Shown one piece after another: positions 1-64,000 of a DNA stretch of 64,000 nucleotides. The translations under genes and the position numbers were made by a program. The stretch covers positions 62,001 through 126,000 of the IMG/VR virus record IMGVR_UViG_3300024308_000016. The stretch is one strand, 5' to 3'. Position 1 is the stretch's first letter. Every line of letters starts with the position of its first letter. The notes below the pieces were generated by a model that was not told where the DNA came from, ran no database searches, and was given only the letters and a program-made list of their open reading frames with translations.

Positions 1-377
1 AGATTACGGCGTTCAGTCAGGACCGGTTGATTTCATACCGTCGAGACTCTGTTTACGATAATTCCTCGACCGAAGGATCGAATGCAAACGAATTCCTTCT
101 TCAACACGGAGTCATCACTACGTAGATGGCACCGTCTACGGAAGCATGCGGGATTTTGCTCGTGTGGTTTTCGTTGATCTGGTCACGATGGAATCCTGGA
201 TCGTTCAAAAGTTTCACTTCGGAAAAGGGTACTTTCGTGCTGTGGTCGAACACCATCGAGATCCAAATGTTCCCAGAGATACAGTTCCAATGCCTGTTCT
301 TGTCTGATAAATAAAGACCTAGTCTACTGACCTTGTGGTCAGTAGACTATACCCCTTTTTTGTCTAAGGAGAACACC

Positions 378-899
378 ATGAACATGGACGCTATCAAGCA
401 ACGCATCAACGACAAGATCCTCGCCCTGATGGCGGATGTGATCACCGAAGAAGAACTCAACGCGATGGTCATCGCTGCCGTCGACAAGTTCTTCGGCCGC
501 ACCAGTAATGGCGATGAATTTGATGTGAATATACGCGAAGACCGCATGGTACGTGGCGCCAAGGTGGCCTTCAAGGTGTCACCATTCGAGCTGATGGTCT
601 GGGAACTTGTCCACCCCATCGCTTATGCGGCCATCAAGCAAGTCTTCGAGAACGGCAAGAACGCTCTCCAGACCCATGCCCAAGAAATCATCGACGCCAA
701 GATCGACTCCGAGCGCCCCAAGATCCTGGCTCTGGCGACCGATCTGCAGCAGCTCCAGTGCCTGGGCGCCATCGGCAACGCTATGCAGCTCATCTCTATG
801 CACTCGATGACTGCGGTCAATGCCATGGCCCGCGGCGACACCAGCGCGGCCATCCACAGCATGGCATCGATCTCCGCTCCCCCGAACCGTCAGTACTAA
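378..899 (+). CDS. hypothetical phage protein
   Basis: ORF 333-899; ATG at 378 follows AAGGAG; strong C-ending codon bias. Confidence 0.75.
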   Translation: MNMDAIKQRINDKILALMADVITEEELNAMVIAAVDKFFGRTSNGDEFDVNIREDRMVRGAKVAFKVSPFELMVWELVHPIAYAAIKQVFENGKNALQTHAQEIIDAKIDSERPKILALATDLQQLQCLGAIGNAMQLISMHSMTAVNAMARGDTSAAIHSMASISAPPNRQY

Positions 900-960
900 C
901 TCCTCCTATAGAGTGGGTATCAGGTCTAGCGTGATCTGATCCATTCTTAGGAGGATAGTG

Positions 961-1719
961 ATGTCTTTTGATAAATACTTCAATGAAGCTGCCGTGCCGC
1001 AGGAGCTTCGAGAGCAGGCTACTGCGTCCCTGAACAAGGGCAAGGTGCAAGCTCGCAAAGCCACGCCCTATAAGGCTACGGCTTGGTTGGTGATGTTCAT
1101 CGCCCTGTTCATGTGCTGGTGGCCTCGCAAGGTCAACGGTAAGTGGCGACTGGTGCCCCTGGTTAAGTGGGAGGATGACAAACTCCCCGACTGGCTATGG
1201 AAGTGGGATAACAACATTTCCATGAACGGAGATGCGTATGGGATGATTCTAGCTGATGGAACCCACACGTACAAGTACGTCCGAGATCAGGTCGACGAGT
1301 TTGGCGGAACGCTGAAGGCAATTTCGTACACAGACCCTGCTTACAAAGGTACTGCGTACTATGCCAAGAAGTTCCATCCTCGTAGTCGGATTGCTCGGTA
1401 TGTCTGGCTGGGTTGGAGGAACAAGGCTTCTGCGTATTCAATGTACTTGGGTGAGCATATCAACCTGCACGAAGAGGTTGAAAAGTTTGGAATAACTCCG
1501 ACCAAGGGCTTTCGAACTACTCAATTCCTAAAGTCGGGAAATGTTTGGCAGATGCGCACTCAAAAACCTGTCTTTAAAGGCAAGTTTGACTTCGGCCGCA
1601 ACATCGGCTTCAAGATCAACAACGTGAGCGCCACACACCCCAAGGCGTCAGCCACCTCCGGCTATACCCTGCGCCGGATAAAAGCTGATGAAAAGGGTAA
1701 GACGGACTACGATCAATAG
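961..1719 (+). CDS. conserved phage hypothetical protein, Trp-rich, one predicted TM segment
   Basis: AGGAGG upstream; motifs LPDWLWKWDN..MNGD and YVWLGWRN resemble a widespread phage family of unknown function. Confidence 0.7.
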   Translation: MSFDKYFNEAAVPQELREQATASLNKGKVQARKATPYKATAWLVMFIALFMCWWPRKVNGKWRLVPLVKWEDDKLPDWLWKWDNNISMNGDAYGMILADGTHTYKYVRDQVDEFGGTLKAISYTDPAYKGTAYYAKKFHPRSRIARYVWLGWRNKASAYSMYLGEHINLHEEVEKFGITPTKGFRTTQFLKSGNVWQMRTQKPVFKGKFDFGRNIGFKINNVSATHPKASATSGYTLRRIKADEKGKTDYDQ

Positions 1720-1730
1720 TAATCATAGAA

Positions 1731-1766
1731 CCACTATCTTCGCCGCGTATGCGGCGGAGATAGTGG
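1731..1766. terminator. long hairpin between convergent genes, probable bidirectional terminator
   Basis: CCACTATCTTCGCCGC-GTAT-GCGGCGGAGATAGTGG. Confidence 0.7.
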
Positions 1767-1777
1767 ACTATGTTGCG

Positions 1778-2680
1778 TTACGCTGGACCGACGTATTCAT
1801 AGTAGAGGAACATCAGATTGACGCCTCCTGAGTTTACTTGATTGGACATCGTCGACACCGCCGGAGTGATGTAGTTAACTGTCCACATACAGTTCGTATC
1901 GCCCTGTACGGTCGAACCAACCAGATATCGGCCGGCGAAGTTTGGGAATCCAAAGTTTGCCTGAACCGCTTTTGTCGAAGGGACACTATTGGCGATAGAA
2001 TCACCTAGCGACAAAAACATAGCGTCCGACATTACCCGGATCCGCCACTTATATCCCCCAACAGTAACGATTGCTTCCTCCGGATTTGTCTCCAGGAACT
2101 TGTAGAACGTCTGAAGACGCTGACCGACCCAAGAACCTACCAAATTACCATTGGCAAAAGATGCTTGAGAATTTTTAGCGATTCGGATAATGCGTCCACC
2201 ATGCAGAACTGTAAAGAACTGCATGTCTCGACTTGTATTACCTGTACCAGGAGATACATCTGACAGACCAGCCGCAGTGATCATTGAGGCCATCTTGGCA
2301 TCAGTCAGTTGGGCCTGCGTCGGCAAGGAGATGCCGCTATTTTCCTTCAGAGTCCCAAGCTGCGCTGTTCCCGAAGTTACTAGGGTCCCCATCACCTTTA
2401 GATTGTCAATCATAGCGTCGGTAAACGGACCCCAATCATCACGCCATGGTACTGAGAACTGGATACTGGCTGTCTGAACTGTGTCTTTGACAAAAACTAC
2501 AGTATAGTGCCGGACTCCATAGGTACCGGTCACAAAAGAATCCTCGATCTCATCACCGATCAGGCCGGAGAAGATTTGGGTCCCTGGGAAAACCTGAGGA
2601 TTATCCGAGGCATAGACCATGGCCGAGTCATACAGACCAGGATCACTGACCATGTTCGAAAGTGAAATAACGGGTTTCAT
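1778..2680 (-). CDS. virion tail/fibre paralog-family protein, cassette 1 gene E
   Basis: ATG 2680 overlaps upstream TGA; N-terminal beta domain then WGPF motif; matches 15819-16697. Confidence 0.65.
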   Translation of the reverse strand: MKPVISLSNMVSDPGLYDSAMVYASDNPQVFPGTQIFSGLIGDEIEDSFVTGTYGVRHYTVVFVKDTVQTASIQFSVPWRDDWGPFTDAMIDNLKVMGTLVTSGTAQLGTLKENSGISLPTQAQLTDAKMASMITAAGLSDVSPGTGNTSRDMQFFTVLHGGRIIRIAKNSQASFANGNLVGSWVGQRLQTFYKFLETNPEEAIVTVGGYKWRIRVMSDAMFLSLGDSIANSVPSTKAVQANFGFPNFAGRYLVGSTVQGDTNCMWTVNYITPAVSTMSNQVNSGGVNLMFLYYEYVGPA

Positions 2681-3576
2681 TTCAGTCCCTTGTACTCTAC
2701 GACTGCAAAAGCGCAACCATTGTTTACTGTAAGCGCCGCCGTAGTGGCGCCCATATTCGGGGTCGCTAAATTAAGACTTGGAAAGGCGACTACAGAAGTC
2801 TTTGCTGAGCTGCTATAGTCAGATGTGATCAATGGGTATGACGCATTGGACGGCGCAGCGTGTCTGGCGAGACTGAAAGGAGTCACCGTCGTTGCACTCA
2901 GTGTCGAGAGCATCATGCGTGAAAAATCCATTGTCTCGGAAATGCCGAAGGGATAGTTATTCGCCGCAGACATATTGTATTTCGTCAAGTCCAGCTCAGC
3001 ATTCGCATAGTCGAACATTTTGGAAATACGAAGGGCAAAGTTGCGGCCCTCGATTGTAATGTTGTTACCTGTATCAGTGGATCCCGAATATGCGGGGATT
3101 ACTCCATTACTCCACAAGCCTCTTTGTTGAAGAGTAGCGACCGTGGCGGCGACCTGATAAAGATAGGCGACGTACATGATTCGACCTTTTCGGATAATCT
3201 TGTACCAAACACCCGTGCTACCAGTATTCCCGCTAGTCCACATATTAGCGGAGATACCAAGAACATAGTCAGGAACCTCTCCGAAGAACCCGAGGTTCAG
3301 ATCTCCCCAGGCAATAGTCTGCGGACCTGGCCCAGTGTCTGGGCGTAATTCGGCCTTAATACTTTTAGAATAGCTGACGTCGGAGCCACGGAACGAAGCA
3401 ACTACGTAGTAACGCTCGGTATCGAACGACGGCCGTGTGTCGAGGTAATAAGTGGCGTCGCCAGCAACTGTGGCCAGCACTGACGTCGAGCTTGGGTCAG
3501 TGATGGGTGAATCCGAAGACAGGATGTCGTTACGATCTGCGTCTTCGGCGCCAGCCCATTTAAGGATAAAAGTCAT
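2677..3576 (-). CDS. phiKZ gp131-like virion tail/fibre protein, cassette 1 gene D
   Basis: FN3/Ig-like N-terminus (ILKW...YYVV), then DTGPGPQTIAWGDLNLGFFGEV signature. Confidence 0.75.
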   Translation of the reverse strand: MTFILKWAGAEDADRNDILSSDSPITDPSSTSVLATVAGDATYYLDTRPSFDTERYYVVASFRGSDVSYSKSIKAELRPDTGPGPQTIAWGDLNLGFFGEVPDYVLGISANMWTSGNTGSTGVWYKIIRKGRIMYVAYLYQVAATVATLQQRGLWSNGVIPAYSGSTDTGNNITIEGRNFALRISKMFDYANAELDLTKYNMSAANNYPFGISETMDFSRMMLSTLSATTVTPFSLARHAAPSNASYPLITSDYSSSAKTSVVAFPSLNLATPNMGATTAALTVNNGCAFAVVEYKGLK

Positions 3577-3614
3577 TTTCTCTCCTGAACTCGGAGGTCT
3601 CCCTCCGAGAATGT

Positions 3615-4652
3615 TTACTTGAATACGATCGAACTAATCGCATTAACCGGTTCTTGCACGGCCGCGATCGCTCGCGGGTAGTGTCGAATAAACCTCGGGT
3701 GGCTAACAAAATCCACTGTTTCCTGGATTGCTCGGGCAGCTGGAGCCTGAGGTGTTGGGCAGTAAGTTGATATTGCAGATTCAGCCAGGCCTGCGCTGTG
3801 AATATACAGCGGGTCGACTAGGCTGTCGCTCTGTGTGTTGAGAACATAAGCGTCATCAGTGCTTGTGCTATCGGTCACTACTGGAGACGGGTCAATTGCA
3901 TACTTCGCCAACTCCGTACTGTTGATGTACTCCAGTACCGGCCACCACCGGAAGACTGTCGCTGGAGAAATGGCGTTGATCCCTCGAAGGGAGGCACCAT
4001 TCAGAGACGACGACGACATCTGGAAATTCCCAGTCGCCGCTTGCTGCATCACGAAGAACGAAGTATTAGGATTTGCGCCAACATTACCCGGAAACAGTAC
4101 CTCGGCTGGGTTACGTTTATATCCGTACGAAGACTCGATCAGTGGGTCATACATTTGACCCAGTAGGTCAAACAACTCTCCCGTAGTCATCGCGTTAATA
4201 TTGCTCGCTGTAGCGGAAGTATCCGATACCGAGAACAAACGAACGATCAAAGCTTTAGAGTTCGACGTGATGATCCTTGGCGATTTCCACATGGGTTTGC
4301 CATTGACTGTGGTCGCGGGAACTTTTGCCGTCCCGTAGTCAGTTGCGTTGAACGATACCTGCATATCGGCAATGGCATTTGCGCTCAACCCTGGAAACTG
4401 AAACAACGGGACGTAGACCGAACGGCTCTTTCTACGAAACTTCAACCAGACTCGACTACCCCATTCTGGCATAGTGTACGGGGAGTACGCTGATGCTAGC
4501 TGGAGAAGTTGTGGTTCGACCATCAACTCACTCTCTTGCACCTCCCCCATGAAACCAAGTTCATTTGTACCTACTGTCAGATACTCTGTACCTGGACCGG
4601 AGTCTGGAACAAACTCTCTGCGACCTTTGGATCGCATCAAAAGTTCAAACAT
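3615..4652 (-). CDS. virion tail/fibre protein, cassette 1 gene C
   Basis: Starts MFELLMR after GGAG; DSGPGTEYLTVGTNELGFMGEV signature. Confidence 0.75.
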   Translation of the reverse strand: MFELLMRSKGRREFVPDSGPGTEYLTVGTNELGFMGEVQESELMVEPQLLQLASAYSPYTMPEWGSRVWLKFRRKSRSVYVPLFQFPGLSANAIADMQVSFNATDYGTAKVPATTVNGKPMWKSPRIITSNSKALIVRLFSVSDTSATASNINAMTTGELFDLLGQMYDPLIESSYGYKRNPAEVLFPGNVGANPNTSFFVMQQAATGNFQMSSSSLNGASLRGINAISPATVFRWWPVLEYINSTELAKYAIDPSPVVTDSTSTDDAYVLNTQSDSLVDPLYIHSAGLAESAISTYCPTPQAPAARAIQETVDFVSHPRFIRHYPRAIAAVQEPVNAISSIVFK

Positions 4653-4662
4653 GCCTAACTCC

Positions 4663-5496
4663 TTATTGGGGTTCCAGCACAATCCCCGCAATCATGGAGT
4701 TGCCGTTTGGAGCTGTGCTAGAGTAGTAGAAGTTGCTGGCTGCTGAATCATAAACTGCGAATACCGCAGCTCCTGAATCGTTAAGCATCCAGCTATTGCC
4801 TGGTGTGCGGGTCGATACCTGATTATAGAACCTCAGCTCTTCCGCCATTCCGCCAAAGCACAACTGGTAGGAGATGAATTCTTCCTTCGTCATCGCCCGT
4901 GCTTTAAAATCAAAGACATCGGTCGAGATGGTCTTAGTCGTATCAATCAGATTGGTTTTGAAGTTTCCGATTGCTGTAGCCGACGGCCCAGTCATGTAGA
5001 AATTAGGCTCCTCGTTAAAGAACAGGACATTTCCTTTGAATGCAATCTTACTGATCTTTGGTGGAAAACCGGGGACTGCAAAGTTATCTGTCCGAGATGC
5101 CAGAGTTATGCCCGCAGAAGCCACGTACCGCTCGCTTATGGTGCGCCATATACCGACCAGAGATCCATAAGCTTCGGTATCCAGCCTTTCCATCAATCCG
5201 TCGGAGAAATTACCGGCGATGACCTGCTGAGACCCGGGACCACACTTGGCCACCACGGCTCGTCCGATCTTAGGCACCGAGTAAATCGGCCCAAGCTGAC
5301 TGTTAGCCACAAGACCGTACCAGTAAATAGTATCGTTCTCAGCAGTTTGATCCAGCATCTGTACGGACGAACCATTCAACTGGATCGGTAACTCATTTTC
5401 AACGGAATAAAGCGTCTGAGGATTTGTCGATCGATAGCCTTTGAAGCTATCGATGGTTGCCGATGGGTCATTTTCCCAAGTAACGAGAATAGACAT
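4663..5496 (-). CDS. virion tail/fibre protein, cassette 1 gene B
   Basis: FN3-like N-terminus (ILVTW..YWYGL) and CGPGSQQVIAG signature. Confidence 0.7.
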   Translation of the reverse strand: MSILVTWENDPSATIDSFKGYRSTNPQTLYSVENELPIQLNGSSVQMLDQTAENDTIYWYGLVANSQLGPIYSVPKIGRAVVAKCGPGSQQVIAGNFSDGLMERLDTEAYGSLVGIWRTISERYVASAGITLASRTDNFAVPGFPPKISKIAFKGNVLFFNEEPNFYMTGPSATAIGNFKTNLIDTTKTISTDVFDFKARAMTKEEFISYQLCFGGMAEELRFYNQVSTRTPGNSWMLNDSGAAVFAVYDSAASNFYYSSTAPNGNSMIAGIVLEPQ

Positions 5497-5499
5497 AAT

Positions 5500-6510
5500 T
5501 TATTCCTCTACAAGTTCAAGAATAGGCCAGTATTGAGGGCAATTTGGATACATACTGCTATTTACGACCGCGTTTGTCGAATAGATGCTGTATTCACCAT
5601 TGGTCGAGTAAGTTACTCCAGACGCATCCCAAGATGTGTATGGGAGTATGTTGTTAGTCGTCTGCGGCGTAACAAACTGGGCCAATGAAGTACTATCAGC
5701 AAGCGTCTCCGCAGTGAGCATCCTTGCGCGAAAAGCAGTCAGCGGCCGAACTATAGACCCAACCTGATTGGGAAAAGCCATGCCACGGTACATTGGCAGT
5801 ATCAGCTGAGCAAACTCAGTAGAATTCTTATCCCCTTTGTCACCCAGTTTAGTTCCGTCCCAATCATCTGCGAAACCACGGGCTGTCCGAATGTTGAACG
5901 TCCACCCACCGGTCGATACTACTCGGCTCTTGCGAAACGGCGCGTACTCTGGAGCGGACGTATCAAAGTTCCACGGGATTCCAGAGGCGATTCCCTTGTT
6001 CGCCATGACCCATACAGCGGATACATGGTAACCAGTTCGCCCATAGACGGGGCGGTCTGGTACAAAGTAGATTTTATTCTTACGGCAGAATTTATACCAT
6101 ATTGCGTTTGCGGACCAGTCGTTAAGAGCGCCAAGATCAGATGAACTAGCGGCCAACGCTGTCTTCAAATCAGTGATCGGATCAGGAAGATCATAATTGT
6201 TGACTTTACCCAACAGCCCGTATCGAACATCCCCTCGAAGAAAGTCCATCGACCCTGGCCCGCGTTTGCGGAGGTCTAACTGAGTCGATGGCGCGGTCTT
6301 TACGGAATTGTACGCCGTCTTTGCTTCGATCAAGTAGGTGTACTCCATGCCTACATTGGTTGTTGTGTCAGTGTAGGTGTTGACATTTCCAGCCAGAGTA
6401 ACTATCGGTACCCCGGGGGAGTTGACATTGATTGTCTTTCCTTGGTTGCGATAGATAAGTATTTGCGCATCAGCAGTGTTTCCGCCGCGCCACTTCAAAA
6501 TGATTGCCAT
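5500..6510 (-). CDS. virion tail/fibre protein, cassette 1 gene A
   Basis: True start MAIILKW at 6510 after GGAG; RGPGSMDFLRGDVRYGLLGKV; ends WPILELVEE like 20537-21535. Confidence 0.75.
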   Translation of the reverse strand: MAIILKWRGGNTADAQILIYRNQGKTINVNSPGVPIVTLAGNVNTYTDTTTNVGMEYTYLIEAKTAYNSVKTAPSTQLDLRKRGPGSMDFLRGDVRYGLLGKVNNYDLPDPITDLKTALAASSSDLGALNDWSANAIWYKFCRKNKIYFVPDRPVYGRTGYHVSAVWVMANKGIASGIPWNFDTSAPEYAPFRKSRVVSTGGWTFNIRTARGFADDWDGTKLGDKGDKNSTEFAQLILPMYRGMAFPNQVGSIVRPLTAFRARMLTAETLADSTSLAQFVTPQTTNNILPYTSWDASGVTYSTNGEYSIYSTNAVVNSSMYPNCPQYWPILELVEE

Positions 6511-6629
6511 ATTGGTTCTCCTTATGGGAAAGTCGGGTAGTACCCAAAAGATCATTGAAAGGCCGGTATCTAGAAAATAACAACGTAGACGAGGCATAAG
6601 GTGCGAGCGCAGGCAGCGCTTGTTCCATT

Positions 6630-6651
6630 CCCCCCCCCCTTTTTTTTTTTT
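6630..6651. repeat. C10-T12 homopolymer tract
   Basis: 10 C followed by 12 T immediately before the GGAG of gene 6661. Confidence 0.9.
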
Positions 6652-6660
6652 GGAGTCTAT

Positions 6661-7203
6661 ATGAACGAAACCGTCAACCTCCTGCCCGTCATCACCAACA
6701 GCAATAGCCATCTGTTCATCGAGCAGCTGGCCAGCAACACCGACACTGAGGGCGTGCGCACAGCGCCTCTGGTGATTGGCAAGCCTTTGGACCTGATCGC
6801 TCTGACCACTCCTGGCTGGACGGTACGAGCAGTTAACCAGTATGAAGGCTTCGAAGCCCTGGGTCAGCAGCTGTCCATCAAATCTCTGGTGGTGCAGGCT
6901 GGCGAGAATTTCTACGAGCACGGCCTGAACTACCCCATCGAGCTGCACGCCAGCGGCGAAGGCAATCCTGTCGAACGTGTGTTCGGTGGCTCCGTCTCCA
7001 TCACCCTTCCTGATGGCTCCGATCTGTGGCTGCGTGTGGCTGCACGGGCGAACCTGGAAACTGGCGAAGCCCAAGTGGACATCGTCACCGATGAAGCGGC
7101 CACGTTCCGTTCGCCGGCCAACCGTGACTATCGCTTCGGCGACCTCACTACCTGGGCCCCCGTAGGCTTCACCATTGCCGGCACCATCGTGAAGCCAGAC
7201 TGA
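6661..7203 (+). CDS. protein resembling a stand-alone domain of the phiKZ-like major capsid protein
   Basis: TAPLVIGKPLDLIAL...ANLETG pattern; paralogous to the next gene. Confidence 0.5.
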   Translation: MNETVNLLPVITNSNSHLFIEQLASNTDTEGVRTAPLVIGKPLDLIALTTPGWTVRAVNQYEGFEALGQQLSIKSLVVQAGENFYEHGLNYPIELHASGEGNPVERVFGGSVSITLPDGSDLWLRVAARANLETGEAQVDIVTDEAATFRSPANRDYRFGDLTTWAPVGFTIAGTIVKPD

Positions 7204-7209
7204 GTAGTC

Positions 7210-7803
7210 ATGCAGATCTACCCTATTATCACCAAAGAGACAGAGCATCTGTTTTTGTCGCCGGATCTGTACGAGCCCTTGATCGTAAACCAGGACATGG
7301 TGAGCAACAACGCCACGGCGCCTATCGAGGCAGGTCGCTCCATGAACCTGCTCAAGATGTCGCTAGACGATGCGCTACTGAGCAACCGGGCTCAGGTCAG
7401 CCGTGTGATCTCGGTCGCTGATGTGGTGCTGCGTGTCGGCAAAGACACGCTGAGTTTTAATGTGCAGGGTCAGCCCGGCGCTGAGTTCACGGCGGAAACC
7501 GTCGACGATGCGGTGCTCAACGTGAACATGCCTCTGGTGCTGTCGGTGCGAGAAGGCACCATCTGCACCAACGAGCAGCCTCTGCGCACGCTCATCATTC
7601 CCAAGGACGGCGCTGTGGTGATCCTGGGCCAGCTCACTGGTTCCGTGAATCTGGAGTCGGGCATCGCTCAATTCCAGATCCAGCTGACAGGCACCCGGGT
7701 GCTGCAAGGCGGCAAGCGCATCGAGTGCGCTGTCACCGAGCGCGATGTGCTCCAGTCCAAGGATCACTACCTGACGCTGATCATGCATACGCTCCATCCC
7801 TGA
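7210..7803 (+). CDS. protein resembling a stand-alone domain of the phiKZ-like major capsid protein
   Basis: TAPIEAGRSMNLL...VLRVGKDTLSFNV...LTGSVNLESG pattern. Confidence 0.55.
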   Translation: MQIYPIITKETEHLFLSPDLYEPLIVNQDMVSNNATAPIEAGRSMNLLKMSLDDALLSNRAQVSRVISVADVVLRVGKDTLSFNVQGQPGAEFTAETVDDAVLNVNMPLVLSVREGTICTNEQPLRTLIIPKDGAVVILGQLTGSVNLESGIAQFQIQLTGTRVLQGGKRIECAVTERDVLQSKDHYLTLIMHTLHP

Positions 7804-7811
7804 ACCATCTG

Positions 7812-7847
7812 CCCCTCTACTCCCGGACGCAAGTCCAGGAGTAGGGG
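7812..7847 (+). terminator. hairpin terminator
   Basis: CCCCTCTACTCCCGGAC-GCAA-GTCCAGGAGTAGGGG after gene 7210-7803. Confidence 0.6.
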
Positions 7848-7854
7848 AGGTCTG

Positions 7855-7892
7855 TTTGTAGATCTTCACGGTCACTTACACTTTACCTGAGG
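7855..7892 (+). promoter_or_regulatory. phage promoter copy P1
   Basis: TTTGTAG-N8-GGTCACTTACACTTTACCTGAGG; one of 8 copies. Confidence 0.75.
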
Positions 7893-7934
7893 CATCCTGC
7901 TTCATTATCTTGTCAACTCAATAGGAAAGCTCAA

Positions 7935-8258
7935 ATGCTCATCGATTTCACCATCTGCACCCATCATGGAAAAGGTGCGTCCGAGCAAGAGACGCACTCG
8001 GTGCATCAAAACGCCACACTGGCAGAGGCTTTGAACGAGCTGGGCACCGTCTTCTCGACAGTGGCGGACAAGTTCGACAACGAGTTCACCACCAGCGTGG
8101 ACGTGCAAGTGTCGATCACAGTCGACGGCGACAATCATGAAAGCGAGAACATCCGTATCACGGACCGCAATCGCGACAATGCCATCGAAGCTACCCGCGC
8201 ACTCCTGGTGCGCGTGTGGGAGAAGTTCAGCAAGACCCACCTCGAAAAGGCTCAGTAA
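7935..8258 (+). CDS. hypothetical protein
   Basis: First ORF after P1; AATAGGAAAG upstream. Confidence 0.75.
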   Translation: MLIDFTICTHHGKGASEQETHSVHQNATLAEALNELGTVFSTVADKFDNEFTTSVDVQVSITVDGDNHESENIRITDRNRDNAIEATRALLVRVWEKFSKTHLEKAQ

Positions 8259-8731
8259 TGCAGTTCAACCTTTTGGCACGAGTCACCAACCAAGGTGGTG
8301 ATTCCCGTCAGGCTCACTCCTCCATCGTCTTGCATGGCCCGAAGTCCGTCAACGAGATCGTGCAAAACATCTACGTGACAGCTCAACTCATCGACAAGGA
8401 GCGACGTGACCCGTCAAGCCGTTCCATTGAGCTGTTTGCCTCCTATGGCGTCAACGGCAACGTGGCCAATGATCGCCGCACTGTGGGCTCGCAAGCTGAC
8501 ACCAACACGTTCATGAACGTGGTCGGCTCCATGGTTCGCACAGTGTGGGATCACTGGAATGCCGGTAACAGCGTGAAGTTCAACAACTTTCAAGCGGTGG
8601 AGCTCAATGACTCCGGCGCCTTCCATGCGGACATCCAGCTCATCATGGATGTCCAAAAGGGCTACTACACCCTGGACGAGGCCAACCTGCGCGCTCGTCA
8701 TCACGTCTTCATCGAAACCATCTCGAAATAA
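8258..8731 (+). CDS. hypothetical protein
   Basis: TAATG coupling with upstream gene; typical codon bias. Confidence 0.75.
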   Translation: MQFNLLARVTNQGGDSRQAHSSIVLHGPKSVNEIVQNIYVTAQLIDKERRDPSSRSIELFASYGVNGNVANDRRTVGSQADTNTFMNVVGSMVRTVWDHWNAGNSVKFNNFQAVELNDSGAFHADIQLIMDVQKGYYTLDEANLRARHHVFIETISK

Positions 8732-8741
8732 GGAACTCATC

Positions 8742-9338
8742 ATGGACTGCATCATCATGCACTGGAGCGTCAAGGAAGGTGTGACTCCTGACCCCATCGT
8801 CGGTATCCGATCGATCGGCTGCCCGTCCCTGTCCAGTCTGCGCAAGGAAGCGCTCCCTTACCTGCACCGTCTGGCCGATGCCACTGATGCCACCTTGTGC
8901 ATGGGTATCAAGACCATCTTCTCCGGGCAGATGGGCACTTGCGTGCGCGAGGCGTTCATGGTGCCGGAGCTGCTGCCTATTCAAAACTTGGCGACAGTCT
9001 CGCATCAGCTGAACTTGACATGGGAAGAAGCCTGGGGCCTGAACAAGATTCCAGCAAACCACCGTGTCAAGCTCGAAGAATCCCTGTATCTGGTCGCCCG
9101 TGACACATTTTGGCGCCAGTTGCGGGAGACTCCCAACAGCATCGCGATGGGGACTCAGTCGTTCTCCCGCCTTCCCAATGAAAGCGACAAGGAGTTCTGG
9201 GCCCGCATCATCGGCATCTGCACCGCTCACCGGCAATGTCTCATGGCGCCCAACGCCCTGAACGAGCTGCAAGCGGGTATCCTGACTCCGGAGGAAGCCA
9301 CCTTCCAGTATCCGGGGTTTTACTTTGAGAAAGTCTGA
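8742..9338 (+). CDS. hypothetical protein
   Basis: ATG 8742 after AAGGA; operon continuity. Confidence 0.65.
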   Translation: MDCIIMHWSVKEGVTPDPIVGIRSIGCPSLSSLRKEALPYLHRLADATDATLCMGIKTIFSGQMGTCVREAFMVPELLPIQNLATVSHQLNLTWEEAWGLNKIPANHRVKLEESLYLVARDTFWRQLRETPNSIAMGTQSFSRLPNESDKEFWARIIGICTAHRQCLMAPNALNELQAGILTPEEATFQYPGFYFEKV

Positions 9339-9342
9339 CATC

Positions 9343-9753
9343 ATGACACAGAAATTCGAGACCACCAAGCGTATCGCCGAAGCCATCGAACAAGCCTTCA
9401 CGCTGACGTGCGAAGAAGGCGGCGACGGCGTCGTCATGGCCCAGCGCATGTTCGAAGAACTGGACTCGGCCTGGACGGTGGACGCCTCGTGCGCTCACAG
9501 CCTGATCACCACCACGGAAGACGGCCGCCAACACGTAGCCATGGCCAACCCGCCCGGTGAGCGCAACGGCTTCGTTGTCGTGCAGATCAACGAGATCCAC
9601 ACCCGCAGCCCCGATGGCTATGGCCCCGATCAGCTGATCAGCTCTACCATCCGCACGCGCGAGGCCACTGATGCGGAAGTCGACTACATCGAAGAGGGCA
9701 TCAAACGCGGCAACCAGGACGTGACCAACCAGCGCAACGCCCTGTTCCGCTGA
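9343..9753 (+). CDS. hypothetical protein
   Basis: ATG 9343 after GAGAAAG; typical codon bias. Confidence 0.75.
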   Translation: MTQKFETTKRIAEAIEQAFTLTCEEGGDGVVMAQRMFEELDSAWTVDASCAHSLITTTEDGRQHVAMANPPGERNGFVVVQINEIHTRSPDGYGPDQLISSTIRTREATDAEVDYIEEGIKRGNQDVTNQRNALFR

Positions 9754-9795
9754 TCCACGCATAACAGCAACCCCTTTTCTCTGGAAATCATCTCA

Positions 9796-11571
9796 ATGCA
9801 AGAAGCAACTATCGATTTGTCTGCAGTCAAGTCCGGCATCACAGCCGATGAAGTCTACGAACGCCTGCGCGCCGGTATCCGCGGCGCCTTCACCATGCTG
9901 GTGGAAAACAACCGCCCCCTGGTGATGGAACCCCAGATGCTGGCCAGCTACGATGACCTGCTGGACGCGCTGGTGGATCTGGGCGCTGACCGGCAGTACT
10001 ACGAGTGCCAGCAATGCCGCTCGTTCTGGAACTACTACAGCCGCGTCTATGGCGTCAATCCCGACTCCACGCTGACCAGCCCCGTGTACATGGTGCTGCA
10101 AAGCCTGTACGCCGAACACGGCGTGATGGTTCCTCTGCGCCATGAACCCAAGAAGACCATGAGCCGCGCCACCGTGCCGCTGCACAAGCTCAAGTACACG
10201 TTCACCACCTCGGAAGCCGGTGGCTTCACCCACTTCCACGGATGCGACCAGCAAGCCGCCAAGACCTGGACCGAAGCGCGCAAGCCCTTCGTGGACAAGA
10301 AGTTCATCGAAGCGTTCATCATCCGCATGCGTGGCGGCGTGCACTACACGGCGACCAACATCGCCATGCTGCATGCCGAACTCAAGGACAAGGTGCGTCT
10401 GCCCAAAGCCATCGGGCTGCTGACGCCCTACGCCGATCTGCTCAAGACCATCGCGGACATCAAGCCCACCAGCTTGACCACGTTCTTGCAGATCATGCTG
10501 ATGGAAGAAGCCAACAGCTGGATCTACCACCTCGATGGCTCCACTGCCGGCATGGTGCTCGACGAGCTGCGCACAGCGGGCGCCAACGATCTGACACCCC
10601 AGTGGATCGACCGCCTGCTGGGCAAAGTCAATGCGGCGCTGGATGGCGACCAGTACAAAAAGCGCACAGCCCCCACTTCGGTGTCGGCCGTGCAGCAAGC
10701 TACTGCATTCCTCAAGGACGGTGGCTGGGAGAAGGTGATCGAGCGCCGCTATGTGGGCATCGACGAAGTCGAGGGTGTGTGGGCCAAGTCCGATGTGGCC
10801 GTGGCCGAGCAAGTGGTCGAGCAAGTCGACACGCGCAGCGCGCTGGAGAAGGCGGCGGACGAGTTCGTCAACAAGAACTCCAAGCAAGATCAGTCGAGCT
10901 CCCTGGCTGCGGCCATCAGCGCCCGTCGTGAAAACACCCGTTCCATCCAGAGCGTGTCGCTGGCGGCGCTGATCAACATCCTGTCCAAGGACGACTCCAT
11001 CGCCCAGCTCAAGCTCAACATCAACCATCCGTCCGGCCACATCTATTCACTGGTCACCGATGCCATCGACGACACCGTCGACTACTCGGGCCTGCTGAAG
11101 ATCGAAAACCCGGCAACTCCCAACCTGCCGTGGTCCACCTACATTGTCTCCACCTCCCGCGTGACGGGGCAAGACGTGCGATCGGTGATCCGCGCGGAGA
11201 TGGCTCGCGAAGCTAGCGAGACCAACCACCGCGCCACACTGCCGGAGATCCCCGTCTACTTCGATGTCAAGAAGGTAACGGCCATCTTGCGCAATGACGG
11301 CAAGAGCACGCCTGCCCTGATGGCGCTGCTGGAGGAAAACCGCTACCTGCGCACCATGTTCGGCAATGCTGGCACTCTGCTGCTGGGCTCCATGATCGAA
11401 AACCAGCACTATGGCTATAGCCGCGCCATTTGTCAGCTGTCGGAGAAGATCCCGATGGCCAACACAGAAGTGGCAAGTGCTGGTGGTCTGATCATCGACG
11501 TGGGCTCGCAGCTCGACGCCGTCTACAAGGACGGCCGTCGCGTGCAGTACACGATCACTGCTGTGGAGTGA
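9796..11571 (+). CDS. large hypothetical protein with CxxC motif
   Basis: 591 aa ORF with strong codon bias; RQYYECQQCRSF, FTHFHG and ERRY motifs. Confidence 0.8.
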   Translation: MQEATIDLSAVKSGITADEVYERLRAGIRGAFTMLVENNRPLVMEPQMLASYDDLLDALVDLGADRQYYECQQCRSFWNYYSRVYGVNPDSTLTSPVYMVLQSLYAEHGVMVPLRHEPKKTMSRATVPLHKLKYTFTTSEAGGFTHFHGCDQQAAKTWTEARKPFVDKKFIEAFIIRMRGGVHYTATNIAMLHAELKDKVRLPKAIGLLTPYADLLKTIADIKPTSLTTFLQIMLMEEANSWIYHLDGSTAGMVLDELRTAGANDLTPQWIDRLLGKVNAALDGDQYKKRTAPTSVSAVQQATAFLKDGGWEKVIERRYVGIDEVEGVWAKSDVAVAEQVVEQVDTRSALEKAADEFVNKNSKQDQSSSLAAAISARRENTRSIQSVSLAALINILSKDDSIAQLKLNINHPSGHIYSLVTDAIDDTVDYSGLLKIENPATPNLPWSTYIVSTSRVTGQDVRSVIRAEMAREASETNHRATLPEIPVYFDVKKVTAILRNDGKSTPALMALLEENRYLRTMFGNAGTLLLGSMIENQHYGYSRAICQLSEKIPMANTEVASAGGLIIDVGSQLDAVYKDGRRVQYTITAVE

Positions 11572-11589
11572 TCTTCATCTGAGTTGATG

Positions 11590-11640
11590 CCGGGAGCCCT
11601 TCGGGGCTTCCGGTGTCGTGCTTGTCTCCTTTTTTGTTTT
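11590..11640 (+). terminator. intrinsic terminator
   Basis: CCGGGAGCCC-TTCG-GGGCTTCCGG followed by a T-rich run. Confidence 0.65.
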
Positions 11641-11661
11641 CTCTAATAGAAAGCCTGCATC

Positions 11662-12015
11662 ATGCCGCATATGACTGTTCGTTTCGGAGCCATTGTCCCT
11701 GTACCCGAGGGCGCCAATCCCGTAGAGGTGACTAACAAAGCCACCTTGGCTCTCCGCACCACCATCGTGGGGCACCTTAGAAGTCTGAACAATCCATTGA
11801 CCATGCAGATAGGCCGCAGGTTCGATCCAAGTATTCCAGGCATCTACTTGTCCTTTCTGAGTCTGCAGCACTCCATTGATCGGGTGTCTATCAACGCGCT
11901 GGCCAAGTCCCTGGGGACGTCGGCCATGGTGGCGCATATGCCTGATCTCGATGACTACCTCGTGGCCAGAGGCTCTGATAAGAGTCAGCTGGCATACATA
12001 TTGAAATCGCTATGA
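11662..12015 (+). CDS. hypothetical protein
   Basis: AATAGAAAG at 11645. Confidence 0.7.
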   Translation: MPHMTVRFGAIVPVPEGANPVEVTNKATLALRTTIVGHLRSLNNPLTMQIGRRFDPSIPGIYLSFLSLQHSIDRVSINALAKSLGTSAMVAHMPDLDDYLVARGSDKSQLAYILKSL

Positions 12016-12413
12016 TCAACGTCCAAGAAGATCCAGTCCACTTCCTCAAAGGGCTGGCCAACGCCGCATCCGTCAAAGGTGTGGTCCATTACACCAGCGC
12101 CCCGGACAACGAAGTGCTCGTACGCAAGGGAGGCTTTGCACTGTTCAGTGACTATGGCCCTCTCATCGAGTGCAATGAATACCCAGTGGAGCCGCCTACA
12201 GTGGTGTTCATCCGGGAAAATGAGCCCCACTCCTTGTATGGGATCGAAGTGCGTGAAGATGGCTCTATCCATCTGACGGTGCGCTCGTATGGTCTGATGG
12301 TATACCCGGCATCGTTTGATCAGTACGAGCAGATCTTCAACCAATGCAATTCCAAGAAACGCACCAAGATCGAACACATCGCAGCTTTCGAAGCCCCGAT
12401 ACTTTACAAGTAA
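12012..12413 (+). CDS. hypothetical protein
   Basis: ATGA coupling with upstream gene. Confidence 0.7.
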   Translation: MINVQEDPVHFLKGLANAASVKGVVHYTSAPDNEVLVRKGGFALFSDYGPLIECNEYPVEPPTVVFIRENEPHSLYGIEVREDGSIHLTVRSYGLMVYPASFDQYEQIFNQCNSKKRTKIEHIAAFEAPILYK

Positions 12414-12416
12414 CTC

Positions 12417-12462
12417 CACTGGTCCAGCTTCGGCTGGACCAGTGAGTGCCCCTTTCTTTTTT
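12417..12462 (+). terminator. intrinsic terminator
   Basis: CACTGGTCCAGC-TTCG-GCTGGACCAGTG plus T tract. Confidence 0.75.
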
Positions 12463-12587
12463 GTTCTTGATTTCTGGAACTGATCCTATGGCATTCTCGT
12501 AGCCATCTCCTGAAGTTCGGGAGATCTTTATGGAGGGCTCAGTTTTCTTTCTGAGCCTGCCTGCTTCTCAAACTTTCGAGGAAGAAC

Positions 12588-13046
12588 ATGCAGATTTTCA
12601 AAGTCAATGCACTGCCGTCGACTCTCGTGGCCGATGCACTGTACATCGTCAAGTCCGGCACCACCAATGCCCGTATCTACGTCGCCAACCATGATGGCAC
12701 AGGCAAGCTGGACATCACCTCCGATGTCTCCACTGCCTTCCCGCGCTATGACCTGAGCGTGGGCGCCACCACTGGCGCGATGGATCTGGCCGTCTCCCAG
12801 GTCTACACCATCGCCAACACCGCAGGCTCGGGTGTGCATCAGCTGTCGCTGACCAACGCTCCCACGGGCCGCGCTATGTGCGTGGTCGTGAAGGTCAACG
12901 GCAATGGTGGCTCCATCGCCTTCCCTTCTGGCGCCAAGGTGGCCGATGGCGTCGACACGGAACTGGGCACCACGAGCACGATCTTCGTGCTGCTGGTGAT
13001 CGGCACCGACGTCACTGTCACTTCCAACCTGCGCATCAACAACTGA
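12588..13046 (+). CDS. putative virion/tail-associated small beta protein
   Basis: GAGGA upstream; G/T/S-rich beta-strand composition; precedes a DUF4376-like gene. Confidence 0.55.
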   Translation: MQIFKVNALPSTLVADALYIVKSGTTNARIYVANHDGTGKLDITSDVSTAFPRYDLSVGATTGAMDLAVSQVYTIANTAGSGVHQLSLTNAPTGRAMCVVVKVNGNGGSIAFPSGAKVADGVDTELGTTSTIFVLLVIGTDVTVTSNLRINN

Positions 13047-13083
13047 TCCGCGGCTGACCCCCTCATCTCAAGGAGAATACCCT

Positions 13084-13776
13084 ATGACGCAAGAAAGCGC
13101 AGCAGCTGACGTGATGGTGACCGCGGAAACCCGCCTGATCCATGTCCCCACTCAGGCTTATCCGGTCACGCTGGCCACGGTCAAACTGCCGGTGCTCGTC
13201 AGTTTCGGCAAGGAAGTACCCCTGTCGTACCTGAAGGAGCAAGGCGGCTATGACATCGTGCACCTGGCCGCCGCACCCATGGGTGATGTGGTCACCGAGA
13301 CCCAGCCAGCCATGGACTCCGAAGGCCGCTGGACTCAGCAGTACCATGTACGCGACTTCGATGCCAACGAACTCAAGGATCGCCTGGACGCAGCCAAGGT
13401 CGTGGCCGATTCGGTGCGCCTGAACGAGCAAAACGAGATCCTGGCCAAGGGCGCCGAATTTGACTTCGGCGGCGAGCATGGTGTGCAACACGCGCAGATG
13501 CGCTCCATGGACCGCGTCAATGTCTCGGGTCTGGCCATCAAGGTGCTTCGCAACCCCGAACACACCGACGTGTTTTGCACCTTCGAAAACAAGGTCATCC
13601 CTGTGGACGCAGCTGCCATCACGGCGCTGAGCGACCGCGTGCTGGCCGCCTATACCCGCGTCATGGCCGAAAGCTGGACGCTGCGTGAGCTGATCGAGTC
13701 CGCCACCAAGGTCAGCGACATCCCCACTGCTGCCGACATCAAGGCGATCTTCACCGATGCTGTCAAGCTGAGCTAA
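13084..13776 (+). CDS. DUF4376-like tail fibre assembly-associated protein
   Basis: AAGGAG upstream; QQYHVRD...RNEILAKGAEFDF...DRVNVSGL pattern typical of fibre chaperones. Confidence 0.55.
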   Translation: MTQESAAADVMVTAETRLIHVPTQAYPVTLATVKLPVLVSFGKEVPLSYLKEQGGYDIVHLAAAPMGDVVTETQPAMDSEGRWTQQYHVRDFDANELKDRLDAAKVVADSVRLNEQNEILAKGAEFDFGGEHGVQHAQMRSMDRVNVSGLAIKVLRNPEHTDVFCTFENKVIPVDAAAITALSDRVLAAYTRVMAESWTLRELIESATKVSDIPTAADIKAIFTDAVKLS

Positions 13777-13787
13777 TCAGTGTGCAT

Positions 13788-13832
13788 CATACCCCACCAT
13801 CCCGGCCTTGCGGCCGGGATGGTGGGAGTATG
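13788..13832. terminator. long hairpin between convergent genes
   Basis: CCCACCATCCCGGCC-TTGC-GGCCGGGATGGTGGG, 15 bp stem. Confidence 0.75.
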
Positions 13833-13837
13833 TCGAC

Positions 13838-14986
13838 TTATGTACCGTACAGGACTTCGTGATTGACAAAATCACCAATAAACCAATTGTCAGTGGTCCG
13901 GGCCAAAGACAGCGCCCTGTATGCGTCTGGTCGACCGCGTACTTGCGTCCACTTACGTGTAGCAGTCCAGTCGGGGTTGAAGTCATAGCGCAACAGGTAG
14001 CCAGTAGTAGCGCCTGAGACATACGCCGCGATCAACATGTACGACTTATCCGCCGACATCCTGATACCGCCGCCGAAATAGCGAATCTCTCCAACGTCAG
14101 AAGGAGGTAAGATGGTTGCTTTATGTTCGAAGACATCGATGCCGTCGAACACATAAACATAAATTCCACCCGTATAGTTGGACCCGCCGTTTGTCTGGGT
14201 AGGGGCGCCTACCAGGATAACGGTACCGTCATCAGACACCTCAACAGCTGACCCAAAGTTCGACCCCGCTACAACGTTTGGCATTGTCAGCCACCCCACC
14301 AAATGCCAATCCGGATATCCTCGGAAGACTCCGATTCGATTTTGAGACGGCACACCAACGACCATTGTAGAGAGATTGCGGCTGATCTGAATGATGTTCG
14401 CAGATCCAACTGTGCCAGACAGATCAATCCGATTGAACGCAGTCCAGGAGCTGCCTAGATAAGTGAACGTATGGATGCGGCCATTGTTGGAGTTCTCCCC
14501 CGGTGCCAAAACAGCCATGTACGTGCCATCGGGGCTCAGGGCTACAGAGTTACCGAAATAGCCGTTATTGACCGGCGACGGGGAAACGGTCCTGAATTTA
14601 CTCCATGAGCCGTCACCATTTAGCGTGTACGTCATCACGAAGCCCTGGTTACCGTCGTTGTTGTAGCTTGCTCCCCCGGACACAAAGAACGTACAGTCGC
14701 TATTGCTGGCAAACGTCTTCAAGTTACCACTGTTGGCCGCAGTTGAGGAATCGGTCATCACTGACTCCTGAACCATCAGACCATTTTGAGTCTTGAATGT
14801 GTAGATAGACGCCAGAGCCTGGGTGTCGTAGGGCGCACAAAACGCAGCTCGCTGCCCATCCGCCGAGATCAGTGTCTGAGCGGGGAAGAACTGGTAGGTG
14901 CGCTTCGGGTTGAGTGCCGGTACATTGATGATCCGACCTGTTGCACCGGATTCAGCTTTGGCTGCACCTGTGAGAAGTTCCAGCAT
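13838..14986 (-). CDS. FG-GAP-like beta-propeller virion/adhesin protein
   Basis: Starts MLELLTG; repeats FGNSVALSPDG..AVLAPGE, FGSAVEVSDDG..LVGAP, FGGGIRMSAD. Confidence 0.75.
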   Translation of the reverse strand: MLELLTGAAKAESGATGRIINVPALNPKRTYQFFPAQTLISADGQRAAFCAPYDTQALASIYTFKTQNGLMVQESVMTDSSTAANSGNLKTFASNSDCTFFVSGGASYNNDGNQGFVMTYTLNGDGSWSKFRTVSPSPVNNGYFGNSVALSPDGTYMAVLAPGENSNNGRIHTFTYLGSSWTAFNRIDLSGTVGSANIIQISRNLSTMVVGVPSQNRIGVFRGYPDWHLVGWLTMPNVVAGSNFGSAVEVSDDGTVILVGAPTQTNGGSNYTGGIYVYVFDGIDVFEHKATILPPSDVGEIRYFGGGIRMSADKSYMLIAAYVSGATTGYLLRYDFNPDWTATRKWTQVRGRPDAYRALSLARTTDNWFIGDFVNHEVLYGT

Positions 14987-14993
14987 AGTTGCC

Positions 14994-15758
14994 TCATGTC
15001 GGAAGGTTGGGGACCTCATTAGGAGGTACGAACTGCAGAATTGGCAACCACAGGCACTCCTTGCTGGAGCCGCCGATCAAGTACCGACCACGACTGCCAT
15101 TGGCCGCGGAGACGACCACCGTGATCATCTGGTTGGAATCATGGGAGGGGTGTTGGCAAAACACTTCCGGATTGCGGCCTGCGTAGGCGGGCTCGAAGTC
15201 ACTCAGCGGCAGCTTCCAGGCATTGGCGTATTCGCTGGCTGGGAAATAGGGTCGGTAAATCAGATCGAGAACTTCCCCGTTTTTGACGGGATCATTGCCG
15301 GTGTACTGGATGAACTTGACACCATCTTGATCCAGCAAGTTACGGGCAAACACCGTAGAGCCGTCACTGGTGGTGAACGTTTGATTCATGGTGTATGCGG
15401 TTTTTCCGATCATCGGGAACCTGGGGATCTCCGATGACGGCAGCAGCGCGTTGTAGTACACCTTGGTGTCGAAGTTCCATGCGAACAGTGTCCGACCAAT
15501 GGGGAACTGCGGCACATAGAGCACCTTACCTTTGCGGATAAACTTGCCCCACATATTGGTCGCTGGTGCGTCAGTGAAGTCGCGCTTATTCGAAGGCAGC
15601 AAAGCAGCCAGCTTCGAGCCCATGCCCAACACGGAGTCAGGTACACGGCCAAAGTAGCCATAGTCTTCAGTGCCCAGAGTGAGTACCTTGGTGCCGGGAC
15701 CCGACCAGGGGATTGTGCCGGGGGCTGGCGAGGACTCACGGGTGATTAGTTCAAGCAT
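14994..15758 (-). CDS. virion tail/fibre paralog, gene C type, short
   Basis: Starts MLELITR; WSGPGTKVLTLGTEDYGYFGRV signature. Confidence 0.75.
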   Translation of the reverse strand: MLELITRESSPAPGTIPWSGPGTKVLTLGTEDYGYFGRVPDSVLGMGSKLAALLPSNKRDFTDAPATNMWGKFIRKGKVLYVPQFPIGRTLFAWNFDTKVYYNALLPSSEIPRFPMIGKTAYTMNQTFTTSDGSTVFARNLLDQDGVKFIQYTGNDPVKNGEVLDLIYRPYFPASEYANAWKLPLSDFEPAYAGRNPEVFCQHPSHDSNQMITVVVSAANGSRGRYLIGGSSKECLWLPILQFVPPNEVPNLPT

Positions 15759-15818
15759 AATGTTTCTCCTATCAATTTATCTCTGATCCCTGGGCTATCC
15801 TGCCCAGGGATCAGAGCT

Positions 15819-16697
15819 TTACGCAGGCCCGATGTATTTCAGAGCGATAAGGACGTAGACAGCCGAGACCGTCCCCGTGGGTTCATTGAACGTCAGCGTG
15901 GTGCCGGTGTTGTCGATGTTCACTACTTTGCCTTGCTCATTCAAGGCCACGAATGTCGATGTGCGCGACACCGAAGAAGCCGTGTATTGAATAGGCGTGG
16001 TTGCAGGTGGGTTGATCAGCCAGCTATTGCCGATACTGCGTGCCATTGGCTCTGTGATGGCCACAGCCTTGTACTTGTAGCCACCGAACGTGTAGACGTT
16101 AGCCGTGGTGGCTGGGTTGTTCAAGTAAGAGGTCAGAGCCCAGACATTGGTGAGTACATCAGCGGCGGCCATGGATGTATTGCCCACACGGAAGATGTTC
16201 TCCAGATCCCAGGGGATCAGGTAGATCTGGCCTTCGATCACCACAGGCTCCCAAGTCGCAGCAGCTCCATTGGGTGATGGGCTATCGGCTACATTGCAGC
16301 CTGTGGTCACCAGAGCTGGCCAGTTGGTGACCAACGCTTGTGTAGGCTGAGCAGGAGCCGGCAGCATCACACCAACTTGTCCGCATCCGCGCGTGGTGAT
16401 CTTACGCGTGGAGGAGAACGCCGCAGGCATCCCCGGGAAGAAGGGACCGAAGTCCTCGATGTACATGTAGCTGAACGCCTGCAGCGGGATGAAGAACTCC
16501 CCTCCCGCATGCTTGTACTCTACACGGTACCACCACAAGCCTGGGTAGATGACAGACTCATCTGTGTAGGTATCGACATATGCGCCGGTGTATACGGGGG
16601 AGCCCTTGCCAAGATCGGCCCGTGTATCAGCGCGCCAGATACGGATGCTGGTGTCCTGGGTTGCTCCAGGGATATTGAGTTTGAAGCTCGGTTTCAT
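15819..16697 (-). CDS. virion tail/fibre protein, cassette 2 gene E
   Basis: Starts MKP; FGPF motif; ends LKYIGPA versus YEYVGPA in 1778-2680. Confidence 0.7.
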   Translation of the reverse strand: MKPSFKLNIPGATQDTSIRIWRADTRADLGKGSPVYTGAYVDTYTDESVIYPGLWWYRVEYKHAGGEFFIPLQAFSYMYIEDFGPFFPGMPAAFSSTRKITTRGCGQVGVMLPAPAQPTQALVTNWPALVTTGCNVADSPSPNGAAATWEPVVIEGQIYLIPWDLENIFRVGNTSMAAADVLTNVWALTSYLNNPATTANVYTFGGYKYKAVAITEPMARSIGNSWLINPPATTPIQYTASSVSRTSTFVALNEQGKVVNIDNTGTTLTFNEPTGTVSAVYVLIALKYIGPA

Positions 16698-16703
16698 ATT
16701 CAG

Positions 16704-17591
16704 TTACTCCTGAAACAGTTCCATGATCGGGATGAAGGAGTTGTTGGCCGAAGTCAACCCCACTGTGACGATCCCCAGTCCCACCGCAGATGCGTTGGGC
16801 ACTGTGGCCCACCCGAGCATGGCCGAACGATTGGCCGCTCCATAATCCGATGTGATGGTCGGTACACTGGAGGCAAAAGTGCTGTGCGCAAACCGGAAAG
16901 GAGCTGCGGAAGAGCGAGCCAAAGCACGCACCATGATCCGGTACAGGTCCAGAAATTCGGACTGGCCGAATGGCATGCCGTCAGCGAAATTCAGGCTGTA
17001 GCTACTGGATTCCACCAGTGTGTTGTTGTAGTCGTACAGCTTGGCGATGCGAGTATAGTACTGGCGAAAGCCGACCACACGCGTGGGAGCTGGTGCCTCC
17101 GGACCATACAAAGGAGTGATGCCGCCGCGCAGCAAGTTGGCTGCTTCCAAGGCAGTGGCGTTCTTGCCGGTATTGATCACAGGCGCACCCACATACAGGA
17201 TGCGTCCGCGATATGCGATCTTGAAGTAGCGAGAGTCAGGAGCGCTGTTGTACCAGTTAGATACGGGAAAGCCCACTTCGTAGTCATTGACCACGCCATA
17301 AAAGCCCAAGAACAAATCGCCCCACAGCAGCTCCTGAGGACCTGGGCCGGTGTCGGGCACGATGCGAACATTCAGTTCACGGGAGAAGGCGCTCTTGCCG
17401 TCAGCCTCCACCTTCAGTAGGTAGTACACCTGACCGCCCAAAGGCGCGGTGGCGTCCAGATAAGACTGCTCATTGCTAGTGAGAGTGACCAGCGGAGCTG
17501 GCAGGTTTTGCTGATCGATCGGAGAGTCGGAGCGATACAGCATCAGTGTCGAAGGGTTGTTCGGATTGACCCAGCTGACAAGTGCGGACAT
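16704..17591 (-). CDS. phiKZ gp131-like virion tail/fibre protein, cassette 2 gene D
   Basis: FN3-like N-terminus; DTGPGPQELLWGDLFLGFYGVV; clearly alignable to 2677-3576. Confidence 0.75.
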   Translation of the reverse strand: MSALVSWVNPNNPSTLMLYRSDSPIDQQNLPAPLVTLTSNEQSYLDATAPLGGQVYYLLKVEADGKSAFSRELNVRIVPDTGPGPQELLWGDLFLGFYGVVNDYEVGFPVSNWYNSAPDSRYFKIAYRGRILYVGAPVINTGKNATALEAANLLRGGITPLYGPEAPAPTRVVGFRQYYTRIAKLYDYNNTLVESSSYSLNFADGMPFGQSEFLDLYRIMVRALARSSAAPFRFAHSTFASSVPTITSDYGAANRSAMLGWATVPNASAVGLGIVTVGLTSANNSFIPIMELFQE

Positions 17592-17644
17592 GTTGTTTCC
17601 TTTTGAATGAAGAGGCTGCGCCTTCGGGCGCAGCCTGTAGGCAG

Positions 17645-19639
17645 TTATGCCACGAGTTTTGTCGGATCAAACACCGACAGCTGATTACGAGGACGATTGT
17701 CGTCGTAGGCGCCGGGTCGATTGGGGTTGGTTCCGGGACCCACCCAGATCTTACCGTCATTTTGCAGACCGCACACTCCAAGCGATTGAGGCGGGATGCC
17801 CAACGCTTTGATGCGAACGCTGTTGTCCGACAGATCCAAAATCACCGCATACGCCACCGATGGGGAAACATCGCTGAAGCCGCCGATGGCCACAACTTTG
17901 TTGTTCACCACTGTCGCTTGTCCGATGGCTTTGAAGCCATACGTCGTGGGCATTGGTAAAGTGCTCCAGGTGTTGGATGCGATATCATAGACCCGGATCA
18001 CGGTGTTCCAGGTATTGGTAGAACCTGTGGTGTTGAGGCCACCGATCAAGTACACCTTGGTAGGAGTCGCGGCCAGGGCTGCATAGTACAGTCCCATCCC
18101 AGGAGGAGCGATGACGGACCAGGTGTTGGTCGCCACATCGTACAAACCCGCTTCGTTGTAAGTCGTTCCAGACAAGTTGTAGCCGCCCACCAACATGATC
18201 TTGTTTTGCGTCGGCAAAGAGCAGACATTGGTGACCACTCGAGTGGAACCCGGAGTGGCGGCATGAGCTGTCGGTGACGAGGGGTTCGCAACAGGCCAAC
18301 TGTACATGTTTTTGGTCTGGCTGCCGGCGATGTAGCCATTCATCATGTAAAAGCGGCCGTTGTGCGTGCATCCTGAGTACCAGGTAAAGCCCGAGGGAGT
18401 TCCTGGAGCGATACGGCGCTTGGTCTTGGTGACAAAGTTGAAGACCGACATGTACGCCGGATACTTATCTTCCCCACCGCCTTGCGTTCCACCCATGCCA
18501 AACGGTGTATACATCTCATTGCCGTTGACCCATCCGGAGCAGCACTGAATCGCGGTGCCTTCATAGACAGCTTCCGGACGCACAACGTCTGGAGAAACCG
18601 GGAAAGATCGGGAGATCTGACCTGGTTCATTAAACGATTGCACGCCCGTGATCATCGGTGCCACAAAGCTCATCTGAGCGTATTCTTCGAACTTGATGAC
18701 CGGACCACGCGCAGAGCGCAGAACCGGGGAACGCAGACCTTCTACAGTCATCGTTGGTAGCACGATCGACTGATCCAAAGGAGCTCGGAAGTTGTACGGC
18801 GGAAGCATAGACTCAGCGATTCCCCAGATCACGGGCTGAGAATTCACCGCATCCGACCAACTCTCCAAATTGCTGATCGGCAGTGCGAGCTTCTTCTTGT
18901 CGTCTGTTGTCAGCAGTTGCACCACCGGAAGCCAGACCGTAGTATTGCCCATGGAGGTCTGAGCAACCTTATTCATGTCCGCATTGGTGGTATCGAGTCG
19001 AAGCACTGAACCCACTGTCGAGGAGATGATCTCTACCCCGCTAGTGTTGGCTTGTTGACCGGCAGTGACGCCGTTGATGTAGCTCGCCGGCAGCCGGATC
19101 CCCTGCGGATTAGTCCAATTGGCACCGAACACAGATACGATCAGGTTGTAGGCTTCAGATTCCGTGCTGAGCACTTCATCATAGACCACTGATGTCGCAT
19201 TGGGCTTGAGGTCGATCAGGCGCGGGAACAGCAAGTCCTTATTAGGGGCTGTATACACAGGGTTCATGTCGTACATGGGGCTGCCATCCGGCAGTGTGGC
19301 TGGGGCATCAGCCGTGCCGCGCTTCAGGCCGCTGTACGTCATCTTGGCCGCTTGCAGCTGGTTATACGTCACCAGCGCCGTCTTGAACGTTGGGATGAAA
19401 ACAACCGAGCCTTTGAAGAAGAACTTCATCCACTGATTGTCCGCGCTAGCGGAGTACAGTCGGGAAGCTTCCGGGATCTGGGCGTCATCCAACATCTTGG
19501 TGAAGAAACCCAGCTCCACTTCTGGAACCAGGCCAAAGAAGCCCAGATCCGTGTTCCCCATCCGCAGGTATTTGGTACCTGGTCCGCTGTCGGAGTAGTA
19601 CGGCAGGTGGGAAGACTGCCGCATGAAGATTTCAAACAT
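17645..19639 (-). CDS. virion tail/fibre protein with C-terminal Kelch-like propeller, cassette 2 gene C
   Basis: MFEIFMR...DSGPGTKYLRMGNTDLGFFGLV; Kelch repeats IMLVGG..YDVATNTW and VYLIGG..YDIASNTW. Confidence 0.8.
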   Translation of the reverse strand: MFEIFMRQSSHLPYYSDSGPGTKYLRMGNTDLGFFGLVPEVELGFFTKMLDDAQIPEASRLYSASADNQWMKFFFKGSVVFIPTFKTALVTYNQLQAAKMTYSGLKRGTADAPATLPDGSPMYDMNPVYTAPNKDLLFPRLIDLKPNATSVVYDEVLSTESEAYNLIVSVFGANWTNPQGIRLPASYINGVTAGQQANTSGVEIISSTVGSVLRLDTTNADMNKVAQTSMGNTTVWLPVVQLLTTDDKKKLALPISNLESWSDAVNSQPVIWGIAESMLPPYNFRAPLDQSIVLPTMTVEGLRSPVLRSARGPVIKFEEYAQMSFVAPMITGVQSFNEPGQISRSFPVSPDVVRPEAVYEGTAIQCCSGWVNGNEMYTPFGMGGTQGGGEDKYPAYMSVFNFVTKTKRRIAPGTPSGFTWYSGCTHNGRFYMMNGYIAGSQTKNMYSWPVANPSSPTAHAATPGSTRVVTNVCSLPTQNKIMLVGGYNLSGTTYNEAGLYDVATNTWSVIAPPGMGLYYAALAATPTKVYLIGGLNTTGSTNTWNTVIRVYDIASNTWSTLPMPTTYGFKAIGQATVVNNKVVAIGGFSDVSPSVAYAVILDLSDNSVRIKALGIPPQSLGVCGLQNDGKIWVGPGTNPNRPGAYDDNRPRNQLSVFDPTKLVA

Positions 19640-19654
19640 ATTGGCTCCTTTGGG

Positions 19655-20533
19655 TCAATCCGCCGGAGTCATCACGTACAGCGGGTAGCAGATGGCGTTG
19701 GTTGCGAATGCGTCCGTCAACGTGGCCTCCACCGCCGTCATGATGTACGGGCGTGCTCCGACAGGCGCTCGCAAGCGGTACAGTTTTCCGTCCTTTTGAG
19801 CCAGCACATAGTGGTTGGCATATGCGGGGATGGGCTGCTCCACCGAACGGATCATCCAGCCATTGAGGTTGGTGGGGCCGCCCGAGTTCTTGCTCCAGTA
19901 CTGCATGGCGTGGTCCAGATCCATCAGCTGGATCCGAAGACGAAATCCCTGGTATTCAAAGAAGACGCCGTCATTCAAGATGGATGCGACCGTTGTATCG
20001 AACGTCTGGCGCTGAGCAGCTGATGTGAATGTTCCGTACGTCATGAAGTCCGCTGGCATGAAGTACACCTTGCCACCGATGGTCAGCTTGGAGACCAGCG
20101 ATCCGTACTGACCGGGCACGATGGAGCTGGTGGTGCGGTTGAGTACAGTCAGTTGGGTGGACAGAGCCGAGAACAGCACCGAGTTCGACGCACCGAACAG
20201 ATCGGGCATGTTGGTAGCAGACGTGGCGTCCAGCATCCCTGACTCCATGGAGCCACGGGTGACATTGATGCCACCAGGACCAGCGGAGTTCACGTACTGG
20301 ATGGCGAGGATGGGCTTGGACTGCATGGTCCCCAGTGGAGTCAGGGACTCCACACCGTAGTAGTACACGGTGTCGGGTTGAATAGTCGTATCCTCGTAGT
20401 CCAGCGTCGTAGTGGCGAACTCCTGCAGCAGGTTGGCTGCGTCGAACAAGTTGGCCTTGGTGGCGCTTCGGTAAACCCGAAAGCCGGAGACGTTGCCGTT
20501 GTAGGCGTTCGCCCATTTGAGTTTGATAGACAT
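19655..20533 (-). CDS. virion tail/fibre protein, cassette 2 gene B
   Basis: FN3-like N-terminus (KLKW..FRVYRS..YYYGVE); AGPGG signature. Confidence 0.75.
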   Translation of the reverse strand: MSIKLKWANAYNGNVSGFRVYRSATKANLFDAANLLQEFATTTLDYEDTTIQPDTVYYYGVESLTPLGTMQSKPILAIQYVNSAGPGGINVTRGSMESGMLDATSATNMPDLFGASNSVLFSALSTQLTVLNRTTSSIVPGQYGSLVSKLTIGGKVYFMPADFMTYGTFTSAAQRQTFDTTVASILNDGVFFEYQGFRLRIQLMDLDHAMQYWSKNSGGPTNLNGWMIRSVEQPIPAYANHYVLAQKDGKLYRLRAPVGARPYIMTAVEATLTDAFATNAICYPLYVMTPAD

Positions 20534-20536
20534 TGT

Positions 20537-21535
20537 TTATTCCTCGATGAGTTGCAGCACAGGCCACAGAGCTGGAGCGCCACCATTACGCCACTTTGCT
20601 AGGATTTGGTCAGCGCTGCTCGAATTGTAGGTATTGACGATGTAGTAACCCTTCACCCAGTCGGCGACGATGGCGTAATTATGGTCGTAGACACCATACT
20701 CACACATCAGTGTCTCATTGGACTGAGGAAGGGCCTCAGCAGCAATGTACCTCATGAAGGTTACACCTTGAGCCCAGATCTGAGGAGTGACCGAACCCAC
20801 CTGGTTGCCAATGATGCAGCCTTGCATCATAGACTGGATGAGCTGGTTCATCTCGGTGTCGCGCTGCAGCGTCAGGGCCGCATTGTGTACACCGTTCCAG
20901 TTGTCTGGATATGCTCGGGGAGCACGCAAGTGAAAGCGGTCTATTCCCGCTGTCAAGATCTTGGTCTTGCGATAGGGGTTGTATTTGGCCGCCGAGATGT
21001 CGAAGTTCCAGTCCAGGCCAGAAGCAATACCAGGCACATTGGCCGCCCAGATGCCACCCAACCACGGATCGTAGTCGTTGTACGTGGTGGTCATGGGGAT
21101 AGAAGGCACATACATTATCTTGCCCTTGCGTACAAACTTGTACCACTTGAGCACAGCCATTGCGGCATTAGTCTTTCCACGCTCAAAGCCCAGAGCTGTC
21201 CACACATCAGGCAGCTCATAGCTGGGAACTTGGCCCATATAACCGAACTCGCTGTCGCCGGTGAGAATGTCTACGCCACCGGGACCTACACGGCGCAGGT
21301 TGGCTGTTACCGTTGGTCGCGAGAAGCTCGAGCCCAAAGGAGCGCGGATCTCCACCAAGTAGGCATACGTTTTGCCAGGTTCAGTGGTGTTGTCGACATA
21401 GGCGACGGCGTTAGAGTCCAGAGTAGCGATCGCTGTGCCTTTGCTGGCTTCAGTGATGGTGGTGCCCTCGTTACGGTAGATATACAGGGAGTTGCCAGGA
21501 GTGTTCTGGTTGCTCCATTTCAGATGGATAGCCAT
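20537..21535 (-). CDS. virion tail/fibre protein, cassette 2 gene A
   Basis: MAIHLKW; VGPGGVDILTGDSEFGYMGQV; ends WPVLQLIEE. Confidence 0.75.
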   Translation of the reverse strand: MAIHLKWSNQNTPGNSLYIYRNEGTTITEASKGTAIATLDSNAVAYVDNTTEPGKTYAYLVEIRAPLGSSFSRPTVTANLRRVGPGGVDILTGDSEFGYMGQVPSYELPDVWTALGFERGKTNAAMAVLKWYKFVRKGKIMYVPSIPMTTTYNDYDPWLGGIWAANVPGIASGLDWNFDISAAKYNPYRKTKILTAGIDRFHLRAPRAYPDNWNGVHNAALTLQRDTEMNQLIQSMMQGCIIGNQVGSVTPQIWAQGVTFMRYIAAEALPQSNETLMCEYGVYDHNYAIVADWVKGYYIVNTYNSSSADQILAKWRNGGAPALWPVLQLIEE

Positions 21536-21808
21536 GTCGTACCTCTTTATTCATTGCCGACGAAGATGCCGACCACATGATTCCGACCATAACCCTCTGA
21601 CCGCTCCCCGTAAAAGGAGCAGGCAGAGGTCAGGTATTATGCAGTATCCATGTCCTGATAAATGAAGGGTACAAACACCCCGCTGTCAGATAAATTTGGT
21701 AGCACGCGACTCTTAACTATGTTTCGGACCACAGTTGCAGAAGACAGGCTCAAGTCATCACTCCCGGGAATTTCGATATACAGCACTACTCTAATGAATG
21801 GAGGATTT

Positions 21809-22942
21809 ATGCAACTGTGGAACCGACATACGAGACCCAAGGACATCCAGGCGACCTATATCGGGCGCGGCACTCCTTGGGGCAACCCCTTCAAAGTAAC
21901 AGAGGAGCTCCCCCGAGGAGAGGCCGCCGCCGCTTATAAGAAAATGATCGCTGACAAGCTGGCAGTCGGTGATCGAGTGACTCGTCAGTTGGTCAGCGAT
22001 CTGGCAGGTGTGGACCACATCGAATGCTCGTGCGCACCCAAGCCCTGCCATGGGGATACCTTTGTGGAGATCTGGAACAATATCCGAGATCTGGGAAGTG
22101 ATGTGAAAGCCGGTATCCGTAAGTTCGTCAAAGAAAACGGCTACCCATATGGCCCAGATACCGATGGCTCGGACCATATCAACATCTACTCCAAGGCAGC
22201 CACCAGCCTAGGGAGGGCACTCACCAACATGAGCGCGATCCCTGTGGAGATCCCAGACCACGGCAAGTTCCCCAGTATGGAGAACTACTGGCACTGGCTG
22301 GCCACAGGCTGTCAGCATGAGCAGTTTCGTACGATCGGGCCCTTCGATGCCAAAAAGCTCTCCAAGACGCTCACTCGTGTTCCCCGAGATGACTTCCAAG
22401 AGTTGATCAAACAGGCTCTCATCCAGCGCTTTTACCAGGGCCCTCCGGCCCTTATCCGGGCATTTGTCAGATCTGAAAAGCCCCTGACCCACTACTACCA
22501 CTACGGCTCCGACGCTACTGTGATGTACACCTCCCATAACTGGTTGGTTGACTTCTTGACCGAGTACCGGGAGCAAAGAAAGAAGACCTGGTACAAGGTG
22601 GTCATCGCGGGCACTCGCAGGTTCACGGACTACTCATTGTTGCAGCAAGTGATTCAGGACTCCATGTATCCGATCACAGAAGTGGTCTCTGGTGCTGAGA
22701 AATCAGGAGTGGATGCCTTAGGCGAGCGCTATGCGGCGGACAACAACCTGCCTGTGCAAAGAGCGCCTGCCGACTGGGACACCCATGGGAGGGCAGCCGG
22801 CCATATCCGAAACGCCGAGATGGCCAAGTACGCAGACGCCGCTATTGTGATCTGCGTGAACCAGTCACCTGGATCTATGAACATGATCCAACAAATGAAA
22901 AAGCTCGGCAAACCGGTGCATGAGCATCACATCACGATGTGA
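21809..22942 (+). CDS. DUF4326 + NADAR-like + YspA-like SLOG three-domain protein
   Basis: YIGRGTPWGNPF..CSCAPKPCHGD (DUF4326); DHINIYSK..LGRALTN..GKFPSMENYW (NADAR-like); VVIAGTR..VVSGA..GVD..AAGHIRNAEM (SLOG); GGAGG before ATG 21809. Confidence 0.75.
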   Translation: MQLWNRHTRPKDIQATYIGRGTPWGNPFKVTEELPRGEAAAAYKKMIADKLAVGDRVTRQLVSDLAGVDHIECSCAPKPCHGDTFVEIWNNIRDLGSDVKAGIRKFVKENGYPYGPDTDGSDHINIYSKAATSLGRALTNMSAIPVEIPDHGKFPSMENYWHWLATGCQHEQFRTIGPFDAKKLSKTLTRVPRDDFQELIKQALIQRFYQGPPALIRAFVRSEKPLTHYYHYGSDATVMYTSHNWLVDFLTEYREQRKKTWYKVVIAGTRRFTDYSLLQQVIQDSMYPITEVVSGAEKSGVDALGERYAADNNLPVQRAPADWDTHGRAAGHIRNAEMAKYADAAIVICVNQSPGSMNMIQQMKKLGKPVHEHHITM

Positions 22943-22979
22943 CCACCAGCGACCCTTATGGGTCGCTGGGGTTCATCTG

Positions 22980-23017
22980 TTTGTAAAGATTTTTGGTCAC
23001 ATATACTCTACTTGAAG
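22980..23017 (+). promoter_or_regulatory. phage promoter copy P2
   Basis: TTTGTAA-N8-GGTCACATATACTCTACTTGAAG, preceded by hairpin 22945-22970. Confidence 0.75.
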
Positions 23018-23062
23018 CAAAGCGCTTCAGTTTGTTTGTTTCAAATAGAAAGGTATCCAAAC

Positions 23063-23413
23063 ATGAACCGTATATTCGACTTTCTGGTGCTCCCGCTTTT
23101 GGCCATCGCTGTGCTGGTTGGCATCTTCCTGTTGAGTGTGCAGTCACACGAATCATTCACCATCACTCCGGAGTGCGATGTCTATGCCAGCACGTACTTC
23201 AATGAGTATGCAGTTGACTTCTCGGCTGTTCGCACTGTCACGCGCTGGAACCACACAGCGCCGAACATGACAGGTGCCGATATCACGGCCCGCGTGCTGA
23301 TCGATGGCCGTATCAAGCAGTTCAAGGAAACCTACGCCCGTGAGGAAGCCGATGAACTGATGGCCCACTTTGCTGCTTGTCGTCTGAAGCAACAAGCCAA
23401 ACTTCTGAAGTAA
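23063..23413 (+). CDS. membrane-anchored or secreted two-Cys protein, paralog 1
   Basis: Hydrophobic N-terminus; FTITPEC...HFAAC; AATAGAAAG at 23044. Confidence 0.7.
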   Translation: MNRIFDFLVLPLLAIAVLVGIFLLSVQSHESFTITPECDVYASTYFNEYAVDFSAVRTVTRWNHTAPNMTGADITARVLIDGRIKQFKETYAREEADELMAHFAACRLKQQAKLLK

Positions 23414-23431
23414 ATAGAAAGGGATTCCAAA

Positions 23432-23833
23432 ATGAAGACTGCAGCTCAACTCATCCAAGAGTACATCGCCTCCAAGATCATGGCCAGCGAGAACCCGGAC
23501 ATCGAGATCATCGAGCGTCTACGTTTGTTTGCTCCGGATGACGGCATCACCGTGACCCAAGCCTGGGGTCAGGAAAGTCTCCGGCCATTCCTCGAAAAGG
23601 AAAAGCACTGGGTGGTGATGCTCTCTCCAACGCTCTCGCCTTACATGTTCGCTTACCGCAAGCTGCCCATAAACGCGCTCGCGATCTTCAGTGAGCGGGA
23701 CTTCACCCGTGTTGCCACCGACGGCCGCAACTTCGTGCGCAAAGCTATGGTGATTGGTCCGTCGATGGAAGGATTGAACCTGATCAACACGCTGGTTCGG
23801 ATGGGCAACCCTATCGCGAACCCCAAGCCCTAA
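23432..23833 (+). CDS. hypothetical protein
   Basis: AATAGAAAG at 23413. Confidence 0.75.
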   Translation: MKTAAQLIQEYIASKIMASENPDIEIIERLRLFAPDDGITVTQAWGQESLRPFLEKEKHWVVMLSPTLSPYMFAYRKLPINALAIFSERDFTRVATDGRNFVRKAMVIGPSMEGLNLINTLVRMGNPIANPKP

Positions 23834-23852
23834 ATAGAAAGCCCTCGTTATC

Positions 23853-24530
23853 ATGACTAAGATCGAAGAACTGCGAAAGGTATTTGCGAGCCGTCTGTTG
23901 ACCGCTCCTATCACCACGACCCCTCATGTCCTGCTCACATTGGACGAAGACAACAAGAACTACATGTTTATCCGTCGCGCTACTCCTAATAGTGCCAGGA
24001 GCTCATGCGGTAACGTTCGGATGCAGCAGCACTCAGTGCAGCTGATGGAGTTTCTCAAGCGTACGGGCAAAAAGCTCAACGACCCGAGTATCTCCGTTCG
24101 CATGGACATCGGCGTGACGTTTGAGGACCTTTTGCCGTACCTGACCGGGTATGGACGGTTCGCGACGTACCGTAGCTCCAAGGTCAAGGGGTCACCAGCT
24201 TCGATCGAGTCGACGATGACGATCTTTCAGCTTACCCACAAGAGCACCCAGCTGAGGTACTACTTGGGGCGCAATGACCGCATCAAGGAGCGCACGATGA
24301 GTCGCATCATCGGCCCAATGAAGCAAAACATCCTGGGCCGTATCAAAACGGCCGACCTATCACTGCATGCGGTGGCCTACGAGATCCTCAAAGGTCAGGG
24401 GGTCGACGCCTGGGACATCAAGATCTACGACAAGGACGTCCCTGCTGAGGACTCCTTGTGCACGGTCAGTGAACTCAACGGCGAGGCCAACTGTCACAAC
24501 CTCGCTATCTTGCAACTGTTTCATACTTAA
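23853..24530 (+). CDS. hypothetical protein with possible degenerate GIY-YIG domain
   Basis: AATAGAAAG at 23833; TIFQLTHKSTQLRYYLGRNDRIKER resembles the GIY-YIG core. Confidence 0.55.
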   Translation: MTKIEELRKVFASRLLTAPITTTPHVLLTLDEDNKNYMFIRRATPNSARSSCGNVRMQQHSVQLMEFLKRTGKKLNDPSISVRMDIGVTFEDLLPYLTGYGRFATYRSSKVKGSPASIESTMTIFQLTHKSTQLRYYLGRNDRIKERTMSRIIGPMKQNILGRIKTADLSLHAVAYEILKGQGVDAWDIKIYDKDVPAEDSLCTVSELNGEANCHNLAILQLFHT

Positions 24531-24539
24531 AGATCCTCC

Positions 24540-24782
24540 ATGAACGCTATCTCCTTGCCAGTGAGCGATGATTTCATCCTCCTGATAATCCCTCTGGTGC
24601 TAGTGACTGCACTTATCTATGTCTGGGTCTTCGACAGTGACCAAGAGGCCGAGTACCCGGATGTACCCATCTACGTGCAGATGGTCGATGGCATGCTGCG
24701 CATCTTCACCTCTTTGGCCACAGCCGGCTGGATCGCCATCATGATCGTACTCGCTGGCAAGGTTATCAAGTACGTCCTCTAA
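24540..24782 (+). CDS. small two-TM membrane protein
   Basis: Two hydrophobic stretches. Confidence 0.7.
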   Translation: MNAISLPVSDDFILLIIPLVLVTALIYVWVFDSDQEAEYPDVPIYVQMVDGMLRIFTSLATAGWIAIMIVLAGKVIKYVL

Positions 24783-24799
24783 TAGAAAGGTTTCTTATC

Positions 24800-25291
24800 A
24801 TGAACCGCCGTATCAAGCGCGCAGCTGCCATGGGCCGTCGTATCTACAACGCTTATGTTGCTCGCGACAAGGCCAGCTGGGATCACTTTGACTCGCTCAT
24901 CGAAGCGCGCAAGCGTATTATAGGCTATATCCTTGTCAACACAGGTGACACCCAGATGTGGGGCTACAGCTGGGGCCTGTGGGAGACCCATGGCTTTGAA
25001 GTGTTTTGCCCGGAGATGCCGCCCGTGTTCGGGGCCTTCGTCAACCACGCCATCGCGCAGATCAAAGATCGCAGGCTGACCGAGGATCCCAACATGATCC
25101 CCAGGAACCCAGAAGAAAAACGCGCCATCTGTCTGCTCACCAAGAGCCAAGGCCACGAGTTGCCGGTCAATGTGCATCTGCTGCGTGGTGACGACCGAGG
25201 CCGCGCGATGAGTCAGATGAACGTCTTCAAGCGCAACACCAATCGCAAGCAGCGCCAAGGCGTCAAGATCTTCATGATCACACCCGCATAA
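24800..25291 (+). CDS. hypothetical protein
   Basis: AATAGAAAG at 24781. Confidence 0.75.
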   Translation: MNRRIKRAAAMGRRIYNAYVARDKASWDHFDSLIEARKRIIGYILVNTGDTQMWGYSWGLWETHGFEVFCPEMPPVFGAFVNHAIAQIKDRRLTEDPNMIPRNPEEKRAICLLTKSQGHELPVNVHLLRGDDRGRAMSQMNVFKRNTNRKQRQGVKIFMITPA

Positions 25292-25380
25292 GGTCACCTG
25301 ACCCAAGCCCCCGCAACTATGGAGGCTTGACTCAGGACTCTTAACTCCTGAAACCCGCCCCTACACACCGAGAAATTACC

Positions 25381-25608
25381 ATGATCACTATTACTATCGT
25401 TACCCTGGTCATCGCGACTGCCCTTGCCTTTACTTATGTCCTCATCACCAACAAGGAACTCATCAACCAAATCTACGATACTACGGACTTCTCTGACTCG
25501 GCATCTCTGGGCAAGTTTGCCTTGGTGTCAGTGGGCGCTGCCTCGTCTATCACTACGTACGCAGTGATCGCGATCATCGCCATCTTCCAAATCTCGCGTT
25601 GGATCTAA
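25381..25608 (+). CDS. small two-TM membrane protein
   Basis: Two hydrophobic stretches; GAGAAA upstream. Confidence 0.65.
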   Translation: MITITIVTLVIATALAFTYVLITNKELINQIYDTTDFSDSASLGKFALVSVGAASSITTYAVIAIIAIFQISRWI

Positions 25609-25609
25609 T

Positions 25610-26011
25610 ATGAAAGTTCAAAAGCTCATGGACGTCTTCTTGTGGACGTTCATAGCCGTTATGATGACGGCTGGCCCATTTTTACCGCTTCTTTTTGTGT
25701 TCTACATCTTCAGCGAAGAGACCGCGATAGTGGGCCCCAGGCTTGCTATCGCGTATCTGGGTCCTTTCTTTTTTATGGTGATGGCAGGGTACTTGTACTT
25801 TGACATCACAAAGAAGTTCGACGAGATAGGTCCATTATTTGCCTACGTGAGATCTTTGCCCTCAGCGTGTGCTGTCGCTGGAATCATCTTCTTGAGCACC
25901 TTCAGCTATAACCTATCTCAATATGTAAGGAGTTCGAATGTCAGCAGCGTTTATCATCCTCCAGATGCAACGCGAACGCCGGCGCCGCCAGCGCGAGGAG
26001 GAAGAGGCTGA
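25610..26011 (+). CDS. three-TM membrane protein
   Basis: Three hydrophobic stretches; starts right after the upstream stop. Confidence 0.6.
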   Translation: MKVQKLMDVFLWTFIAVMMTAGPFLPLLFVFYIFSEETAIVGPRLAIAYLGPFFFMVMAGYLYFDITKKFDEIGPLFAYVRSLPSACAVAGIIFLSTFSYNLSQYVRSSNVSSVYHPPDATRTPAPPARGGRG

Positions 26012-26603
26012 GGAGCGAGCCCGTAAAAGCCGTCAACGGCCCGCGGACGAGTGCGCAAGGCGCTCGACAGCATCAGAGCCATCTGTTCCATCGATGGAAT
26101 ACCCCATAGGCGGAGGCGGTGAGTGCTCCTTCGGCATGGCGACTCAGCGTCCAGAGTGGTTGATCGAGACTGCTCGGGAATCCATCTTGGCCTCGACGGG
26201 ATTGCTCGAGGCCTATTATCGTGAACTGTTTGAAGAACGTGAAAAGGAGAAAGAAAGAATGAAGCGACGTGTTACCAACTTTTGGCGCAGCCTGATAGCT
26301 GGTGCCATGTGCCTGGGGATCGTGGGAGCGCATGCCGCGTCCTCATCTGCCACCATCAGCGATAACTGCGCTGTTCACTGGAAGGACGGTAAGGGCACGG
26401 AGTTCGTGTTCATGACCGGGATGCTGGAGGCGGTGAAGATCGAGAAACCCAACCTCCAAGGCTGGCAGACGGTCACGCTCATCGTGCCTCAGCACTCCCA
26501 GATGACGACGTCCGCTGTGGGCATGTGGCCCGAAGACGCCGTCGCTTTCCGCAACCGTTACATGGCCTGCTCCGGCATGGCCCTTCCGAAAGGTTTCAAA
26601 TGA
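25938..26603 (+). CDS. charged N-terminal region fused to secreted two-Cys paralog 2 (internal start at 26259)
   Basis: TAAGGAG before 25938; second RBS AAGGAG/AGAAAG before MKRRVT signal peptide; TISDNC...RYMACSG. Confidence 0.65.
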   Translation: MSAAFIILQMQRERRRRQREEEEAEERARKSRQRPADECARRSTASEPSVPSMEYPIGGGGECSFGMATQRPEWLIETARESILASTGLLEAYYRELFEEREKEKERMKRRVTNFWRSLIAGAMCLGIVGAHAASSSATISDNCAVHWKDGKGTEFVFMTGMLEAVKIEKPNLQGWQTVTLIVPQHSQMTTSAVGMWPEDAVAFRNRYMACSGMALPKGFK

Positions 26604-26950
26604 AAGCAGTTCCTAACTGGGTCATCATCGTGCTAGCGATGGTGCTGGGCCTGATGATCGCAAATACGGCCGAGGCCTTCGAGCGTACGCAGTTTCGGGC
26701 AGCTTCGGTGGAGATCACCAAAAACTGTATGCTGCGCATCTTCTACGAGGACAACCTCGATGTGCGCACCACCAACGTCACCTGGATCGAGTCTATCCGC
26801 ACCGTCCCCATGAAGTCAGGGATGTTGAAGGTGGAAGTGGACTTTGTGGCGGCGTCTACCTTCCAAAGTCCGGTCGCCGTGATGCCAGCAGTCGATGTTC
26901 AGCGGCTGGTGGAACGCTTTAGCCGCTGCTCTGGACTGGAACTCAAATAG
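26600..26950 (+). CDS. secreted two-Cys protein, paralog 3
   Basis: Signal peptide ending AEA; EITKNC...RFSRCSG. Confidence 0.75.
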   Translation: MKAVPNWVIIVLAMVLGLMIANTAEAFERTQFRAASVEITKNCMLRIFYEDNLDVRTTNVTWIESIRTVPMKSGMLKVEVDFVAASTFQSPVAVMPAVDVQRLVERFSRCSGLELK

Positions 26951-26960
26951 AAAGCCTTCA

Positions 26961-27512
26961 ATGTCTCAATCTTTCCAAGATCAAATCTATACGCTTCATA
27001 CGGACTACTTCCTGGTCCGGATCGTCGAACATCCGTCGATCTCTGCTGGACAGACATTTCTGGACAGCATTGCCGATGGGTTTAGTCGGCGCTTCACTGT
27101 ACCACCGGTGAAGGTGTCCGGGAACTTCGACAAGTTTGAAGTGCGGATGGACATCGGCAAGTCAATCATCGTCATGCTCCATGGTGACGTCAACACCAAT
27201 ACCCTGAAAGTGGTCGTGTTCGCTAAAAAGAGCGACCCGATCGCCCATTATGCTGGCTTTCTGGGGTATGTCTACGAAGGTATTCGTGGTGTGGTGGGAC
27301 CATCCTTCTTCATCCTGGCTGATATCGTCGACAATAACAGCTACGTCCGGCATGTCCGTAACCAAAACGAGATGATCGATCTGTGCGGCTTTTGGTCCAT
27401 CTCAGACTTCGGGGACGTCGAGCGTCACGTATATCCCTGCTATGCGGTGTATGCGCCGAGCGTGGAGGAGTCACCGATCATCGTCTTCTCGCCTCACAGG
27501 CCGAACCTTTAA
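26961..27512 (+). CDS. hypothetical protein
   Basis: AATAGAAAG at 26946. Confidence 0.7.
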   Translation: MSQSFQDQIYTLHTDYFLVRIVEHPSISAGQTFLDSIADGFSRRFTVPPVKVSGNFDKFEVRMDIGKSIIVMLHGDVNTNTLKVVVFAKKSDPIAHYAGFLGYVYEGIRGVVGPSFFILADIVDNNSYVRHVRNQNEMIDLCGFWSISDFGDVERHVYPCYAVYAPSVEESPIIVFSPHRPNL

Positions 27513-27521
27513 AGAGTTTTT

Positions 27522-27869
27522 ATGCACCCCTCTCTGAACATCCTGCGACGCGCAGTGATCGCCTCCATCGCGGCGGCGGTAGTATGTACCGGCTCTCTTG
27601 TCTCAGCCGCTGGCAACGTCGAAGACATCGAAGTCAACCGCAACTGCTTCGTGCTGTACCACAACGGCACGGACACGTACATCTACGGCGCCGGTACGTT
27701 CAACTATGTGAACGTCTACCCTGGCCGTGCCACGGATACGTACGTGATGAAGTTTTCCCATCACGCTCGTGACATCTCCCTGACGGTGTCGCGGCAAAAG
27801 GCCAAGGAAGTGCTGGACCGCTACTACGCGTGCTCCGGGATGGAGCTGGACAAGAAGGTTTTCCCATGA
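27522..27869 (+). CDS. secreted two-Cys protein, paralog 4
   Basis: Signal peptide; EVNRNC...RYYACSG. Confidence 0.75.
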   Translation: MHPSLNILRRAVIASIAAAVVCTGSLVSAAGNVEDIEVNRNCFVLYHNGTDTYIYGAGTFNYVNVYPGRATDTYVMKFSHHARDISLTVSRQKAKEVLDRYYACSGMELDKKVFP

Positions 27870-28300
27870 ACCGAGCTGACATCCATCTCAACGGCGTAGA
27901 CCTCGTGGAATTCGCCTCCGACGATCCCGCTACTCCGGCGTGCGTGGTCAAATGCCGCAAGCTCATTGCTCGCCATCTGAAGACCTTCAACAAGGTGGTA
28001 GTCAGCGAGCCCTCCGTTCGCTTTGCCTGGGTCGGCCGCAACTGCATTGGCTTTACGGTCGTCGCTGATATCGAGTACTTCGACGTCACACTCAACTACG
28101 ATCTGTCGGGCATGATCGTATTCGAGGGCGAATGGAAGATCATTGCGGGGCCTCAGGTCAATCCCGAGACGTTTGAGCCCTATCCAGGTCAACCCCTGCT
28201 TCGCCCCTCGGTTGAGGACGTGCGAGCGGTGGCTGAGACCTACCAAAAGCTGTTCGAGCGCCAGCTGCGCAAAGAGCGCACCATCGTTGCAAGGAGGTAG
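27866..28300 (+). CDS. hypothetical protein
   Basis: ATGA coupling. Confidence 0.7.
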   Translation: MNRADIHLNGVDLVEFASDDPATPACVVKCRKLIARHLKTFNKVVVSEPSVRFAWVGRNCIGFTVVADIEYFDVTLNYDLSGMIVFEGEWKIIAGPQVNPETFEPYPGQPLLRPSVEDVRAVAETYQKLFERQLRKERTIVARR

Positions 28301-28302
28301 CT

Positions 28303-28701
28303 ATGAGCTTTATGGCCAATGGGCCGATCTATATCTATGAAAAGCCTGATCCTCCCGGAGACCTGAGCTCCACAGTGGAACGGATCAAGGAGTTGATCGT
28401 TCGCCACATTCTTACCAACGATGTGGATCTGAACCCTCAGCACCTGCGCCTGACTTGGATGGGGCACAAGATGCTGGGGTTTGCTTACCTTCACGAAGAC
28501 CAATTGCAGGTGGCGTACAGTGGCTACTTGGTGCATACGCCGACAGGCTGGAAGATGAATGAAGGTAAGCCCTGCTCTCGGTTCAGCTTTGAGCCTCCCC
28601 AGGACATGCACACGGAAGCCTCTGACGAAGCCGACTTGGGCAAGCTTTACAACGCGCTGTTCGCAGCTGAGCTGCACGACCGCCTCGATAAGGCCATCTG
28701 A
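28303..28701 (+). CDS. hypothetical protein
   Basis: AAGGAGG upstream. Confidence 0.7.
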   Translation: MSFMANGPIYIYEKPDPPGDLSSTVERIKELIVRHILTNDVDLNPQHLRLTWMGHKMLGFAYLHEDQLQVAYSGYLVHTPTGWKMNEGKPCSRFSFEPPQDMHTEASDEADLGKLYNALFAAELHDRLDKAI

Positions 28702-28716
28702 CTGGCCGCATAGATA

Positions 28717-28754
28717 CCACTATCCTCGATGCCTTTGGGCATCGAGGATAGTGG
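28717..28754. terminator. long hairpin between convergent genes
   Basis: CCACTATCCTCGATGCC-TTTG-GGCATCGAGGATAGTGG, 17 bp stem. Confidence 0.75.
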
Positions 28755-28761
28755 AGTTTGC

Positions 28762-29403
28762 TTAGCCTGGAGTGATGCTGAACCGCTTTATCCAGCCCTT
28801 CATGTTACCTCCGTGGCCGTTGGCCATAGAGAACAGAGCGCAAAGCTGATCGGATAGGTACGTCGAACCGATAGACTGTGTGTCTGTGATGTTTGATTCG
28901 AGCTCTCGGATTGTCATTGCCGACCCATCCCTGGTTATTCTCAACCGAACCAGTTTATTGGTTGGCGCGGCTCCCGGGAAGAACGATGTGGCGTGTCCTC
29001 CGCCGGCAAACGTCGCAAAGAATGCCCATAGCCATTTACCACCTTGGGTAATCTCGTACATGTTCCAGCCTAGTTTTGATTCGGATTGACTTCCAAAATC
29101 GAACAGTTGGGCATAGGTATTCTCTGTGACGTAGTCTATCTCCATGGAGAATTTACTCAGCATGAGAAGATTGAAGCGTTTGGTTGGTTCGAGAAATCGG
29201 ACGTTTCCATCCAAACGGTAACACTTTCCGTACGTGGGGTGATCGACGACACCGTCAGTGGGAGTGTTTTGGACAATTCGCTGAAAATTCCAAGTTTCCT
29301 TGGACTGAATATTCAATCCCAGTGTTCCGACGGGTACATCCTCGAATTGGATCAGGAAGTACGGGTTGGGATTGACATTCGTGGAAGAAAGGAGTTCGAT
29401 CAT
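28762..29403 (-). CDS. concanavalin A/LamG-like virion adhesin module
   Basis: Starts MIELLSS; FSMEID..QLFDFG..WLWAF..RLRITRDG..GWIKRFSIT pattern; lower GC. Confidence 0.6.
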   Translation of the reverse strand: MIELLSSTNVNPNPYFLIQFEDVPVGTLGLNIQSKETWNFQRIVQNTPTDGVVDHPTYGKCYRLDGNVRFLEPTKRFNLLMLSKFSMEIDYVTENTYAQLFDFGSQSESKLGWNMYEITQGGKWLWAFFATFAGGGHATSFFPGAAPTNKLVRLRITRDGSAMTIRELESNITDTQSIGSTYLSDQLCALFSMANGHGGNMKGWIKRFSITPG

Positions 29404-29550
29404 GATGTAGCCTTAGAGTATGGTCCACAGGATCAATAGTCCGGCCCAATAAATGCGACTTGTCTAAGGGCCGTGACGTCATACTAACTATTTTTACGAC
29501 CCTCTACTCGTATGGGTTGAGGACTTTAGCCTCTACTTTGGAGAACATCA

Positions 29551-30462
29551 ATGGAATACACCAAAACAACAGCGATGGTGATGGTGGCCGCGATGGCCAT
29601 GACGGGATGCGGGCCTTCGGACAACGGCCCCACCTACGACCCCAGCGCTGCGGCGCGCAACATCACTAGCCAGATGGCTCACCAGCAAACCCAGGAAACT
29701 GCTCAGCTGCTCAAGGAACTGCAAAAGCTCGACCCCACGGTGCGTTCGGTGGACTTTGTGCTGGAAGACGGCCAAAAGACCATCCAGGTGGGTCGCGAGG
29801 CCGCTGATGGCAAACTGACCATCTGGGTGATGCCGCCGGCTGACTATGCCAAGATGGCCTCGGAGACCAACAGCAAGATGGTCGCTTCCGGTCAAGGTGG
29901 CGGCAACCCGGCCAGCCCCAACTCCCCGGCTTCGGGCGGCTATAGTGGCGGCGAGATGCTGATGAGTGCGGGAGCCGGCCTGCTCGCAGGTGCACTGATG
30001 GGTTCCATGCTCAGCAACTCCTCGGGCCGCACGGCATCGTTCACCAGCCCGCAGACCTACAACAGCTATCGCCAAGCGTCCACCAGCAGCTACCGCTCGG
30101 ACCAGCACCGCCAGAGCCTTCGTCGCGAGGATGAAGAGCGCCGCCGCAGCTCCCCGGCCGTAGGCTCCAACACCGCAGCCATGATGGCTGCGCAGCAAGC
30201 GAACATGTCCGGCGCCTCCAGCGCTGCAACAGCGGCCAACCGCTCCTCGGCCGCGACTTCGTCGTTCGCCAACAGCGCTCGTTCCATCTCCGGTGCTCCG
30301 TCTCCGGCAGCGGCGGCCACCAGCGTCAACCGCTCGGCCGCGTTCTCCTCGCCCAGCAGCTCGTACGCGAGCCGTTCGGCGTCGACTAGCCAAGCATTCA
30401 GCTCCTCTTCGGTGGGACGCTCTTCGGCAGGCGGCTTCTCCGGCGGTGCTAGCGCATCCTGA
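29551..30462 (+). CDS. lipoprotein, UPF0323/DUF1190-like, with S/A-rich tail
   Basis: Lipobox MTGC at residue 20; GGYSGGEMLMSAGAGLLAGALMGSML resembles Campylobacter Cj0371; low-complexity tail ending GGFSGG. Confidence 0.7.
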   Translation: MEYTKTTAMVMVAAMAMTGCGPSDNGPTYDPSAAARNITSQMAHQQTQETAQLLKELQKLDPTVRSVDFVLEDGQKTIQVGREAADGKLTIWVMPPADYAKMASETNSKMVASGQGGGNPASPNSPASGGYSGGEMLMSAGAGLLAGALMGSMLSNSSGRTASFTSPQTYNSYRQASTSSYRSDQHRQSLRREDEERRRSSPAVGSNTAAMMAAQQANMSGASSAATAANRSSAATSSFANSARSISGAPSPAAAATSVNRSAAFSSPSSSYASRSASTSQAFSSSSVGRSSAGGFSGGASAS

Positions 30463-30498
30463 TTCCTCCTTCCCTTTTCTCTTCAATAGAAAGCACAC

Positions 30499-31788
30499 AT
30501 GCAAGCTCCATTCATCAAGAAAGCCATCCTGCAGGTTCCTTTCCTGACGGTCGACGAGATCTTCGACCGCGAGATGCCGTTCATTGCGGCATTCAGCCAA
30601 GACCCGGTGTTCCGCAGCAACATCCACACCTGGATGGAGTTCTACGGCCGCAAGCAAGACGCACTGCCCTTCTACCAAGTCGACGCCCAGTGGGGCGAGC
30701 GGCTGCGTCAAGGTTTGACGCTGTTCATGGGCCAGATGCGTGGGGCACTGCAAAACCTCTTCGACACCAGCACGGACGAAGAACTCATGGCGATGTTCCC
30801 GATGCCGGGCGTGGAGCCAGCAGTGAACCTGGCGTTCGTGCAATACGCCCGTTACACGTTCGCCAAGGACCATCCCGCGTTTGGCGGCCGCTTCGATCTG
30901 CAGGTGGACCCCAACACGGGCAAGGCGTTCATCTACGAATTCAACGGCGACACGCCCGCGATGCTGTTCGAGTCGATGAACCTGCAAAACCTCTTTGCCG
31001 TGGTCAATGAAGACGAAGAAGCGCAGCTCAACGACATGTGGGTCAAGACCGAAGAGCGCGGCCTGGTGGACAGCTCCTCCAAGGTGGCCGTGGTGGTCAA
31101 CACCAACTGGCCTGAGGATCTGGGCACCAGCGAAGCCATCGCGCAACTGCTGGAGCAGTCGGGTGCTCAGGTCTTCCTGGCCGACATGACCATGTTCCAG
31201 TTCGACAGCGCAGGCGATCCGGACCGCAATCCCTTCTTCCTGACGTCGGTGCCGTCCACGGACCTGACACACGTGCACATTATGCTGCCGTGGGAGGAAA
31301 TGGTGCAGTCCAACCCGCAGGCCATCTCCCGTTGGCGTGAATGGGGTGACAAGGTCCGTTTCTTCGAACCGGCGTGGCGCTGGTTCATGAGCCACAAGAA
31401 GTTCCTGACGCTGCCTGAGCTGCAGACCTACGGCCTGGCGCGCAGCCATGCCAACTGGGCCGACTACCAGCTCGAGCACGTCACGTTGATCGAGACACCC
31501 AGTGTGGCCGAGGGCGGCTATGTGGCCAAGCCCCAGCTGGGTCGCCAGTCGGCGTCGGTCGTGGTTCATCGTCCGGGGCAGGCGCCTGTGACCAGCCGCA
31601 ACGACAACTACGTCGACTACCCGGTCGTGTACCAGCCCTACAAGGCTCCTGGCCAGATCGAAGGCGCCAACTTCATCGCCTGCATGTGGATGGCAGGTGA
31701 AGAAGCGGCGTCGCTGGCTTTCCGTGAGTTCGACGGCCAGATCCTGGATCTGGAAAATGAACGCGTGATCTTGCACGAACTCGTGTAA
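30499..31788 (+). CDS. glutathionylspermidine synthase-like ATP-grasp ligase (YgiC/YjfC/Cj0372 type)
   Basis: GRFDL...YEFNGDTP.MLFES, FEPAW...SHK, YVAKPQLGRQSASV, VYQ, LAFRE motifs. Confidence 0.85.
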   Translation: MQAPFIKKAILQVPFLTVDEIFDREMPFIAAFSQDPVFRSNIHTWMEFYGRKQDALPFYQVDAQWGERLRQGLTLFMGQMRGALQNLFDTSTDEELMAMFPMPGVEPAVNLAFVQYARYTFAKDHPAFGGRFDLQVDPNTGKAFIYEFNGDTPAMLFESMNLQNLFAVVNEDEEAQLNDMWVKTEERGLVDSSSKVAVVVNTNWPEDLGTSEAIAQLLEQSGAQVFLADMTMFQFDSAGDPDRNPFFLTSVPSTDLTHVHIMLPWEEMVQSNPQAISRWREWGDKVRFFEPAWRWFMSHKKFLTLPELQTYGLARSHANWADYQLEHVTLIETPSVAEGGYVAKPQLGRQSASVVVHRPGQAPVTSRNDNYVDYPVVYQPYKAPGQIEGANFIACMWMAGEEAASLAFREFDGQILDLENERVILHELV

Positions 31789-31867
31789 GCATCATACCCT
31801 CTCGTCCCCTGAGCCCGCAAAGGCTCGGGGGATATCTCTTTGTGTTTCGCAATAGAAAGAACGTATC

Positions 31868-33193
31868 ATGGAAAAGATCGGCGACATCGTCAACAAGACA
31901 GAACAAGAAACTCAAGGCACTCCCGAGCAGCCGGTGCTGGGCGACATCCTCGAAAAGCTCGAACCTCTGGACGAGACCTTCCGTTTGGTAGGCGTTCAAG
32001 ATGCCGGCAGCTTCGATGGCTTTCAGCCGTCCAGTAGCGGCGACGAGTGCCTGACCGAACAGATCTTGGACGACCGCATCAAACGCCTGGAAGGCCTGGT
32101 GATGACTCCGATCCAGACGGCGTTTGCCACACAAAACTCCGCACTGGCCATGGAAGTGCGCAATCAGATCAAGCGTGCCGTGCAAAACTGCTTGATAAGT
32201 GGTCAGTACGGATCCGTCAGCGCCTTCAACAGCATCGAACAAGAGCTGAAAAGCGCTTTGGCTGTGCGTGGTGATGACGTGCAGCGGCGCACCACGCTGA
32301 TGGTGCAGTCCAAGAAGGGCATCAAACAGCTGCTGGTGAGCCAAAGCTACACCATCGCTGACGTCTACTCCAAGGACGGCCACTACCTGGCTACCCGGGA
32401 CATGAACGACACGATGACCACGCTGGTGGCTGTCCGTATCCCCCGGGTGTTCGACCACCAGCACGGCTCGGCCATTGAAGACGAGTTCACCCAGTGGGGC
32501 GAGCGGCTGTACCTGCTGCTGGAAGTGTCCATCCCGCTGAAGGAAGGCAATGCCGGCGTGTTCCTGGAATACATCGAGTCCAAGGACGACATCATCACCA
32601 ACCGCCTGCATCATCTTGCGGCTTTGATGATCAAGATCCTGCCCGATGAAGCTCTCCGGGGTTTCTTCAACCGCCACAACTTCAGCGCCGGCCTGTCCGA
32701 GTACGACAATCCCCGCGTGACCATCCACACCAAGCCGCATGTCTCCGGCTCGTGCACGGATACAGAGACCAAGCTCGTGGTGACTGCTGACCAGTTCAAG
32801 AAGGCCATCGAGGACCGCCTGTCCGGGATACCGGGCGTCAAGGTCAACGATATGTACTCCTGCGGGAAATCGTTGGTCTACCACTTCGTCAACAATAACG
32901 ACGATGTGCTGGCGCGTGCGTTCATCCGGGTGGACGACTCCATCACGGTCGCCACGGTATCTCACCGCGACACATCGGTGGAGTTGATCCATCGGTACCT
33001 GCGTGAGATGCTGGACCGGCTGCTGGCGGAGAACACTGGTAAGCTCAAGGATGTCGCCAACAAGAGCCGCGCACACGCCGTCGACACGCTGACGAAGTAC
33101 TACGCACTCACCAACCCCCGATGGCGTAAGATGCTGGGGCTGAAGCCCGTTATCACGGACAAGGACGACCGCCGTCTGCTGGGTTTGGACTGA
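31868..33193 (+). CDS. hypothetical protein
   Basis: 441 aa; AATAGAAAG at 31851. Confidence 0.8.
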   Translation: MEKIGDIVNKTEQETQGTPEQPVLGDILEKLEPLDETFRLVGVQDAGSFDGFQPSSSGDECLTEQILDDRIKRLEGLVMTPIQTAFATQNSALAMEVRNQIKRAVQNCLISGQYGSVSAFNSIEQELKSALAVRGDDVQRRTTLMVQSKKGIKQLLVSQSYTIADVYSKDGHYLATRDMNDTMTTLVAVRIPRVFDHQHGSAIEDEFTQWGERLYLLLEVSIPLKEGNAGVFLEYIESKDDIITNRLHHLAALMIKILPDEALRGFFNRHNFSAGLSEYDNPRVTIHTKPHVSGSCTDTETKLVVTADQFKKAIEDRLSGIPGVKVNDMYSCGKSLVYHFVNNNDDVLARAFIRVDDSITVATVSHRDTSVELIHRYLREMLDRLLAENTGKLKDVANKSRAHAVDTLTKYYALTNPRWRKMLGLKPVITDKDDRRLLGLD

Positions 33194-33257
33194 TCGATCA
33201 GGGGCCCTTCAGGGCCCCTGACTCTCCCCTCTTCTCTTTTTACCTGAAAGTATTCAC

Positions 33258-34517
33258 ATGCTTCCCATCATCTACAAGCCCGAAATCCCCAGCAAAGACT
33301 ATAAGGTCTCCGACAACATCGCCCTCACCTCCTTGGCGCGTGCCCAGATCCTCGTGGGTAGCGTTGAAGACTCCCTGCGTATGGTGCTGTCGCTGCGCAA
33401 CGCCGGTATATCAAGCGACCGTGAGCCGTTGTGGAATCACGAAGTCGGCATCTCTATCGTCAACCGTGAAACGCTGGTCTCCGACCTTAAAGACAAGGGC
33501 CTGGAGCTGATCCGACGCAGTGCCGACGACTGCAGCGCTTTGTTCGCTACAAGCTCTCCTGGCGTTTTCGTGACGCTGTTCGTAAGCGCTGCGAACTCGC
33601 TGGTCCACAATCTCGACGACGGGCTGTCCAAGTTCATAGGCGCGCAAGTTCAGGTATTCGAGTTCACCGACTCGGGCGTGGGTATCAGCCACTACATCGA
33701 TATTGTCAGGAGCTTCAGTGACAACCCCACCAACAAGGTCCATGGCTGGCTCAGTGCGCTTGAAGCCCAGGCGGGTCAGCTTATCGACTCGCACTACGGA
33801 CACTACTACCCCATCCACAACGCACACCTGAATCCGATCATCTACGAGACGCACGTCCAGGAAAATCCCGTGGGCCTGATAGATTCGCTGAGGATGATGG
33901 AGCGGGTAAATGCCATGCAGGTCTTTACGGACGACTCTACCAAGTATCCGGACACGATCTCAAAAGCCGTGCTGGAAGCTGTGCCGGGCGCTGTGGCCTG
34001 CGTCACCAGCGACGAGCTTCGCATCTTTTCCACCAATGGCGACCGCACCTTCATTGTCGTGCGTCGTGAGCAGCCGGATCCGTTCACCAGTGATGACCGC
34101 ATGCAATACGTGATGGACAGGGCTGTGACTGCCGTATCTCGGGTGTTGAAGGTCTCGGTCTACTCGTCCATCGAGCATACTCCGGAGCTGCTTATCAAAG
34201 TGCTCTTCATGGCCCTGGACAAGGTCGCTCGGGACTATACCAAATGGTACGTCCATGACAATGCGGAAGTTTTAGCGGATCGCAAGAGAAAGGAGAAGAT
34301 CCAAGAACTGGCAACTGGAAAGATCACCAGCACTACAGCGTCCACAGTGCCGGAAGTCGATTATACGCCGTCCGAGCTCATGGAAGATCCCGCCTGTATC
34401 GCCGGGGATCTGGAGAACACCGATATCCTGGACTTGCCAGGCTCCTCGGTCAAGGACAATCCCATTCCTGCTCCTGACCCTCAGGACCTGCACCGACCCT
34501 GGTGGAAGATCTGGTAA
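33258..34517 (+). CDS. hypothetical protein
   Basis: 419 aa; TGAAAG upstream; ends RPWWKIW. Confidence 0.8.
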   Translation: MLPIIYKPEIPSKDYKVSDNIALTSLARAQILVGSVEDSLRMVLSLRNAGISSDREPLWNHEVGISIVNRETLVSDLKDKGLELIRRSADDCSALFATSSPGVFVTLFVSAANSLVHNLDDGLSKFIGAQVQVFEFTDSGVGISHYIDIVRSFSDNPTNKVHGWLSALEAQAGQLIDSHYGHYYPIHNAHLNPIIYETHVQENPVGLIDSLRMMERVNAMQVFTDDSTKYPDTISKAVLEAVPGAVACVTSDELRIFSTNGDRTFIVVRREQPDPFTSDDRMQYVMDRAVTAVSRVLKVSVYSSIEHTPELLIKVLFMALDKVARDYTKWYVHDNAEVLADRKRKEKIQELATGKITSTTASTVPEVDYTPSELMEDPACIAGDLENTDILDLPGSSVKDNPIPAPDPQDLHRPWWKIW

Positions 34518-34553
34518 CTGCTGGCGCCTGATTGAGGCAAAAGAAAAGGCAAT

Positions 34554-34597
34554 ATACATCCCCACCTAGAGCCGCAAGGGTCTAGGTGGGGATGTAT
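34554..34597 (+). terminator. long hairpin preceding promoter P3
   Basis: ATACATCCCCACCTAGAGCC-GCAA-GGGTCTAGGTGGGGATGTAT. Confidence 0.65.
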
Positions 34598-34616
34598 GCC
34601 GTATCTAGAAACTTTC

Positions 34617-34639
34617 AGTCACATATACTCTACTTGAGG
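34617..34639 (+). promoter_or_regulatory. phage promoter copy P3
   Basis: AGTCACATATACTCTACTTGAGG; flanks nearly identical to P6. Confidence 0.75.
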
Positions 34640-34683
34640 CACACCGTTTCAATATCTTTTAACCTTCAAATAGAAAGTTTCAA

Positions 34684-35232
34684 ATGTCCAACGCCAAGAT
34701 CACCTATACCCTGCACCGCATCGTCTCCCTGGATCGCGAAAGCGCGTTCCGTCTTCTGACGCTGATCGACCACACTCCCGATGTGGACTCCCGCGGCACC
34801 ATCAAGTTCCATGGCCCCGTCAAGTGGACCAGCGCCTCTAAGCTGGTGCAGATCGAGGCAGTCGAAGAAACCAACGGCCGCATCCGCTTCACGGTGCGCC
34901 TGCGCGAAAGCGATCAGCGCAACGCCATCTACGAGTGGCTGAACCTGGTCAACCGTGCTGACAACGGCGTCAAGGGTACTGTGCGTAAATCGCTGGTGCC
35001 ACTGGCCTCGATGGTTCGCAGCCTGGGTACCAGCCCCTACTACCGTGTGCGTTCGCATGTGGAGTTCCAGGACCTGCTGAGTTTCTTCGCGATGGAAAGC
35101 CAGGATGACCCCACGTTCCCATGCCTGATCTCCTGTGCTCACCTGGAGATCAAGCGCGTGACCACTATCACTGAGTGCGACTTGTTGGCGGCTTTGTCCA
35201 TGCTGACTGGCTCTGAGTACTCCGCTCAGTAA
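34684..35232 (+). CDS. hypothetical protein
   Basis: First ORF after P3; AATAGAAAG at 34669. Confidence 0.75.
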   Translation: MSNAKITYTLHRIVSLDRESAFRLLTLIDHTPDVDSRGTIKFHGPVKWTSASKLVQIEAVEETNGRIRFTVRLRESDQRNAIYEWLNLVNRADNGVKGTVRKSLVPLASMVRSLGTSPYYRVRSHVEFQDLLSFFAMESQDDPTFPCLISCAHLEIKRVTTITECDLLAALSMLTGSEYSAQ

Positions 35233-35263
35233 GTTCTCCCCTAAATAGAAAGGAACTCGTCCC

Positions 35264-36157
35264 ATGACAACCAATGCGAAATACCGCGAGATCATCTATC
35301 AGCATCTGCTGCATTTTGACAACAGCTGCGCTGGTGATGCAGAAACATGCATGATCTTGATGACCGGCTCCCGGGGCCGGGGAGACTACCGGATGGACAG
35401 CGATGCAGATGTGGTCTTCGTGTATGACTGCCCAATGTCGGACTCGGTCAAGCTGCGCGATCGCATCCGCTTCCGTTCCAGAGAGCACAACATCGACTAC
35501 CAGGGGTTCGAGCTGAAGGTGTTCCTGCGCCTGGTCGCTGAACTCGACCCCCATATCTGGGAGTCGCTGATCAACAGCCTCCCGATCAAGGGGGTCATGA
35601 CGCGAAACATCTTCATCGACCAAATGGATAGCGACGCGTTCTTCAGGCTGATGCATCGCTTTACCAGTGCGCACAACGGTATCCGGGAAAAGGAGTGCTT
35701 GGCGATCACCGAGTACCAGCGTCAGCGCCAGGTGGCTCGGGTGAAGATGGCGATCAACTACGCGGAGATGGCGGAAATCCTGTTTTCTTTCATCAACACC
35801 AACTTTGACGAAGTCAAAGGCGAGCTGCAGACACAGGGCCGCAAGATCTTGCGTATGCGCCTGGCCAACGAAGCCGTGTACGAGAAGGCCCGCAATTTGC
35901 TGATCGCTGCAGCTCGGCCCGGCGAGCGCAAGTCGCTGGCTATGTGCAAGGTGGCTTTCGATATGATTGCCGAGTCGGTGGACAATGTTCATCGGTGTGT
36001 GGAAGGATGCATCAAGCAGATCCGTGAGCGTGAGGGCCAAGCGCATAGCCGGTTCACAGAAGACTTCAACCCCGACAATCCGGAGCTGCAGTCACTCATC
36101 ATGCTTGATGGCATCCACACCACGTACCAGTCGACGTTGTTCACTCAGACGTTCTGA
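35264..36157 (+). CDS. DNA polymerase beta-superfamily nucleotidyltransferase (RlaP/YcgL-like)
   Basis: TGSRGRGDYRMDSDADVVFVY signature, then ELKVFLRL and a helical C-terminus. Confidence 0.75.
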   Translation: MTTNAKYREIIYQHLLHFDNSCAGDAETCMILMTGSRGRGDYRMDSDADVVFVYDCPMSDSVKLRDRIRFRSREHNIDYQGFELKVFLRLVAELDPHIWESLINSLPIKGVMTRNIFIDQMDSDAFFRLMHRFTSAHNGIREKECLAITEYQRQRQVARVKMAINYAEMAEILFSFINTNFDEVKGELQTQGRKILRMRLANEAVYEKARNLLIAAARPGERKSLAMCKVAFDMIAESVDNVHRCVEGCIKQIREREGQAHSRFTEDFNPDNPELQSLIMLDGIHTTYQSTLFTQTF

Positions 36158-36227
36158 CGAGACAGGCTGGAGATCTTATGGAGCTAAGATCTTCTCCTTT
36201 CATCAACTACCTGTCCCATCTCCCCAC

Positions 36228-36452
36228 ATGTCTTCTGTGTTGAACGCATTTCAGCGAGTCCCTCCCAAGTCCGAGCCAAAACCACTGCAAGTGGTGATCC
36301 CCAAGGGCTACGTATTGGACTCCAACGGCCGACCCATCGTGCCCGTTGGTGCCCGCAAGTCGGAGGGCTACTACTCGGACCCGGCTGCTCGCTACTCCTG
36401 TCGCGACACCGCCCGTGAACGGTACTTTGCGATCGCCAAAGGCGGCATATAA
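36228..36452 (+). CDS. small hypothetical protein
   Basis: ATG 36228; followed by a terminator-like hairpin. Confidence 0.55.
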   Translation: MSSVLNAFQRVPPKSEPKPLQVVIPKGYVLDSNGRPIVPVGARKSEGYYSDPAARYSCRDTARERYFAIAKGGI

Positions 36453-36535
36453 GAATATCTTCCCCTGGAGTCCACTCAGCCTCACGGCTGGGTGGGTCTC
36501 CTTTTTTGTTTCTTCCCTAAATAGAAAGTTTTCCA

Positions 36536-37507
36536 ATGAACCTCACTCTGTCCACATTTCCGTCTTGGCACGCTGCGTTTGGCGAGCTCATCGAGTCCAG
36601 CAGCTCTGAGTCTCAGGCGGTCAACAAGATCGCTCGGGAGCTGGGCAATAGTACTGAGGCGATGGTGCGCGCACTGCTGCTGAGCTTTCAGTTCTATCAC
36701 GGAGTGACCAAACACCGCCTCAAGCACTGGAGCTCCCAAGGTTTTAAGCTCAGCCAAGGGGAAGTAGCGCTGATCAAAAAGGCCGGCGTGTCGGCTCTGC
36801 AAAAGCTCGGTGCCAGCGTAGCCAACTTCACCACCGTAGTGCCTCGGCATAATCGAGATAGCTACTCAGACAACGACGAGCTGATGCTGCGCACTACGTT
36901 CTCGTTCAACATCTTCAAAGCCCTGGACAAAGGCGTGTTAATGGAGCTCGCTGACCTGTCGCCGCTTCACAATACGCTGGTGACAAGTGAAAAGGCTCTG
37001 GGGTTGGACACCTTGTTCAAGCCCACTAGCGAGCTGATAGCTCAAATAGCTCCCGAAAACCAGGAGATGTTCAATGAGGCAAGCACTGCAATCACCTCGC
37101 ATCTTACTTGTTTTATGCAAGGCACCTATCAGGTGCGACTCAGACATATCCGAGCTATGCTGGCTGACTCGGTCCTCAGCGACCGCCGAGCTCAGTGCCT
37201 GTATATGACTGACTCCGATCTGGCTGTGCGTGTAATGCACCTGATCGGCTACATCGATTCCACGATCGATGCCCTCAATGACCGCACCAGCTCGGTCAAG
37301 TCCTTGATGGGGCGAAACCCCACCGCCAAGGATATCCGTTCCATCATCCGTGGCAATTGCGCCACCGCACGCTCTCATCTTACTGTGATCCGCAGTGAGC
37401 TCAAGGACATGATGCTGATCTATCATGCCCAGATGAACGTGCGTCGGCGCTTCCCGGAATTCTTCAAGACAATCACGGAGATCCGCACTGCCGGTCCCGA
37501 CAAATGA
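36536..37507 (+). CDS. hypothetical helical protein
   Basis: AATAGAAAG at 36520. Confidence 0.75.
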   Translation: MNLTLSTFPSWHAAFGELIESSSSESQAVNKIARELGNSTEAMVRALLLSFQFYHGVTKHRLKHWSSQGFKLSQGEVALIKKAGVSALQKLGASVANFTTVVPRHNRDSYSDNDELMLRTTFSFNIFKALDKGVLMELADLSPLHNTLVTSEKALGLDTLFKPTSELIAQIAPENQEMFNEASTAITSHLTCFMQGTYQVRLRHIRAMLADSVLSDRRAQCLYMTDSDLAVRVMHLIGYIDSTIDALNDRTSSVKSLMGRNPTAKDIRSIIRGNCATARSHLTVIRSELKDMMLIYHAQMNVRRRFPEFFKTITEIRTAGPDK

Positions 37508-38664
37508 AAGGCTCCCCTGTGTCCAAACATTACATCACCTCCGAGCTGCTGACCATTGCAGCTAACGAACTCCTGGGTAGCCAGGTATTCGCGCGCTTCA
37601 TGCGCGACTGCGACAACTCCAGTTACGGCAAGCCGCCAGCGCACATCACTGAAGGTGACCTCGCGCAGGTCAGCTACATCGTCAACAGTTCGTTCGATAC
37701 AGTCCTTGGCAGGGACCGTGCGCCCAACACACCTAGCGTGCTGTCAAACTACTCCAACGCTGCCATCCTCGATGGTTTGTGCCGCTGGAACTACCGTAAC
37801 AGCGAGGGCATCGCTCGCATTGTGTACTTTGCGATCTCCCTGATCACGAGCCCTATCGTGTTCGAGGCCCGCAAACGCGGAGTCGACCACGCAGTCAGCC
37901 TGCACAACTCGGTGGACTTGACCAACATCCGAGCAGCGATGCTCAAAGACGATCCGGTCTTCTTGGCTCAGGTGTTCCGGGAAGCTTTGATCTCCCAGCC
38001 CCTGATGGCCAAACTGCCGTTGGCCAGAGCCGGTGATGTCTACAACCAACTGACAGCGGTCTCCTCGGCCGCCAACCAGCTGATGGCTGACGGGCAGCTC
38101 GTCGAAGAATCGATGACGTTGCTCAGTCGCACGAGCTCCACCAGCGTGGTGCCCATCCGGCTCGATGGAGCAGAAGCGCGGGAGTCGGCTATCCGACGAC
38201 TGTTCCAGACGGTGCATGCGATCGCTGAGTACAAGACCGAAAAGAGTCACTCGGAGCTTCGCAGCTTCCTGAACACGGCAAGTACCGTTACCAGTTTGGT
38301 ACGCTTCATGAGCGCGGACTACAATGAAGCGGTCAGCGATGTGCTCAGCACACTGCTGCCCGTGGAAAAGCTGATCCAGAACTACTCGTTCACCGCCGGT
38401 GTGCTGCTGCAGCGCGCCCACGCCGGACAGCTGGTGTACGCCGAGATGCTCAACCTGTGCACCCAGTGGTACAGTTTGATCAACGCCGATCTGATGCTCG
38501 TGTTCAAGGTGTTCGCTCACCTGCTGGTCCATGTTGAAGAAGAACTGCCCTCCACTGGAAGTGACGTCACCCGTGACATCTATCGAGTCACTACCGAGTC
38601 GATGCTCAAGCGCGCAGATCTGCCCAAGGTCTACGCGACGACGCACATGCAGCAGTTCCACTGA
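37504..38664 (+). CDS. hypothetical helical protein
   Basis: ATGA coupling; 386 aa. Confidence 0.75.
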   Translation: MKGSPVSKHYITSELLTIAANELLGSQVFARFMRDCDNSSYGKPPAHITEGDLAQVSYIVNSSFDTVLGRDRAPNTPSVLSNYSNAAILDGLCRWNYRNSEGIARIVYFAISLITSPIVFEARKRGVDHAVSLHNSVDLTNIRAAMLKDDPVFLAQVFREALISQPLMAKLPLARAGDVYNQLTAVSSAANQLMADGQLVEESMTLLSRTSSTSVVPIRLDGAEARESAIRRLFQTVHAIAEYKTEKSHSELRSFLNTASTVTSLVRFMSADYNEAVSDVLSTLLPVEKLIQNYSFTAGVLLQRAHAGQLVYAEMLNLCTQWYSLINADLMLVFKVFAHLLVHVEEELPSTGSDVTRDIYRVTTESMLKRADLPKVYATTHMQQFH

Positions 38665-38669
38665 CACAC

Positions 38670-38718
38670 CACTGGCCGGGCTCCTTCGGGAGTCCGGCTG
38701 GTGAGTGCTTTATTTTTT
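38670..38718 (+). terminator. intrinsic terminator
   Basis: TGGCCGGGCTCC-TTCG-GGAGTCCGGCTG plus T tract. Confidence 0.75.
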
Positions 38719-38723
38719 GCCTC

Positions 38724-38760
38724 TTTGTAAACCGATAAGGTCACTTACACCTTACTTGAG
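38724..38760 (+). promoter_or_regulatory. phage promoter copy P4
   Basis: TTTGTAA-N8-GGTCACTTACACCTTACTTGAG. Confidence 0.75.
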
Positions 38761-38830
38761 ATAGACCTGTGTTCTATTTATAGCATGCCGGTTTATCGGG
38801 TGTAGAGTACGCTAAATTGAAAGGAGTCCA

Positions 38831-39484
38831 ATGCAAATTGAGATGCAGTCCGTCGCTTCTATCCGATCGATGGACCACGAGTTCTCTCCTGTAGACGATA
38901 CCCGGTATCGGGGGTATCTGAGGGAGAGGTTCAACAAGACGATGGAACACCTGAGCCGGGCTACGGGCCGTGTGGCTACGGAATTCATGGAGCGCTCCAG
39001 TCGGCTGTTTGAGAAAGTCAACAGCCATGAAGCACTTCGCAAGGTGCGCGCGATCTCTCGCAACGTCAAAGGCTCTCGCCGGGGTAACATCATCCACTAT
39101 GTGCGGGATCTGGAAGACTGCAGAAGTGCTGGCTTTGCGATGCAGCGGTGGTTGATGACTTCCGTGGCACTACGGGAAGCATTCCTCAAACAGCGCATTG
39201 ACGGCTATCACGCCACGTATGACAACCTGCATGGCGAGGACATCGGTGAAAAGCACTATGACTTCCGCCGAGCTACTAACGGCATGCTGCGCAGCGCGCT
39301 CAATGAAAATGGTGAGCGGGAGTATTTCGTGATGGAGTACTTTGAACATCTTCTGGAAGGCGACCGAGAGCTGGAGATCGACGAAAAGGAAACTATCGCC
39401 GATGCCGTCTGGATCGCCGAGATGATGCTTGCGGCGGGCTTTGACCCGACCGACGCTGGAGCAGGCCGCGAGACCATCCAGTAA
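38831..39484 (+). CDS. conserved phiKZ-like core protein (gp59-like by position)
   Basis: MQRWLM..RIDGYHATY..IGEKHYDFRRATNG..DPT motifs recalled from phiKZ-like phages; first gene of the core block. Confidence 0.55.
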   Translation: MQIEMQSVASIRSMDHEFSPVDDTRYRGYLRERFNKTMEHLSRATGRVATEFMERSSRLFEKVNSHEALRKVRAISRNVKGSRRGNIIHYVRDLEDCRSAGFAMQRWLMTSVALREAFLKQRIDGYHATYDNLHGEDIGEKHYDFRRATNGMLRSALNENGEREYFVMEYFEHLLEGDRELEIDEKETIADAVWIAEMMLAAGFDPTDAGAGRETIQ

Positions 39485-39513
39485 CCTTCAACCTTTATTA
39501 CCGAGATACAGAT

Positions 39514-39732
39514 ATGGCCACCTCCACTTCCTTCAAGATACAGCACCGCTGGTTTTGCAAGAAATGCGACGCCCTGGTGCGTGAAGGCGACACAACGGAA
39601 CACACCTTTCCTGAAAAGGAAATGCAAGCGTCGTCTGCGCGGCTCGACGGCCTGGAGGTGTTCACCACCAAGGAAGGCCCTGACTTGGTGACGGTGATCG
39701 GGCACTCGGACGAGTCCTGCCGTACCTGCTGA
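39514..39732 (+). CDS. small Cys/His protein, possible zinc finger
   Basis: CKKC...H...H..SCRTC. Confidence 0.6.
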   Translation: MATSTSFKIQHRWFCKKCDALVREGDTTEHTFPEKEMQASSARLDGLEVFTTKEGPDLVTVIGHSDESCRTC

Positions 39733-39826
39733 TGCACTCACTCCCGCTGGCCTTCGGGCTGGCGGGAGTAGAGTCCTTTTTTTGTCCTCGATGCTATGGC
39801 GCGTATAGCAGTATGAGGATTGAACA

Positions 39827-40225
39827 ATGGCTAAAGTGATATACTACCCGTCCATCGACTTGGACGGTTGGGTAGCGGAAGTGGGCAAAAAGCTCGATTC
39901 CCTGCTATCGGACTTTTACTGTGCTGAGTACTCTCAGGACTACGTCTTTTATGGCTCTATCTCTTCATTGCCCTGGATCATCCAGCAAAACAACGGACAA
40001 ATGACGGAAACTGCGGACAAGATCCGCTCGTCACTCCAGCAGTACCTCATGAAGTACTTCGAGAACGTCTACGTTGAATGCTCGGAAGTGCCCAGTGACA
40101 ATGAAGTGCAAGGTATCCTGAACCTCTATTTAGAGGTCTCGGATAATGGAGAAACGATGAAGTTGCGTAACCTTTTGAAGGTGGACGGCACTTACCTTTC
40201 TGAAGTCATGAAAATCTTAGCCTAG
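39827..40225 (+). CDS. conserved phiKZ-like core protein (gp61/62-like)
   Basis: GWV..KLD.LLSDF..SQ..F.GSISSLPWIIQ pattern; position in the core block. Confidence 0.55.
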   Translation: MAKVIYYPSIDLDGWVAEVGKKLDSLLSDFYCAEYSQDYVFYGSISSLPWIIQQNNGQMTETADKIRSSLQQYLMKYFENVYVECSEVPSDNEVQGILNLYLEVSDNGETMKLRNLLKVDGTYLSEVMKILA

Positions 40226-40236
40226 GAGCACTCATC

Positions 40237-40932
40237 ATGAGACCCCCCGCATCCCGTCCCACGGACGACCCCAGCGTGACCATCAAGCGCATGAAGACCC
40301 ATGAGCTGGGCAAAGCCAAGCGCGACATCCTGGAGGAAAACGAGAAGCGCCTGATCACCCAGGCCATCCTCAAGGATCAAGAAGCGATCAGCGCTTTGAT
40401 CGACGATCCGGAAAACGATCCCACCCGCATCCGGTTTCCCGAACGCATCTTCCGCGAGAACTTCCTGCCGGTGATCACGGGCGAGGCGCAAACGAAGCTG
40501 CCGCCCGGTGTCACCAGCGAAGCCATCGAACAGCAGGCTCGCCAAAAGTGGCTGGCTGTGTCTCGCGGCAACCTCAACGAAGTCGATGTGGTGGACGACG
40601 ACAACAAAGTCGTCTTCACGATGCCGGCGTTGTTTCCCACCGGCAACTTCCATACCCTGCAAGACCGGGAAGGCGGCTCTGCGCCCCTGAAGGTCTACGC
40701 CAAGGACTACCGCGACCATCTGCAAACGCTGCCCACTGTGGGCATGCAAAAGCTCAAGTTCGGGCTGGACCAACACCTGGAGCGGATGTTCGCCAATGGC
40801 GAAGACAACACCGTCAAAGAGAAGATCAACAAGATGCTGGACTACTATGGGATTGACCTCGGCAACAAGCCTGCACAAGGAGCACAAGCTCAAGCCGACG
40901 ACGGCGGCCTGGGAGAGATGTTCTACGATTGA
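40237..40932 (+). CDS. conserved phiKZ-like core protein
   Basis: PERIFRENFLP..WLAVSRGNLNEVDVVDD..VFTMPAL pattern; AGGAG upstream. Confidence 0.6.
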   Translation: MRPPASRPTDDPSVTIKRMKTHELGKAKRDILEENEKRLITQAILKDQEAISALIDDPENDPTRIRFPERIFRENFLPVITGEAQTKLPPGVTSEAIEQQARQKWLAVSRGNLNEVDVVDDDNKVVFTMPALFPTGNFHTLQDREGGSAPLKVYAKDYRDHLQTLPTVGMQKLKFGLDQHLERMFANGEDNTVKEKINKMLDYYGIDLGNKPAQGAQAQADDGGLGEMFYD

Positions 40933-42076
40933 GTTCGCTAAGAACATCTCGTATCTGGTCATCTCCGATATCCACCTGTTTCATACCCAAAACCCCACAG
41001 AGTCGATAGTACGCAACCTGTCGATCTTCTTCGATGACTTCGCGCCCAGCTCCCGGTTCGCCAAGTTGGACATCATCTTCATCGCAGGAGACATCTTCGA
41101 GACGCTGCTGTACTTCAAGCACCCGGCGGTGGTATGTGTGATCGAGTTCTTCAGGCGCTTGATGAAGTTTTGTGCTGTGCACGGCATCATCTTGCGGATA
41201 CTGGAGGGCACACCCAGCCACGACTACAAGCAAGCAGTGAATTTCCAGCCTTTGGCCGATGCATTTGGCCCAGAGCTGGACTACCGGTATGTGCAGTCCC
41301 TGAGCATTGAGCGCATCTCACGGCTGAATCTCTCGGTGCTGTATGTTCCCGATGAATGGGGAGGCTCAGCTGAAGAATGCCACCGCCAACTGGAGATCAT
41401 GCTCCAGGAAGAAGGTATGGAGCAGGTGGATATCGCCATCATGCACGGGATGTTCGAGCACCAGCTCCCAGAAGTGGGCAATGACCCGCTGGTGCACTCG
41501 AGTGCTTACTATCTTGGCATCGTCAAGTACTTCATCAACATAGGCCATGTGCACACGGCCTCTGTGATGCTGCGAATACTGGCACAGGGCTCCTTTGACC
41601 GTACCGCCCACGGTCAGGAGGAGAAAAAGGGCGCCTTCTTGGTGCACCTGCGCCTCAATGGACAGCACAGCTTTGAGTTTGTCGAGAACAAACATGCGAT
41701 GGTCTTCAAAACGTTCGACATCCCGGACCAAGACCTTGACAAAGCTGTCGCTAAGCTGCGATCGAATCTGGAGTCGGTGCCCGACAACAGTCATGTACGA
41801 GTGAGGGCTCCTCGGGGCTCTCCGATCTTCAGTGTCTTCGATACCTTCAAGCGTGACTACATCCGTATCACGTTCAAAAAGGAGATAGAAGATGAGAAAG
41901 ACCACAAGAAGGATCAGCTCCAGGAGTTGATCAGTCTTGAAAGCGAGTTCACTCCAGTGTACCTACCCAAGGAAGCCATCGTTGGCATGATCTTGAAGGA
42001 AGTCACCTCTGTTCACGTCCTGAGTCCTCAGGAACTGGAGGAGCTGACCGGGGAGCTGGACAGTCTTCACGTTTAA
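40928..42076 (+). CDS. sbcD: SbcD/Mre11-like metallophosphoesterase nuclease (phiKZ gp65-like); start uncertain, possibly ATT
   Basis: SDIH, AGD, EGTPSHD, MHG and GHVH calcineurin-like motifs. Confidence 0.8.
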   Translation: MEFAKNISYLVISDIHLFHTQNPTESIVRNLSIFFDDFAPSSRFAKLDIIFIAGDIFETLLYFKHPAVVCVIEFFRRLMKFCAVHGIILRILEGTPSHDYKQAVNFQPLADAFGPELDYRYVQSLSIERISRLNLSVLYVPDEWGGSAEECHRQLEIMLQEEGMEQVDIAIMHGMFEHQLPEVGNDPLVHSSAYYLGIVKYFINIGHVHTASVMLRILAQGSFDRTAHGQEEKKGAFLVHLRLNGQHSFEFVENKHAMVFKTFDIPDQDLDKAVAKLRSNLESVPDNSHVRVRAPRGSPIFSVFDTFKRDYIRITFKKEIEDEKDHKKDQLQELISLESEFTPVYLPKEAIVGMILKEVTSVHVLSPQELEELTGELDSLHV

Positions 42077-42091
42077 AAGAGAGCTTACACC

Positions 42092-42946
42092 ATGGCAGCC
42101 ACACTTGTGGACAGAACTGTCTCTGGTTTTCCGCTCAGTATCTCTACGGGACTTGCGTTTGAGTCGTTGTTTCCGCCCAGACAGGCGGTCTACGATGATA
42201 GTCGCAAGATCCCGCAGAAGATCGCCCTGGCTGAGTACAACCAGATATGGATCAACGTCGATACGTTGTTTCGCAACATGATTCAGTCCTCGTCCAAGGA
42301 GATCATCCACTCGACCAGCTACCAAGAAGCTGCCATCGTGCTGGACGGAGAGATGGAAACTATCCGAAGCATCCTCAAAAACGAAGGTCGGGGCCGTACG
42401 GCTCCGATCTTCTATTTGTGTGATTATCAAAAAGCTTTGGAGAAGAGACACAAAGCAATCGATCTGAGGCGCGACAACAGTCCCACTCAGACCTACATCG
42501 AGACGATGCGCCGGGAGACCATGAAGATCCTCATCGAGGAAGTCGAGGGTCTACACAACTTCAAGGGTGCTATCGAGAGCATCGGAGTACCCACCTCCGC
42601 ATTGATGCTCACCCATTACCCGTATGACTTGCTGTCTCGAAAGCTGTTCACCAAGCTGGACTTGCTGGAGAGCAATACTGGTAAGCTGAAGACGCCCCGG
42701 CAGTGGAACAGCAAATACTACCCGCTTCCGGGAAAAGACATGAGTATATTGCCGTGGTATCGGTTCATGCTCATGACGTTTGGTGATAAGGTGCTCATCG
42801 TGCCTCAGCCCAAGAAGCTACGCGACTCAATCTACGAGACCGCCGTCAAGCGCCAATGGACACCACTGACTACCATGGACAAATGCATGCTGGATCTGTC
42901 GATAGACCTGAACCCGTATGACTATGCCGTGATCCGGACGTTCTAA
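42092..42946 (+). CDS. conserved phiKZ-like core protein (gp66-like)
   Basis: GFPLSISTGLAFES..WINVDTLFRN..LTHYPYDLL..LDLLESNTG.LK..WNSKY pattern; synteny. Confidence 0.65.
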   Translation: MAATLVDRTVSGFPLSISTGLAFESLFPPRQAVYDDSRKIPQKIALAEYNQIWINVDTLFRNMIQSSSKEIIHSTSYQEAAIVLDGEMETIRSILKNEGRGRTAPIFYLCDYQKALEKRHKAIDLRRDNSPTQTYIETMRRETMKILIEEVEGLHNFKGAIESIGVPTSALMLTHYPYDLLSRKLFTKLDLLESNTGKLKTPRQWNSKYYPLPGKDMSILPWYRFMLMTFGDKVLIVPQPKKLRDSIYETAVKRQWTPLTTMDKCMLDLSIDLNPYDYAVIRTF

Positions 42947-43069
42947 AAAGACGTCGTAAAGTCATAAAGTGCTGAAGCAGTGGGGCTTTAAGGAGTCAGC
43001 TTCAGCGCTGTGGCTCCTTTTGGTCCTTTTCACAAACCCAAATCTCATCTGTACAGAAAGCAACCCCCA

Positions 43070-43774
43070 ATGTCCAATCAGAACAACTTCGCCAATCGCG
43101 GGCCACTGGACGTCCTTGAATTCCCGATGGCGGCTTTGTACACACAAGCCCCCGGCAGCGACCGCGATCGTGCCTCCTTCAACGTCTCCATCCTGAATGG
43201 AAACCCGCGATTTGGCGTCTGGACGCGCGTGCAGGGCGAGAAGTCCCCCATCCAGGGCGGCATCGGTGGTGTGGCCATGGAGGCGCTGCTCGACGACATG
43301 GAAGACTGCTTCCAGGGCAATGGTGTCAGTGCCCGCAAATTCGCGGTGATGACCCGTCCCAAGACCGATGACGGCTCCACCACGGGCGACTACCGCAAAG
43401 TGCTGGGCGCCACCGTCAAGTACGGCATCGACCAAGAAGACAACCACCGCTGGGTGATGCTGGAGTCGGCTGACGAATCGCGCGCCAAGATCGTCTTCAA
43501 GTTCCGGGCCTTCGAATGGCACCCGATGGCTACGGCCGAAGGCTCGTACACCGACGAGCAAGCTTCCAAGATCCATGCGCTGGCCTGGGTGCGCTATCTG
43601 CGCAAGATCTTCATCCAACACAGCAAGGGCCAGACCGTGGAAGAACGCAAGGCACGTGCTGAACAGTTCAAGAAGGGCAAGAGCGGCGGCCAAGGTGGCG
43701 GGCAGCGTCCCGCACAGCGCTCGTCTGACCCGATGGGTAACTTCAGCTTCGACGACGACGTCGGCGGCTTCTAA
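43070..43774 (+). CDS. chmC: ChmC/gp67-like nucleic-acid-binding protein with disordered acidic tail
   Basis: Follows the gp66-like gene; NGNPRFGVWT; G/Q-rich tail ending FSFDDDVGGF; inferred from synteny and architecture. Confidence 0.5.
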   Translation: MSNQNNFANRGPLDVLEFPMAALYTQAPGSDRDRASFNVSILNGNPRFGVWTRVQGEKSPIQGGIGGVAMEALLDDMEDCFQGNGVSARKFAVMTRPKTDDGSTTGDYRKVLGATVKYGIDQEDNHRWVMLESADESRAKIVFKFRAFEWHPMATAEGSYTDEQASKIHALAWVRYLRKIFIQHSKGQTVEERKARAEQFKKGKSGGQGGGQRPAQRSSDPMGNFSFDDDVGGF

Positions 43775-43843
43775 GCACAAGAAACCCCAAGTCCCCGGGG
43801 GTGTTATCGGGGACACTACTTCGTCATCATGAAAGACTGAGAC

Positions 43844-44359
43844 ATGCCTGCTTTGTATTCCGCCCAAGCCAAGTTCCTCTCGGACAAGGCCATCGACCTG
43901 ATCACCCACCGCAAGACCGGCGCTTTGATTGCTGGCTGTCGGTTCATCCTGAGCCGTCACCATGAGCATGAAAGTGCGGTCGACGGATCGCCTGAAACCG
44001 TCAAGCGAGCGATGGACAAGCTGGGGTTCGTGAAGATGTCTGAATCCGCGGATCCATTCGTCGACAGCATCTACGACCGCTGGCTGTATACGCGCCCCAT
44101 CACTGATGGAGACAACTACATAGGGATCCGGCTGGTATCGATCCTGGGCCCCCGTGTGGATGGCCGACTGACAGTGGCTCGGCCCAACCTGATCACAGTG
44201 GTGGACTACACTATCACCGACGGCACGAACATGGAAACTGAAGTCATGGCCGCTCAGCTCGCCCGTGTCGAACACGGTATCGTGGAACGCCAGTATGGCT
44301 TTACTGCGGCAGAAACCCGTGAAACGTTCCAACGCGCCATTGCCAACGCTCGCCTGTAA
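43844..44359 (+). CDS. hypothetical protein
   Basis: TGAAAG upstream; typical codon bias. Confidence 0.7.
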   Translation: MPALYSAQAKFLSDKAIDLITHRKTGALIAGCRFILSRHHEHESAVDGSPETVKRAMDKLGFVKMSESADPFVDSIYDRWLYTRPITDGDNYIGIRLVSILGPRVDGRLTVARPNLITVVDYTITDGTNMETEVMAAQLARVEHGIVERQYGFTAAETRETFQRAIANARL

Positions 44360-44422
44360 CAGGTAACCCACTACCCCAGCTCCAGCCTTTGTGCTGGGGT
44401 TGGGGGCTATGAAAGCATCCAT

Positions 44423-44785
44423 ATGTTCGAAGCAGATATAGAGTTACCCCAGGGCTTCACAGAGCAGCAAGCGGCTGCTCGCCAGATCGCTCTCCAGTAT
44501 CTGGGGGTCGTCAGCAAGGTCACCGCCAACACTGACGGAGAGATCATTGCTCCCGAGCTATTGTGTCGCCTAGAGTCCGAGCTTGCCAAGGAAGTAGCCA
44601 TGCTATCCCTGCGGTACGGTGCCCAATCCTGGATGAATGACTTCGGTCATCGGTTCCGGTTCTCCGTCACATCCAACATGGATGCCATCGTGATCGATGA
44701 GACCAGCGGTCGTCTGTTCAGTATGTACCGCGGCCACGAGAGTGTCCTCAAGCATCACCAGTTCACCCCTATAACCGAGTCCTAA
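44423..44785 (+). CDS. hypothetical protein
   Basis: TGAAAG upstream. Confidence 0.65.
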   Translation: MFEADIELPQGFTEQQAAARQIALQYLGVVSKVTANTDGEIIAPELLCRLESELAKEVAMLSLRYGAQSWMNDFGHRFRFSVTSNMDAIVIDETSGRLFSMYRGHESVLKHHQFTPITES

Positions 44786-44799
44786 GTAGAAAGCCTGTC

Positions 44800-45399
44800 A
44801 TGAATCTGGAAACCATAGCCGTATCCCGCCAGTACGTGGAAACCCAAGCACTGGAGATGATCAACAAAGCCGTCACCTCCAATAACAACAAGGATCTGAA
44901 CCTGGAGGAGTCGATCCGTCTGTTTTGGCCTTCGGTCACGCGGATGCCGTCAGCATTCATTGTTTTGAAGGACGGCGCCTTCCAGTATTGCAGCGATCAT
45001 CCTACCACCACTCGGCGCCTGATGAGCGAGGAGGGGTTCTCCGAGTACAGTGCAGGTCACGATTACTGGAACCGGGAAAACCGTCAACGCTATTTGAAGC
45101 TACTGTACTCTACGTATCCGTCGGGGACGCAGTATTTAGCGGGTGTGGGCATCGTGACGATCGATCATGACTCCAATTTCGGAATCAGTGATCACGATAT
45201 CCGCTCGATCACTGTCCAATCGCGTGTTTACACCTTCAGCGAGAAGGCCGAGATGATGGTGCCCTACAAGGCGCTGCAAACTCTGGGCACTCCGGACCCA
45301 GAAGCCTATATCCGGGAGAGGCTCAAAGAAAAGGATGAAGTCATGATCGAATCGGTGATCAATAACTATCGCCATATGCGGTGCGAGTTCGCGACATAA
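44800..45399 (+). CDS. hypothetical protein
   Basis: TAGAAAG upstream; followed by hairpin 45403-45438. Confidence 0.7.
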   Translation: MNLETIAVSRQYVETQALEMINKAVTSNNNKDLNLEESIRLFWPSVTRMPSAFIVLKDGAFQYCSDHPTTTRRLMSEEGFSEYSAGHDYWNRENRQRYLKLLYSTYPSGTQYLAGVGIVTIDHDSNFGISDHDIRSITVQSRVYTFSEKAEMMVPYKALQTLGTPDPEAYIRERLKEKDEVMIESVINNYRHMRCEFAT

Positions 45400-45443
45400 A
45401 GCTCCGCTGTCTCAGCCCCTTGTAGGGGCTGAGATGGAGGGTC

Positions 45444-45481
45444 TTTGTAGATTACTGAGGTCACTTACACTTTACTTGAGG
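45444..45481 (+). promoter_or_regulatory. phage promoter copy P5
   Basis: TTTGTAG-N8-GGTCACTTACACTTTACTTGAGG. Confidence 0.8.
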
Positions 45482-45531
45482 ATGGCGTTTACGACCGATC
45501 CATATTTTATCGTTCAAATAGAAAGCTCTAT

Positions 45532-46074
45532 ATGTCAGGCATGTACGGGAAGATGAATATATCGAGTTGGCCGAGAATGGGGATATATGCGATCATTCCG
45601 ATGGGTGATGGTCGGATGTGGTGCAAGAAGGACTATAGCGTCAGCTGTCACGACTACTCTGAGAGATACGTAGCAACGAACCACTCTGCTGGATTGCTAG
45701 CTTCAAAAGCTGTACACACAGCGGCAATATGTAAGAAGATGGTCCACTCACAGGAGATACTTCGAGACATGGTCCAGGGTTCGACTGAGGTGCTGGATAT
45801 TCCCAGAAACCGAGCAGCCTTTGATGCCGTCGGTAACCTGCAGATGTTCATCGGGCTTTATTGTGAGTTGCCCGATGGCGATGAGCCGATCTACTCGACG
45901 TTCACTACTATGAGTCGAGGAGAAGTGTACAACCCCCTGTATGGTTGCCGAAACTCCGATGTGACACTGGCGCAGTTCCATCATCAGCTCGACCTCATCA
46001 TCAAGCTTGGCTTGTTTCGGTATGTCGACCATTTGCTCAACATATACATGAACGCACGCAAACGACTGGGGTAA
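45532..46074 (+). CDS. NPxYGK-family paralog 1
   Basis: YNPLYGCRNSDVT; AATAGAAAG at 45517. Confidence 0.75.
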   Translation: MSGMYGKMNISSWPRMGIYAIIPMGDGRMWCKKDYSVSCHDYSERYVATNHSAGLLASKAVHTAAICKKMVHSQEILRDMVQGSTEVLDIPRNRAAFDAVGNLQMFIGLYCELPDGDEPIYSTFTTMSRGEVYNPLYGCRNSDVTLAQFHHQLDLIIKLGLFRYVDHLLNIYMNARKRLG

Positions 46075-46077
46075 CGG

Positions 46078-46701
46078 ATGTCAAAAGTATACGGAGAAGT
46101 GGATCTGGCTGACGGGATCATGACAATAGGAGAGGAGACGGATGCGGGAGCTCAGATCTATCTGACCCACAAGCCAACGTATCGCTTTGAACAAGTCAAC
46201 GAGTATGACAGCCAGCATCACGACAATTCTAAGAGAGACGTCGAGAAAAGCGTCTGGACCGACAACAACGATGTTGAGGATAGTGTCTCTGTGACGCTGT
46301 CTGCATCAGTGGACCGCATGGTCAAAGCTTTGAAGAGTGGCACGCACATGCTGCTGTTTCAGGCCAGTGGCTGGGAGTTGATGAATCTGGTCAAGGAACC
46401 CGACTGGGCGTGGCCGGACGATGTGTTCTCAGTTATCCCTAGGCGTGATATGGGAGAATTCATTAACGCTCGCCGTCAGCTGTACCTGAGCCTGGAGGCT
46501 AGCGAGGTATACAGACTCGCTGAGATGATCACGTTTCGGGGTATGGACATCGACGACTATAGTCCAATCTTCGGCAAGAAGTACTATGCTGTCGATCTCG
46601 ATGAGTACGTAGGGTTATTGCGCCAAGCCCAGAGCCGGGGCATATGGTGGCTGCAAGACTACGTTAGACACAAACTAAGACAGGGACGCAAAAATGAGTA
46701 A
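46078..46701 (+). CDS. NPxYGK-family paralog 2
   Basis: Starts MSKVYGE; YSPIFGKKYYAVDLDEY. Confidence 0.75.
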   Translation: MSKVYGEVDLADGIMTIGEETDAGAQIYLTHKPTYRFEQVNEYDSQHHDNSKRDVEKSVWTDNNDVEDSVSVTLSASVDRMVKALKSGTHMLLFQASGWELMNLVKEPDWAWPDDVFSVIPRRDMGEFINARRQLYLSLEASEVYRLAEMITFRGMDIDDYSPIFGKKYYAVDLDEYVGLLRQAQSRGIWWLQDYVRHKLRQGRKNE

Positions 46702-47275
46702 GCGATACGGAGAGATCAACTACAACAATGGTGATTATGGATTCTACACGAACCGACCTGTATGCGACTTCAAGGAGATCAATGCCCGAGAAGATATGTA
46801 CGGTGATAGCGGCCGCAGTAGACGCAATATAAAAGGAATAGCTACGTTCAGGGGATCTGTCGTCACACTGACTGCATCAATCGACATGATGGTCAAGGCA
46901 CTTAAGACTCCTGCGTATATGGGAATGATCGGCATGAGCTCCTGGGAGCTTGTGGCTGCTTCCTCCGTGGACAGGGGTTGGTTCAGCGATGACGACCCGA
47001 TGGCATGCATCCCCTCTGAGGACATCCGCCGCTACAATGACGCGATCGACTGGTTTACCTCGTGTCTGCGGGGGGTGTGTTGGCCAGTTATCATACCGCT
47101 GCTGACGTTCGAGGATCTCGACCGCAATGAGCACAATCCCCTGTTTGGCAAACGGATCTTCGAGATCACGCACGTCGAGTACATCGCTCTGTTGCGTCAG
47201 ATCCAAGCCAAAGGTCCTTACTGGCTCAATGACCATGTCAGGGCCACTCTAAGAAAGGCAAGAAAAAGTGAGTAA
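46694..47275 (+). CDS. NPxYGK-family paralog 3
   Basis: Starts MSKRYGE; HNPLFGKRIFEITHVEY. Confidence 0.75.
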   Translation: MSKRYGEINYNNGDYGFYTNRPVCDFKEINAREDMYGDSGRSRRNIKGIATFRGSVVTLTASIDMMVKALKTPAYMGMIGMSSWELVAASSVDRGWFSDDDPMACIPSEDIRRYNDAIDWFTSCLRGVCWPVIIPLLTFEDLDRNEHNPLFGKRIFEITHVEYIALLRQIQAKGPYWLNDHVRATLRKARKSE

Positions 47276-47822
47276 GCGATATGGAGAAGTGGAGCACGGA
47301 GTCATACGAAGTGGGGCATGCGAGGACATAACGCATATGCGTATCAAAAGAAATATTCGTGTGCTCCAAAATCGACGTAAGGAAGGTGCTCATAAGACGC
47401 GCCTACGCTCAGAAGAAAGTCACCTGCAGTACGAGGGCACCATCTACTGTCATATCTCCCGGCTAATTAAGTTACTGGCTACTGACCTTGACTTCAAGAT
47501 CGCTATGCAGGGAAATGCACTCGAAGAAGGTGACTTTCGAGCAGCTGACTATTCGAATGAACGCATGTCTGCTATCGAAGAAACTGCTGAAGAGATATAC
47601 ACGCACATATACGCCTTTAGCTATTTTTATGCTTTTGATTTATATGCGCGCCTGGCTCTCCTGTATGCTGACACAATGGATTATAATCCGATATTCCAAA
47701 AGCGCAATTGCGAGATTACTCGATTGGAATATATCGCGTTTTTAAAGCAATTGCAAAGGGAGGGTATTCAGTCATATATTAACCGGGCAATTAAACTGAT
47801 AATGAATTCGAGAAAGGGGTAG
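47268..47822 (+). CDS. NPxYGK-family paralog 4
   Basis: GTG start, SKRYGE; YNPIFQKRNCEITRLEY. Confidence 0.75.
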   Translation: MSKRYGEVEHGVIRSGACEDITHMRIKRNIRVLQNRRKEGAHKTRLRSEESHLQYEGTIYCHISRLIKLLATDLDFKIAMQGNALEEGDFRAADYSNERMSAIEETAEEIYTHIYAFSYFYAFDLYARLALLYADTMDYNPIFQKRNCEITRLEYIAFLKQLQREGIQSYINRAIKLIMNSRKG

Positions 47823-47826
47823 GTTT

Positions 47827-48255
47827 ATGGGACTTATGTTTTCTGATCTGCCAGACCATCCGAATGACATCTCCTTAAAAACCGATCGGCGACTGTCTCG
47901 CTTATTTTGGCGTCTGTGCAATATCCTCGACACCGAGCAAGCGTTTGCACGCTATGTACGATACTGGGGCCATAAGAACAGCGGGCTTTACCGGATAGCA
48001 AGTCAGTTCTATGACCCATGCTACCTGACTGGGAACTGGATAACTAACGCCATGACTGTATCCGGCGCTGATGCCAGAGTAGTCAACTCTGTCTTGATGC
48101 GCGATAACCGAGGCGGTATTAATCCGCTATACGGTCGCAACTCCCGTCTGGTGACTCGCCAGATGCACCATACGCTGATGCTGGACCTGGCCAAGCTCAG
48201 TGACGGGGAGATCATCCGAGAGCTCACTAGGCGAGTTTTAGGGAGCACACCATGA
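47827..48255 (+). CDS. NPxYGK-family paralog 5
   Basis: INPLYGRNSRLVT. Confidence 0.7.
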   Translation: MGLMFSDLPDHPNDISLKTDRRLSRLFWRLCNILDTEQAFARYVRYWGHKNSGLYRIASQFYDPCYLTGNWITNAMTVSGADARVVNSVLMRDNRGGINPLYGRNSRLVTRQMHHTLMLDLAKLSDGEIIRELTRRVLGSTP

Positions 48256-48752
48256 GTGGACGTGGAGCAAGGATCGCATTACTGGAGTACGATGATGACG
48301 CACATGGCTTTACGCGCCGTCGTTATGACTACCTGACGCTGGAGCGCACGCTCGATCGGCTGCTGAGCAAGCCCGAGGCTGTGAAGTTCATGCTCAACAG
48401 TGCTCTTCTCAAAATCGGGGAGTATCGGGATAGGTCTCTTTCCTGGGACCAGATCACTCGCCCTGATCAATCTTTGGCCATCAAGGGCTATCGGGAAAAG
48501 CAGCGAGCGGTCTATTCTGACATGGACCGATTATGTCGCATATTCAACGATATAGTCGGTTATAATAAGGCCGGGTATTGGATTTTAGGAGTATTGAATT
48601 CCAAAGATTTTAATCCTTATTACGGAAAGGCAAATATATCAGTAAAACCAATTGAAATAATCGAAGAGTTACAGTTAATGCGCTCAATAGGTGGTAAAGC
48701 CTCTATTAACCGTATTCGAGCAAATCCCGCTATCGTTAGTTTATTCAAGTAA
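48252..48752 (+). CDS. NPxYGK-family paralog 6
   Basis: FNPYYGKANISVKPIE. Confidence 0.7.
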   Translation: MSGRGARIALLEYDDDAHGFTRRRYDYLTLERTLDRLLSKPEAVKFMLNSALLKIGEYRDRSLSWDQITRPDQSLAIKGYREKQRAVYSDMDRLCRIFNDIVGYNKAGYWILGVLNSKDFNPYYGKANISVKPIEIIEELQLMRSIGGKASINRIRANPAIVSLFK

Positions 48753-48767
48753 GAAAGCTTTATTGTC

Positions 48768-49139
48768 ATGACAGAACAAATCTCCTCTCCCCTGGACAAC
48801 TTCCACGCTGAGCTCAACAAGCTCAAGAGCAGTGTGGGTTCCTCCAAAGACCACCCCATCCGCAACCTGTCAGCCAAAACCGCTGACCCCAGCTTGTCTC
48901 AGCACTACCGCCAGATGGCTGCTGTGGTGCGTACGGGCACTGCCGCCGAGGTGCTGCCTGGCGTATGCCTGGCACTGATGGCGGTGAAGATGGACGATAT
49001 CCCCGTCAATCCCATCTACGGCAAGGTCACCGCACTGATCACTCACACGGAGGTGCTCGCCAAGATCGATGAGTTCCTGCGCTCCACCCCCAAACAGCTC
49101 AATGCCAAGTACGGCAAAGACCTCACCATCAAGGCGTAA
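48768..49139 (+). CDS. NPxYGK-family paralog 7
   Basis: VNPIYGKVTALITHTE; higher GC than paralogs 1-6. Confidence 0.7.
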   Translation: MTEQISSPLDNFHAELNKLKSSVGSSKDHPIRNLSAKTADPSLSQHYRQMAAVVRTGTAAEVLPGVCLALMAVKMDDIPVNPIYGKVTALITHTEVLAKIDEFLRSTPKQLNAKYGKDLTIKA

Positions 49140-49145
49140 TTCATC

Positions 49146-49757
49146 ATGACTCACTATTACAAACTGGCCGATCTCCAGGAGATCGCCAAGCACAATGCAG
49201 GGGGTTACTTCACTGGCGAGTGTGTCCAAGTCTGGACGGGTCTGAGTGTGATGTTGTCGGGCTATCCAGAGGTGCAGTCTCTGTCTACGGAAAACGGGCT
49301 GCTCGTGCGTCCCAAAGGTCGGACTGCTTACCGCATCATGGTGCTGAACGTTCGCTACTACGCCGATGGCGAATGGCACACCAAGGAGATCCGTTACAAC
49401 CGCTACCGTCCCATCGACGGAGGCTTTCCAGCCAGTGGGGAAGATACCGTCGTGCCGCTGCGGATACTGGACTACCTGCAAGGCCAGGGCGTGGGAAAGC
49501 CCGGTGAGTACGATGAGCTCAGGTTGTTCTTCAAGCGATTCATGGGCCGGGAGTACAGACTGGGGGACTTCCGTGCTCTGATGGAAGTATGGTGGGGCTG
49601 CAAGTACTTCGACCACCACTACTGGGCGATCGATGGCAGCAGCTACTCCTTTCACCGGGATCGTCATGTCCGCATGATGCAGATGGCCAAGACCAATCCC
49701 GTTGCCAAGGAGATGATGCTGCACCACAAAGTACCCATCACGGAGGAACGCAAGTGA
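49146..49757 (+). CDS. hypothetical protein
   Basis: 203 aa; operon continuity. Confidence 0.7.
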   Translation: MTHYYKLADLQEIAKHNAGGYFTGECVQVWTGLSVMLSGYPEVQSLSTENGLLVRPKGRTAYRIMVLNVRYYADGEWHTKEIRYNRYRPIDGGFPASGEDTVVPLRILDYLQGQGVGKPGEYDELRLFFKRFMGREYRLGDFRALMEVWWGCKYFDHHYWAIDGSSYSFHRDRHVRMMQMAKTNPVAKEMMLHHKVPITEERK

Positions 49758-50005
49758 AAGATGTGCTCCTAAAGCGTATGAGCCTGCGGGCTGCTGCTAA
49801 TGCGGTTCTCATCGCGTACGACCCCGAGTCTGATGCGCCAGATGCTCCCATCCAGGGAGTATCCCGGCAGCTCGACCGCAAGATCAAGGAAGCATTCGGG
49901 GAGACGCCTCAAGTAGAGGCTGACCCACTGCCTCCGCCTATCCGACCCAAGCGCGGAATCCCGTTGTCGGGACGAGAGCCTTGGTATCACAGCTACCGTC
50001 GATAG
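49754..50005 (+). CDS. small hypothetical protein
   Basis: GTGA coupling; GGAGG upstream. Confidence 0.6.
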   Translation: MKDVLLKRMSLRAAANAVLIAYDPESDAPDAPIQGVSRQLDRKIKEAFGETPQVEADPLPPPIRPKRGIPLSGREPWYHSYRR

Positions 50006-50034
50006 TTGTGTCATAAGCCAGACAAAGCACATCC

Positions 50035-50070
50035 CCTACACTCCCAGACCGCGAGGTCTGGGAGTGTAGG
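50035..50070 (+). terminator. long hairpin
   Basis: CCTACACTCCCAGACC-GCGA-GGTCTGGGAGTGTAGG, perfect 16 bp stem. Confidence 0.65.
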
Positions 50071-50162
50071 TTTGGATTGGATGCGTAGGTAAGCGTGTTT
50101 CCACACGCCCACCCCGCCAGTGACCACTGGCTAAAGTTGCTTGTACTTTATTTTTTGTCCCC

Positions 50163-50200
50163 TTTGTGGAAGTTTTCAGTCACATATACTCTACTTGAGG
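50163..50200 (+). promoter_or_regulatory. phage promoter copy P6
   Basis: TTTGTGG-N8-AGTCACATATACTCTACTTGAGG. Confidence 0.75.
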
Positions 50201-50242
50201 CACACCGCTTCAATATCTTTGTTCGCTAACTGAAAGACTCAA

Positions 50243-50851
50243 ATGACCAGCAAGCCCCTGAACATCGCAGCTGCCCAGATTCCTGCCCCTGATACGACTC
50301 CCACTCGTTCGCGCTTTAACTTCCCGCGGGTGGCCGAGGACGCCCGCTACGATGACCGCGACTACTGTGGCCGTGACCATGAACGTGAAGAGCGTACCCG
50401 TGAACGCGAAGACCTGGCCCGTGAACGTGACCTCGAACGCGCTGACCGCGATCGTGAACGCGCAGACCGTGCTCGTGCTCGTGACGACCGCCGCCGCGAA
50501 CGTGACTACGGCCGCTCCAGCGACGCCTATCGCTGTGCCCGCATCTCGGCACCCAGTCGCCATACGCCCGTGCTCAACGGCGTAGACTTGAGTATCGCTG
50601 AGCAGCGCTTCCTCAACGATCGCGTCCAGGCCATGAGCGAAGAGATCCTGGACCTGATGGCCTATGCCGAGAACACCCGTGAGCGCATTGCCCGTGAGCA
50701 GCGTCTGCTGGCTGATCGTCTGGTTGAGATCAAGGAGTTGACTGTGCTTCGTGACGCCGGACTGGAGCGCCTGAGCGCGATGCTGACCAAGCCGGCTCCC
50801 GCTCCTGCTCCTGCTGCTCCGCTTGAAGTCCCGACGTCCGATACACCTTGA
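50243..50851 (+). CDS. R/D/E mixed-charge low-complexity and coiled-coil protein
   Basis: RDHEREERTREREDLARERDLERADRDRER segment, then a helical region and a PAPAPA tail. Confidence 0.75.
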   Translation: MTSKPLNIAAAQIPAPDTTPTRSRFNFPRVAEDARYDDRDYCGRDHEREERTREREDLARERDLERADRDRERADRARARDDRRRERDYGRSSDAYRCARISAPSRHTPVLNGVDLSIAEQRFLNDRVQAMSEEILDLMAYAENTRERIAREQRLLADRLVEIKELTVLRDAGLERLSAMLTKPAPAPAPAAPLEVPTSDTP

Positions 50852-50891
50852 TAGTGGCCGATATCCGATGGCCTAGTACAAAGGAGTAGTT

Positions 50892-51089
50892 ATGCCATCG
50901 ACTTCGAAGAAGCAAGAGAACTTCATGCGGGCTGTGGCCCACAACAAGGAGTTCGCTGACAAAGTGGGAGTTGACCAAAAGGTCGGCGAAGACTTTGAAG
51001 CCGCCGATAAGGCGCAATCGCCCCAAAAGCGGGCAGCCAAGCCTGAAAAGGCCAAGAGCTCCAACGAGAGCTTCCTCAAACGCTGGTGA
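50892..51089 (+). CDS. small conserved phage protein
   Basis: AAGGAG upstream; MPSTSKKQENFMRAVAHNKEFADKVGV matches a widespread phage family of unknown function. Confidence 0.7.
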   Translation: MPSTSKKQENFMRAVAHNKEFADKVGVDQKVGEDFEAADKAQSPQKRAAKPEKAKSSNESFLKRW

Positions 51090-51170
51090 TCCCAGCTCCC
51101 TCATCTCCGGCAGCCTTCGGGCTGTCGGAGGTATTGTTTTTTGTCGTCCTCTAATAGAAAGTCCCTGATC

Positions 51171-51422
51171 ATGTCCGCTGCTGACAACAAGACCTCCATC
51201 TCCAAGATCGAACCCAACACCTACACGCTGTACTGGCTCGACGGCGTGCGCGAAGTGATCCGCGGCGATGACATCGCCCAGGCCTTCGTGAATGCAGGCT
51301 ATGGCGACGGCTCCCTGCGCGCTGTGGATATGTGGCGCTGGGGCAATGATACCGAATATGTCTGGGACAAGGCCAAGCGCGTCTGGGTGCGTGACATCAA
51401 CTCCTTGGTGGGTGCCGAATGA
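51171..51422 (+). CDS. small conserved phage protein
   Basis: AATAGAAAG at 51153; YTLYWLDG..AQAF..AGYG.G motif. Confidence 0.7.
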   Translation: MSAADNKTSISKIEPNTYTLYWLDGVREVIRGDDIAQAFVNAGYGDGSLRAVDMWRWGNDTEYVWDKAKRVWVRDINSLVGAE

Positions 51423-51697
51423 TGGAACGCAAGACAGCCAAGCAAATGCGCGAAGAACTTCACCAGCTGGAGGACTTTTACTCAGACGCATTCTTCACCG
51501 TGATGTCGGTGATTTTTCTCGGATTCATCGCCTTCATGGGGGCGATGATCTGGTTCGGTATCCAAGAAGTCCAGGAAAAAGGCATGCGCTCTGGACTTCT
51601 GGTAGTGTTCGTCCTTGGTCCGATCACGATCAGCGCATGCCTGAAAGCTTTATGGGACCATTGGCGCGTGGTCTTCCGTCGTCTCTTTACCCGTTAA
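51419..51697 (+). CDS. small two-TM membrane protein
   Basis: ATGA coupling; two hydrophobic helices. Confidence 0.7.
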   Translation: MMERKTAKQMREELHQLEDFYSDAFFTVMSVIFLGFIAFMGAMIWFGIQEVQEKGMRSGLLVVFVLGPITISACLKALWDHWRVVFRRLFTR

Positions 51698-51730
51698 CTT
51701 CTCATCTCTATATAGAAAGGTCTATCCACC

Positions 51731-52948
51731 ATGGTCAATCCCGCTACCGCCATCCCCCGCAGCCAATGGAAGTTCCCCATCGGTCCTGATCGCGACACGA
51801 ATGCGTTCTTCTTGTTTCACTCTGTGCGGTCCGTGACTGCCGACGAGAACCGCGCCGCAGAAGTGGTGCTGCTCGACGCGCTGGTGCAGCACGCTAAAAA
51901 TGAGCTCAAGGAGGCTGAGGCCGTCGCTACTTTGCGCATCATCCAGACCTACGGCACCACGGAGCTGTGGGCGGGCGAGTCCGTCCGCAGCCTGGTGCTC
52001 CTCGTGCGGGAATACATGGACGCCAAAGTAAATGCTGCGCCTGCGAACTCCGAGTTCGACCGATACAAAACGCGGGTCATCGCCATGGCGCGCATCAAGA
52101 GCCCTCAGGACGTCCTGCATGAGATGCGCAAGTGGAGTGCTCGCCACATCGCGGTCGCCAGTGTAACGATCCAGCATCTGAAGGTGGTACGTGACGCCTT
52201 TTGCCTGACGGTGGGATTTTCCCAGTACCTGGAGGCGTTCAACGAGGAGATGGAGCGCATCTGCAAAGACGCCGGCATCGTCAACCGCGCTCCGGCCCTG
52301 TTCAAGACCGAGGACAAGGAGTTCCACGCGAGCTACAAGAATATCGATCACCTCTTGACGGTCGACTTCCTGACTAAGGTGCCCCTGGTTCTGCAAAAGC
52401 TCAGCCATTCTACCGATCCCCAGTTCTCGGACATCATGGTGCTGGTCGATTCGTTCAAGCGCACGATAGGCTACCAGGAGCTGCAAGGCAGTCTGCTGCC
52501 CCTGATCATCGGGCACGTCGATTACCTCAAGAGTCAGGGCGCCTGGATCGACAATGACCGTGGCGTGCCTGGCCCTCCTGTGGAAATCCCTGAACGCCTG
52601 GCCAAACAGCTGTACGCGTTCAACGAAGCGCTGGTCACCAAAAAGCCAGCCTGGGCGCTGAGTGTGTTTCGGATCATCAGCAAGTCCATCGCTGAGCAGC
52701 CGGCAGATGTTCAGGCGGCTGCGTTCACCAAGCTCAAGGCTCTGAGTGTGGACTTCCCCACGTTCACACGCCTGAACCTGGCTATGGCGCGCCGTCGCGC
52801 TACAGGTGAGCTCTTCAAGGCCATCGACACCATGAGTCGCACGCTGGGCCTGGATCCTCACCTGAGTGATGCTGAGGCCGGTATGGGGCTGGATCGGGAG
52901 ATCGAAGCGACTGTGGAGTTCATCATCGAGACCTTCAACCGCCGTTGA
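51731..52948 (+). CDS. hypothetical helical protein
   Basis: 405 aa; TAGAAAGG upstream. Confidence 0.8.
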   Translation: MVNPATAIPRSQWKFPIGPDRDTNAFFLFHSVRSVTADENRAAEVVLLDALVQHAKNELKEAEAVATLRIIQTYGTTELWAGESVRSLVLLVREYMDAKVNAAPANSEFDRYKTRVIAMARIKSPQDVLHEMRKWSARHIAVASVTIQHLKVVRDAFCLTVGFSQYLEAFNEEMERICKDAGIVNRAPALFKTEDKEFHASYKNIDHLLTVDFLTKVPLVLQKLSHSTDPQFSDIMVLVDSFKRTIGYQELQGSLLPLIIGHVDYLKSQGAWIDNDRGVPGPPVEIPERLAKQLYAFNEALVTKKPAWALSVFRIISKSIAEQPADVQAAAFTKLKALSVDFPTFTRLNLAMARRRATGELFKAIDTMSRTLGLDPHLSDAEAGMGLDREIEATVEFIIETFNRR

Positions 52949-53010
52949 TCGGCTTCATGCCTGGGGCACCTGCTCCAGGCACTTCCCAACCCTCTAATAG
53001 AAAGTTCGAT

Positions 53011-54048
53011 ATGTCCAAAGACCGCAAGACCGCCATCAGTGAGATGATCGCTCGCTTCGATCTCTATAAGACCGAGGCGGGGATTATCCCTGTCCATCTG
53101 TCGCTGTTGATCATCTCCACGGCCTCGATACGTGGGCAGCTGCGCCGTTGGGTCGACAGCCAAGAGCCCTCCCAGGCTTTCCTGGCTGCCGTCGAAGCAT
53201 TCAAGGTCGAAGCCAACAATCTGAGCGACGGCTTTCGCAAAATCGTCGAGACGGCTATCTCAGCTCGGGCTAATCCCTCGGTTGATTCCCTGGAATACCT
53301 GCAGCGGGACCTGCAGGCTTTGGCCTCGGATGTCTATCACTTCAAGTGGACGATCCCTCACCTGCTGATCACGGCTTTGGGGATCAACTACACCGTGCTT
53401 GAGTCTGTGACTCAGGTCAGCAATGACATCAACTGCTGTGTGCGGGCGATCGAGACTGAAGGTGTGACAGGGTGCTCGTTCATGGAGGACGCTAGCTTCG
53501 GTGCTAAGCGTCTGAGCCAAGAGCGCGAAAAGCTGCGTATCATCATCTCTGGCATCATCGACCACCTCAATCGCTACCTGACCAACAAGTCCGAGGGCTA
53601 CAGCGGCACTCCCAGGCAGCGTACGGACGCACTGCTCGCCCGTATCCATCAGCTGCCGACGGAGCAAGGCAAGTTCGTCAAGGAGTACCTTCGATGGGCA
53701 GCTACGGGCTTTCACACGTTCCATGGAAGGATCGAAGATGTATTGCGGGCTCTGAACCCAGGCCGTGAGCACTATCGCCAGGACTTCACTGCGTTGACGG
53801 GAATAACCACCCAGCAGCTGGGGTTGCTGAAGGAGCGTTACAGCCAAAGGGAAAAGGCTGCCGATGAGCTCGAAGCCTTCAGCCAGTTGGGTGGAGTGCG
53901 GGCTCCTGGTCTGACGGGCATTGAAGCTCGCTACTGGCGCGATCAGATCAACCAGCTCAGTGCACTCATCCAGGCCCAGGTGTCTGACTCTTTGCTGTGG
54001 GCTCAAAGCCAGCCCATGTACCAGGGATTGGATCCGACCGCTCTGTAG
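53011..54048 (+). CDS. hypothetical helical protein
   Basis: AATAGAAAG at 52996. Confidence 0.75.
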   Translation: MSKDRKTAISEMIARFDLYKTEAGIIPVHLSLLIISTASIRGQLRRWVDSQEPSQAFLAAVEAFKVEANNLSDGFRKIVETAISARANPSVDSLEYLQRDLQALASDVYHFKWTIPHLLITALGINYTVLESVTQVSNDINCCVRAIETEGVTGCSFMEDASFGAKRLSQEREKLRIIISGIIDHLNRYLTNKSEGYSGTPRQRTDALLARIHQLPTEQGKFVKEYLRWAATGFHTFHGRIEDVLRALNPGREHYRQDFTALTGITTQQLGLLKERYSQREKAADELEAFSQLGGVRAPGLTGIEARYWRDQINQLSALIQAQVSDSLLWAQSQPMYQGLDPTAL

Positions 54049-54051
54049 ACC

Positions 54052-54394
54052 GAAGGTGTAAACTAAAGATACACTTTTGTATATAGAGTGGCGGTGATAG
54101 CACCTGACCAAAAGACCCGGGCACCCGAAAGGGAGCTCGGGCCCCCACTCCCAGCAGCACTCGAAGAACACTCCGAACACTCCAGCTCACTCCAGTCACT
54201 CCAATCCTAGCGTAGCTTTACTCTGTAAAGCGAAGCTCTGATTAGCTAGAGCAGGGAACCATGCTCTAGCAACTGTGGTGTGCTCGCTAGTGAGCGTAGA
54301 TCTCAAGAGTACACACTACAGCCTGAGGATCAACTTTGAGCTGTAATAGCTGATGAGCAAAGGACTCAACCTACAACACAAGGAACTCGTACCC
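54052..54394. ncRNA. candidate structured non-coding RNA or leader with six CACTC(C/G) repeats
   Basis: No convincing ORF; consecutive hairpins, one with a GAAA tetraloop; repeats at 54146, 54158, 54169, 54178, 54188, 54197. Confidence 0.45.
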
Positions 54395-54508
54395 ATGACT
54401 CGTATCCTGCAGATCGCCGATGCGATCTTCTCCCCTATCTGCCTGATCATCGTAGCTGGCGCTGGCTTGGCCATGTGCTACGCTTTGGGACAGCTCATGC
54501 GTTTGTAA
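54395..54508 (+). CDS. 37-aa single-TM peptide (below the ORF-track cutoff)
   Basis: AAGGA upstream; MTRILQIADAIFSPICLIIVAGAGLAMCYALGQLMRL; followed by two hairpins. Confidence 0.6.
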   Translation: MTRILQIADAIFSPICLIIVAGAGLAMCYALGQLMRL

Positions 54509-54629
54509 GCGCCTAGGCCATCGACTTGCCGTATACACTACGGCAGTACCTCCACCACAGTCCCCTACTAAGAGGGGACTGTGGTGGGTGTATGTTGTGT
54601 ACTTAAATAGAAAGGTAAGGTAGAGTGTT

Positions 54630-54899
54630 ATGCAGGCAATTATAATCGCTGTATGTGCGGCGGTGGGACTTATGGTCTCTGTGGGGTGTGCGTTTATGCC
54701 CGCTTACAGCAAAGCTGCTGGTCTGATGATCGATGGCAAGATAAGCCACGAGCAGTTCGATCGGGTGATACTGAAGTACAAAGTACTGTACTCTGCGCTG
54801 GGCTGGCCTGTATATACAGGTGTGGTGGGTTCATTGGTGCTGGCTTTTCTGTATATCGCTGACTTGTTTGATCAAGTCGGTATGTTGATTGGAGGATAA
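54630..54899 (+). CDS. small two-TM membrane protein
   Basis: AATAGAAAG at 54606; two hydrophobic helices. Confidence 0.65.
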   Translation: MQAIIIAVCAAVGLMVSVGCAFMPAYSKAAGLMIDGKISHEQFDRVILKYKVLYSALGWPVYTGVVGSLVLAFLYIADLFDQVGMLIGG

Positions 54900-54903
54900 G
54901 AAA

Positions 54904-55182
54904 ATGGCTGTACATGTGTTTTGGGTGCTTATAAGCATCGTAGGCGCTATAGTGGCAGTGATGGGTGTATGGATGGGGTATATGCAGGCTGGGCACTATC
55001 GGCGTGACCTGAGCCTGCAGTACGGTCACTGGCACGTATTGAGCCGTGAGCAAGAGCGCAGGGCTTTGTGGATATGGATCAAAGGCACTATCGGCGGGGG
55101 CGTGGTGATAGCGTTGATGGCTGCGGTGACTCTGTGGCCTATACTGCTGACTGAATATAACCGCATGGTAACTGGGGGATAA
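54904..55182 (+). CDS. small two-TM membrane protein
   Basis: GGAGG upstream; two hydrophobic helices. Confidence 0.65.
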   Translation: MAVHVFWVLISIVGAIVAVMGVWMGYMQAGHYRRDLSLQYGHWHVLSREQERRALWIWIKGTIGGGVVIALMAAVTLWPILLTEYNRMVTGG

Positions 55183-55186
55183 GAAG

Positions 55187-55474
55187 ATGACTGATTACGA
55201 CAAGGCGATAGTATTGGTGGTGATGTGGTGCACGGGAGTGACGGTGCTCGCCTTCATGATAGCCTATATGGTCAATGGCTCGGCGTATGTGGAGCGCTGC
55301 AAACGTCGCGATGGCGGGGGCTACTTCTACGAGATGCATGAGCGCGACCAGCCGGGCAAGCTGCTGTACTGCGCCAAGTGGGTGCCGGTATGGTGGGTGG
55401 CGATCGCTGTCATCTACATCGGTCTGTTTGCCAGTGAGGCGATGTTTGTATACCGGACACTGACCGCTGGATAA
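55187..55474 (+). CDS. small two-TM membrane protein
   Basis: Two hydrophobic helices flanking a loop with two Cys. Confidence 0.65.
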   Translation: MTDYDKAIVLVVMWCTGVTVLAFMIAYMVNGSAYVERCKRRDGGGYFYEMHERDQPGKLLYCAKWVPVWWVAIAVIYIGLFASEAMFVYRTLTAG

Positions 55475-55513
55475 AGGCAGCTAGACAAGCTCCTCCTAAA
55501 TAGAAAGGACTAA

Positions 55514-55939
55514 GTGTATATGGTATCGGTCTATGTGCCGCTCTCAGTGGAGCGTAATGATCGCACATGTATGCATGTGCAGATACTGGAGCATGACTGC
55601 AAAAGCGAGAAGCTTATCGGTCTGACCGTACAGGAGAAGGGCCCAGTGGCAGGGAGATGGTTCAAACTTCCCACTACTGGACGGATGTACAGGTTCAATG
55701 AGGAAGATCGGGAAACATACATGGGTCAGAAACTCATGTTCCGCTCTCCCATGACGTGCTCGACTGAAGGAGGCTTTTGCACAGTGTGCACAGGCGCTCC
55801 TATGGGCGTGATCGAGAGATCGGTCGAGCCCAACCGCTGGGACCAGCGCTACAGTAGCATACGGCAAGAACGCCTGCAGATGCTCGAATCCAACCGCAAA
55901 TTCAAACGTGTAATCAAGAAAGACAGGAAACAATCATGA
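55514..55939 (+). CDS. stand-alone RNA polymerase beta-prime zinc-binding domain homolog
   Basis: EHDC...GR...RSPMTCSTEGGFCTVCTG reproduces the beta-prime DC...RS.x.C-x6-C-x2-C.G Zn site; AATAGAAAG at 55499. Confidence 0.65.
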   Translation: MYMVSVYVPLSVERNDRTCMHVQILEHDCKSEKLIGLTVQEKGPVAGRWFKLPTTGRMYRFNEEDRETYMGQKLMFRSPMTCSTEGGFCTVCTGAPMGVIERSVEPNRWDQRYSSIRQERLQMLESNRKFKRVIKKDRKQS

Positions 55940-56487
55940 AGAAGATCCATCGCACCATCGCTCAACTGCAAGCATCGGCCATCTTGCGTGGCCTCAAATA
56001 CCGGGACCGTAAGCGTCAAGCGCCGGTATACCGTGATGAGCACGGCAAGCGCTTCATACCGCAGAAGATCGTCTCGCCTGCGTTCATCAACAAGCAAGAC
56101 AACGCGTGGAACCAGATGCGTGATATGGCCAAGCATGCCAGTATCTACCAGCTCGCCCGCATGTTCCGCTACCTGTATAATAGCGACCGGAGCATGATGG
56201 CCTTGTGCAGCTACACGCCGGATCCGGAGACTGCGTATTGCTATCACCGCAAGGGCGCACTGATGCGGGTTCCGGGCAAGAGCGTGCTGGACAGCGTGTT
56301 CTTTTCCAACTGCAAGGATGCCATGGCCATTGCAATGCTGGGTACGGGCTGGTACGACAAGGTACAAATGCTGCGCCGAGAGAACTGGGAGAGCTATGAC
56401 ATACTAGTCACAGATGACTCTCCTGATGTCGACTGGTCCGAGATCAGCGTAAAGAAGGCCGCTATCGCGGCTCAAGAGCAGGCATAA
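55936..56487 (+). CDS. hypothetical protein
   Basis: ATGA coupling; followed by hairpin and T tract 56494-56540. Confidence 0.7.
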   Translation: MKKIHRTIAQLQASAILRGLKYRDRKRQAPVYRDEHGKRFIPQKIVSPAFINKQDNAWNQMRDMAKHASIYQLARMFRYLYNSDRSMMALCSYTPDPETAYCYHRKGALMRVPGKSVLDSVFFSNCKDAMAIAMLGTGWYDKVQMLRRENWESYDILVTDDSPDVDWSEISVKKAAIAAQEQA

Positions 56488-56593
56488 CTGACCCTCCCAG
56501 ACCCTCACGGGTCTGGGAGTGGTGTACCTTCTTTTTTTGTCTGCAATAGGATATACAAAAACAAACACACAACTTTATAGATTGTGCGGGGCC

Positions 56594-56631
56594 TTTGTAA
56601 CGCGCCATGGTCACTTAAACCTTACTTGAGG
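56594..56631 (+). promoter_or_regulatory. phage promoter copy P7, heading the nvRNAP gp68/PicA operon
   Basis: TTTGTAA-N8-GGTCACTTAAACCTTACTTGAGG. Confidence 0.75.
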
Positions 56632-56648
56632 AAAGACCCTCGGTTTAA

Positions 56649-57098
56649 ATGAAAGCTGTTATGAACCGCAACAAGATTTCGGAAGTTGAAGTGACTGTTT
56701 TGACCCAGTTGTTGACAACTGCCATGCAAGACGCCATCGATAACACGACGTCCATGGGGTATGCCCATCTTCGCTGTGTGGAGGAAGACATCGAGAAAGC
56801 GTGGGTGCGCCGCCAGGCATTTGCTATCGATGTGTTTCGCAAGATGCGGCAAGCCGAGGGTTTGAGCGCAACCATCGAGATTGCGCAAGACAACATCTCC
56901 GGCGTTCGCATCAACGTCTTGGAGACGGAAAGCGGGGAGTTCTACTATGAGGTCGTCTATCTTCTCGACGGAGCTAAGAACGTCCTCAAGCCTCCTTCGT
57001 ATTGGGAGATGAACGAGACGGTGAATATGGCGGACTTGCTGCATGACGCCCAACTCGACATCCAGCAAAGAGCAAGCAACGAGAAAGGAAAGACATGA
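56649..57098 (+). CDS. hypothetical protein
   Basis: First ORF after P7; ATGA-coupled to the next gene. Confidence 0.7.
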   Translation: MKAVMNRNKISEVEVTVLTQLLTTAMQDAIDNTTSMGYAHLRCVEEDIEKAWVRRQAFAIDVFRKMRQAEGLSATIEIAQDNISGVRINVLETESGEFYYEVVYLLDGAKNVLKPPSYWEMNETVNMADLLHDAQLDIQQRASNEKGKT

Positions 57099-58651
57099 AG
57101 ATTGAGTCGGATTCTGGCACTATCTTGAGCCAGGATAAAAGTGTGCGTATCTCGCACACCGAGGATGGCGTCAAGCGTGGGGTGACTTTTCCGATCACCC
57201 TGTACAAGCAAGACTACTTCAAAAGCGACGAGACGTTCTCCAGCATCAACAGCTATTGGGCCCAGCTGCCCCAGGCTGACCAAGATGAGATCTTCCGGAT
57301 CTACGAGAACATCCGTGAGCTGTTTGACTCGGTCAATGGGATCAAGGAGCTCAATGACGAACTGAAGGTGTATGTGGCCAACCTCATGGCTTTCCACAGC
57401 GCCCCAGATGTCGAGCGATGGATCCGCACTACCTCTGGGCTGGAAGTGCCCAAGAGCGTGCAGCAAGAGTACAGCTTTGACGTGGACAAGAACACGACGC
57501 GGGACCAGACCTACATCTACTCCGACTACCTGGGGTTGATGAGCCTGTCGGTGATCCTGCGTGCGATGATCCCGATCTGGGCCGTCTACAACAAGACCAT
57601 ACGCAGTGACAGCGGCAAGTCCTCCAAGGACACGCACTCGTTCCAATTGCTGGAGAAGTCCAGCATCTACAAGTGCGAGCCTATGGAGCGGCTGCGCCGG
57701 TATATCCAGGCCAACCTCAATAAGAGCTCCCACACCGGCAACCACACGCTGGAGTTGCTGTGCTCGGACGACATGCCCGAGATCAACCTGGCGCTGGTAT
57801 GCGTGAGAAAGCTGTGCCTGGGAGAGCTCAGGGTCGATGATCCCAAGCAAAACCTGGCGGCGCTGGTGTACAACTACATCGTGGACAGACCTCCTCCACA
57901 GGGCCAGGACTTCTCCAAGCGCGTGCTGGAGAAGAAGATCCCCACTGAAGGTGGCGGGGAATCCGGGGAAAACAATGGATCGACCCTGGAACTGTACAAG
58001 GCCCGTTCGACCGTCACCGTCGGTCGGATCGCCGAAATGGAGTACGCGTGGAAGGATCCCCACAACCTGGCCAGGTATCTGTGCCCTGAATACGTACCCA
58101 GTCATCTGGATCGAGCACTGGAGACGACCCAAGAGCTGTACACGCATACCGTGCATCCGTGCATGTTGACGCTGGCTCAGTGGGTACTGGCTCCGGTATT
58201 CCCACCGATGGGTCTGTTCTATATGGACACCAACCTGATCCTGCGGGCATTCGCAGTGACCGAGACCGTGTTGCGCGGACGAGGTTTCAAGTCTTTGGCT
58301 CTGCTGTCGTCGGCGTATTCGCTCGATGACGAGGACGAAGGCATGCGAGTGACACCTGTGGGCTCCAAGAGCCATATCGGAGCAGAGATTCAGGAGCGGA
58401 TGCTGGGACCCTTCCCCTACGCCCGTGAACAAAGAAAGCGCACGGCTACTCCTGTGCGCACCTGCTTTGTCACGGAAGACATCAAGGACTTGTCGTCGAA
58501 GTTCTTGGAGCACACCTGGCGCGCTACTGCAGACATCGAGTTGGTCACTGAGGTGCTGCGCACCTCCAGCGTTCGACGGATCCCCATCCCTCCGAACTTG
58601 AGAAGTGAACTGGCTCTGATGCTGCTGGACGCTGAAGAGCGGTTCGAGTAA
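57095..58651 (+). CDS. non-virion RNA polymerase specificity subunit (phiKZ gp68-like)
   Basis: 518 aa; INSYWAQLP..QDEIF.IY, TY..SDY.GL..LS..LRAMIPIW and QW.L..VFPP patterns; synteny. Confidence 0.7.
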   Translation: MKIESDSGTILSQDKSVRISHTEDGVKRGVTFPITLYKQDYFKSDETFSSINSYWAQLPQADQDEIFRIYENIRELFDSVNGIKELNDELKVYVANLMAFHSAPDVERWIRTTSGLEVPKSVQQEYSFDVDKNTTRDQTYIYSDYLGLMSLSVILRAMIPIWAVYNKTIRSDSGKSSKDTHSFQLLEKSSIYKCEPMERLRRYIQANLNKSSHTGNHTLELLCSDDMPEINLALVCVRKLCLGELRVDDPKQNLAALVYNYIVDRPPPQGQDFSKRVLEKKIPTEGGGESGENNGSTLELYKARSTVTVGRIAEMEYAWKDPHNLARYLCPEYVPSHLDRALETTQELYTHTVHPCMLTLAQWVLAPVFPPMGLFYMDTNLILRAFAVTETVLRGRGFKSLALLSSAYSLDDEDEGMRVTPVGSKSHIGAEIQERMLGPFPYAREQRKRTATPVRTCFVTEDIKDLSSKFLEHTWRATADIELVTEVLRTSSVRRIPIPPNLRSELALMLLDAEERFE

Positions 58652-58700
58652 TCGAACACTACTACCCTTTCCTCCAACCTCTATAAGAAAGCAATTGAAC

Positions 58701-60155
58701 ATGTCCCAATCTCGCGAAAAGATCGAAGTGCGTCGCCTGATGTTCCAGGAAACCGGCATCTTCCGTGATGTCTATTCCCGGCCGCTGGAACTGATGATGA
58801 GCGACAATGCCGACGAGAAGATCCGCAATCGCCTGATGAATGCGCACCGTGACGGCAAGCTCAATGCGTCTGCTTTCAAGGGCGTGGCCTCCCGTATCCT
58901 GACACCTTCTATGAACGTGTCCGAGCGTGACCGCATCATCGTTCCCAATGGCTGGGACCGCCCACGGTGCCGCTTCTCGATGGAGCTTGGTATCACCAAT
59001 CGCATCGGTGGCGAGGAGACCATGTTTGTCCAGGGCTTCACGGACCACCTGGGCTTGTCGGGCGCCAACAGCGTCGACCCGGACATGCGGCTGTATATCA
59101 ACGGCTTCATCCGGGTGGGCTATGGCGTTCGCCACACATCGTTCGGCCGTGAGCAAGTACCGCTGATCAAAGAAATGGCCCAGGTCATCTCCGGGCGCCT
59201 GGTCTACGACCGCGACTACGACACCCATGCCATCCGGCCGGTCGATATGTTCTCGCGCATCCAGACCAACTTCTACGACCTGGGCTCTTCGGAGCCGCTG
59301 CGTGATACGCGGTCCATGGTGTCGTCGCCAGCCACTGCTTTGTTCTCGCGGCGCAAGCACGTGCTGCCAGCGGAGTATCTGGCCAACACCTTGCAGTCGT
59401 TCAGGTCTGCGTCCGACACCGCGGACTTCGCTCAAGGCGCTACCGACATCATCGGCCATGCCCAGCAAGACCTGAGCGCGGACATCGAGATGATGCGCGA
59501 CAACCCGTTCGTGCGTCGAATCAGCGCCATCCAAGGCGTGATCGAGTCTGTGGAGTTCACCATCAAGGACTTGTTGGAAGTTGATCCAGACGCAGGTCGC
59601 CCTGGCCGCATCCGTGGCTCGGTGCTGGAAACCTCGGCTCGTCGAGAGCTGGCCACGATCGAGAACTGCTCTCGCTGGGACGATCGTACTGCCCAGGCGC
59701 AGTGGGCCGTGCAGATGAGCAACGGCATAGCCGCGATCATGATGAAGTACTACCACCGGGAGCTGCAGTTCACAGCGACCAACATGACCACCGGTGGCGT
59801 GGTGGTCAGTATTATCGAGACCACACCGGTGGCCGACGGTATGCCACTGTCGTTCATCGACTCCATGGTCGACGAGATCGAGGACTTGCTCCTGGACCTG
59901 AGCAACAACAACGAGATCCTCTTCGACACCATCGTCGAGGCAAACCTCTATGATCAGACCCGTATCGAGGTCGGCCTGGAAAGCGACCCCATGGAGCTGT
60001 TCTATGTGCCGAGTTTCGCAGACTCGCTCATGAATTCCATGTACACGCGAGATCGCGATGCTGTCGACGATATCGTTTCCGATTTCCAGTCCATCATCAA
60101 CGACATGACGGGTGAGCTGTCGGGCAGCGCTCACGATCTGGGCAACGCTCTGTAA
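58701..60155 (+). CDS. picA: phage-nucleus protein import factor (phiKZ gp69 / PicA / Imp1-like)
   Basis: ETG....VYSRP, IVPNGW..PRCRF.M, GFTD..G.S, RP.D.F and P.FADSL motifs; directly after the gp68-like gene. Confidence 0.65.
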   Translation: MSQSREKIEVRRLMFQETGIFRDVYSRPLELMMSDNADEKIRNRLMNAHRDGKLNASAFKGVASRILTPSMNVSERDRIIVPNGWDRPRCRFSMELGITNRIGGEETMFVQGFTDHLGLSGANSVDPDMRLYINGFIRVGYGVRHTSFGREQVPLIKEMAQVISGRLVYDRDYDTHAIRPVDMFSRIQTNFYDLGSSEPLRDTRSMVSSPATALFSRRKHVLPAEYLANTLQSFRSASDTADFAQGATDIIGHAQQDLSADIEMMRDNPFVRRISAIQGVIESVEFTIKDLLEVDPDAGRPGRIRGSVLETSARRELATIENCSRWDDRTAQAQWAVQMSNGIAAIMMKYYHRELQFTATNMTTGGVVVSIIETTPVADGMPLSFIDSMVDEIEDLLLDLSNNNEILFDTIVEANLYDQTRIEVGLESDPMELFYVPSFADSLMNSMYTRDRDAVDDIVSDFQSIINDMTGELSGSAHDLGNAL

Positions 60156-60212
60156 GCAAAAGGACCACACCCAGGACTCCCATCAAGGGGTCCTGGGCAT
60201 AGAAAGGTATAG

Positions 60213-62003
60213 ATGACACAAGAAACTATTGACGACTTCTACAAGTCGCTCATCCGCTCCACGGGGTGTGACGTAAACGAAGACGGCGTGATGACCGTCA
60301 CCACCAAGGGAAAGACCGAGGACGTCACACTCAACACCAATGGCACCGAGCGTGTGGTGATGCTGCCGACATATGAGAACTTGCGCGACCCCAGGCCCGA
60401 GACGCACATGTTCTTTCACCCGCTGGCCGAGAACTTGGAGCGAGGCAAGTCCGAAGTCTTCGACATGTTCCATCGACGCATGATGAGCAAGCTCAACAGC
60501 GTCATCACCATCGCTGGCGTGGGACTGCTGACGCTTCAGCTCAGCCCCAATCTGCACTCCAAGTTCAACAAGGAGCAAATGGAGATCATGCGCATGATCT
60601 CCGAGTCCAATGACAAGAGCGCCGTCAACTGGACTATGATCGCCATGCATCCGGTGCTCAAGATGTCCGACCGCCTCGATCGCTGGGGTGTGAACGTCTT
60701 CATCAAGAAGAAGGGCAAGTACAAAGGCCAGGAGTACAAGCGCGTGGGTGTGACGGGATTCCCGGCATACGAGGAGATCGTCAAGGGCGAACGCTACTAC
60801 AAGACCGAAGGCAAGGATGCCAAGATGGTCGGCCGTCATGGGGACTACAAGACCTACACACAGGTCATGGAAGCCCTGTTTCCGGACATCAAGGAGCTGG
60901 GCGCTTATGATGCTGGGTTTGACGGCGGCATCGCTCCGAACCTGATCGCCTTCCTCAAAGCGGTGCAAAAGATCGCTGAGCGCATCAACTTCGTGACCGA
61001 CACGATGGCGGAGTTCTTCCAGCAAGTGGGGGTTGATCCGGCTTTGAGTCGCATCGATCTGAGCTGGAGCAAGTTCATCGACGATGACCACGCTTCGACC
61101 CTGAGCGCATGGCTGCGCAAGATCCCATCCCTGGAAGGCAATGCTGGTCGTCCCGATCTGCGTGGCCTCAAAGAAGACCGGGAACCCGAGCGTCGGGAAG
61201 AGCGCAGGGAAGAAAGGCGTGAAGAGCGCCGAGAACCCGAGCGCGCCAAGGACGCCCTTCCCTGGGAAGACGAAGAAGCGCCTACCAACAAGTATGGCCT
61301 GAAGGTCTCCTGGGCCAAGAAGGGTGGCGGCAACTTCAAGGATCTGGACGCTGAGCGTCGGGCCCGTGAAGACGCCGAGATCGAGGAGGAAGAGCGCCGC
61401 CGCGCTCGTATCCGCCGAGAGCGTGAGGAAGAAGAGCGCGATCGTGAGGCTCGCCGCCAACGCCTGCGCAATGACGATCGTGATGACGAAGAAGCGCGCC
61501 GCAAGGAGCGCCAACGTCTGCGCGATGAAGAAGAGCGTGCAGCTCGGGGTGACTCCCGAGATCCGGAACCCACTCGCAGTGTGACTACGGAAAACGGCAA
61601 GCTCAACTTCGCAGAAGCTCTGCGCCAAAAGCCCGAGATCGCCAGGGGCACCCGCACTGAAGAAGAAGCGCGTGAGCGTGACCGCGGCCGCCGTGGACGT
61701 GGGCGCTATCGGGACGACTACGATGATGACTATGACGACGACCGTGACTATCGCCGTCGTGACCGTTATCGCGACGATCGCGATGACCGGGACTATCGGG
61801 ATCGTTATCGTGATGACCGCGACGATCGTGACTATCGCAGCCGTTATCGCGACGATGACCGTGACTACCGGGATCGCTACCGCGATGATCGGGATCGGGA
61901 CTACCGTGACCGCGATCGCGACCGCTATCGTGATGACGACCGTGACTACCGCGGTCGTGATCGGGGCCGTGGCTCTGGCGCTCGCCGACTGGGCTGGGGT
62001 TAA
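60213..62003 (+). CDS. phiKZ gp70-like core protein with R/E- and RD/RY-rich low-complexity C-terminus
   Basis: FFHPLAEN..RGKSEV motif; synteny between the PicA-like gene and nvRNAP beta. Confidence 0.65.
   Translation: MTQETIDDFYKSLIRSTGCDVNEDGVMTVTTKGKTEDVTLNTNGTERVVMLPTYENLRDPRPETHMFFHPLAENLERGKSEVFDMFHRRMMSKLNSVITIAGVGLLTLQLSPNLHSKFNKEQMEIMRMISESNDKSAVNWTMIAMHPVLKMSDRLDRWGVNVFIKKKGKYKGQEYKRVGVTGFPAYEEIVKGERYYKTEGKDAKMVGRHGDYKTYTQVMEALFPDIKELGAYDAGFDGGIAPNLIAFLKAVQKIAERINFVTDTMAEFFQQVGVDPALSRIDLSWSKFIDDDHASTLSAWLRKIPSLEGNAGRPDLRGLKEDREPERREERREERREERREPERAKDALPWEDEEAPTNKYGLKVSWAKKGGGNFKDLDAERRAREDAEIEEEERRRARIRREREEEERDREARRQRLRNDDRDDEEARRKERQRLRDEEERAARGDSRDPEPTRSVTTENGKLNFAEALRQKPEIARGTRTEEEARERDRGRRGRGRYRDDYDDDYDDDRDYRRRDRYRDDRDDRDYRDRYRDDRDDRDYRSRYRDDDRDYRDRYRDDRDRDYRDRDRDRYRDDDRDYRGRDRGRGSGARRLGWG
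61670..61975 (+). repeat. coding imperfect tandem repeat (RDYRDRYRDD-type)
   Basis: Repeated CGTGACTATCG / CGCGACGATCG units encoding RD/RY repeats. Confidence 0.85.
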
Positions 62004-62067
62004 CAGCCTGGCATAGGGACCTGTCCCGAGCTCCCGGCGGGGAGCTCAGGATGGGACTCTTTTTCTT

Positions 62068-62436
62068 TTACCTTTGGGTATCAGGCAGGCGCAGCTTGTT
62101 GCGGGCAGTCATGTACACGGAGGTAATAGCCTCCAGCACCTGGATATCGGGCAGCAGCACGTCCATGGACTGCCCCGAGTAGTCCGCTGGAGACTTCAGT
62201 CCGTTCAACAGCATGATCACCCGGTGATACTTCGGAGGGATGGAGAAATGGGTCAGCACCGCGAAGAAGTCACCCCTGGCATTGTCGAGAATGCTGTCAG
62301 GGATAGGCCGATACTCGGGGCGGCCGGCTCGCTTGAACCATTCCAGGTGAGAGTCCTGCACCTGGATCAGGTCTTTGTCAAAGTACAGCGTCGCATCTGT
62401 ATTGAAGATGGAGCCTTGGAAGATTTTCATAGCCAT
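62068..62436 (-). CDS. LysM-like small virion protein (T4 gp53-type baseplate wedge-like)
   Basis: GDFFAVL..FSIP.KYH..IM.LNG..SP.DY..V.LPD pattern. Confidence 0.5.
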   Translation of the reverse strand: MAMKIFQGSIFNTDATLYFDKDLIQVQDSHLEWFKRAGRPEYRPIPDSILDNARGDFFAVLTHFSIPPKYHRVIMLLNGLKSPADYSGQSMDVLLPDIQVLEAITSVYMTARNKLRLPDTQR

Positions 62437-62460
62437 AAGAGCTGTTCCCAATAATAAATA

Positions 62461-62480
62461 GGCACTTACACTTTACTTGG
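62461..62480 (+). promoter_or_regulatory. phage promoter copy P8, upstream of nvRNAP beta
   Basis: GGCACTTACACTTTACTTGG, core of the repeated motif. Confidence 0.65.
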
Positions 62481-62525
62481 AAACCACGTCAAAGGTTTTC
62501 GAGTTTCACTTGAAAGGAAGAAGGT

Positions 62526-64000
62526 ATGGAGAATCTGGCAGCACAGATTATGCGTGGGGAGTTGCCGCCTCACCTGATCAATGAGCTGCGTCCTGAGTTC
62601 GTGGGCGTACACGCCCTGAATCCGGGACTCGCCAGTAACAGCCCATCTCGCTCGACGATGATGAGCTCGCACATCTCTCAGCATTTGGTGACCGAGCACA
62701 TGGATATTCCGCTGACCATAGCGGGACCCGAGGTGGAGTACAGCAAATACACCACTGCCAGCCGCATACCCTGCGACTGTACTGTGTTCGACACCATCGA
62801 CCGCTATCCGCGCGGCATGAGCGAGAACTCTCTGAAGTTCAATCCGGAAACCCTGGTGTTTTACTGCGATGAAAACACCGGCGAGTACAACTTCATCAGT
62901 GTGCCCTACCACGTCAGCCTGCATCAGTATTTCGGCTATAAGAATGTCAAAACTGATGCCATCAACCGATTGACGCCAGGCGCCTTCCTCAAAGAAGGCA
63001 CCGTGTTGGCCGATACACCCGGTAATGTGGGTAAGTTCTATACCGCGACGACCAACCTGAACGTGATGCTGGCCTCGGACGCCGGTGTGGCTGAGGACGG
63101 CATCATCGCATGTCGGGAGTCGTTGGACAAGCTCGCCTACAAGGTGTACGAAAAGCGAACAGCCTCCGTGGGTCTGAAGAAGTTCCCTGTGAACATCGGC
63201 GGGCCCGACGAGTACAAGTGCTTTTACGACATCGGTGACGAAGTTCCCATCTCCGGGGAATTGATGTACCTGCGCGAATATGTGCCGGGCTTGTCGCCCG
63301 TCATGATGAGTCGCAGGGCCACCCGAGAGGTGGACTATACGTTCGACGAAATTGTCTATGCGCGCCAAGGTGCCGTGGGCAAGGTCGTCGACATCCAAGT
63401 CATCGGCAATGCGGACACCATCCGCGCACTGCCGACGGAAATGACTGCGCAGTTCGAGAAGTATCGGCAAGCCGGTATTCGCTTCAATAAAGCGATCCTC
63501 GAGTTGGAAAAGCGCATGATCCGGGACAGTCGCCAACGCTTTGGCACTGAGTATCCCAAGATCAACTCTGCCTTGCAGCGCCTGTTGGTAGACGCTCGTG
63601 CGTTGACTAACCATGACGAAGCTCGCATGGGTAAGAGCCTGCAGCTTCTGATGAACCGAAATGTGCTCGACGAGTATCAAATCGAGTTCACGATCGAGTA
63701 CACCATTGTTCCCGATATCGGGTTCAAACTGACCAGTATTTCGGGCGATAAGGGAGTGATCACCTCGATCCTTCCCAAAAGCCAAATGCCTCGTGATGCC
63801 GACGGAAACATCGCCGATCTCGTCATGGCCCCAGATGGCACTGTAGCGCGGACCAACTATGCGCGCGGCTACCTCATGTATCTGGGTGGCGCTGCCCGCG
63901 ACATGAGCAAGAGACTGTACACGATGACCGGGCTTGATGCGCGCTGCTCGCCTGATGACGTCGAGTACATGGATGACGGACGCTTCAACCACGTGTGGTC
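62526..64000 (+). CDS. non-virion RNA polymerase beta subunit, C-terminal half (phiKZ gp71-73-like), 3-prime truncated by the window; absent from the ORF track
   Basis: ATG 62526; NSPSRSTMMSSHISQ, AEDG and GFKLTSISGDKGVI..LP..MP.D.DG..ADLVM.P.G..RTN correspond to RpoB DANRALMGSNMQRQ, EDS and GDK..GRHGNKGV motifs. Confidence 0.9.
   Translation, partial: MENLAAQIMRGELPPHLINELRPEFVGVHALNPGLASNSPSRSTMMSSHISQHLVTEHMDIPLTIAGPEVEYSKYTTASRIPCDCTVFDTIDRYPRGMSENSLKFNPETLVFYCDENTGEYNFISVPYHVSLHQYFGYKNVKTDAINRLTPGAFLKEGTVLADTPGNVGKFYTATTNLNVMLASDAGVAEDGIIACRESLDKLAYKVYEKRTASVGLKKFPVNIGGPDEYKCFYDIGDEVPISGELMYLREYVPGLSPVMMSRRATREVDYTFDEIVYARQGAVGKVVDIQVIGNADTIRALPTEMTAQFEKYRQAGIRFNKAILELEKRMIRDSRQRFGTEYPKINSALQRLLVDARALTNHDEARMGKSLQLLMNRNVLDEYQIEFTIEYTIVPDIGFKLTSISGDKGVITSILPKSQMPRDADGNIADLVMAPDGTVARTNYARGYLMYLGGAARDMSKRLYTMTGLDARCSPDDVEYMDDGRFNHVW

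What the first reader, a model, noticed from the sequence alone, without database searches (positions are those of the whole stretch)
54052..54394. Structured non-coding region with six anti-Shine-Dalgarno-like repeats
About 340 nt with no convincing ORF. It contains stems at 54054-54078, 54116-54141 (GAAA tetraloop), 54214-54231, 54245-54270, 54274-54320 and 54317-54345; the last two overlap and are mutually exclusive. A 57-nt stretch between the stems carries CACTC(C/G) six times at 9-12 nt spacing. On the + strand this is complementary to GGAGUG; on the - strand it is a string of GGAG sites. Speculative options: an RNA that blocks GGAG-type ribosome-binding sites while AATAGAAAG-led phage genes escape; a sponge for ribosomes or GGA-binding proteins (flanks do not fit the CsrA ANGGA consensus); a regulatory leader; or origin iterons.
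Basis: partly seen in the sequence, partly recalled or inferred. Interest (0 to 1): 0.7.

Follow-up and report, generated by a model that had tools for sequence, protein, structure and literature searches.

The report
Structured phage RNA with CACUCC repeats
An uncultivated giant (272 kb) phiKZ-like phage has a non-coding, hairpin-rich stretch holding open a G-poor strand with five to six CACUCC copies; it looks like a docking platform on an RNA, but its partner, strand of expression and function are unproven.

Summary
Six CACTC(C/G) copies lie in 57 nt at spacings of 12, 11, 9, 10 and 9. This cluster is unique in the 272,393-bp genome and exceeds anything seen in simulated genomes.

The element is larger than reported. 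It continues through a 37-codon membrane-peptide ORF to a 16-20-bp hairpin at 54547-54592, and it lies between two canonical phage terminators.

The + strand folds better than the - strand (z -4.5 against -2.6). Three stem substitutions in a 98% strain give G.U pairs only on the + strand, and a more diverged strain keeps hairpin 54245-54270 with different, still complementary, arms.

The repeat cores are 35/36 identical while all spacers differ. Copy number varies between strains (5-6), and core 1 is not conserved.

There is no Rfam family and no homologue beyond strain level. I found no phage CsrA, Hfq or cold-shock gene, no specific mRNA target and no origin signature.

My best reading (about 0.35) is a + strand structured leader or ncRNA whose accessible C-rich array is a multivalent, sequence-specific decoy. 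A general GGAG-RBS blocker is unlikely, because about 40% of the phage's own genes use GGAG/GAGG. Evidence of expression is weak and not strand-specific.

The parts
54051..54079 (+). A/U-rich hairpin directly after the stop codon of gene 53011-54048, followed by UUUUG. It may be a weak terminator-like element or the 5' boundary of the element.
   Evidence: -9.0 kcal/mol, z -3.5. Canonical terminators of this phage are a GC hairpin followed by cTTTTTTTGTC.
54075..54091 (+). TTTTGTATATAGAGTGG motif, a candidate phage promoter of a second class. Support is weak.
   Evidence: A second copy, matching at 15 of these 17 positions and followed by a similar small hairpin, lies at genome 33909 in a divergent intergenic region 80 nt upstream of a TACTTGAGG promoter. 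A roughly 13%-diverged strain keeps CTTTTGCTTATATAGTGGCGG (loose end).
54086..54150 (+). 5' domain: hairpins 54093-54104 and 54116-54141 (GAAA loop), with a predicted closing helix GAGUGG/CCACUC that uses repeat copy 1.
   Evidence: The closing helix is doubtful: 54086 G>A (L002, X5) and 54148 C>G (X4, X11) both break it.
54142..54208 (+). G-poor single-stranded tract (C 32, G 7 of 67 nt) carrying CACUC(C/G) cores at 54146, 54158, 54169, 54178, 54188 and 54197.
   Evidence: for uniqueness; tied for second among distinct 67-nt windows of the genome for C-minus-G excess. P(core unpaired) is 0.51, 0.09, 0.11, 0.50, 0.46 and 0.86, against a regional mean of 0.10; one strain lacks one 9-nt unit.
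54203..54243 (+).
   Evidence: -13.0 kcal/mol, z -3.5. The X12 substitution 54232 G>A falls in an internal loop.
54245..54270 (+). The most stable local hairpin for its length. Its stem is kept, with different letters, in a diverged strain.
   Evidence: -16.6 kcal/mol, z -5.4. loose end of X11: the inner stem reads CTCTTGCA...TGCAAGAG where the window has (CT)AGAGCA...TGCT(CTAG). Both arms changed and remain complementary.
54273..54321 (+). Long hairpin. The basal 10-bp stem is conserved and the apical part is variable.
   Evidence: window and L002 variants (-20.6 and -19.6 kcal/mol). 54312 C>T turns G-C into G.U on the + strand only, and 7 of the 9 L002 substitutions in the intergenic region fall in its apical part.
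54316..54345 (+). Weaker alternative hairpin that shares about 5 nt with the previous stem.
   Evidence: -10.5 kcal/mol, z -2.2. It does not form in the full-length MFE structures.
54395..54508 (+). 37-codon ORF for a single-pass hydrophobic peptide, with AAGGAA 9 nt upstream.
   Evidence: translation. Called as a gene in two public assemblies. No substitutions in L002. No homologues.
54526..54545 (+). Small hairpin between the ORF and the large hairpin.
   Evidence: -10.2 kcal/mol. 54533 A>G turns A-U into G.U on the + strand only.
54547..54592 (+). Hairpin of 16-20 bp followed by a U-rich GUAUGUUGUGU tail. It is the likely 3' end of the unit (terminator-like).
   Evidence: I1; -41.1 kcal/mol, z -7.0; terminator-like. 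In L002, X5 and X12 the loop changes at 4 of 6 positions while the stem keeps pairing through 54563 C>T (U.G on the + strand only).
54606..54614 (+). AATAGAAAG motif in front of the next gene (54630-54899), the first of three ~90-aa two-pass membrane proteins. It marks the downstream boundary.

Best explanation
The element is a non-coding, strongly structured part of a + strand phage transcript. It is either a ~300-nt leader of the 37-aa membrane-peptide ORF or a ~0.5-kb RNA running from about 54090 to the hairpin at 54547-54592.

Hairpin domains on both sides keep a 57-67-nt G-poor tract single-stranded. That tract presents 4-6 CACUCC cores separated by 3-6 variable nucleotides. I think it most likely acts as a multivalent, sequence-specific docking platform (a decoy or sponge). 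It would bind several copies, or an oligomer, of an RNA-binding factor that reads CACUCC, or several G-rich GGAGUG-type RNA segments.

Shown: the array is real, unique and accessible in silico; the region is non-coding; the hairpins are unusually stable; and some are maintained through sequence change.

Inferred: the + strand is the active one, the cores are the functional units, and binding is the function. The partner is unknown.

My confidence that it is a functional + strand RNA structure is about 0.55. My confidence that it works specifically as a decoy or sponge is about 0.35.
For: - The array is unique and beyond chance.
- The cores are 35/36 identical while all five spacers differ (CAGCAG, AAGAA, GAA, AGCT, AGT). 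This argues for selection on the hexamer rather than drift after duplication.
- Spacing is variable (9-12), and copy number varies between strains (9-nt unit absent in X4). Both are tolerated on a flexible single strand.
- Four of six cores are predicted unpaired at 0.46-0.86, against a 0.10 background.
- Fold z is -4.5 on the + strand against -2.6 on the - strand, and -4.5 for 54086-54660.
- Three stem substitutions give G.U only on the + strand (54312, 54533, 54563). The loop of the large hairpin changes at 4 of 6 positions while the stem is kept.
- Hairpin 54245-54270 is kept, with both arms changed, in a ~13%-diverged strain.
- All flanking genes, all 14 copies of the promoter-like ACTTGAGG core (looser variants too) and all 22 canonical terminators lie on the + strand. 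Terminators at 51137 and 56533 bracket the locus.
- Indels in relatives exclude coding.
- RNA-type libraries contain the stretch: X12 at 54100-54790, X5 at 53453-55357, X20 at 53833-54068.
- Giant phiKZ-like phages are known to make intergenic and 5'UTR-derived sRNAs of unknown function (PMC11512511).
Against: - No strand-specific expression data exist. The RNA-type runs are assembled contigs without direction.
- The region-only coverage in X5 can equally be mosaic divergence of that strain. X4 shows such a gradient, from 13% to 1% divergence across 52030-55500.
- There is no homologue beyond strains about 87% or more identical, so no real covariation test was possible.
- Against a 98% strain, the repeats' 0/67 changes are what the ~1% background predicts.
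- In the ~13%-diverged strain, at least two cores are hit by indels or substitutions (54146-54151, 54190), and core 1 is changed in X4 as well.
- Two stem substitutions (54086, 54303) would fit the - strand better.
- Compensatory change in a DNA palindrome can arise by template switching without selection.
- No candidate binder was found: no phage CsrA, CSD or Hfq, and the neighbouring proteins are uninformative ORFans.
Confidence: 0.35

Rival explanations
1. DNA-level array. The direct hexamers, spaced about one helical turn apart (mean 10.2 bp), are binding sites for a phage or host DNA-binding protein. That protein could be a regulator of the downstream membrane-protein genes, a roadblock, or an initiator at iterons next to the AT-rich 54054-54085 segment.
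For: - The mean spacing of 10.2 bp keeps the sites within about 2 bp of one helical face.
- An AT-rich segment and palindromes lie beside the array.
- The candidate promoter motif at 54075-54091 lies 55-120 bp upstream of the sites.
- Compensatory change in palindromes does not distinguish DNA from RNA.
Against: - Individual spacings range from 9 to 12 bp, which is loose for head-to-tail DNA binding.
- The cores are only 6 bp, against 17-22 bp for classical iterons.
- There is no GC-skew inflection; cumulative skew falls monotonically across the genome.
- No replication or DNA-binding gene is recognisable nearby.
- The G.U-type stem changes point to RNA on the + strand.
Confidence: 0.15
2. The tract has no sequence-specific partner. 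It is selected only to be unstructured, as a G-poor spacer or ribosome standby site in the leader of the 37-aa ORF, and the repeats are by-products of replication slippage.
For: - One pair of units is an exact 9-nt tandem duplication, and copy number differs between strains.
- Cores are altered in a diverged strain.
- A/C-rich, G-poor sequence cannot fold, and such tails are known from the literature to serve as standby sites (my own knowledge, not checked here).
- A small hydrophobic ORF with a long structured leader recalls type I toxin mRNAs.
Against: - Cores at 35/36 identity with completely different spacers are not what slippage plus drift gives.
- The ORF's own start region is predicted fairly open (0.45-0.76 unpaired), so a standby site is not obviously needed.
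- No other G-poor leader of this kind exists in the genome.
Confidence: 0.15
3. Rho-loading (rut-like) site. The C-rich, G-poor tract, with pyrimidine-C dinucleotides recurring about every 10 nt, would fit the six RNA-binding sites of a Rho hexamer. The hairpins downstream would act as pause sites. The result would be factor-dependent termination or attenuation between the upstream genes and the membrane-protein cluster, or titration of Rho.
For: - C 32 and G 7 in 67 nt, tied for second among distinct 67-nt windows of the genome for C-minus-G excess.
- The tract is untranslated, about 100 nt past a stop codon, and is followed by four hairpins.
- No canonical intrinsic terminator follows gene 53011-54048.
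Against: - The phage carries its own split multisubunit RNA polymerase and is phiKZ-like. Such phages transcribe independently of the host apparatus, and many do so inside a protein shell that excludes host proteins (literature; not tested for this phage).
- A rut site needs no conserved hexamer.
- The phage otherwise uses strong intrinsic terminators (22 copies).
Confidence: 0.1
4. One reading: the + strand RNA pairs through CUCC with GGAG-type Shine-Dalgarno sequences in general, and so shifts translation to (AA)TAGAAAG-led phage genes.
For: - Two RBS classes exist in this phage.
- TAGAAAG-type start regions hybridise far less with the array than GGAG-type ones (-10.8 against -19.0 kcal/mol), although this follows from base composition.
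- There are precedents. C-rich sRNA regions pair with SD sequences (RoxS: PMC5419742, PMC8216469). T4 RegB inactivates GGAG-type early messages (my own knowledge).
Against: - About 40% of the phage's own genes use GGAG/GAGG.
- CACUCC lacks one C of the true anti-SD CACCUCC, giving only 4 bp with a plain GGAG.
- GGAGUG precedes only about 8 phage starts and is not enriched (69 observed, 74 expected).
- The array pairs with phage start regions no better than shuffled arrays do.
- A trans-acting RNA would need to match the abundance of the cell's mRNA.
Confidence: 0.06
5. The - strand is the active one: an RNA with five GGAGUG sites that soaks up 30S subunits or a GGA-binding protein of the CsrA/RsmA type.
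For: - Five GGA/GGAG sites lie about 10 nt apart on the - strand.
- The - strand also folds better than shuffles (z -2.6).
- Two stem substitutions fit the - strand.
Against: - No - strand gene, promoter-like motif or terminator lies near the element.
- Fold significance is weaker than on the + strand.
- No site has the A of ANGGA.
- The phage has no CsrA gene.
- Three stem substitutions would be A.C mismatches on the - strand.
Confidence: 0.05

Closest known systems
Protein-sponge RNAs CsrB/CsrC, RsmX/Y/Z and CrcZ
   Same: A short motif repeated many times in accessible positions of an otherwise hairpin-rich non-coding RNA, with variable spacing and variable copy number between relatives.
   Different: Their motifs are GGA (ANGGA) or A-rich AANAANAA, and they are bound by CsrA/RsmA or by Hfq/Crc. 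Here the motif is CACUCC on the + strand. No Rfam model matches, no partner is known, and the element is phage-encoded and sits inside an operon.
C-rich-region sRNAs of Firmicutes (RoxS/RsaE, RNAIII-type UCCC motifs)
   Same: Several C-rich, anti-SD-like motifs are exposed between or on hairpins and pair with G-rich ribosome-binding sites (PMC5419742, PMC8216469).
   Different: Those are ~100-nt stand-alone sRNAs with 3-4 CCC/UCCC motifs, mostly in loops. Here there are 4-6 CACUCC cores in one linear tract of a much longer RNA, no sequence similarity, and no specific target in the phage.
Rho utilisation (rut) sites of factor-dependent terminators
   Same: An untranslated, C-rich, G-poor, unstructured tract of 60-80 nt, followed by pause hairpins.
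   Different: A rut site has no conserved hexamer. The phage has its own RNA polymerase and abundant intrinsic terminators. Rho involvement cannot be tested here.
ToxI and phage pseudo-ToxI repeat RNAs (type III toxin-antitoxin mimicry)
   Same: A phage-borne array of direct RNA repeats that could act as a decoy for a sequence-specific RNA-binding or RNA-cleaving host protein. Copy number changes by unit gain and loss.
   Different: ToxI units are 34-38 nt, exact tandem repeats, and each folds into a defined pseudoknot. Here the cores are 6 nt with unrelated spacers, and no toxin gene is adjacent.
sRNAs of giant phiKZ-like phages (for example 201phi2-1 sRNA005 and the phiKZ gp182 leader RNA)
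   Same: A non-coding RNA element in an intergenic or 5'UTR position of a phiKZ-like jumbo phage, with unknown function (PMC11512511).
   Different: Those are under 250 nt, were defined by mapped 5' and 3' ends, and are conserved by position across genera. They are not described as carrying a repeat array. Here there is no end mapping and no cross-genus conservation.

Membership tests
CsrB/RsmZ-type CsrA sponge | Many GGA motifs, mostly ANGGA, on the transcribed strand, in loops or single-stranded spacers | tested here: not met
   The + strand has CACUCC, not GGA. The - strand has five GGA sites, but none has A at -2 (UUGGA, CUGGA x2, UCGGA, UGGGA).
CsrB/RsmZ-type CsrA sponge | Match to a curated covariance model of the family | tested here: not met
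   Rfam 15 cmscan at E up to 10 on both strands gave only noise hits far below the gathering scores.
CsrB/RsmZ-type CsrA sponge | A CsrA/RsmA partner | not testable with these tools
   The phage has no CsrA gene. The host is unknown.
C-rich-region (CRR) base-pairing sRNA such as RoxS/RsaE | Exposed C-rich motifs complementary to SD sequences | tested here: met
   The cores contain CUCC, and four of six are predicted unpaired at 0.46-0.86.
C-rich-region (CRR) base-pairing sRNA such as RoxS/RsaE | Defined targets with extended complementarity around the start site | tested here: not met
   The array pairs with 297 phage start regions no better than 20 shuffled arrays do. Host targets cannot be tested.
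C-rich-region (CRR) base-pairing sRNA such as RoxS/RsaE | A short, independent transcript with its own promoter and terminator | tested here: inconclusive
   There is only a weak candidate promoter motif. A terminator-like hairpin lies 390 nt downstream, beyond a small ORF. No end mapping is available.
Rho-dependent terminator (rut plus pause) | A C-over-G tract of 60-80 nt, unstructured and untranslated | tested here: met
   C 32 and G 7 in 67 nt, tied for second among distinct 67-nt windows of the genome for C-minus-G excess. It starts 94 nt after the stop codon.
Rho-dependent terminator (rut plus pause) | Termination depends on Rho acting on the transcribing polymerase | not testable with these tools
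   The phage encodes its own split multisubunit RNAP. The host and its Rho are unknown.
Iteron-type replication origin | Iterons of about 17-22 bp, an AT-rich unwinding element and an adjacent initiator gene | tested here: not met
   The cores are 6 bp with unrelated spacers. An AT-rich 32 bp is present at 54054-54085, but no initiator-like protein lies nearby.
Iteron-type replication origin | A strand-composition switch at the origin | tested here: not met
   Cumulative GC skew declines across the whole genome, with no turning point at the locus.
Type III antitoxin (ToxI-like) repeat RNA | Exact tandem repeats of 34-38 nt followed by a toxin endoribonuclease gene | tested here: not met
   The units are 9-12 nt with divergent spacers. 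The downstream ORFs are small membrane proteins.
Type I toxin mRNA | A small hydrophobic ORF behind a long structured leader that occludes its start site, plus an antisense or divergent sRNA | tested here: inconclusive
   A 37-aa hydrophobic ORF and a ~300-nt structured leader are present. But the start region is predicted open, and no antisense promoter or terminator was seen.

The most novel reading that the evidence does not exclude
The RNA is a phage-made decoy that imitates the 3' end of 16S rRNA (CACCUCC is close to CACUCC; two copies read UCACUCC). It would soak up something that normally acts on the anti-Shine-Dalgarno region. Candidates are a host defence endoribonuclease of the MazF type that cuts at or near the anti-SD, a ribosome-maturation or initiation factor, or SD-like leader sequences. 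Meanwhile many phage genes start translation through (AA)TAGAAAG, which would pair with the extreme 3' tail (CUUUCUA) rather than with CCUCC. That would be an RNA-based way for a giant phage to protect or re-programme translation initiation.
Probability: 0.08. Interest if true: 0.85.

Novelty: new variant of a known kind. Interest (0 to 1): 0.45.

Why it matters
Non-coding RNAs of giant phages are only now being mapped, and none has a known mechanism. A phage RNA built like a bacterial sponge RNA but with a new C-rich, anti-SD-like motif would be a tractable entry point. The motif is short, repeated and easy to mutate, and its partner could be fished out directly.

The same genome also shows an unusually uniform second start-site motif, (AA)TAGAAAG, next to ordinary GGAG sites. 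The locus therefore bears on how giant phages sort their messages for translation.

If the tract proves to be only an unstructured spacer or a DNA-binding array, the finding is ordinary.

Tried and rejected
Homologue searches, all negative beyond strain level:
- megablast and blastn of 53000-55500 against 50,697 phage records;
- tblastn of the upstream protein;
- The search for related loci with the upstream protein and with the conserved 518-aa protein in viral, metagenome and genome collections. These returned only the source contig and a 53%-identical fragment that lacks the region;
- exact and gapped DNA patterns;
- protein searches with the upstream gene, its C-terminus and the small ORF.

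Every CACTC cluster of four or more copies found in them was a tandem, mostly coding-type repeat, unrelated to this element.

The closest cultured relative, Burkholderia phage FLC9 (30% aa identity in a core protein), has no comparable array in its 321,833 bp.

Rfam gave no family on either strand at E up to 10. I recalled resemblances to 5S rRNA, 16S helix 45, a hammerhead core (CUGAUGAG at 54350) and a type I-F CRISPR repeat (GCCGUAUA at 54529). Rfam supports none of them, and one (the GGGAACC loop) is not conserved in the diverged strain. I dropped all four.

Target search: duplex energies of the array against 297 phage start regions were no better than for shuffled arrays.

Binder search: no phage CsrA, cold-shock or Hfq gene. 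Neighbouring proteins have no Pfam or PHROG family and only noise-level Atlas hits.

Conservation argument: I first read the low divergence of the region in X4 and X5 as constraint. I withdrew this because the strains are mosaics with steep divergence gradients.

Expression argument: region-only coverage in RNA-type runs cannot be separated from mosaic divergence and carries no strand information.

A third copy of ATATA..GTGGCGG (window 2054, - strand) lies inside a coding region and is probably chance.
Full report
**Context.** The window is bases 62001-126000 of a 272,393-bp IMG/VR virus record from a subsurface metagenome, estimated complete, with GC 56%. It is a distant phiKZ-like jumbo phage. 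Gene 55520-55939 matches phage RNA-polymerase beta-subunit fragments (phrog_2962 and phrog_3015, E 1e-10). The 518-aa protein at 57095-58651 (phrog_3209) finds 167 jumbo-phage records, the best being Burkholderia phage FLC9 at only 30% identity. Nothing in the cultured-phage collection resembles the DNA.

**The observation.** Gene 53011-54048 (+) ends at 54048, and the next credible start is ATG 54395. In between:
- The whole 347 nt has z -4.5 on the + strand and -2.6 on the - strand.
- CACTC(C/G) starts at 54146, 54158, 54169, 54178, 54188 and 54197.
- No other site in the genome has even four CACTC in 70 nt.
- Simulated genomes reach at most 4 copies of any 5-mer per 60 nt. The real genome exceeds that only here and in one coding repeat.
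- The tract 54142-54208 has 32 C and 7 G, tied for second among distinct 67-nt windows of the genome for C-minus-G excess.
- Four of the six cores are predicted unpaired with probability 0.46-0.86, against 0.10 for hexamers of the region.

Two copies are an exact 9-nt tandem duplication. Copy 1 and its predicted helix partner are both altered in other strains. The element continues to about 54600.

**Anatomy beyond the reported coordinates.** Downstream come:
- a 37-codon ORF for a hydrophobic single-pass peptide, called as a gene in two assemblies;
- a small hairpin at 54526-54545;
- a 16-20-bp hairpin at 54547-54592 with a U-rich tail (-41 kcal/mol, z -7.0);
- three ~90-aa two-pass membrane proteins.
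The 575 nt from 54086 to 54660 fold with z -4.5.

**Genome-wide signals**:
- A ~40-nt promoter-like motif ends in TACTTGAGG. Its ACTTGAGG core has 14 copies on the + strand, with further looser variants there; three bare ACTTGAGG octamers on the - strand lack the rest of the motif.
- Canonical terminators consist of a GC hairpin plus cTTTTTTTGTC: 22 copies, all on the + strand.
- (AA)TAGAAAG lies 5-13 nt before ATG in 39 + strand genes.

The locus lies between terminators at 51137 and 56533, with no TACTTGAGG promoter inside. One possible internal promoter is TTTTGTATATAGAGTGG at 54075-54091. A second copy matching at 15 of its 17 positions, also followed by a small GGUG/CACC hairpin, sits at genome 33909 in a divergent intergenic region upstream of a TACTTGAGG promoter. 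A diverged strain keeps most of it. This is a lead, not a demonstration.

**Coding potential.** The only ORF across the repeats (40 codons, GTG start) is destroyed by 1-2-nt indels at 54130, 54142, 54146, 54151, 54190 and 54208 in related strains.

**Known families.** Rfam 15 gives nothing on either strand, even at E 10.

**Relatives.** Every route to homologues failed beyond the strain level. FLC9 has no comparable array.

Strain-level variation does exist, because the phage occurs in many public runs.

*Logan contig L002, about 98% identical.* It has 15 substitutions between 54049 and 54600.
- Nine fall in predicted unpaired positions.
- Three turn Watson-Crick pairs into G.U on the + strand (54312, 54533, 54563). 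On the - strand these would be A.C mismatches.
- Two sit in the poorly defined apex of hairpin 54273-54321.
- One (54086) breaks the end of the putative closing helix.
- The loop of the large hairpin changes at 4 of 6 positions while its stem stays paired.

*A ~13%-diverged strain in run X11.* It keeps hairpin 54245-54270 with a different, still complementary, inner stem (CTCTTGCA/TGCAAGAG).

This is moderate evidence for selected + strand RNA hairpins. The caveat is that palindromes can co-mutate by template switching.

For the repeats themselves the strain data cut both ways. They are unchanged in L002, but at 1% background that is expected. One strain (X4) lacks one 9-nt unit, and X4 and X11 carry 54148 C>G in core 1. 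The diverged X11 strain has indels inside or beside cores 1 and 5.

Within this genome, the contrast between 35/36 identical core positions and five unrelated spacers is the best argument that the hexamer is the selected unit.

**Expression.** RNA-type libraries contain the stretch:
- X5 has one 1,827-nt contig over 53453-55279 at depth 41, and a second, shallower contig reaching 55357.
- X12, a size-fractionated transcriptomic library, covers 54100-54790.
- X20 covers 53833-54068.
X5 and X12 do not hold 5% of a 10-kb control stretch, which the DNA runs do hold.

These are direction-less assemblies. The strains are mosaics: X4 goes from 13% to 1% divergence across 52030-55500, and gene 51731-52948 differs at 106 of 405 codons between two strains that are otherwise 99% identical. 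I therefore treat this as weak support for transcription and as no evidence on strand.

**Mechanism.** The architecture is that of a docking platform on an RNA: clamp hairpins around a G-poor, accessible tract that repeats one hexamer with flexible spacing and variable copy number. This is how bacterial sponge RNAs are built, but the motif is new.

I found no partner. There is no phage CsrA, cold-shock or Hfq gene. The neighbouring proteins are uninformative. No phage start region has better-than-random complementarity.

(AA)TAGAAAG does occupy the Shine-Dalgarno position and would pair with a 16S tail ending CUUUCUA. In FLC9 the commonest 9-mer of the genome is a similarly uniform AAACAAGGA (33 copies on one strand, 2 on the other), though I did not map it relative to start codons. 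The pairing with 16S is inference, because the host is unknown.

Against that model, about 40% of the phage's own genes use GGAG/GAGG, CACUCC is one C short of the true anti-SD, and stoichiometry argues against a global effect.

The rivals I cannot exclude are:
- a DNA-binding array (mean spacing 10.2 bp);
- a merely unstructured spacer or standby site for the small ORF;
- a rut-like Rho-loading tract;
- a - strand GGAG RNA.
Their weights are given in the rival list.

**Verdict.** This is a real, statistically exceptional, probably RNA-level element of unknown function in an uncultivated giant phage. It belongs to no described family. In design it is closest to multi-motif sponge or C-rich-region RNAs, so I rate it a new variant of a known kind. 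Interest is moderate: there is no end mapping, no strand-specific expression, no deep conservation and no partner.

Noticed in passing
whole genome; in the window at 11646, 23045, 23414, 23834, 24782, 26947, 30486, 31852, 34670, 35245, 36521, 45518, 51154, 51712, 52997, 54607, 55500 and 60199: ATAGAAAG (mostly AATAGAAAG) occurs 39 times on the + strand and AATAGAAAG never on the - strand, always 5-13 nt before an ATG. It occupies the position that GGAGG/AAGGA takes in other genes. It is complementary to a 16S 3' tail ending CUUUCUA, so it is probably an unusual, very uniform ribosome-binding site; a promoter with a very short leader is the alternative. In FLC9 the commonest 9-mer is a similarly uniform, strand-biased AAACAAGGA, whose position relative to start codons I did not check.
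   Followed up: partly
window 34592-34639, 45434-45481, 50153-50200, 56584-56631 and about 10 more in the genome: A ~40-nt promoter-like motif, cTTTGTA-N13-CACtTAnACnnTACTTGAGG, found on the + strand only and usually 40-80 nt upstream of a start codon.
   Followed up: partly
window 356, 11630, 12457, 36502, 39778, 50151, 51137, 56533 and 14 more in the genome: Uniform intrinsic terminators, a GC-rich hairpin (often with a UUCG loop) followed by cTTTTTTTGTC. There are 22 copies, all on the + strand.
   Followed up: partly
window 51731-52948 and 55936-56487: Two genes are hypervariable between strains that are otherwise about 99% identical: 10% and 8% nucleotide divergence against L002. In the first, 54 codons differ non-synonymously and 52 synonymously. 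Strain X4 is 13% diverged there. The ncRNA lies inside this mosaic, ORFan-rich segment, which may be an accessory or host-interaction island.
   Followed up: partly
window 54395-55474: A run of four small membrane-protein genes: 37 aa with one predicted helix, then 89, 92 and 95 aa with two hydrophobic segments each. They have no family assignment, and the DNA here is among the most G-over-C-skewed in the genome (windows at 54570 and 55174).
   Followed up: partly
genome 33909-33925 (outside the window; locus L125 1410-1426): A second copy of TTTTGTATATA(A/G)(G/A)GTGG followed by a GGUG/CACC mini-hairpin, 80 nt upstream of a TACTTGAGG promoter in a divergent intergenic region. It may represent a second promoter class.
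   Followed up: partly
genome 9-36 and 272384-272393 (contig ends, outside the window): Homopolymer G runs of 28 and 10 nt at the two ends of the contig, probably sequencing or assembly artefacts. The record is classed as linear, with no terminal repeat.
   Followed up: no
window 50372-50440: The only other short-motif cluster in the genome: CGTGA five times in 60 nt, inside gene 50243-50851. It is a coding repeat (an Arg/Glu-rich periodic segment).
   Followed up: no
window 54350-54357 and 54526-54545: CUGAUGAG (the hammerhead core word) and a hairpin containing GCCGUAUA (reminiscent of a type I-F CRISPR repeat). Neither is supported by Rfam, so both are probably chance.
   Followed up: partly

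What the first reader, a model, noticed from the sequence alone, without database searches (positions are those of the whole stretch)
55514..55939. Free-standing RNA polymerase beta-prime zinc-binding domain
The 141-aa protein has EHDC, GR and RSPMTCSTEGGFCTVCTG. The four cysteines match the E. coli beta-prime site (C814, C888, C895, C898; DDC...RSVVSCDTDFGVCAHCYG) with identical C-x6-C-x2-C spacing, but no catalytic regions are present. It has its own AATAGAAAG site and coupled neighbour, so it looks expressed, and lies 1.2 kb before the gp68-like subunit. Inference: an RNAP mimic or decoy, assembly factor or inhibitor. With the capsid-like minis, it hints at a strategy of expressing fragments of essential proteins.
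Basis: partly seen in the sequence, partly recalled or inferred. Interest (0 to 1): 0.7.

Follow-up and report, generated by a model that had tools for sequence, protein, structure and literature searches.

The report
Extra, non-catalytic RNA polymerase beta-prime piece
A giant phage that already has two complete RNA polymerases also carries a small, fast-evolving, conserved gene copied from the last third of one polymerase subunit; it keeps the zinc-holding module but has lost the catalytic parts, so it most likely acts on a polymerase by mimicry, which is untested.

Summary
Window 55520 (or GTG 55514)..55939 (+) encodes a 139/141-aa protein whose residues ~20-97 are the beta-prime "second zinc site" module. 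All four cysteines are present, and the profile, fold and MSA-free model matches all point to beta-prime.

- **What it is:** the C-terminal third of a phiKZ gp80-type virion-RNAP beta-prime C subunit. The bridge helix and the trigger-loop Met/His motif are lost.
- **Copy number:** it is a third copy. The same 272-kb phiKZ-like genome has intact gp80-like (450 aa) and gp74-like (679 aa) subunits, each with its own zinc site. Five GenBank jumbo phages checked have only two.
- **Not a decaying fragment:** a syntenic ortholog (132 aa, 37% identity) keeps the frame, the cysteines and the upstream AATAGAAAG motif in a sister phage whose gp68-like protein is 89% identical. Synonymous sites are saturated.
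- **Rate and range:** it evolves about 9 times faster than the neighbouring core genes. It was not found next to the gp68-like gene in more distant relatives.
- **Boundary:** in Staphylococcus phage LY01 the same piece is a naturally separate ORF of a split beta-prime gene.

Function is inferred only. The most likely role is a non-catalytic mimic that competes at an RNAP assembly or docking surface. Decoy, nucleic-acid-binding and relic readings remain open.

The parts
55499..55507 (+). AATAGAAAG gene-start motif (class-specific promoter/leader element) just upstream of the mini gene
   Evidence: The window has 16 exact copies and 24 within one mismatch, against 7 expected. The genome has 34 copies on the + strand and none on the - strand. 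32 of the 34 lie in the first 118 kb, and 33 of the 34 lie 2-15 nt before a start codon opening an ORF of 43 aa or more, mostly ATG. The motif is conserved directly upstream of the ortholog in L008 (5764-5772).
55520..55939 (+). Mini-beta-prime gene, 139 aa (141 aa if GTG 55514 is used). It is an extra copy of the C-terminal third of a gp80-type virion-RNAP beta-prime C subunit.
   Evidence: ORF. PHROG 2962/3015 hits. The identical protein is called on five contigs read. Ortholog P0002 at E 2e-21. hhalign to phiKZ gp80 residues 317-407.
55577..55810 (+). Zinc module (residues ~20-97), equivalent to E. coli beta-prime 806-913. Cys codons lie at 55598-55600, 55757-55759, 55778-55780 and 55787-55789.
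   Evidence: AF2 with MSA gives pLDDT of about 90 over this stretch. VIA-align gives Z 9.3, rmsd 2.3 A over 80 residues to E. coli beta-prime 806-913. Foldseek's top hit is phiKZ gp74 at 2.4 A over 87 columns. The MSA-free ESM Atlas model matches Rpb1_5 proteins. D26, C27, R75, C80, C87, C90 and G92 are invariant across the minis and full-length subunits aligned.
55811..55936 (+). Basic C-terminal helix (residues 98-139, pI about 10.9). It sits where the full-length subunit has its first trigger helix, but the conserved M..H motif is lost. A mini-specific P-x-N-x-W motif is present.
   Evidence: Alignments A3 and A6. Helix 104-136 is predicted at low to medium confidence. pI. PNRW/PNKW is conserved between the two minis.
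55936..56487 (+). 183-aa ORFan neighbour whose start overlaps the mini's stop (ATGA). It co-occurs with the mini in the sister phage (187 aa, 42-43% identity).
   Evidence: No Pfam or PHROG family. Absent from the relatives that lack the mini.
54551..54588 (+). Strong terminator-like hairpin (16 pairs) that closes the preceding unit. It is followed by an AATAGAAAG site (54606) and three small predicted membrane-protein genes (54630-55474) that lead up to the mini.
57095..58651 (+). gp68-like (sigma-like) subunit of the non-virion RNAP. It is the first gene of the conserved nvRNAP block and marks the right edge of the variable island that holds the mini.
   Evidence: BLASTP to phiKZ gp68 at E 8e-30. 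phrog_3209 at E 1e-92. 89% identical in L008.

Best explanation
SHOWN.
- The ORF is a real, conserved, lineage-restricted accessory gene of a phiKZ-like (Chimalliviridae-type) jumbo phage.
- It descends from the 3'-terminal third of a gp80-type virion-RNAP beta-prime C-subunit gene. Some other jumbo phages (Staphylococcus phage LY01) encode this same piece as a separate ORF.
- It keeps the four-cysteine zinc module that in every multisubunit RNAP sits between the bridge helix and the trigger loop.
- It has lost the bridge helix and the trigger-loop Met/His motif, so it cannot contribute to catalysis.
- It is a third copy beside intact gp80-like and gp74-like subunits.
- It carries its own gene-start motif and evolves about 9 times faster than the adjacent RNAP core genes while staying in frame.

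INFERRED (about 0.35). The piece can exist as a separate ORF of a split subunit gene elsewhere, and here it has kept its fold-defining residues. The most likely mechanism is therefore subunit mimicry. The mini would dock on the surface of an RNAP body or assembly intermediate that normally receives the C-terminal piece of beta-prime C. The phage's own virion-type RNAP is the most likely target; a co-infecting relative's RNAP is less likely. Lacking the trigger helix residues, the mini would act as a non-catalytic competitor or regulator. It would either inhibit the enzyme (dominant-negative) or hold an intermediate during assembly.
For: - Homology and fold.
- Collinearity with the C-terminal third, and loss of the bridge helix and the M..H motif.
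- Intact paralogs in the same genome.
- A third copy is unusual. phiKZ, FLC9, RSF1, LucasX and LY01 each have exactly two zinc-module hits. All significant BFVD structural hits are proteins of 368-758 aa.
- Selection. A syntenic ortholog at 37% identity keeps all four cysteines, and gp68-like is 89% identical. dN is 0.74 against 0.084, dS is above 1 for all genes, and NG86 omega is about 0.33.
- The motif is conserved upstream in both phages.
- The piece is a separate ORF elsewhere. In LY01, ORFs of 266 aa and 130 aa map to phrog_2962 positions 69-294 and 310-433.
Against: - No binding evidence of any kind exists.
- In this phage both resident beta-prime C subunits already carry their own covalently attached module, so a free copy has no obvious vacant site.
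- Only two lineages carry the gene, so it is dispensable for the family.
- omega of about 0.33 with saturated dS, and 63% residue change, is also what a weakly constrained hitch-hiker would show.
- The AF2 model used an MSA made mostly of full-length subunit fragments, so it leans towards that fold. This is mitigated by the MSA-free Atlas model.
- Transcription was not demonstrated.
Confidence: 0.4

Rival explanations
1. Exapted small zinc-stabilised nucleic-acid-binding protein. The beta-prime module would serve only as a stable scaffold, and the basic C-terminal helix would bind DNA or RNA (for example as a transcription or translation regulator of the early gene set), with no contact to RNAP.
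For: Both minis are basic (pI 9.1-9.5) and have a strongly basic tail (pI 10.2-10.9). The tail and the PxNxW motif are mini-specific novelties. The gene lies in an island of early-type ORFans that share one start motif.
Against: The equivalent part of full-length subunits is about as basic (pI 7.8-9.4), so charge does not discriminate. The tail is the least conserved part between the two minis. No known DNA-binding family matched.
Confidence: 0.2
2. Relic with little or no function. The ORF would be a leftover of an ectopic insertion of a split-gene or exon-like piece of a beta-prime C gene, for example carried along by homing-endonuclease or recombination traffic between co-infecting jumbo phages. 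It would be kept open only by chance, or by weak selection unrelated to RNAP.
For: - RNAP genes of relatives are visibly invaded or split. The nvRNAP beta gene is interrupted by NUMOD1-type ORFs in L012 and L014 but not in L013 or L010.
- A 103-aa zinc-module ORF sits next to an HNH gene in L009.
- LY01 has a split gp80-type gene.
- The mini profile scores higher on distant subunits (42-54 bits) than on the phage's own (19 bits), and the tree places the minis outside the own clade.
- Amino-acid divergence is very fast.
Against: - The ORF is intact, of similar length and with all four cysteines and core residues in two lineages whose synonymous sites are saturated.
- Its start motif is conserved.
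- No endonuclease gene lies beside it in either phage.
- The AU test does not reject an own-lineage origin (p = 0.113), so foreign origin is not established.
Confidence: 0.2
3. Decoy for a host immune sensor. A free copy of a surface module of the ejected virion RNAP would be made early to titrate a host defence protein that recognises ejected jumbo-phage factors.
For: - The gene is fast-evolving and lineage-restricted, and lies in a variable island between conserved blocks.
- It derives from the virion (ejected) RNAP type.
- Host systems that sense ejected phiKZ factors exist, and their trigger is unidentified (Juk; bioRxiv 10.1101/2022.09.17.508391).
- A second partial paralog, of the major head protein, exists in the same genome.
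Against: No defence system is known to sense this module. A decoy made after ejection would be late against a sensor that acts before phage protein synthesis. The idea is purely circumstantial.
Confidence: 0.1
4. Genuine alternative RNAP subunit. The mini would replace or complement the C-terminal part of a beta-prime C subunit in a subset of polymerase molecules, giving them altered properties.
For: The same piece is a separate ORF of a split subunit gene in LY01. The gene sits just upstream of the nvRNAP gene block.
Against: The resident subunits are intact, so there is no truncated partner to complement. The trigger-helix Met/His residues required for the piece's normal role are replaced.
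Confidence: 0.05

Closest known systems
phiKZ gp80 family (phrog_2962): C-terminal beta-prime-like subunit of the jumbo-phage virion RNAP
   Same: The mini is collinear with the last ~135 residues. It shares the four-cysteine zinc module, the D-C, Y-x-G and R-S-P-x-x-C motifs, and the fold. The best full-length hits in the exhaustive search are all gp80-type proteins of 424-494 aa.
   Different: It is one third of the length, has no bridge helix, and has lost the trigger-helix M..H motif. It is an extra copy beside an intact 450-aa gp80 homolog, and it evolves far faster.
The 130-aa C-terminal ORF of the split gp80-type gene of Staphylococcus phage LY01 (WRM43468.1)
   Same: It has the same size and the same N-terminal boundary (profile positions 310-433 against 309-396), and it is a separate ORF.
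   Different: In LY01 it is the only copy. It lies 358 nt downstream of the matching 266-aa N-terminal ORF and retains the MKSFH trigger-helix motif, so it is presumably an essential part of the enzyme. The window's mini has no adjacent N-terminal partner, is redundant, and has lost that motif.
Second zinc site of bacterial beta-prime (E. coli C814/C888/C895/C898; T. thermophilus C1112/C1194/C1201/C1204) and phiKZ gp74 C288/C341/C350/C353
   Same: The ligand pattern C...C-x6-C-x2-C is identical. The structures superpose on E. coli beta-prime 806-913 at 2.3 A over 80 residues. The gp74 site is described in PMC8287921. From my own recollection of Markov et al. 1999, this site is needed for beta-prime folding and assembly rather than for catalysis.
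   Different: In all of those it is an internal segment of a large catalytic subunit that ties region F to region G. Here both flanking functional elements are gone.
Small lineage-specific phage factors that handle jumbo-phage RNAP, e.g. phiKZ Imp7 (gp166, 15 kDa)
   Same: It is a small protein restricted to a narrow clade, and it is encoded by a nucleus-forming jumbo phage.
   Different: No sequence similarity was found; the tblastn search of the phage collection returned no phiKZ record. Imp7 is not an RNAP-derived fold. This is a functional analogy only.

Membership tests
RNAP beta-prime second-zinc-site module (segment between bridge helix and trigger loop) | Four cysteines arranged as C-x(n)-C-x6-C-x2-C, aligned to the family's ligands | tested here: met
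   C27, C80, C87 and C90 are invariant in the alignments with 12 and 108 beta-prime C fragments. They are conserved in ortholog P0002.
RNAP beta-prime second-zinc-site module (segment between bridge helix and trigger loop) | Significant profile match to beta-prime families | tested here: met
   phrog_2962 E 1.4e-10 and phrog_3015 E 1.4e-9. hhalign to phiKZ gp80 gives probability 82% and E 1e-5. Pfam PF04998 does not hit, but it also misses the phage's own full-length subunits, so that miss is uninformative.
RNAP beta-prime second-zinc-site module (segment between bridge helix and trigger loop) | Same three-dimensional fold | tested here: met
   Z 9.3, 2.3 A over 80 residues to E. coli beta-prime 806-913. 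The top 50 Foldseek PDB hits are all RNAP beta-prime-type chains. The MSA-free Atlas model matches Rpb1_5 clusters at TM 0.56-0.59. Caveat: the AF2 MSA is dominated by full-length fragments.
RNAP beta-prime second-zinc-site module (segment between bridge helix and trigger loop) | Actually binds Zn2+ | not testable with these tools
   Needs metal analysis of purified protein.
Functional beta-prime C subunit (gp80/gp74 type) | Bridge helix N-terminal to the zinc module | tested here: not met
   The nearly invariant bridge-helix columns (T3, G6, G7, V8, K11, L14 of A4) are absent. The mini N-terminus is unrelated and contains proline.
Functional beta-prime C subunit (gp80/gp74 type) | Trigger-helix M..H motif after the zinc module | tested here: not met
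   MKAMH-type motif columns M122 and H123 are at least 90% conserved in the family. They are replaced by L and E in the window protein and by L and T in P0002.
Split-gene C-terminal piece of a gp80-type subunit (as in phage LY01) | Separate ORF starting at the same boundary of the profile | tested here: met
   The mini covers profile positions 309-396 and the LY01 piece covers 310-433.
Split-gene C-terminal piece of a gp80-type subunit (as in phage LY01) | It is the genome's only copy of that region, with the matching N-terminal piece encoded nearby | tested here: not met
   An intact 450-aa gp80 homolog lies elsewhere in the genome (C1:134067-135419). The ORFs next to the mini are small membrane proteins and ORFans.
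Decaying gene fragment / pseudogene | Frame disrupted or lost in relatives; no excess of synonymous over non-synonymous change | tested here: not met
   The frame is open and of similar length in two lineages. dS is about 2.3 (saturated), dN is 0.74 and omega is about 0.33. The one difference from a 99%-identical strain is synonymous. Power is low because only two divergent sequences exist.

The most novel reading that the evidence does not exclude
The mini is a dominant-negative subunit mimic: a catalytically dead copy of the detachable C-terminal piece of the virion-RNAP beta-prime subunit. Made from an early-class promoter, it would insert into virion-type RNAP. If the target is the phage's own RNAP, it would shut off early transcription at the early-to-middle switch. 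If the target is a co-infecting jumbo phage whose subunit is naturally split, it would be a weapon between phages. Together with the mini major-head-protein paralog in the same genome, this would point to a wider strategy of using fragments of essential proteins as regulators or poisons.
Probability: 0.15. Interest if true: 0.75.

Novelty: new variant of a known kind. Interest (0 to 1): 0.5.

Why it matters
Jumbo-phage RNAPs are known for being split into several polypeptides, but a redundant, non-catalytic, selectively maintained copy of one piece has not been described in the papers I could search.

If it acts on RNAP, it would be a genetically simple tool, and possibly a natural regulator, for the virion RNAP, whose shut-off and assembly are not described in the papers read here. 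It would also show that the zinc module is an autonomous docking unit.

If it is a decoy or an inter-phage poison, it would add a new class of counter-measure built from fragments of essential proteins.

If it proves inert, it still documents how split-gene pieces of RNAP genes move and persist between jumbo phages.

Tried and rejected
- **Pfam on the mini and its neighbours:** no significant family.
- **Word-indexed search of 5.8 billion proteins:** only the protein itself.
- **IMG/VR scans** with the mini alignment and the gp68-like alignment: nothing beyond the own record.
- **Single-sequence AF2:** unusable, pLDDT 41.
- **dN/dS against the 99%-identical strain:** one synonymous difference only, so no power. 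YN00 failed on saturated data, so only NG86 is reported.
- **Origin of the copy:** the best tree places the minis outside the clade of the phage's own subunit. Long branches are involved and the AU test (p = 0.113) does not reject an own-lineage duplication, so I do not claim horizontal origin.
- **Complex prediction** of the mini with its 183-aa neighbour: no answer (score 0.10). This is evidence neither for nor against binding.
- **RNA-type public runs** (wastewater, chicken gut): only short scattered contigs, probably DNA in part. Transcription is not shown.
- **Rfam search for introns** around the split or fragment ORFs in LY01 and L009: none at E <= 0.01.
- **Neighbour 183 aa:** the language-model search gave only sub-threshold leads, including ADP-ribosyltransferase families at 0.81-0.83. 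I do not rely on them.
- **'Missing exon of a broken beta-prime gene':** rejected because both resident subunits are complete.
- **Homology to phiKZ Imp7:** considered and dropped, since no phiKZ record was returned by tblastn.

Full report
**Setting.** The window is bases 62,001-126,000 of a 272,393-bp viral record that CheckV rates complete. GC content is 55.9%. It is a phiKZ-like, nucleus-forming-type jumbo phage.
- The 518-aa ORF at 57095-58651 is a homolog of phiKZ gp68 (E 8e-30). Relatives of it occur in 167 jumbo-phage records.
- The genome encodes a gp80-like virion-RNAP beta-prime C subunit (450 aa, C1:134067-135419, minus strand; E 5e-38 to phiKZ gp80).
- It encodes a gp74-like non-virion beta-prime C subunit (679 aa, C1:126721-128760).
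- It encodes an nvRNAP beta subunit (729-aa frame).
- Near-identical copies of the locus occur in two Logan-assembled public sequencing runs. Coded RNA-type runs labelled wastewater and chicken-gut metagenome hold parts of the stretch.

**The observation.**
- The similarity to beta-prime is statistically solid. PHROG families 2962 and 3015, both 'RNA polymerase beta subunit' and in fact the gp80- and gp74-type beta-prime C subunits, match at E 1.4e-10 and 1.4e-9.
- An exhaustive phmmer scan of 1.84 billion representatives returns, besides one ortholog, five full-length gp80-type proteins and one 103-aa zinc-module ORF.
- The start is probably ATG 55520, giving 139 aa. This follows the ortholog alignment and the near-universal ATG use after the motif.

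**Anatomy.** Alignment with gp80-type subunits shows that the protein is collinear with their last ~135 residues.
- Residues ~20-97 are the zinc module. D26, C27, R75, C80, C87, C90 and G92 are invariant across the minis and full-length proteins in the small alignments. In the 110-row alignment the invariant columns are C27, R75, C80, C87 and C90.
- The N-terminal 20 residues replace the C-terminal half of the bridge helix and are unrelated to it.
- The C-terminal 40 residues occupy the place of the first trigger helix. The family's conserved M..H motif is replaced (L..E here, L..T in the ortholog).
- A mini-specific PxNxW motif and a basic tail have appeared.
- An AF2 model with a 110-row alignment is confident over residues 20-95. 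It superposes on E. coli beta-prime 806-913 at Z 9.3 and 2.3 A over 80 residues, and on phiKZ gp74 at 2.4 A over 87 columns.
- That MSA consists mostly of full-length fragments, so the model leans towards their fold. The ESM Atlas's own MSA-free model of this protein also lands on Rpb1-domain-5 proteins (TM 0.56-0.59).

**Is it a live gene?** An ortholog (P0002, 132 aa, 37% identity, E 2e-21) lies at the same place in a 76.7-kb contig from another sample (L008).
- The gene order there is small membrane-protein genes, the mini, an extra ORF, the homolog of the 183-aa neighbour, two small ORFs, then gp68-like.
- gp68-like is 89% identical between the two phages and the next gene is 77% identical. 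The mini is 37% identical and its neighbour 43%.
- Synonymous sites are saturated for all genes (dS 0.8-3). dN is 0.74 for the mini against 0.084 for gp68-like, and NG86 omega is about 0.33.
- An unconstrained 139-codon frame would not be expected to stay open, keep its length and keep all four cysteines over that distance. The 'decaying fragment' refutation therefore fails, although constraint is clearly weaker than on core genes.
- The AATAGAAAG motif lies 9 nt before the ortholog's ATG as well.
- Genome-wide the motif occurs 34 times on the plus strand and never on the minus strand. 32 copies are in the first 118 kb, and 33 of the 34 sit 2-15 nt before a start codon opening an ORF of 43 aa or more, mostly ATG. 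That fits a class-specific promoter or leader element rather than a generic ribosome site.
- The genes behind the motif are mostly ORFans, plus glutathionylspermidine-synthase-like and nucleotidyltransferase-like genes. That looks like an early or accessory set, but timing was not measured.

**Distribution.** The mini and its neighbour are absent from the region upstream of gp68-like in more distant relatives.
- These are L010 (gp68-like 68% identical, only 3.2 kb upstream available) and L012, L013 and L014 (52-53%, 10 kb upstream).
- No other small homolog exists among the representatives of about 15 billion proteins, apart from P0007.
- In phiKZ only two genes separate the SbcD-like gene from gp68. 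Here about 15 kb of ORFans lies between them (40796-57095). The mini therefore sits in a variable island.
- A profile of the module finds exactly two copies in each of phiKZ, FLC9, RSF1, LucasX and LY01. All significant structural matches in the viral structure library are proteins of 368-758 aa. A third, free-standing copy is therefore unusual.

**Origin.** In Staphylococcus phage LY01 the gp80-type gene is split into a 266-aa ORF (profile positions 69-294) and a 130-aa ORF (310-433), 358 nt apart.
- The mini starts at the same boundary, so the piece exists as a separate ORF elsewhere.
- The mini profile scores higher on distant gp80-type proteins (42-54 bits) than on the phage's own (19 bits).
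- The maximum-likelihood tree joins the two minis (100/98) outside the 102-row clade that contains the phage's own subunit.
- Long branches are involved, and the AU test (p = 0.113) does not reject an own-lineage duplication. Whether the piece was duplicated in place or imported remains open.
- RNAP genes in this group are visibly trafficked. NUMOD1-type ORFs interrupt the nvRNAP beta gene in L012 and L014. A 103-aa zinc-module ORF sits beside an HNH gene in L009, with no continuation of the subunit downstream.

**Mechanism.**
- What is shown: a conserved, redundant, non-catalytic copy of an RNAP module that occurs as a separate ORF elsewhere, probably expressed with an accessory gene class.
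- What is inferred: it acts by mimicry on an RNAP or an assembly intermediate, as a competitor, inhibitor or holder. I put this at about 0.35.
- The rivals are a zinc-scaffolded nucleic-acid binder (0.2), a weakly selected relic (0.2), an immune decoy (0.1) and a true alternative subunit (0.05).
- The main argument against mimicry is that both resident subunits already carry their own module, which leaves no obvious vacant site.
- The literature read here describes the gp74 zinc site (PMC8287921), the subunit sets of both enzymes (PMC7618050), assembly-dependent nuclear import helped by a small lineage-specific factor, and host sensing of ejected virion factors. None of it describes a free-standing beta-prime fragment.

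**Verdict.** The functional reading is plausible but untested. It is a new variant within the known theme of split jumbo-phage RNAP subunits. It is of moderate interest now and would be of high interest if the mimicry or poison mechanism is demonstrated.

Noticed in passing
window 7210-7803 (+): A 197-aa ORF matches residues 244-400 of the genome's 737-aa major head protein (C1:183657-185867, phrog_3231) at 27% identity over 157 aa, E 1e-8 within the genome. It is a second 'mini' paralog of an essential protein. It has no PHROG hit of its own.
   Followed up: partly
whole genome; window sites e.g. 23413, 30485, 45517, 54606, 55499: AATAGAAAG occurs 34 times on the + strand and never on the - strand. 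32 copies lie in the first 118 kb, and 33 of the 34 sit 2-15 nt before a start codon opening an ORF of 43 aa or more, mostly ATG, often just after a T-rich stretch. It is likely a class-specific promoter or leader of the accessory/early gene set.
   Followed up: partly
window ~42092-57095: About 15 kb of ORFans with no Pfam family lies between the SbcD-like gene (40796-42076) and gp68-like. In phiKZ only gp66 and gp67 sit there. This is a variable accessory island.
   Followed up: partly
window 54551-55474: A 16-pair terminator-like hairpin is followed by three tandem small (89-95 aa) hydrophobic, probably two-helix membrane proteins. L008 has five such genes at the same place, only 25-29% identical. 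Contigs from other samples differ from the window inside the hairpin (54563-54572).
   Followed up: no
L024 (Staphylococcus phage LY01, OR836606.1 130874-132431): The gp80-type virion-RNAP beta-prime C gene is split into ORFs of 266 aa and 130 aa, 358 nt apart. No Rfam intron was detected, and both ORFs are annotated only as hypothetical proteins.
   Followed up: partly
L009 58-369 and 811-1479: A 103-aa zinc-module ORF matches the gp74-type profile best (82 bits). An AT-rich gap and an HNH endonuclease gene follow it, and the next ORF is a virion structural protein, not the rest of the subunit. It may be another free-standing fragment, but the contig ends 57 nt upstream.
   Followed up: partly
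L012 15303-19191; L014 15303-19221: The nvRNAP beta gene of two relatives is broken into two ORFs by an inserted ORF with a faint NUMOD1 (homing-endonuclease-type) hit. L013 and L010 have an intact 710-713-aa gene.
   Followed up: no
ESM Atlas (no coordinates): A cluster of 1,408 viral proteins with a 138-aa representative shares the mini's fold (TM 0.56-0.57 both ways). It could hold split-gene pieces, truncated gene calls or more free-standing copies. The sequences were not retrievable here.
   Followed up: no
window 1778-21535 (- strand): A large family of paralogous 250-660-aa proteins lies on the minus strand (many pairwise hits at 25-34% identity).
   Followed up: no
window 55936-56487 (+): The 183-aa neighbour is an ORFan. 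The only leads are sub-threshold language-model similarities that include ADP-ribosyltransferase families (scores 0.81-0.83), which are not reliable.
   Followed up: partly
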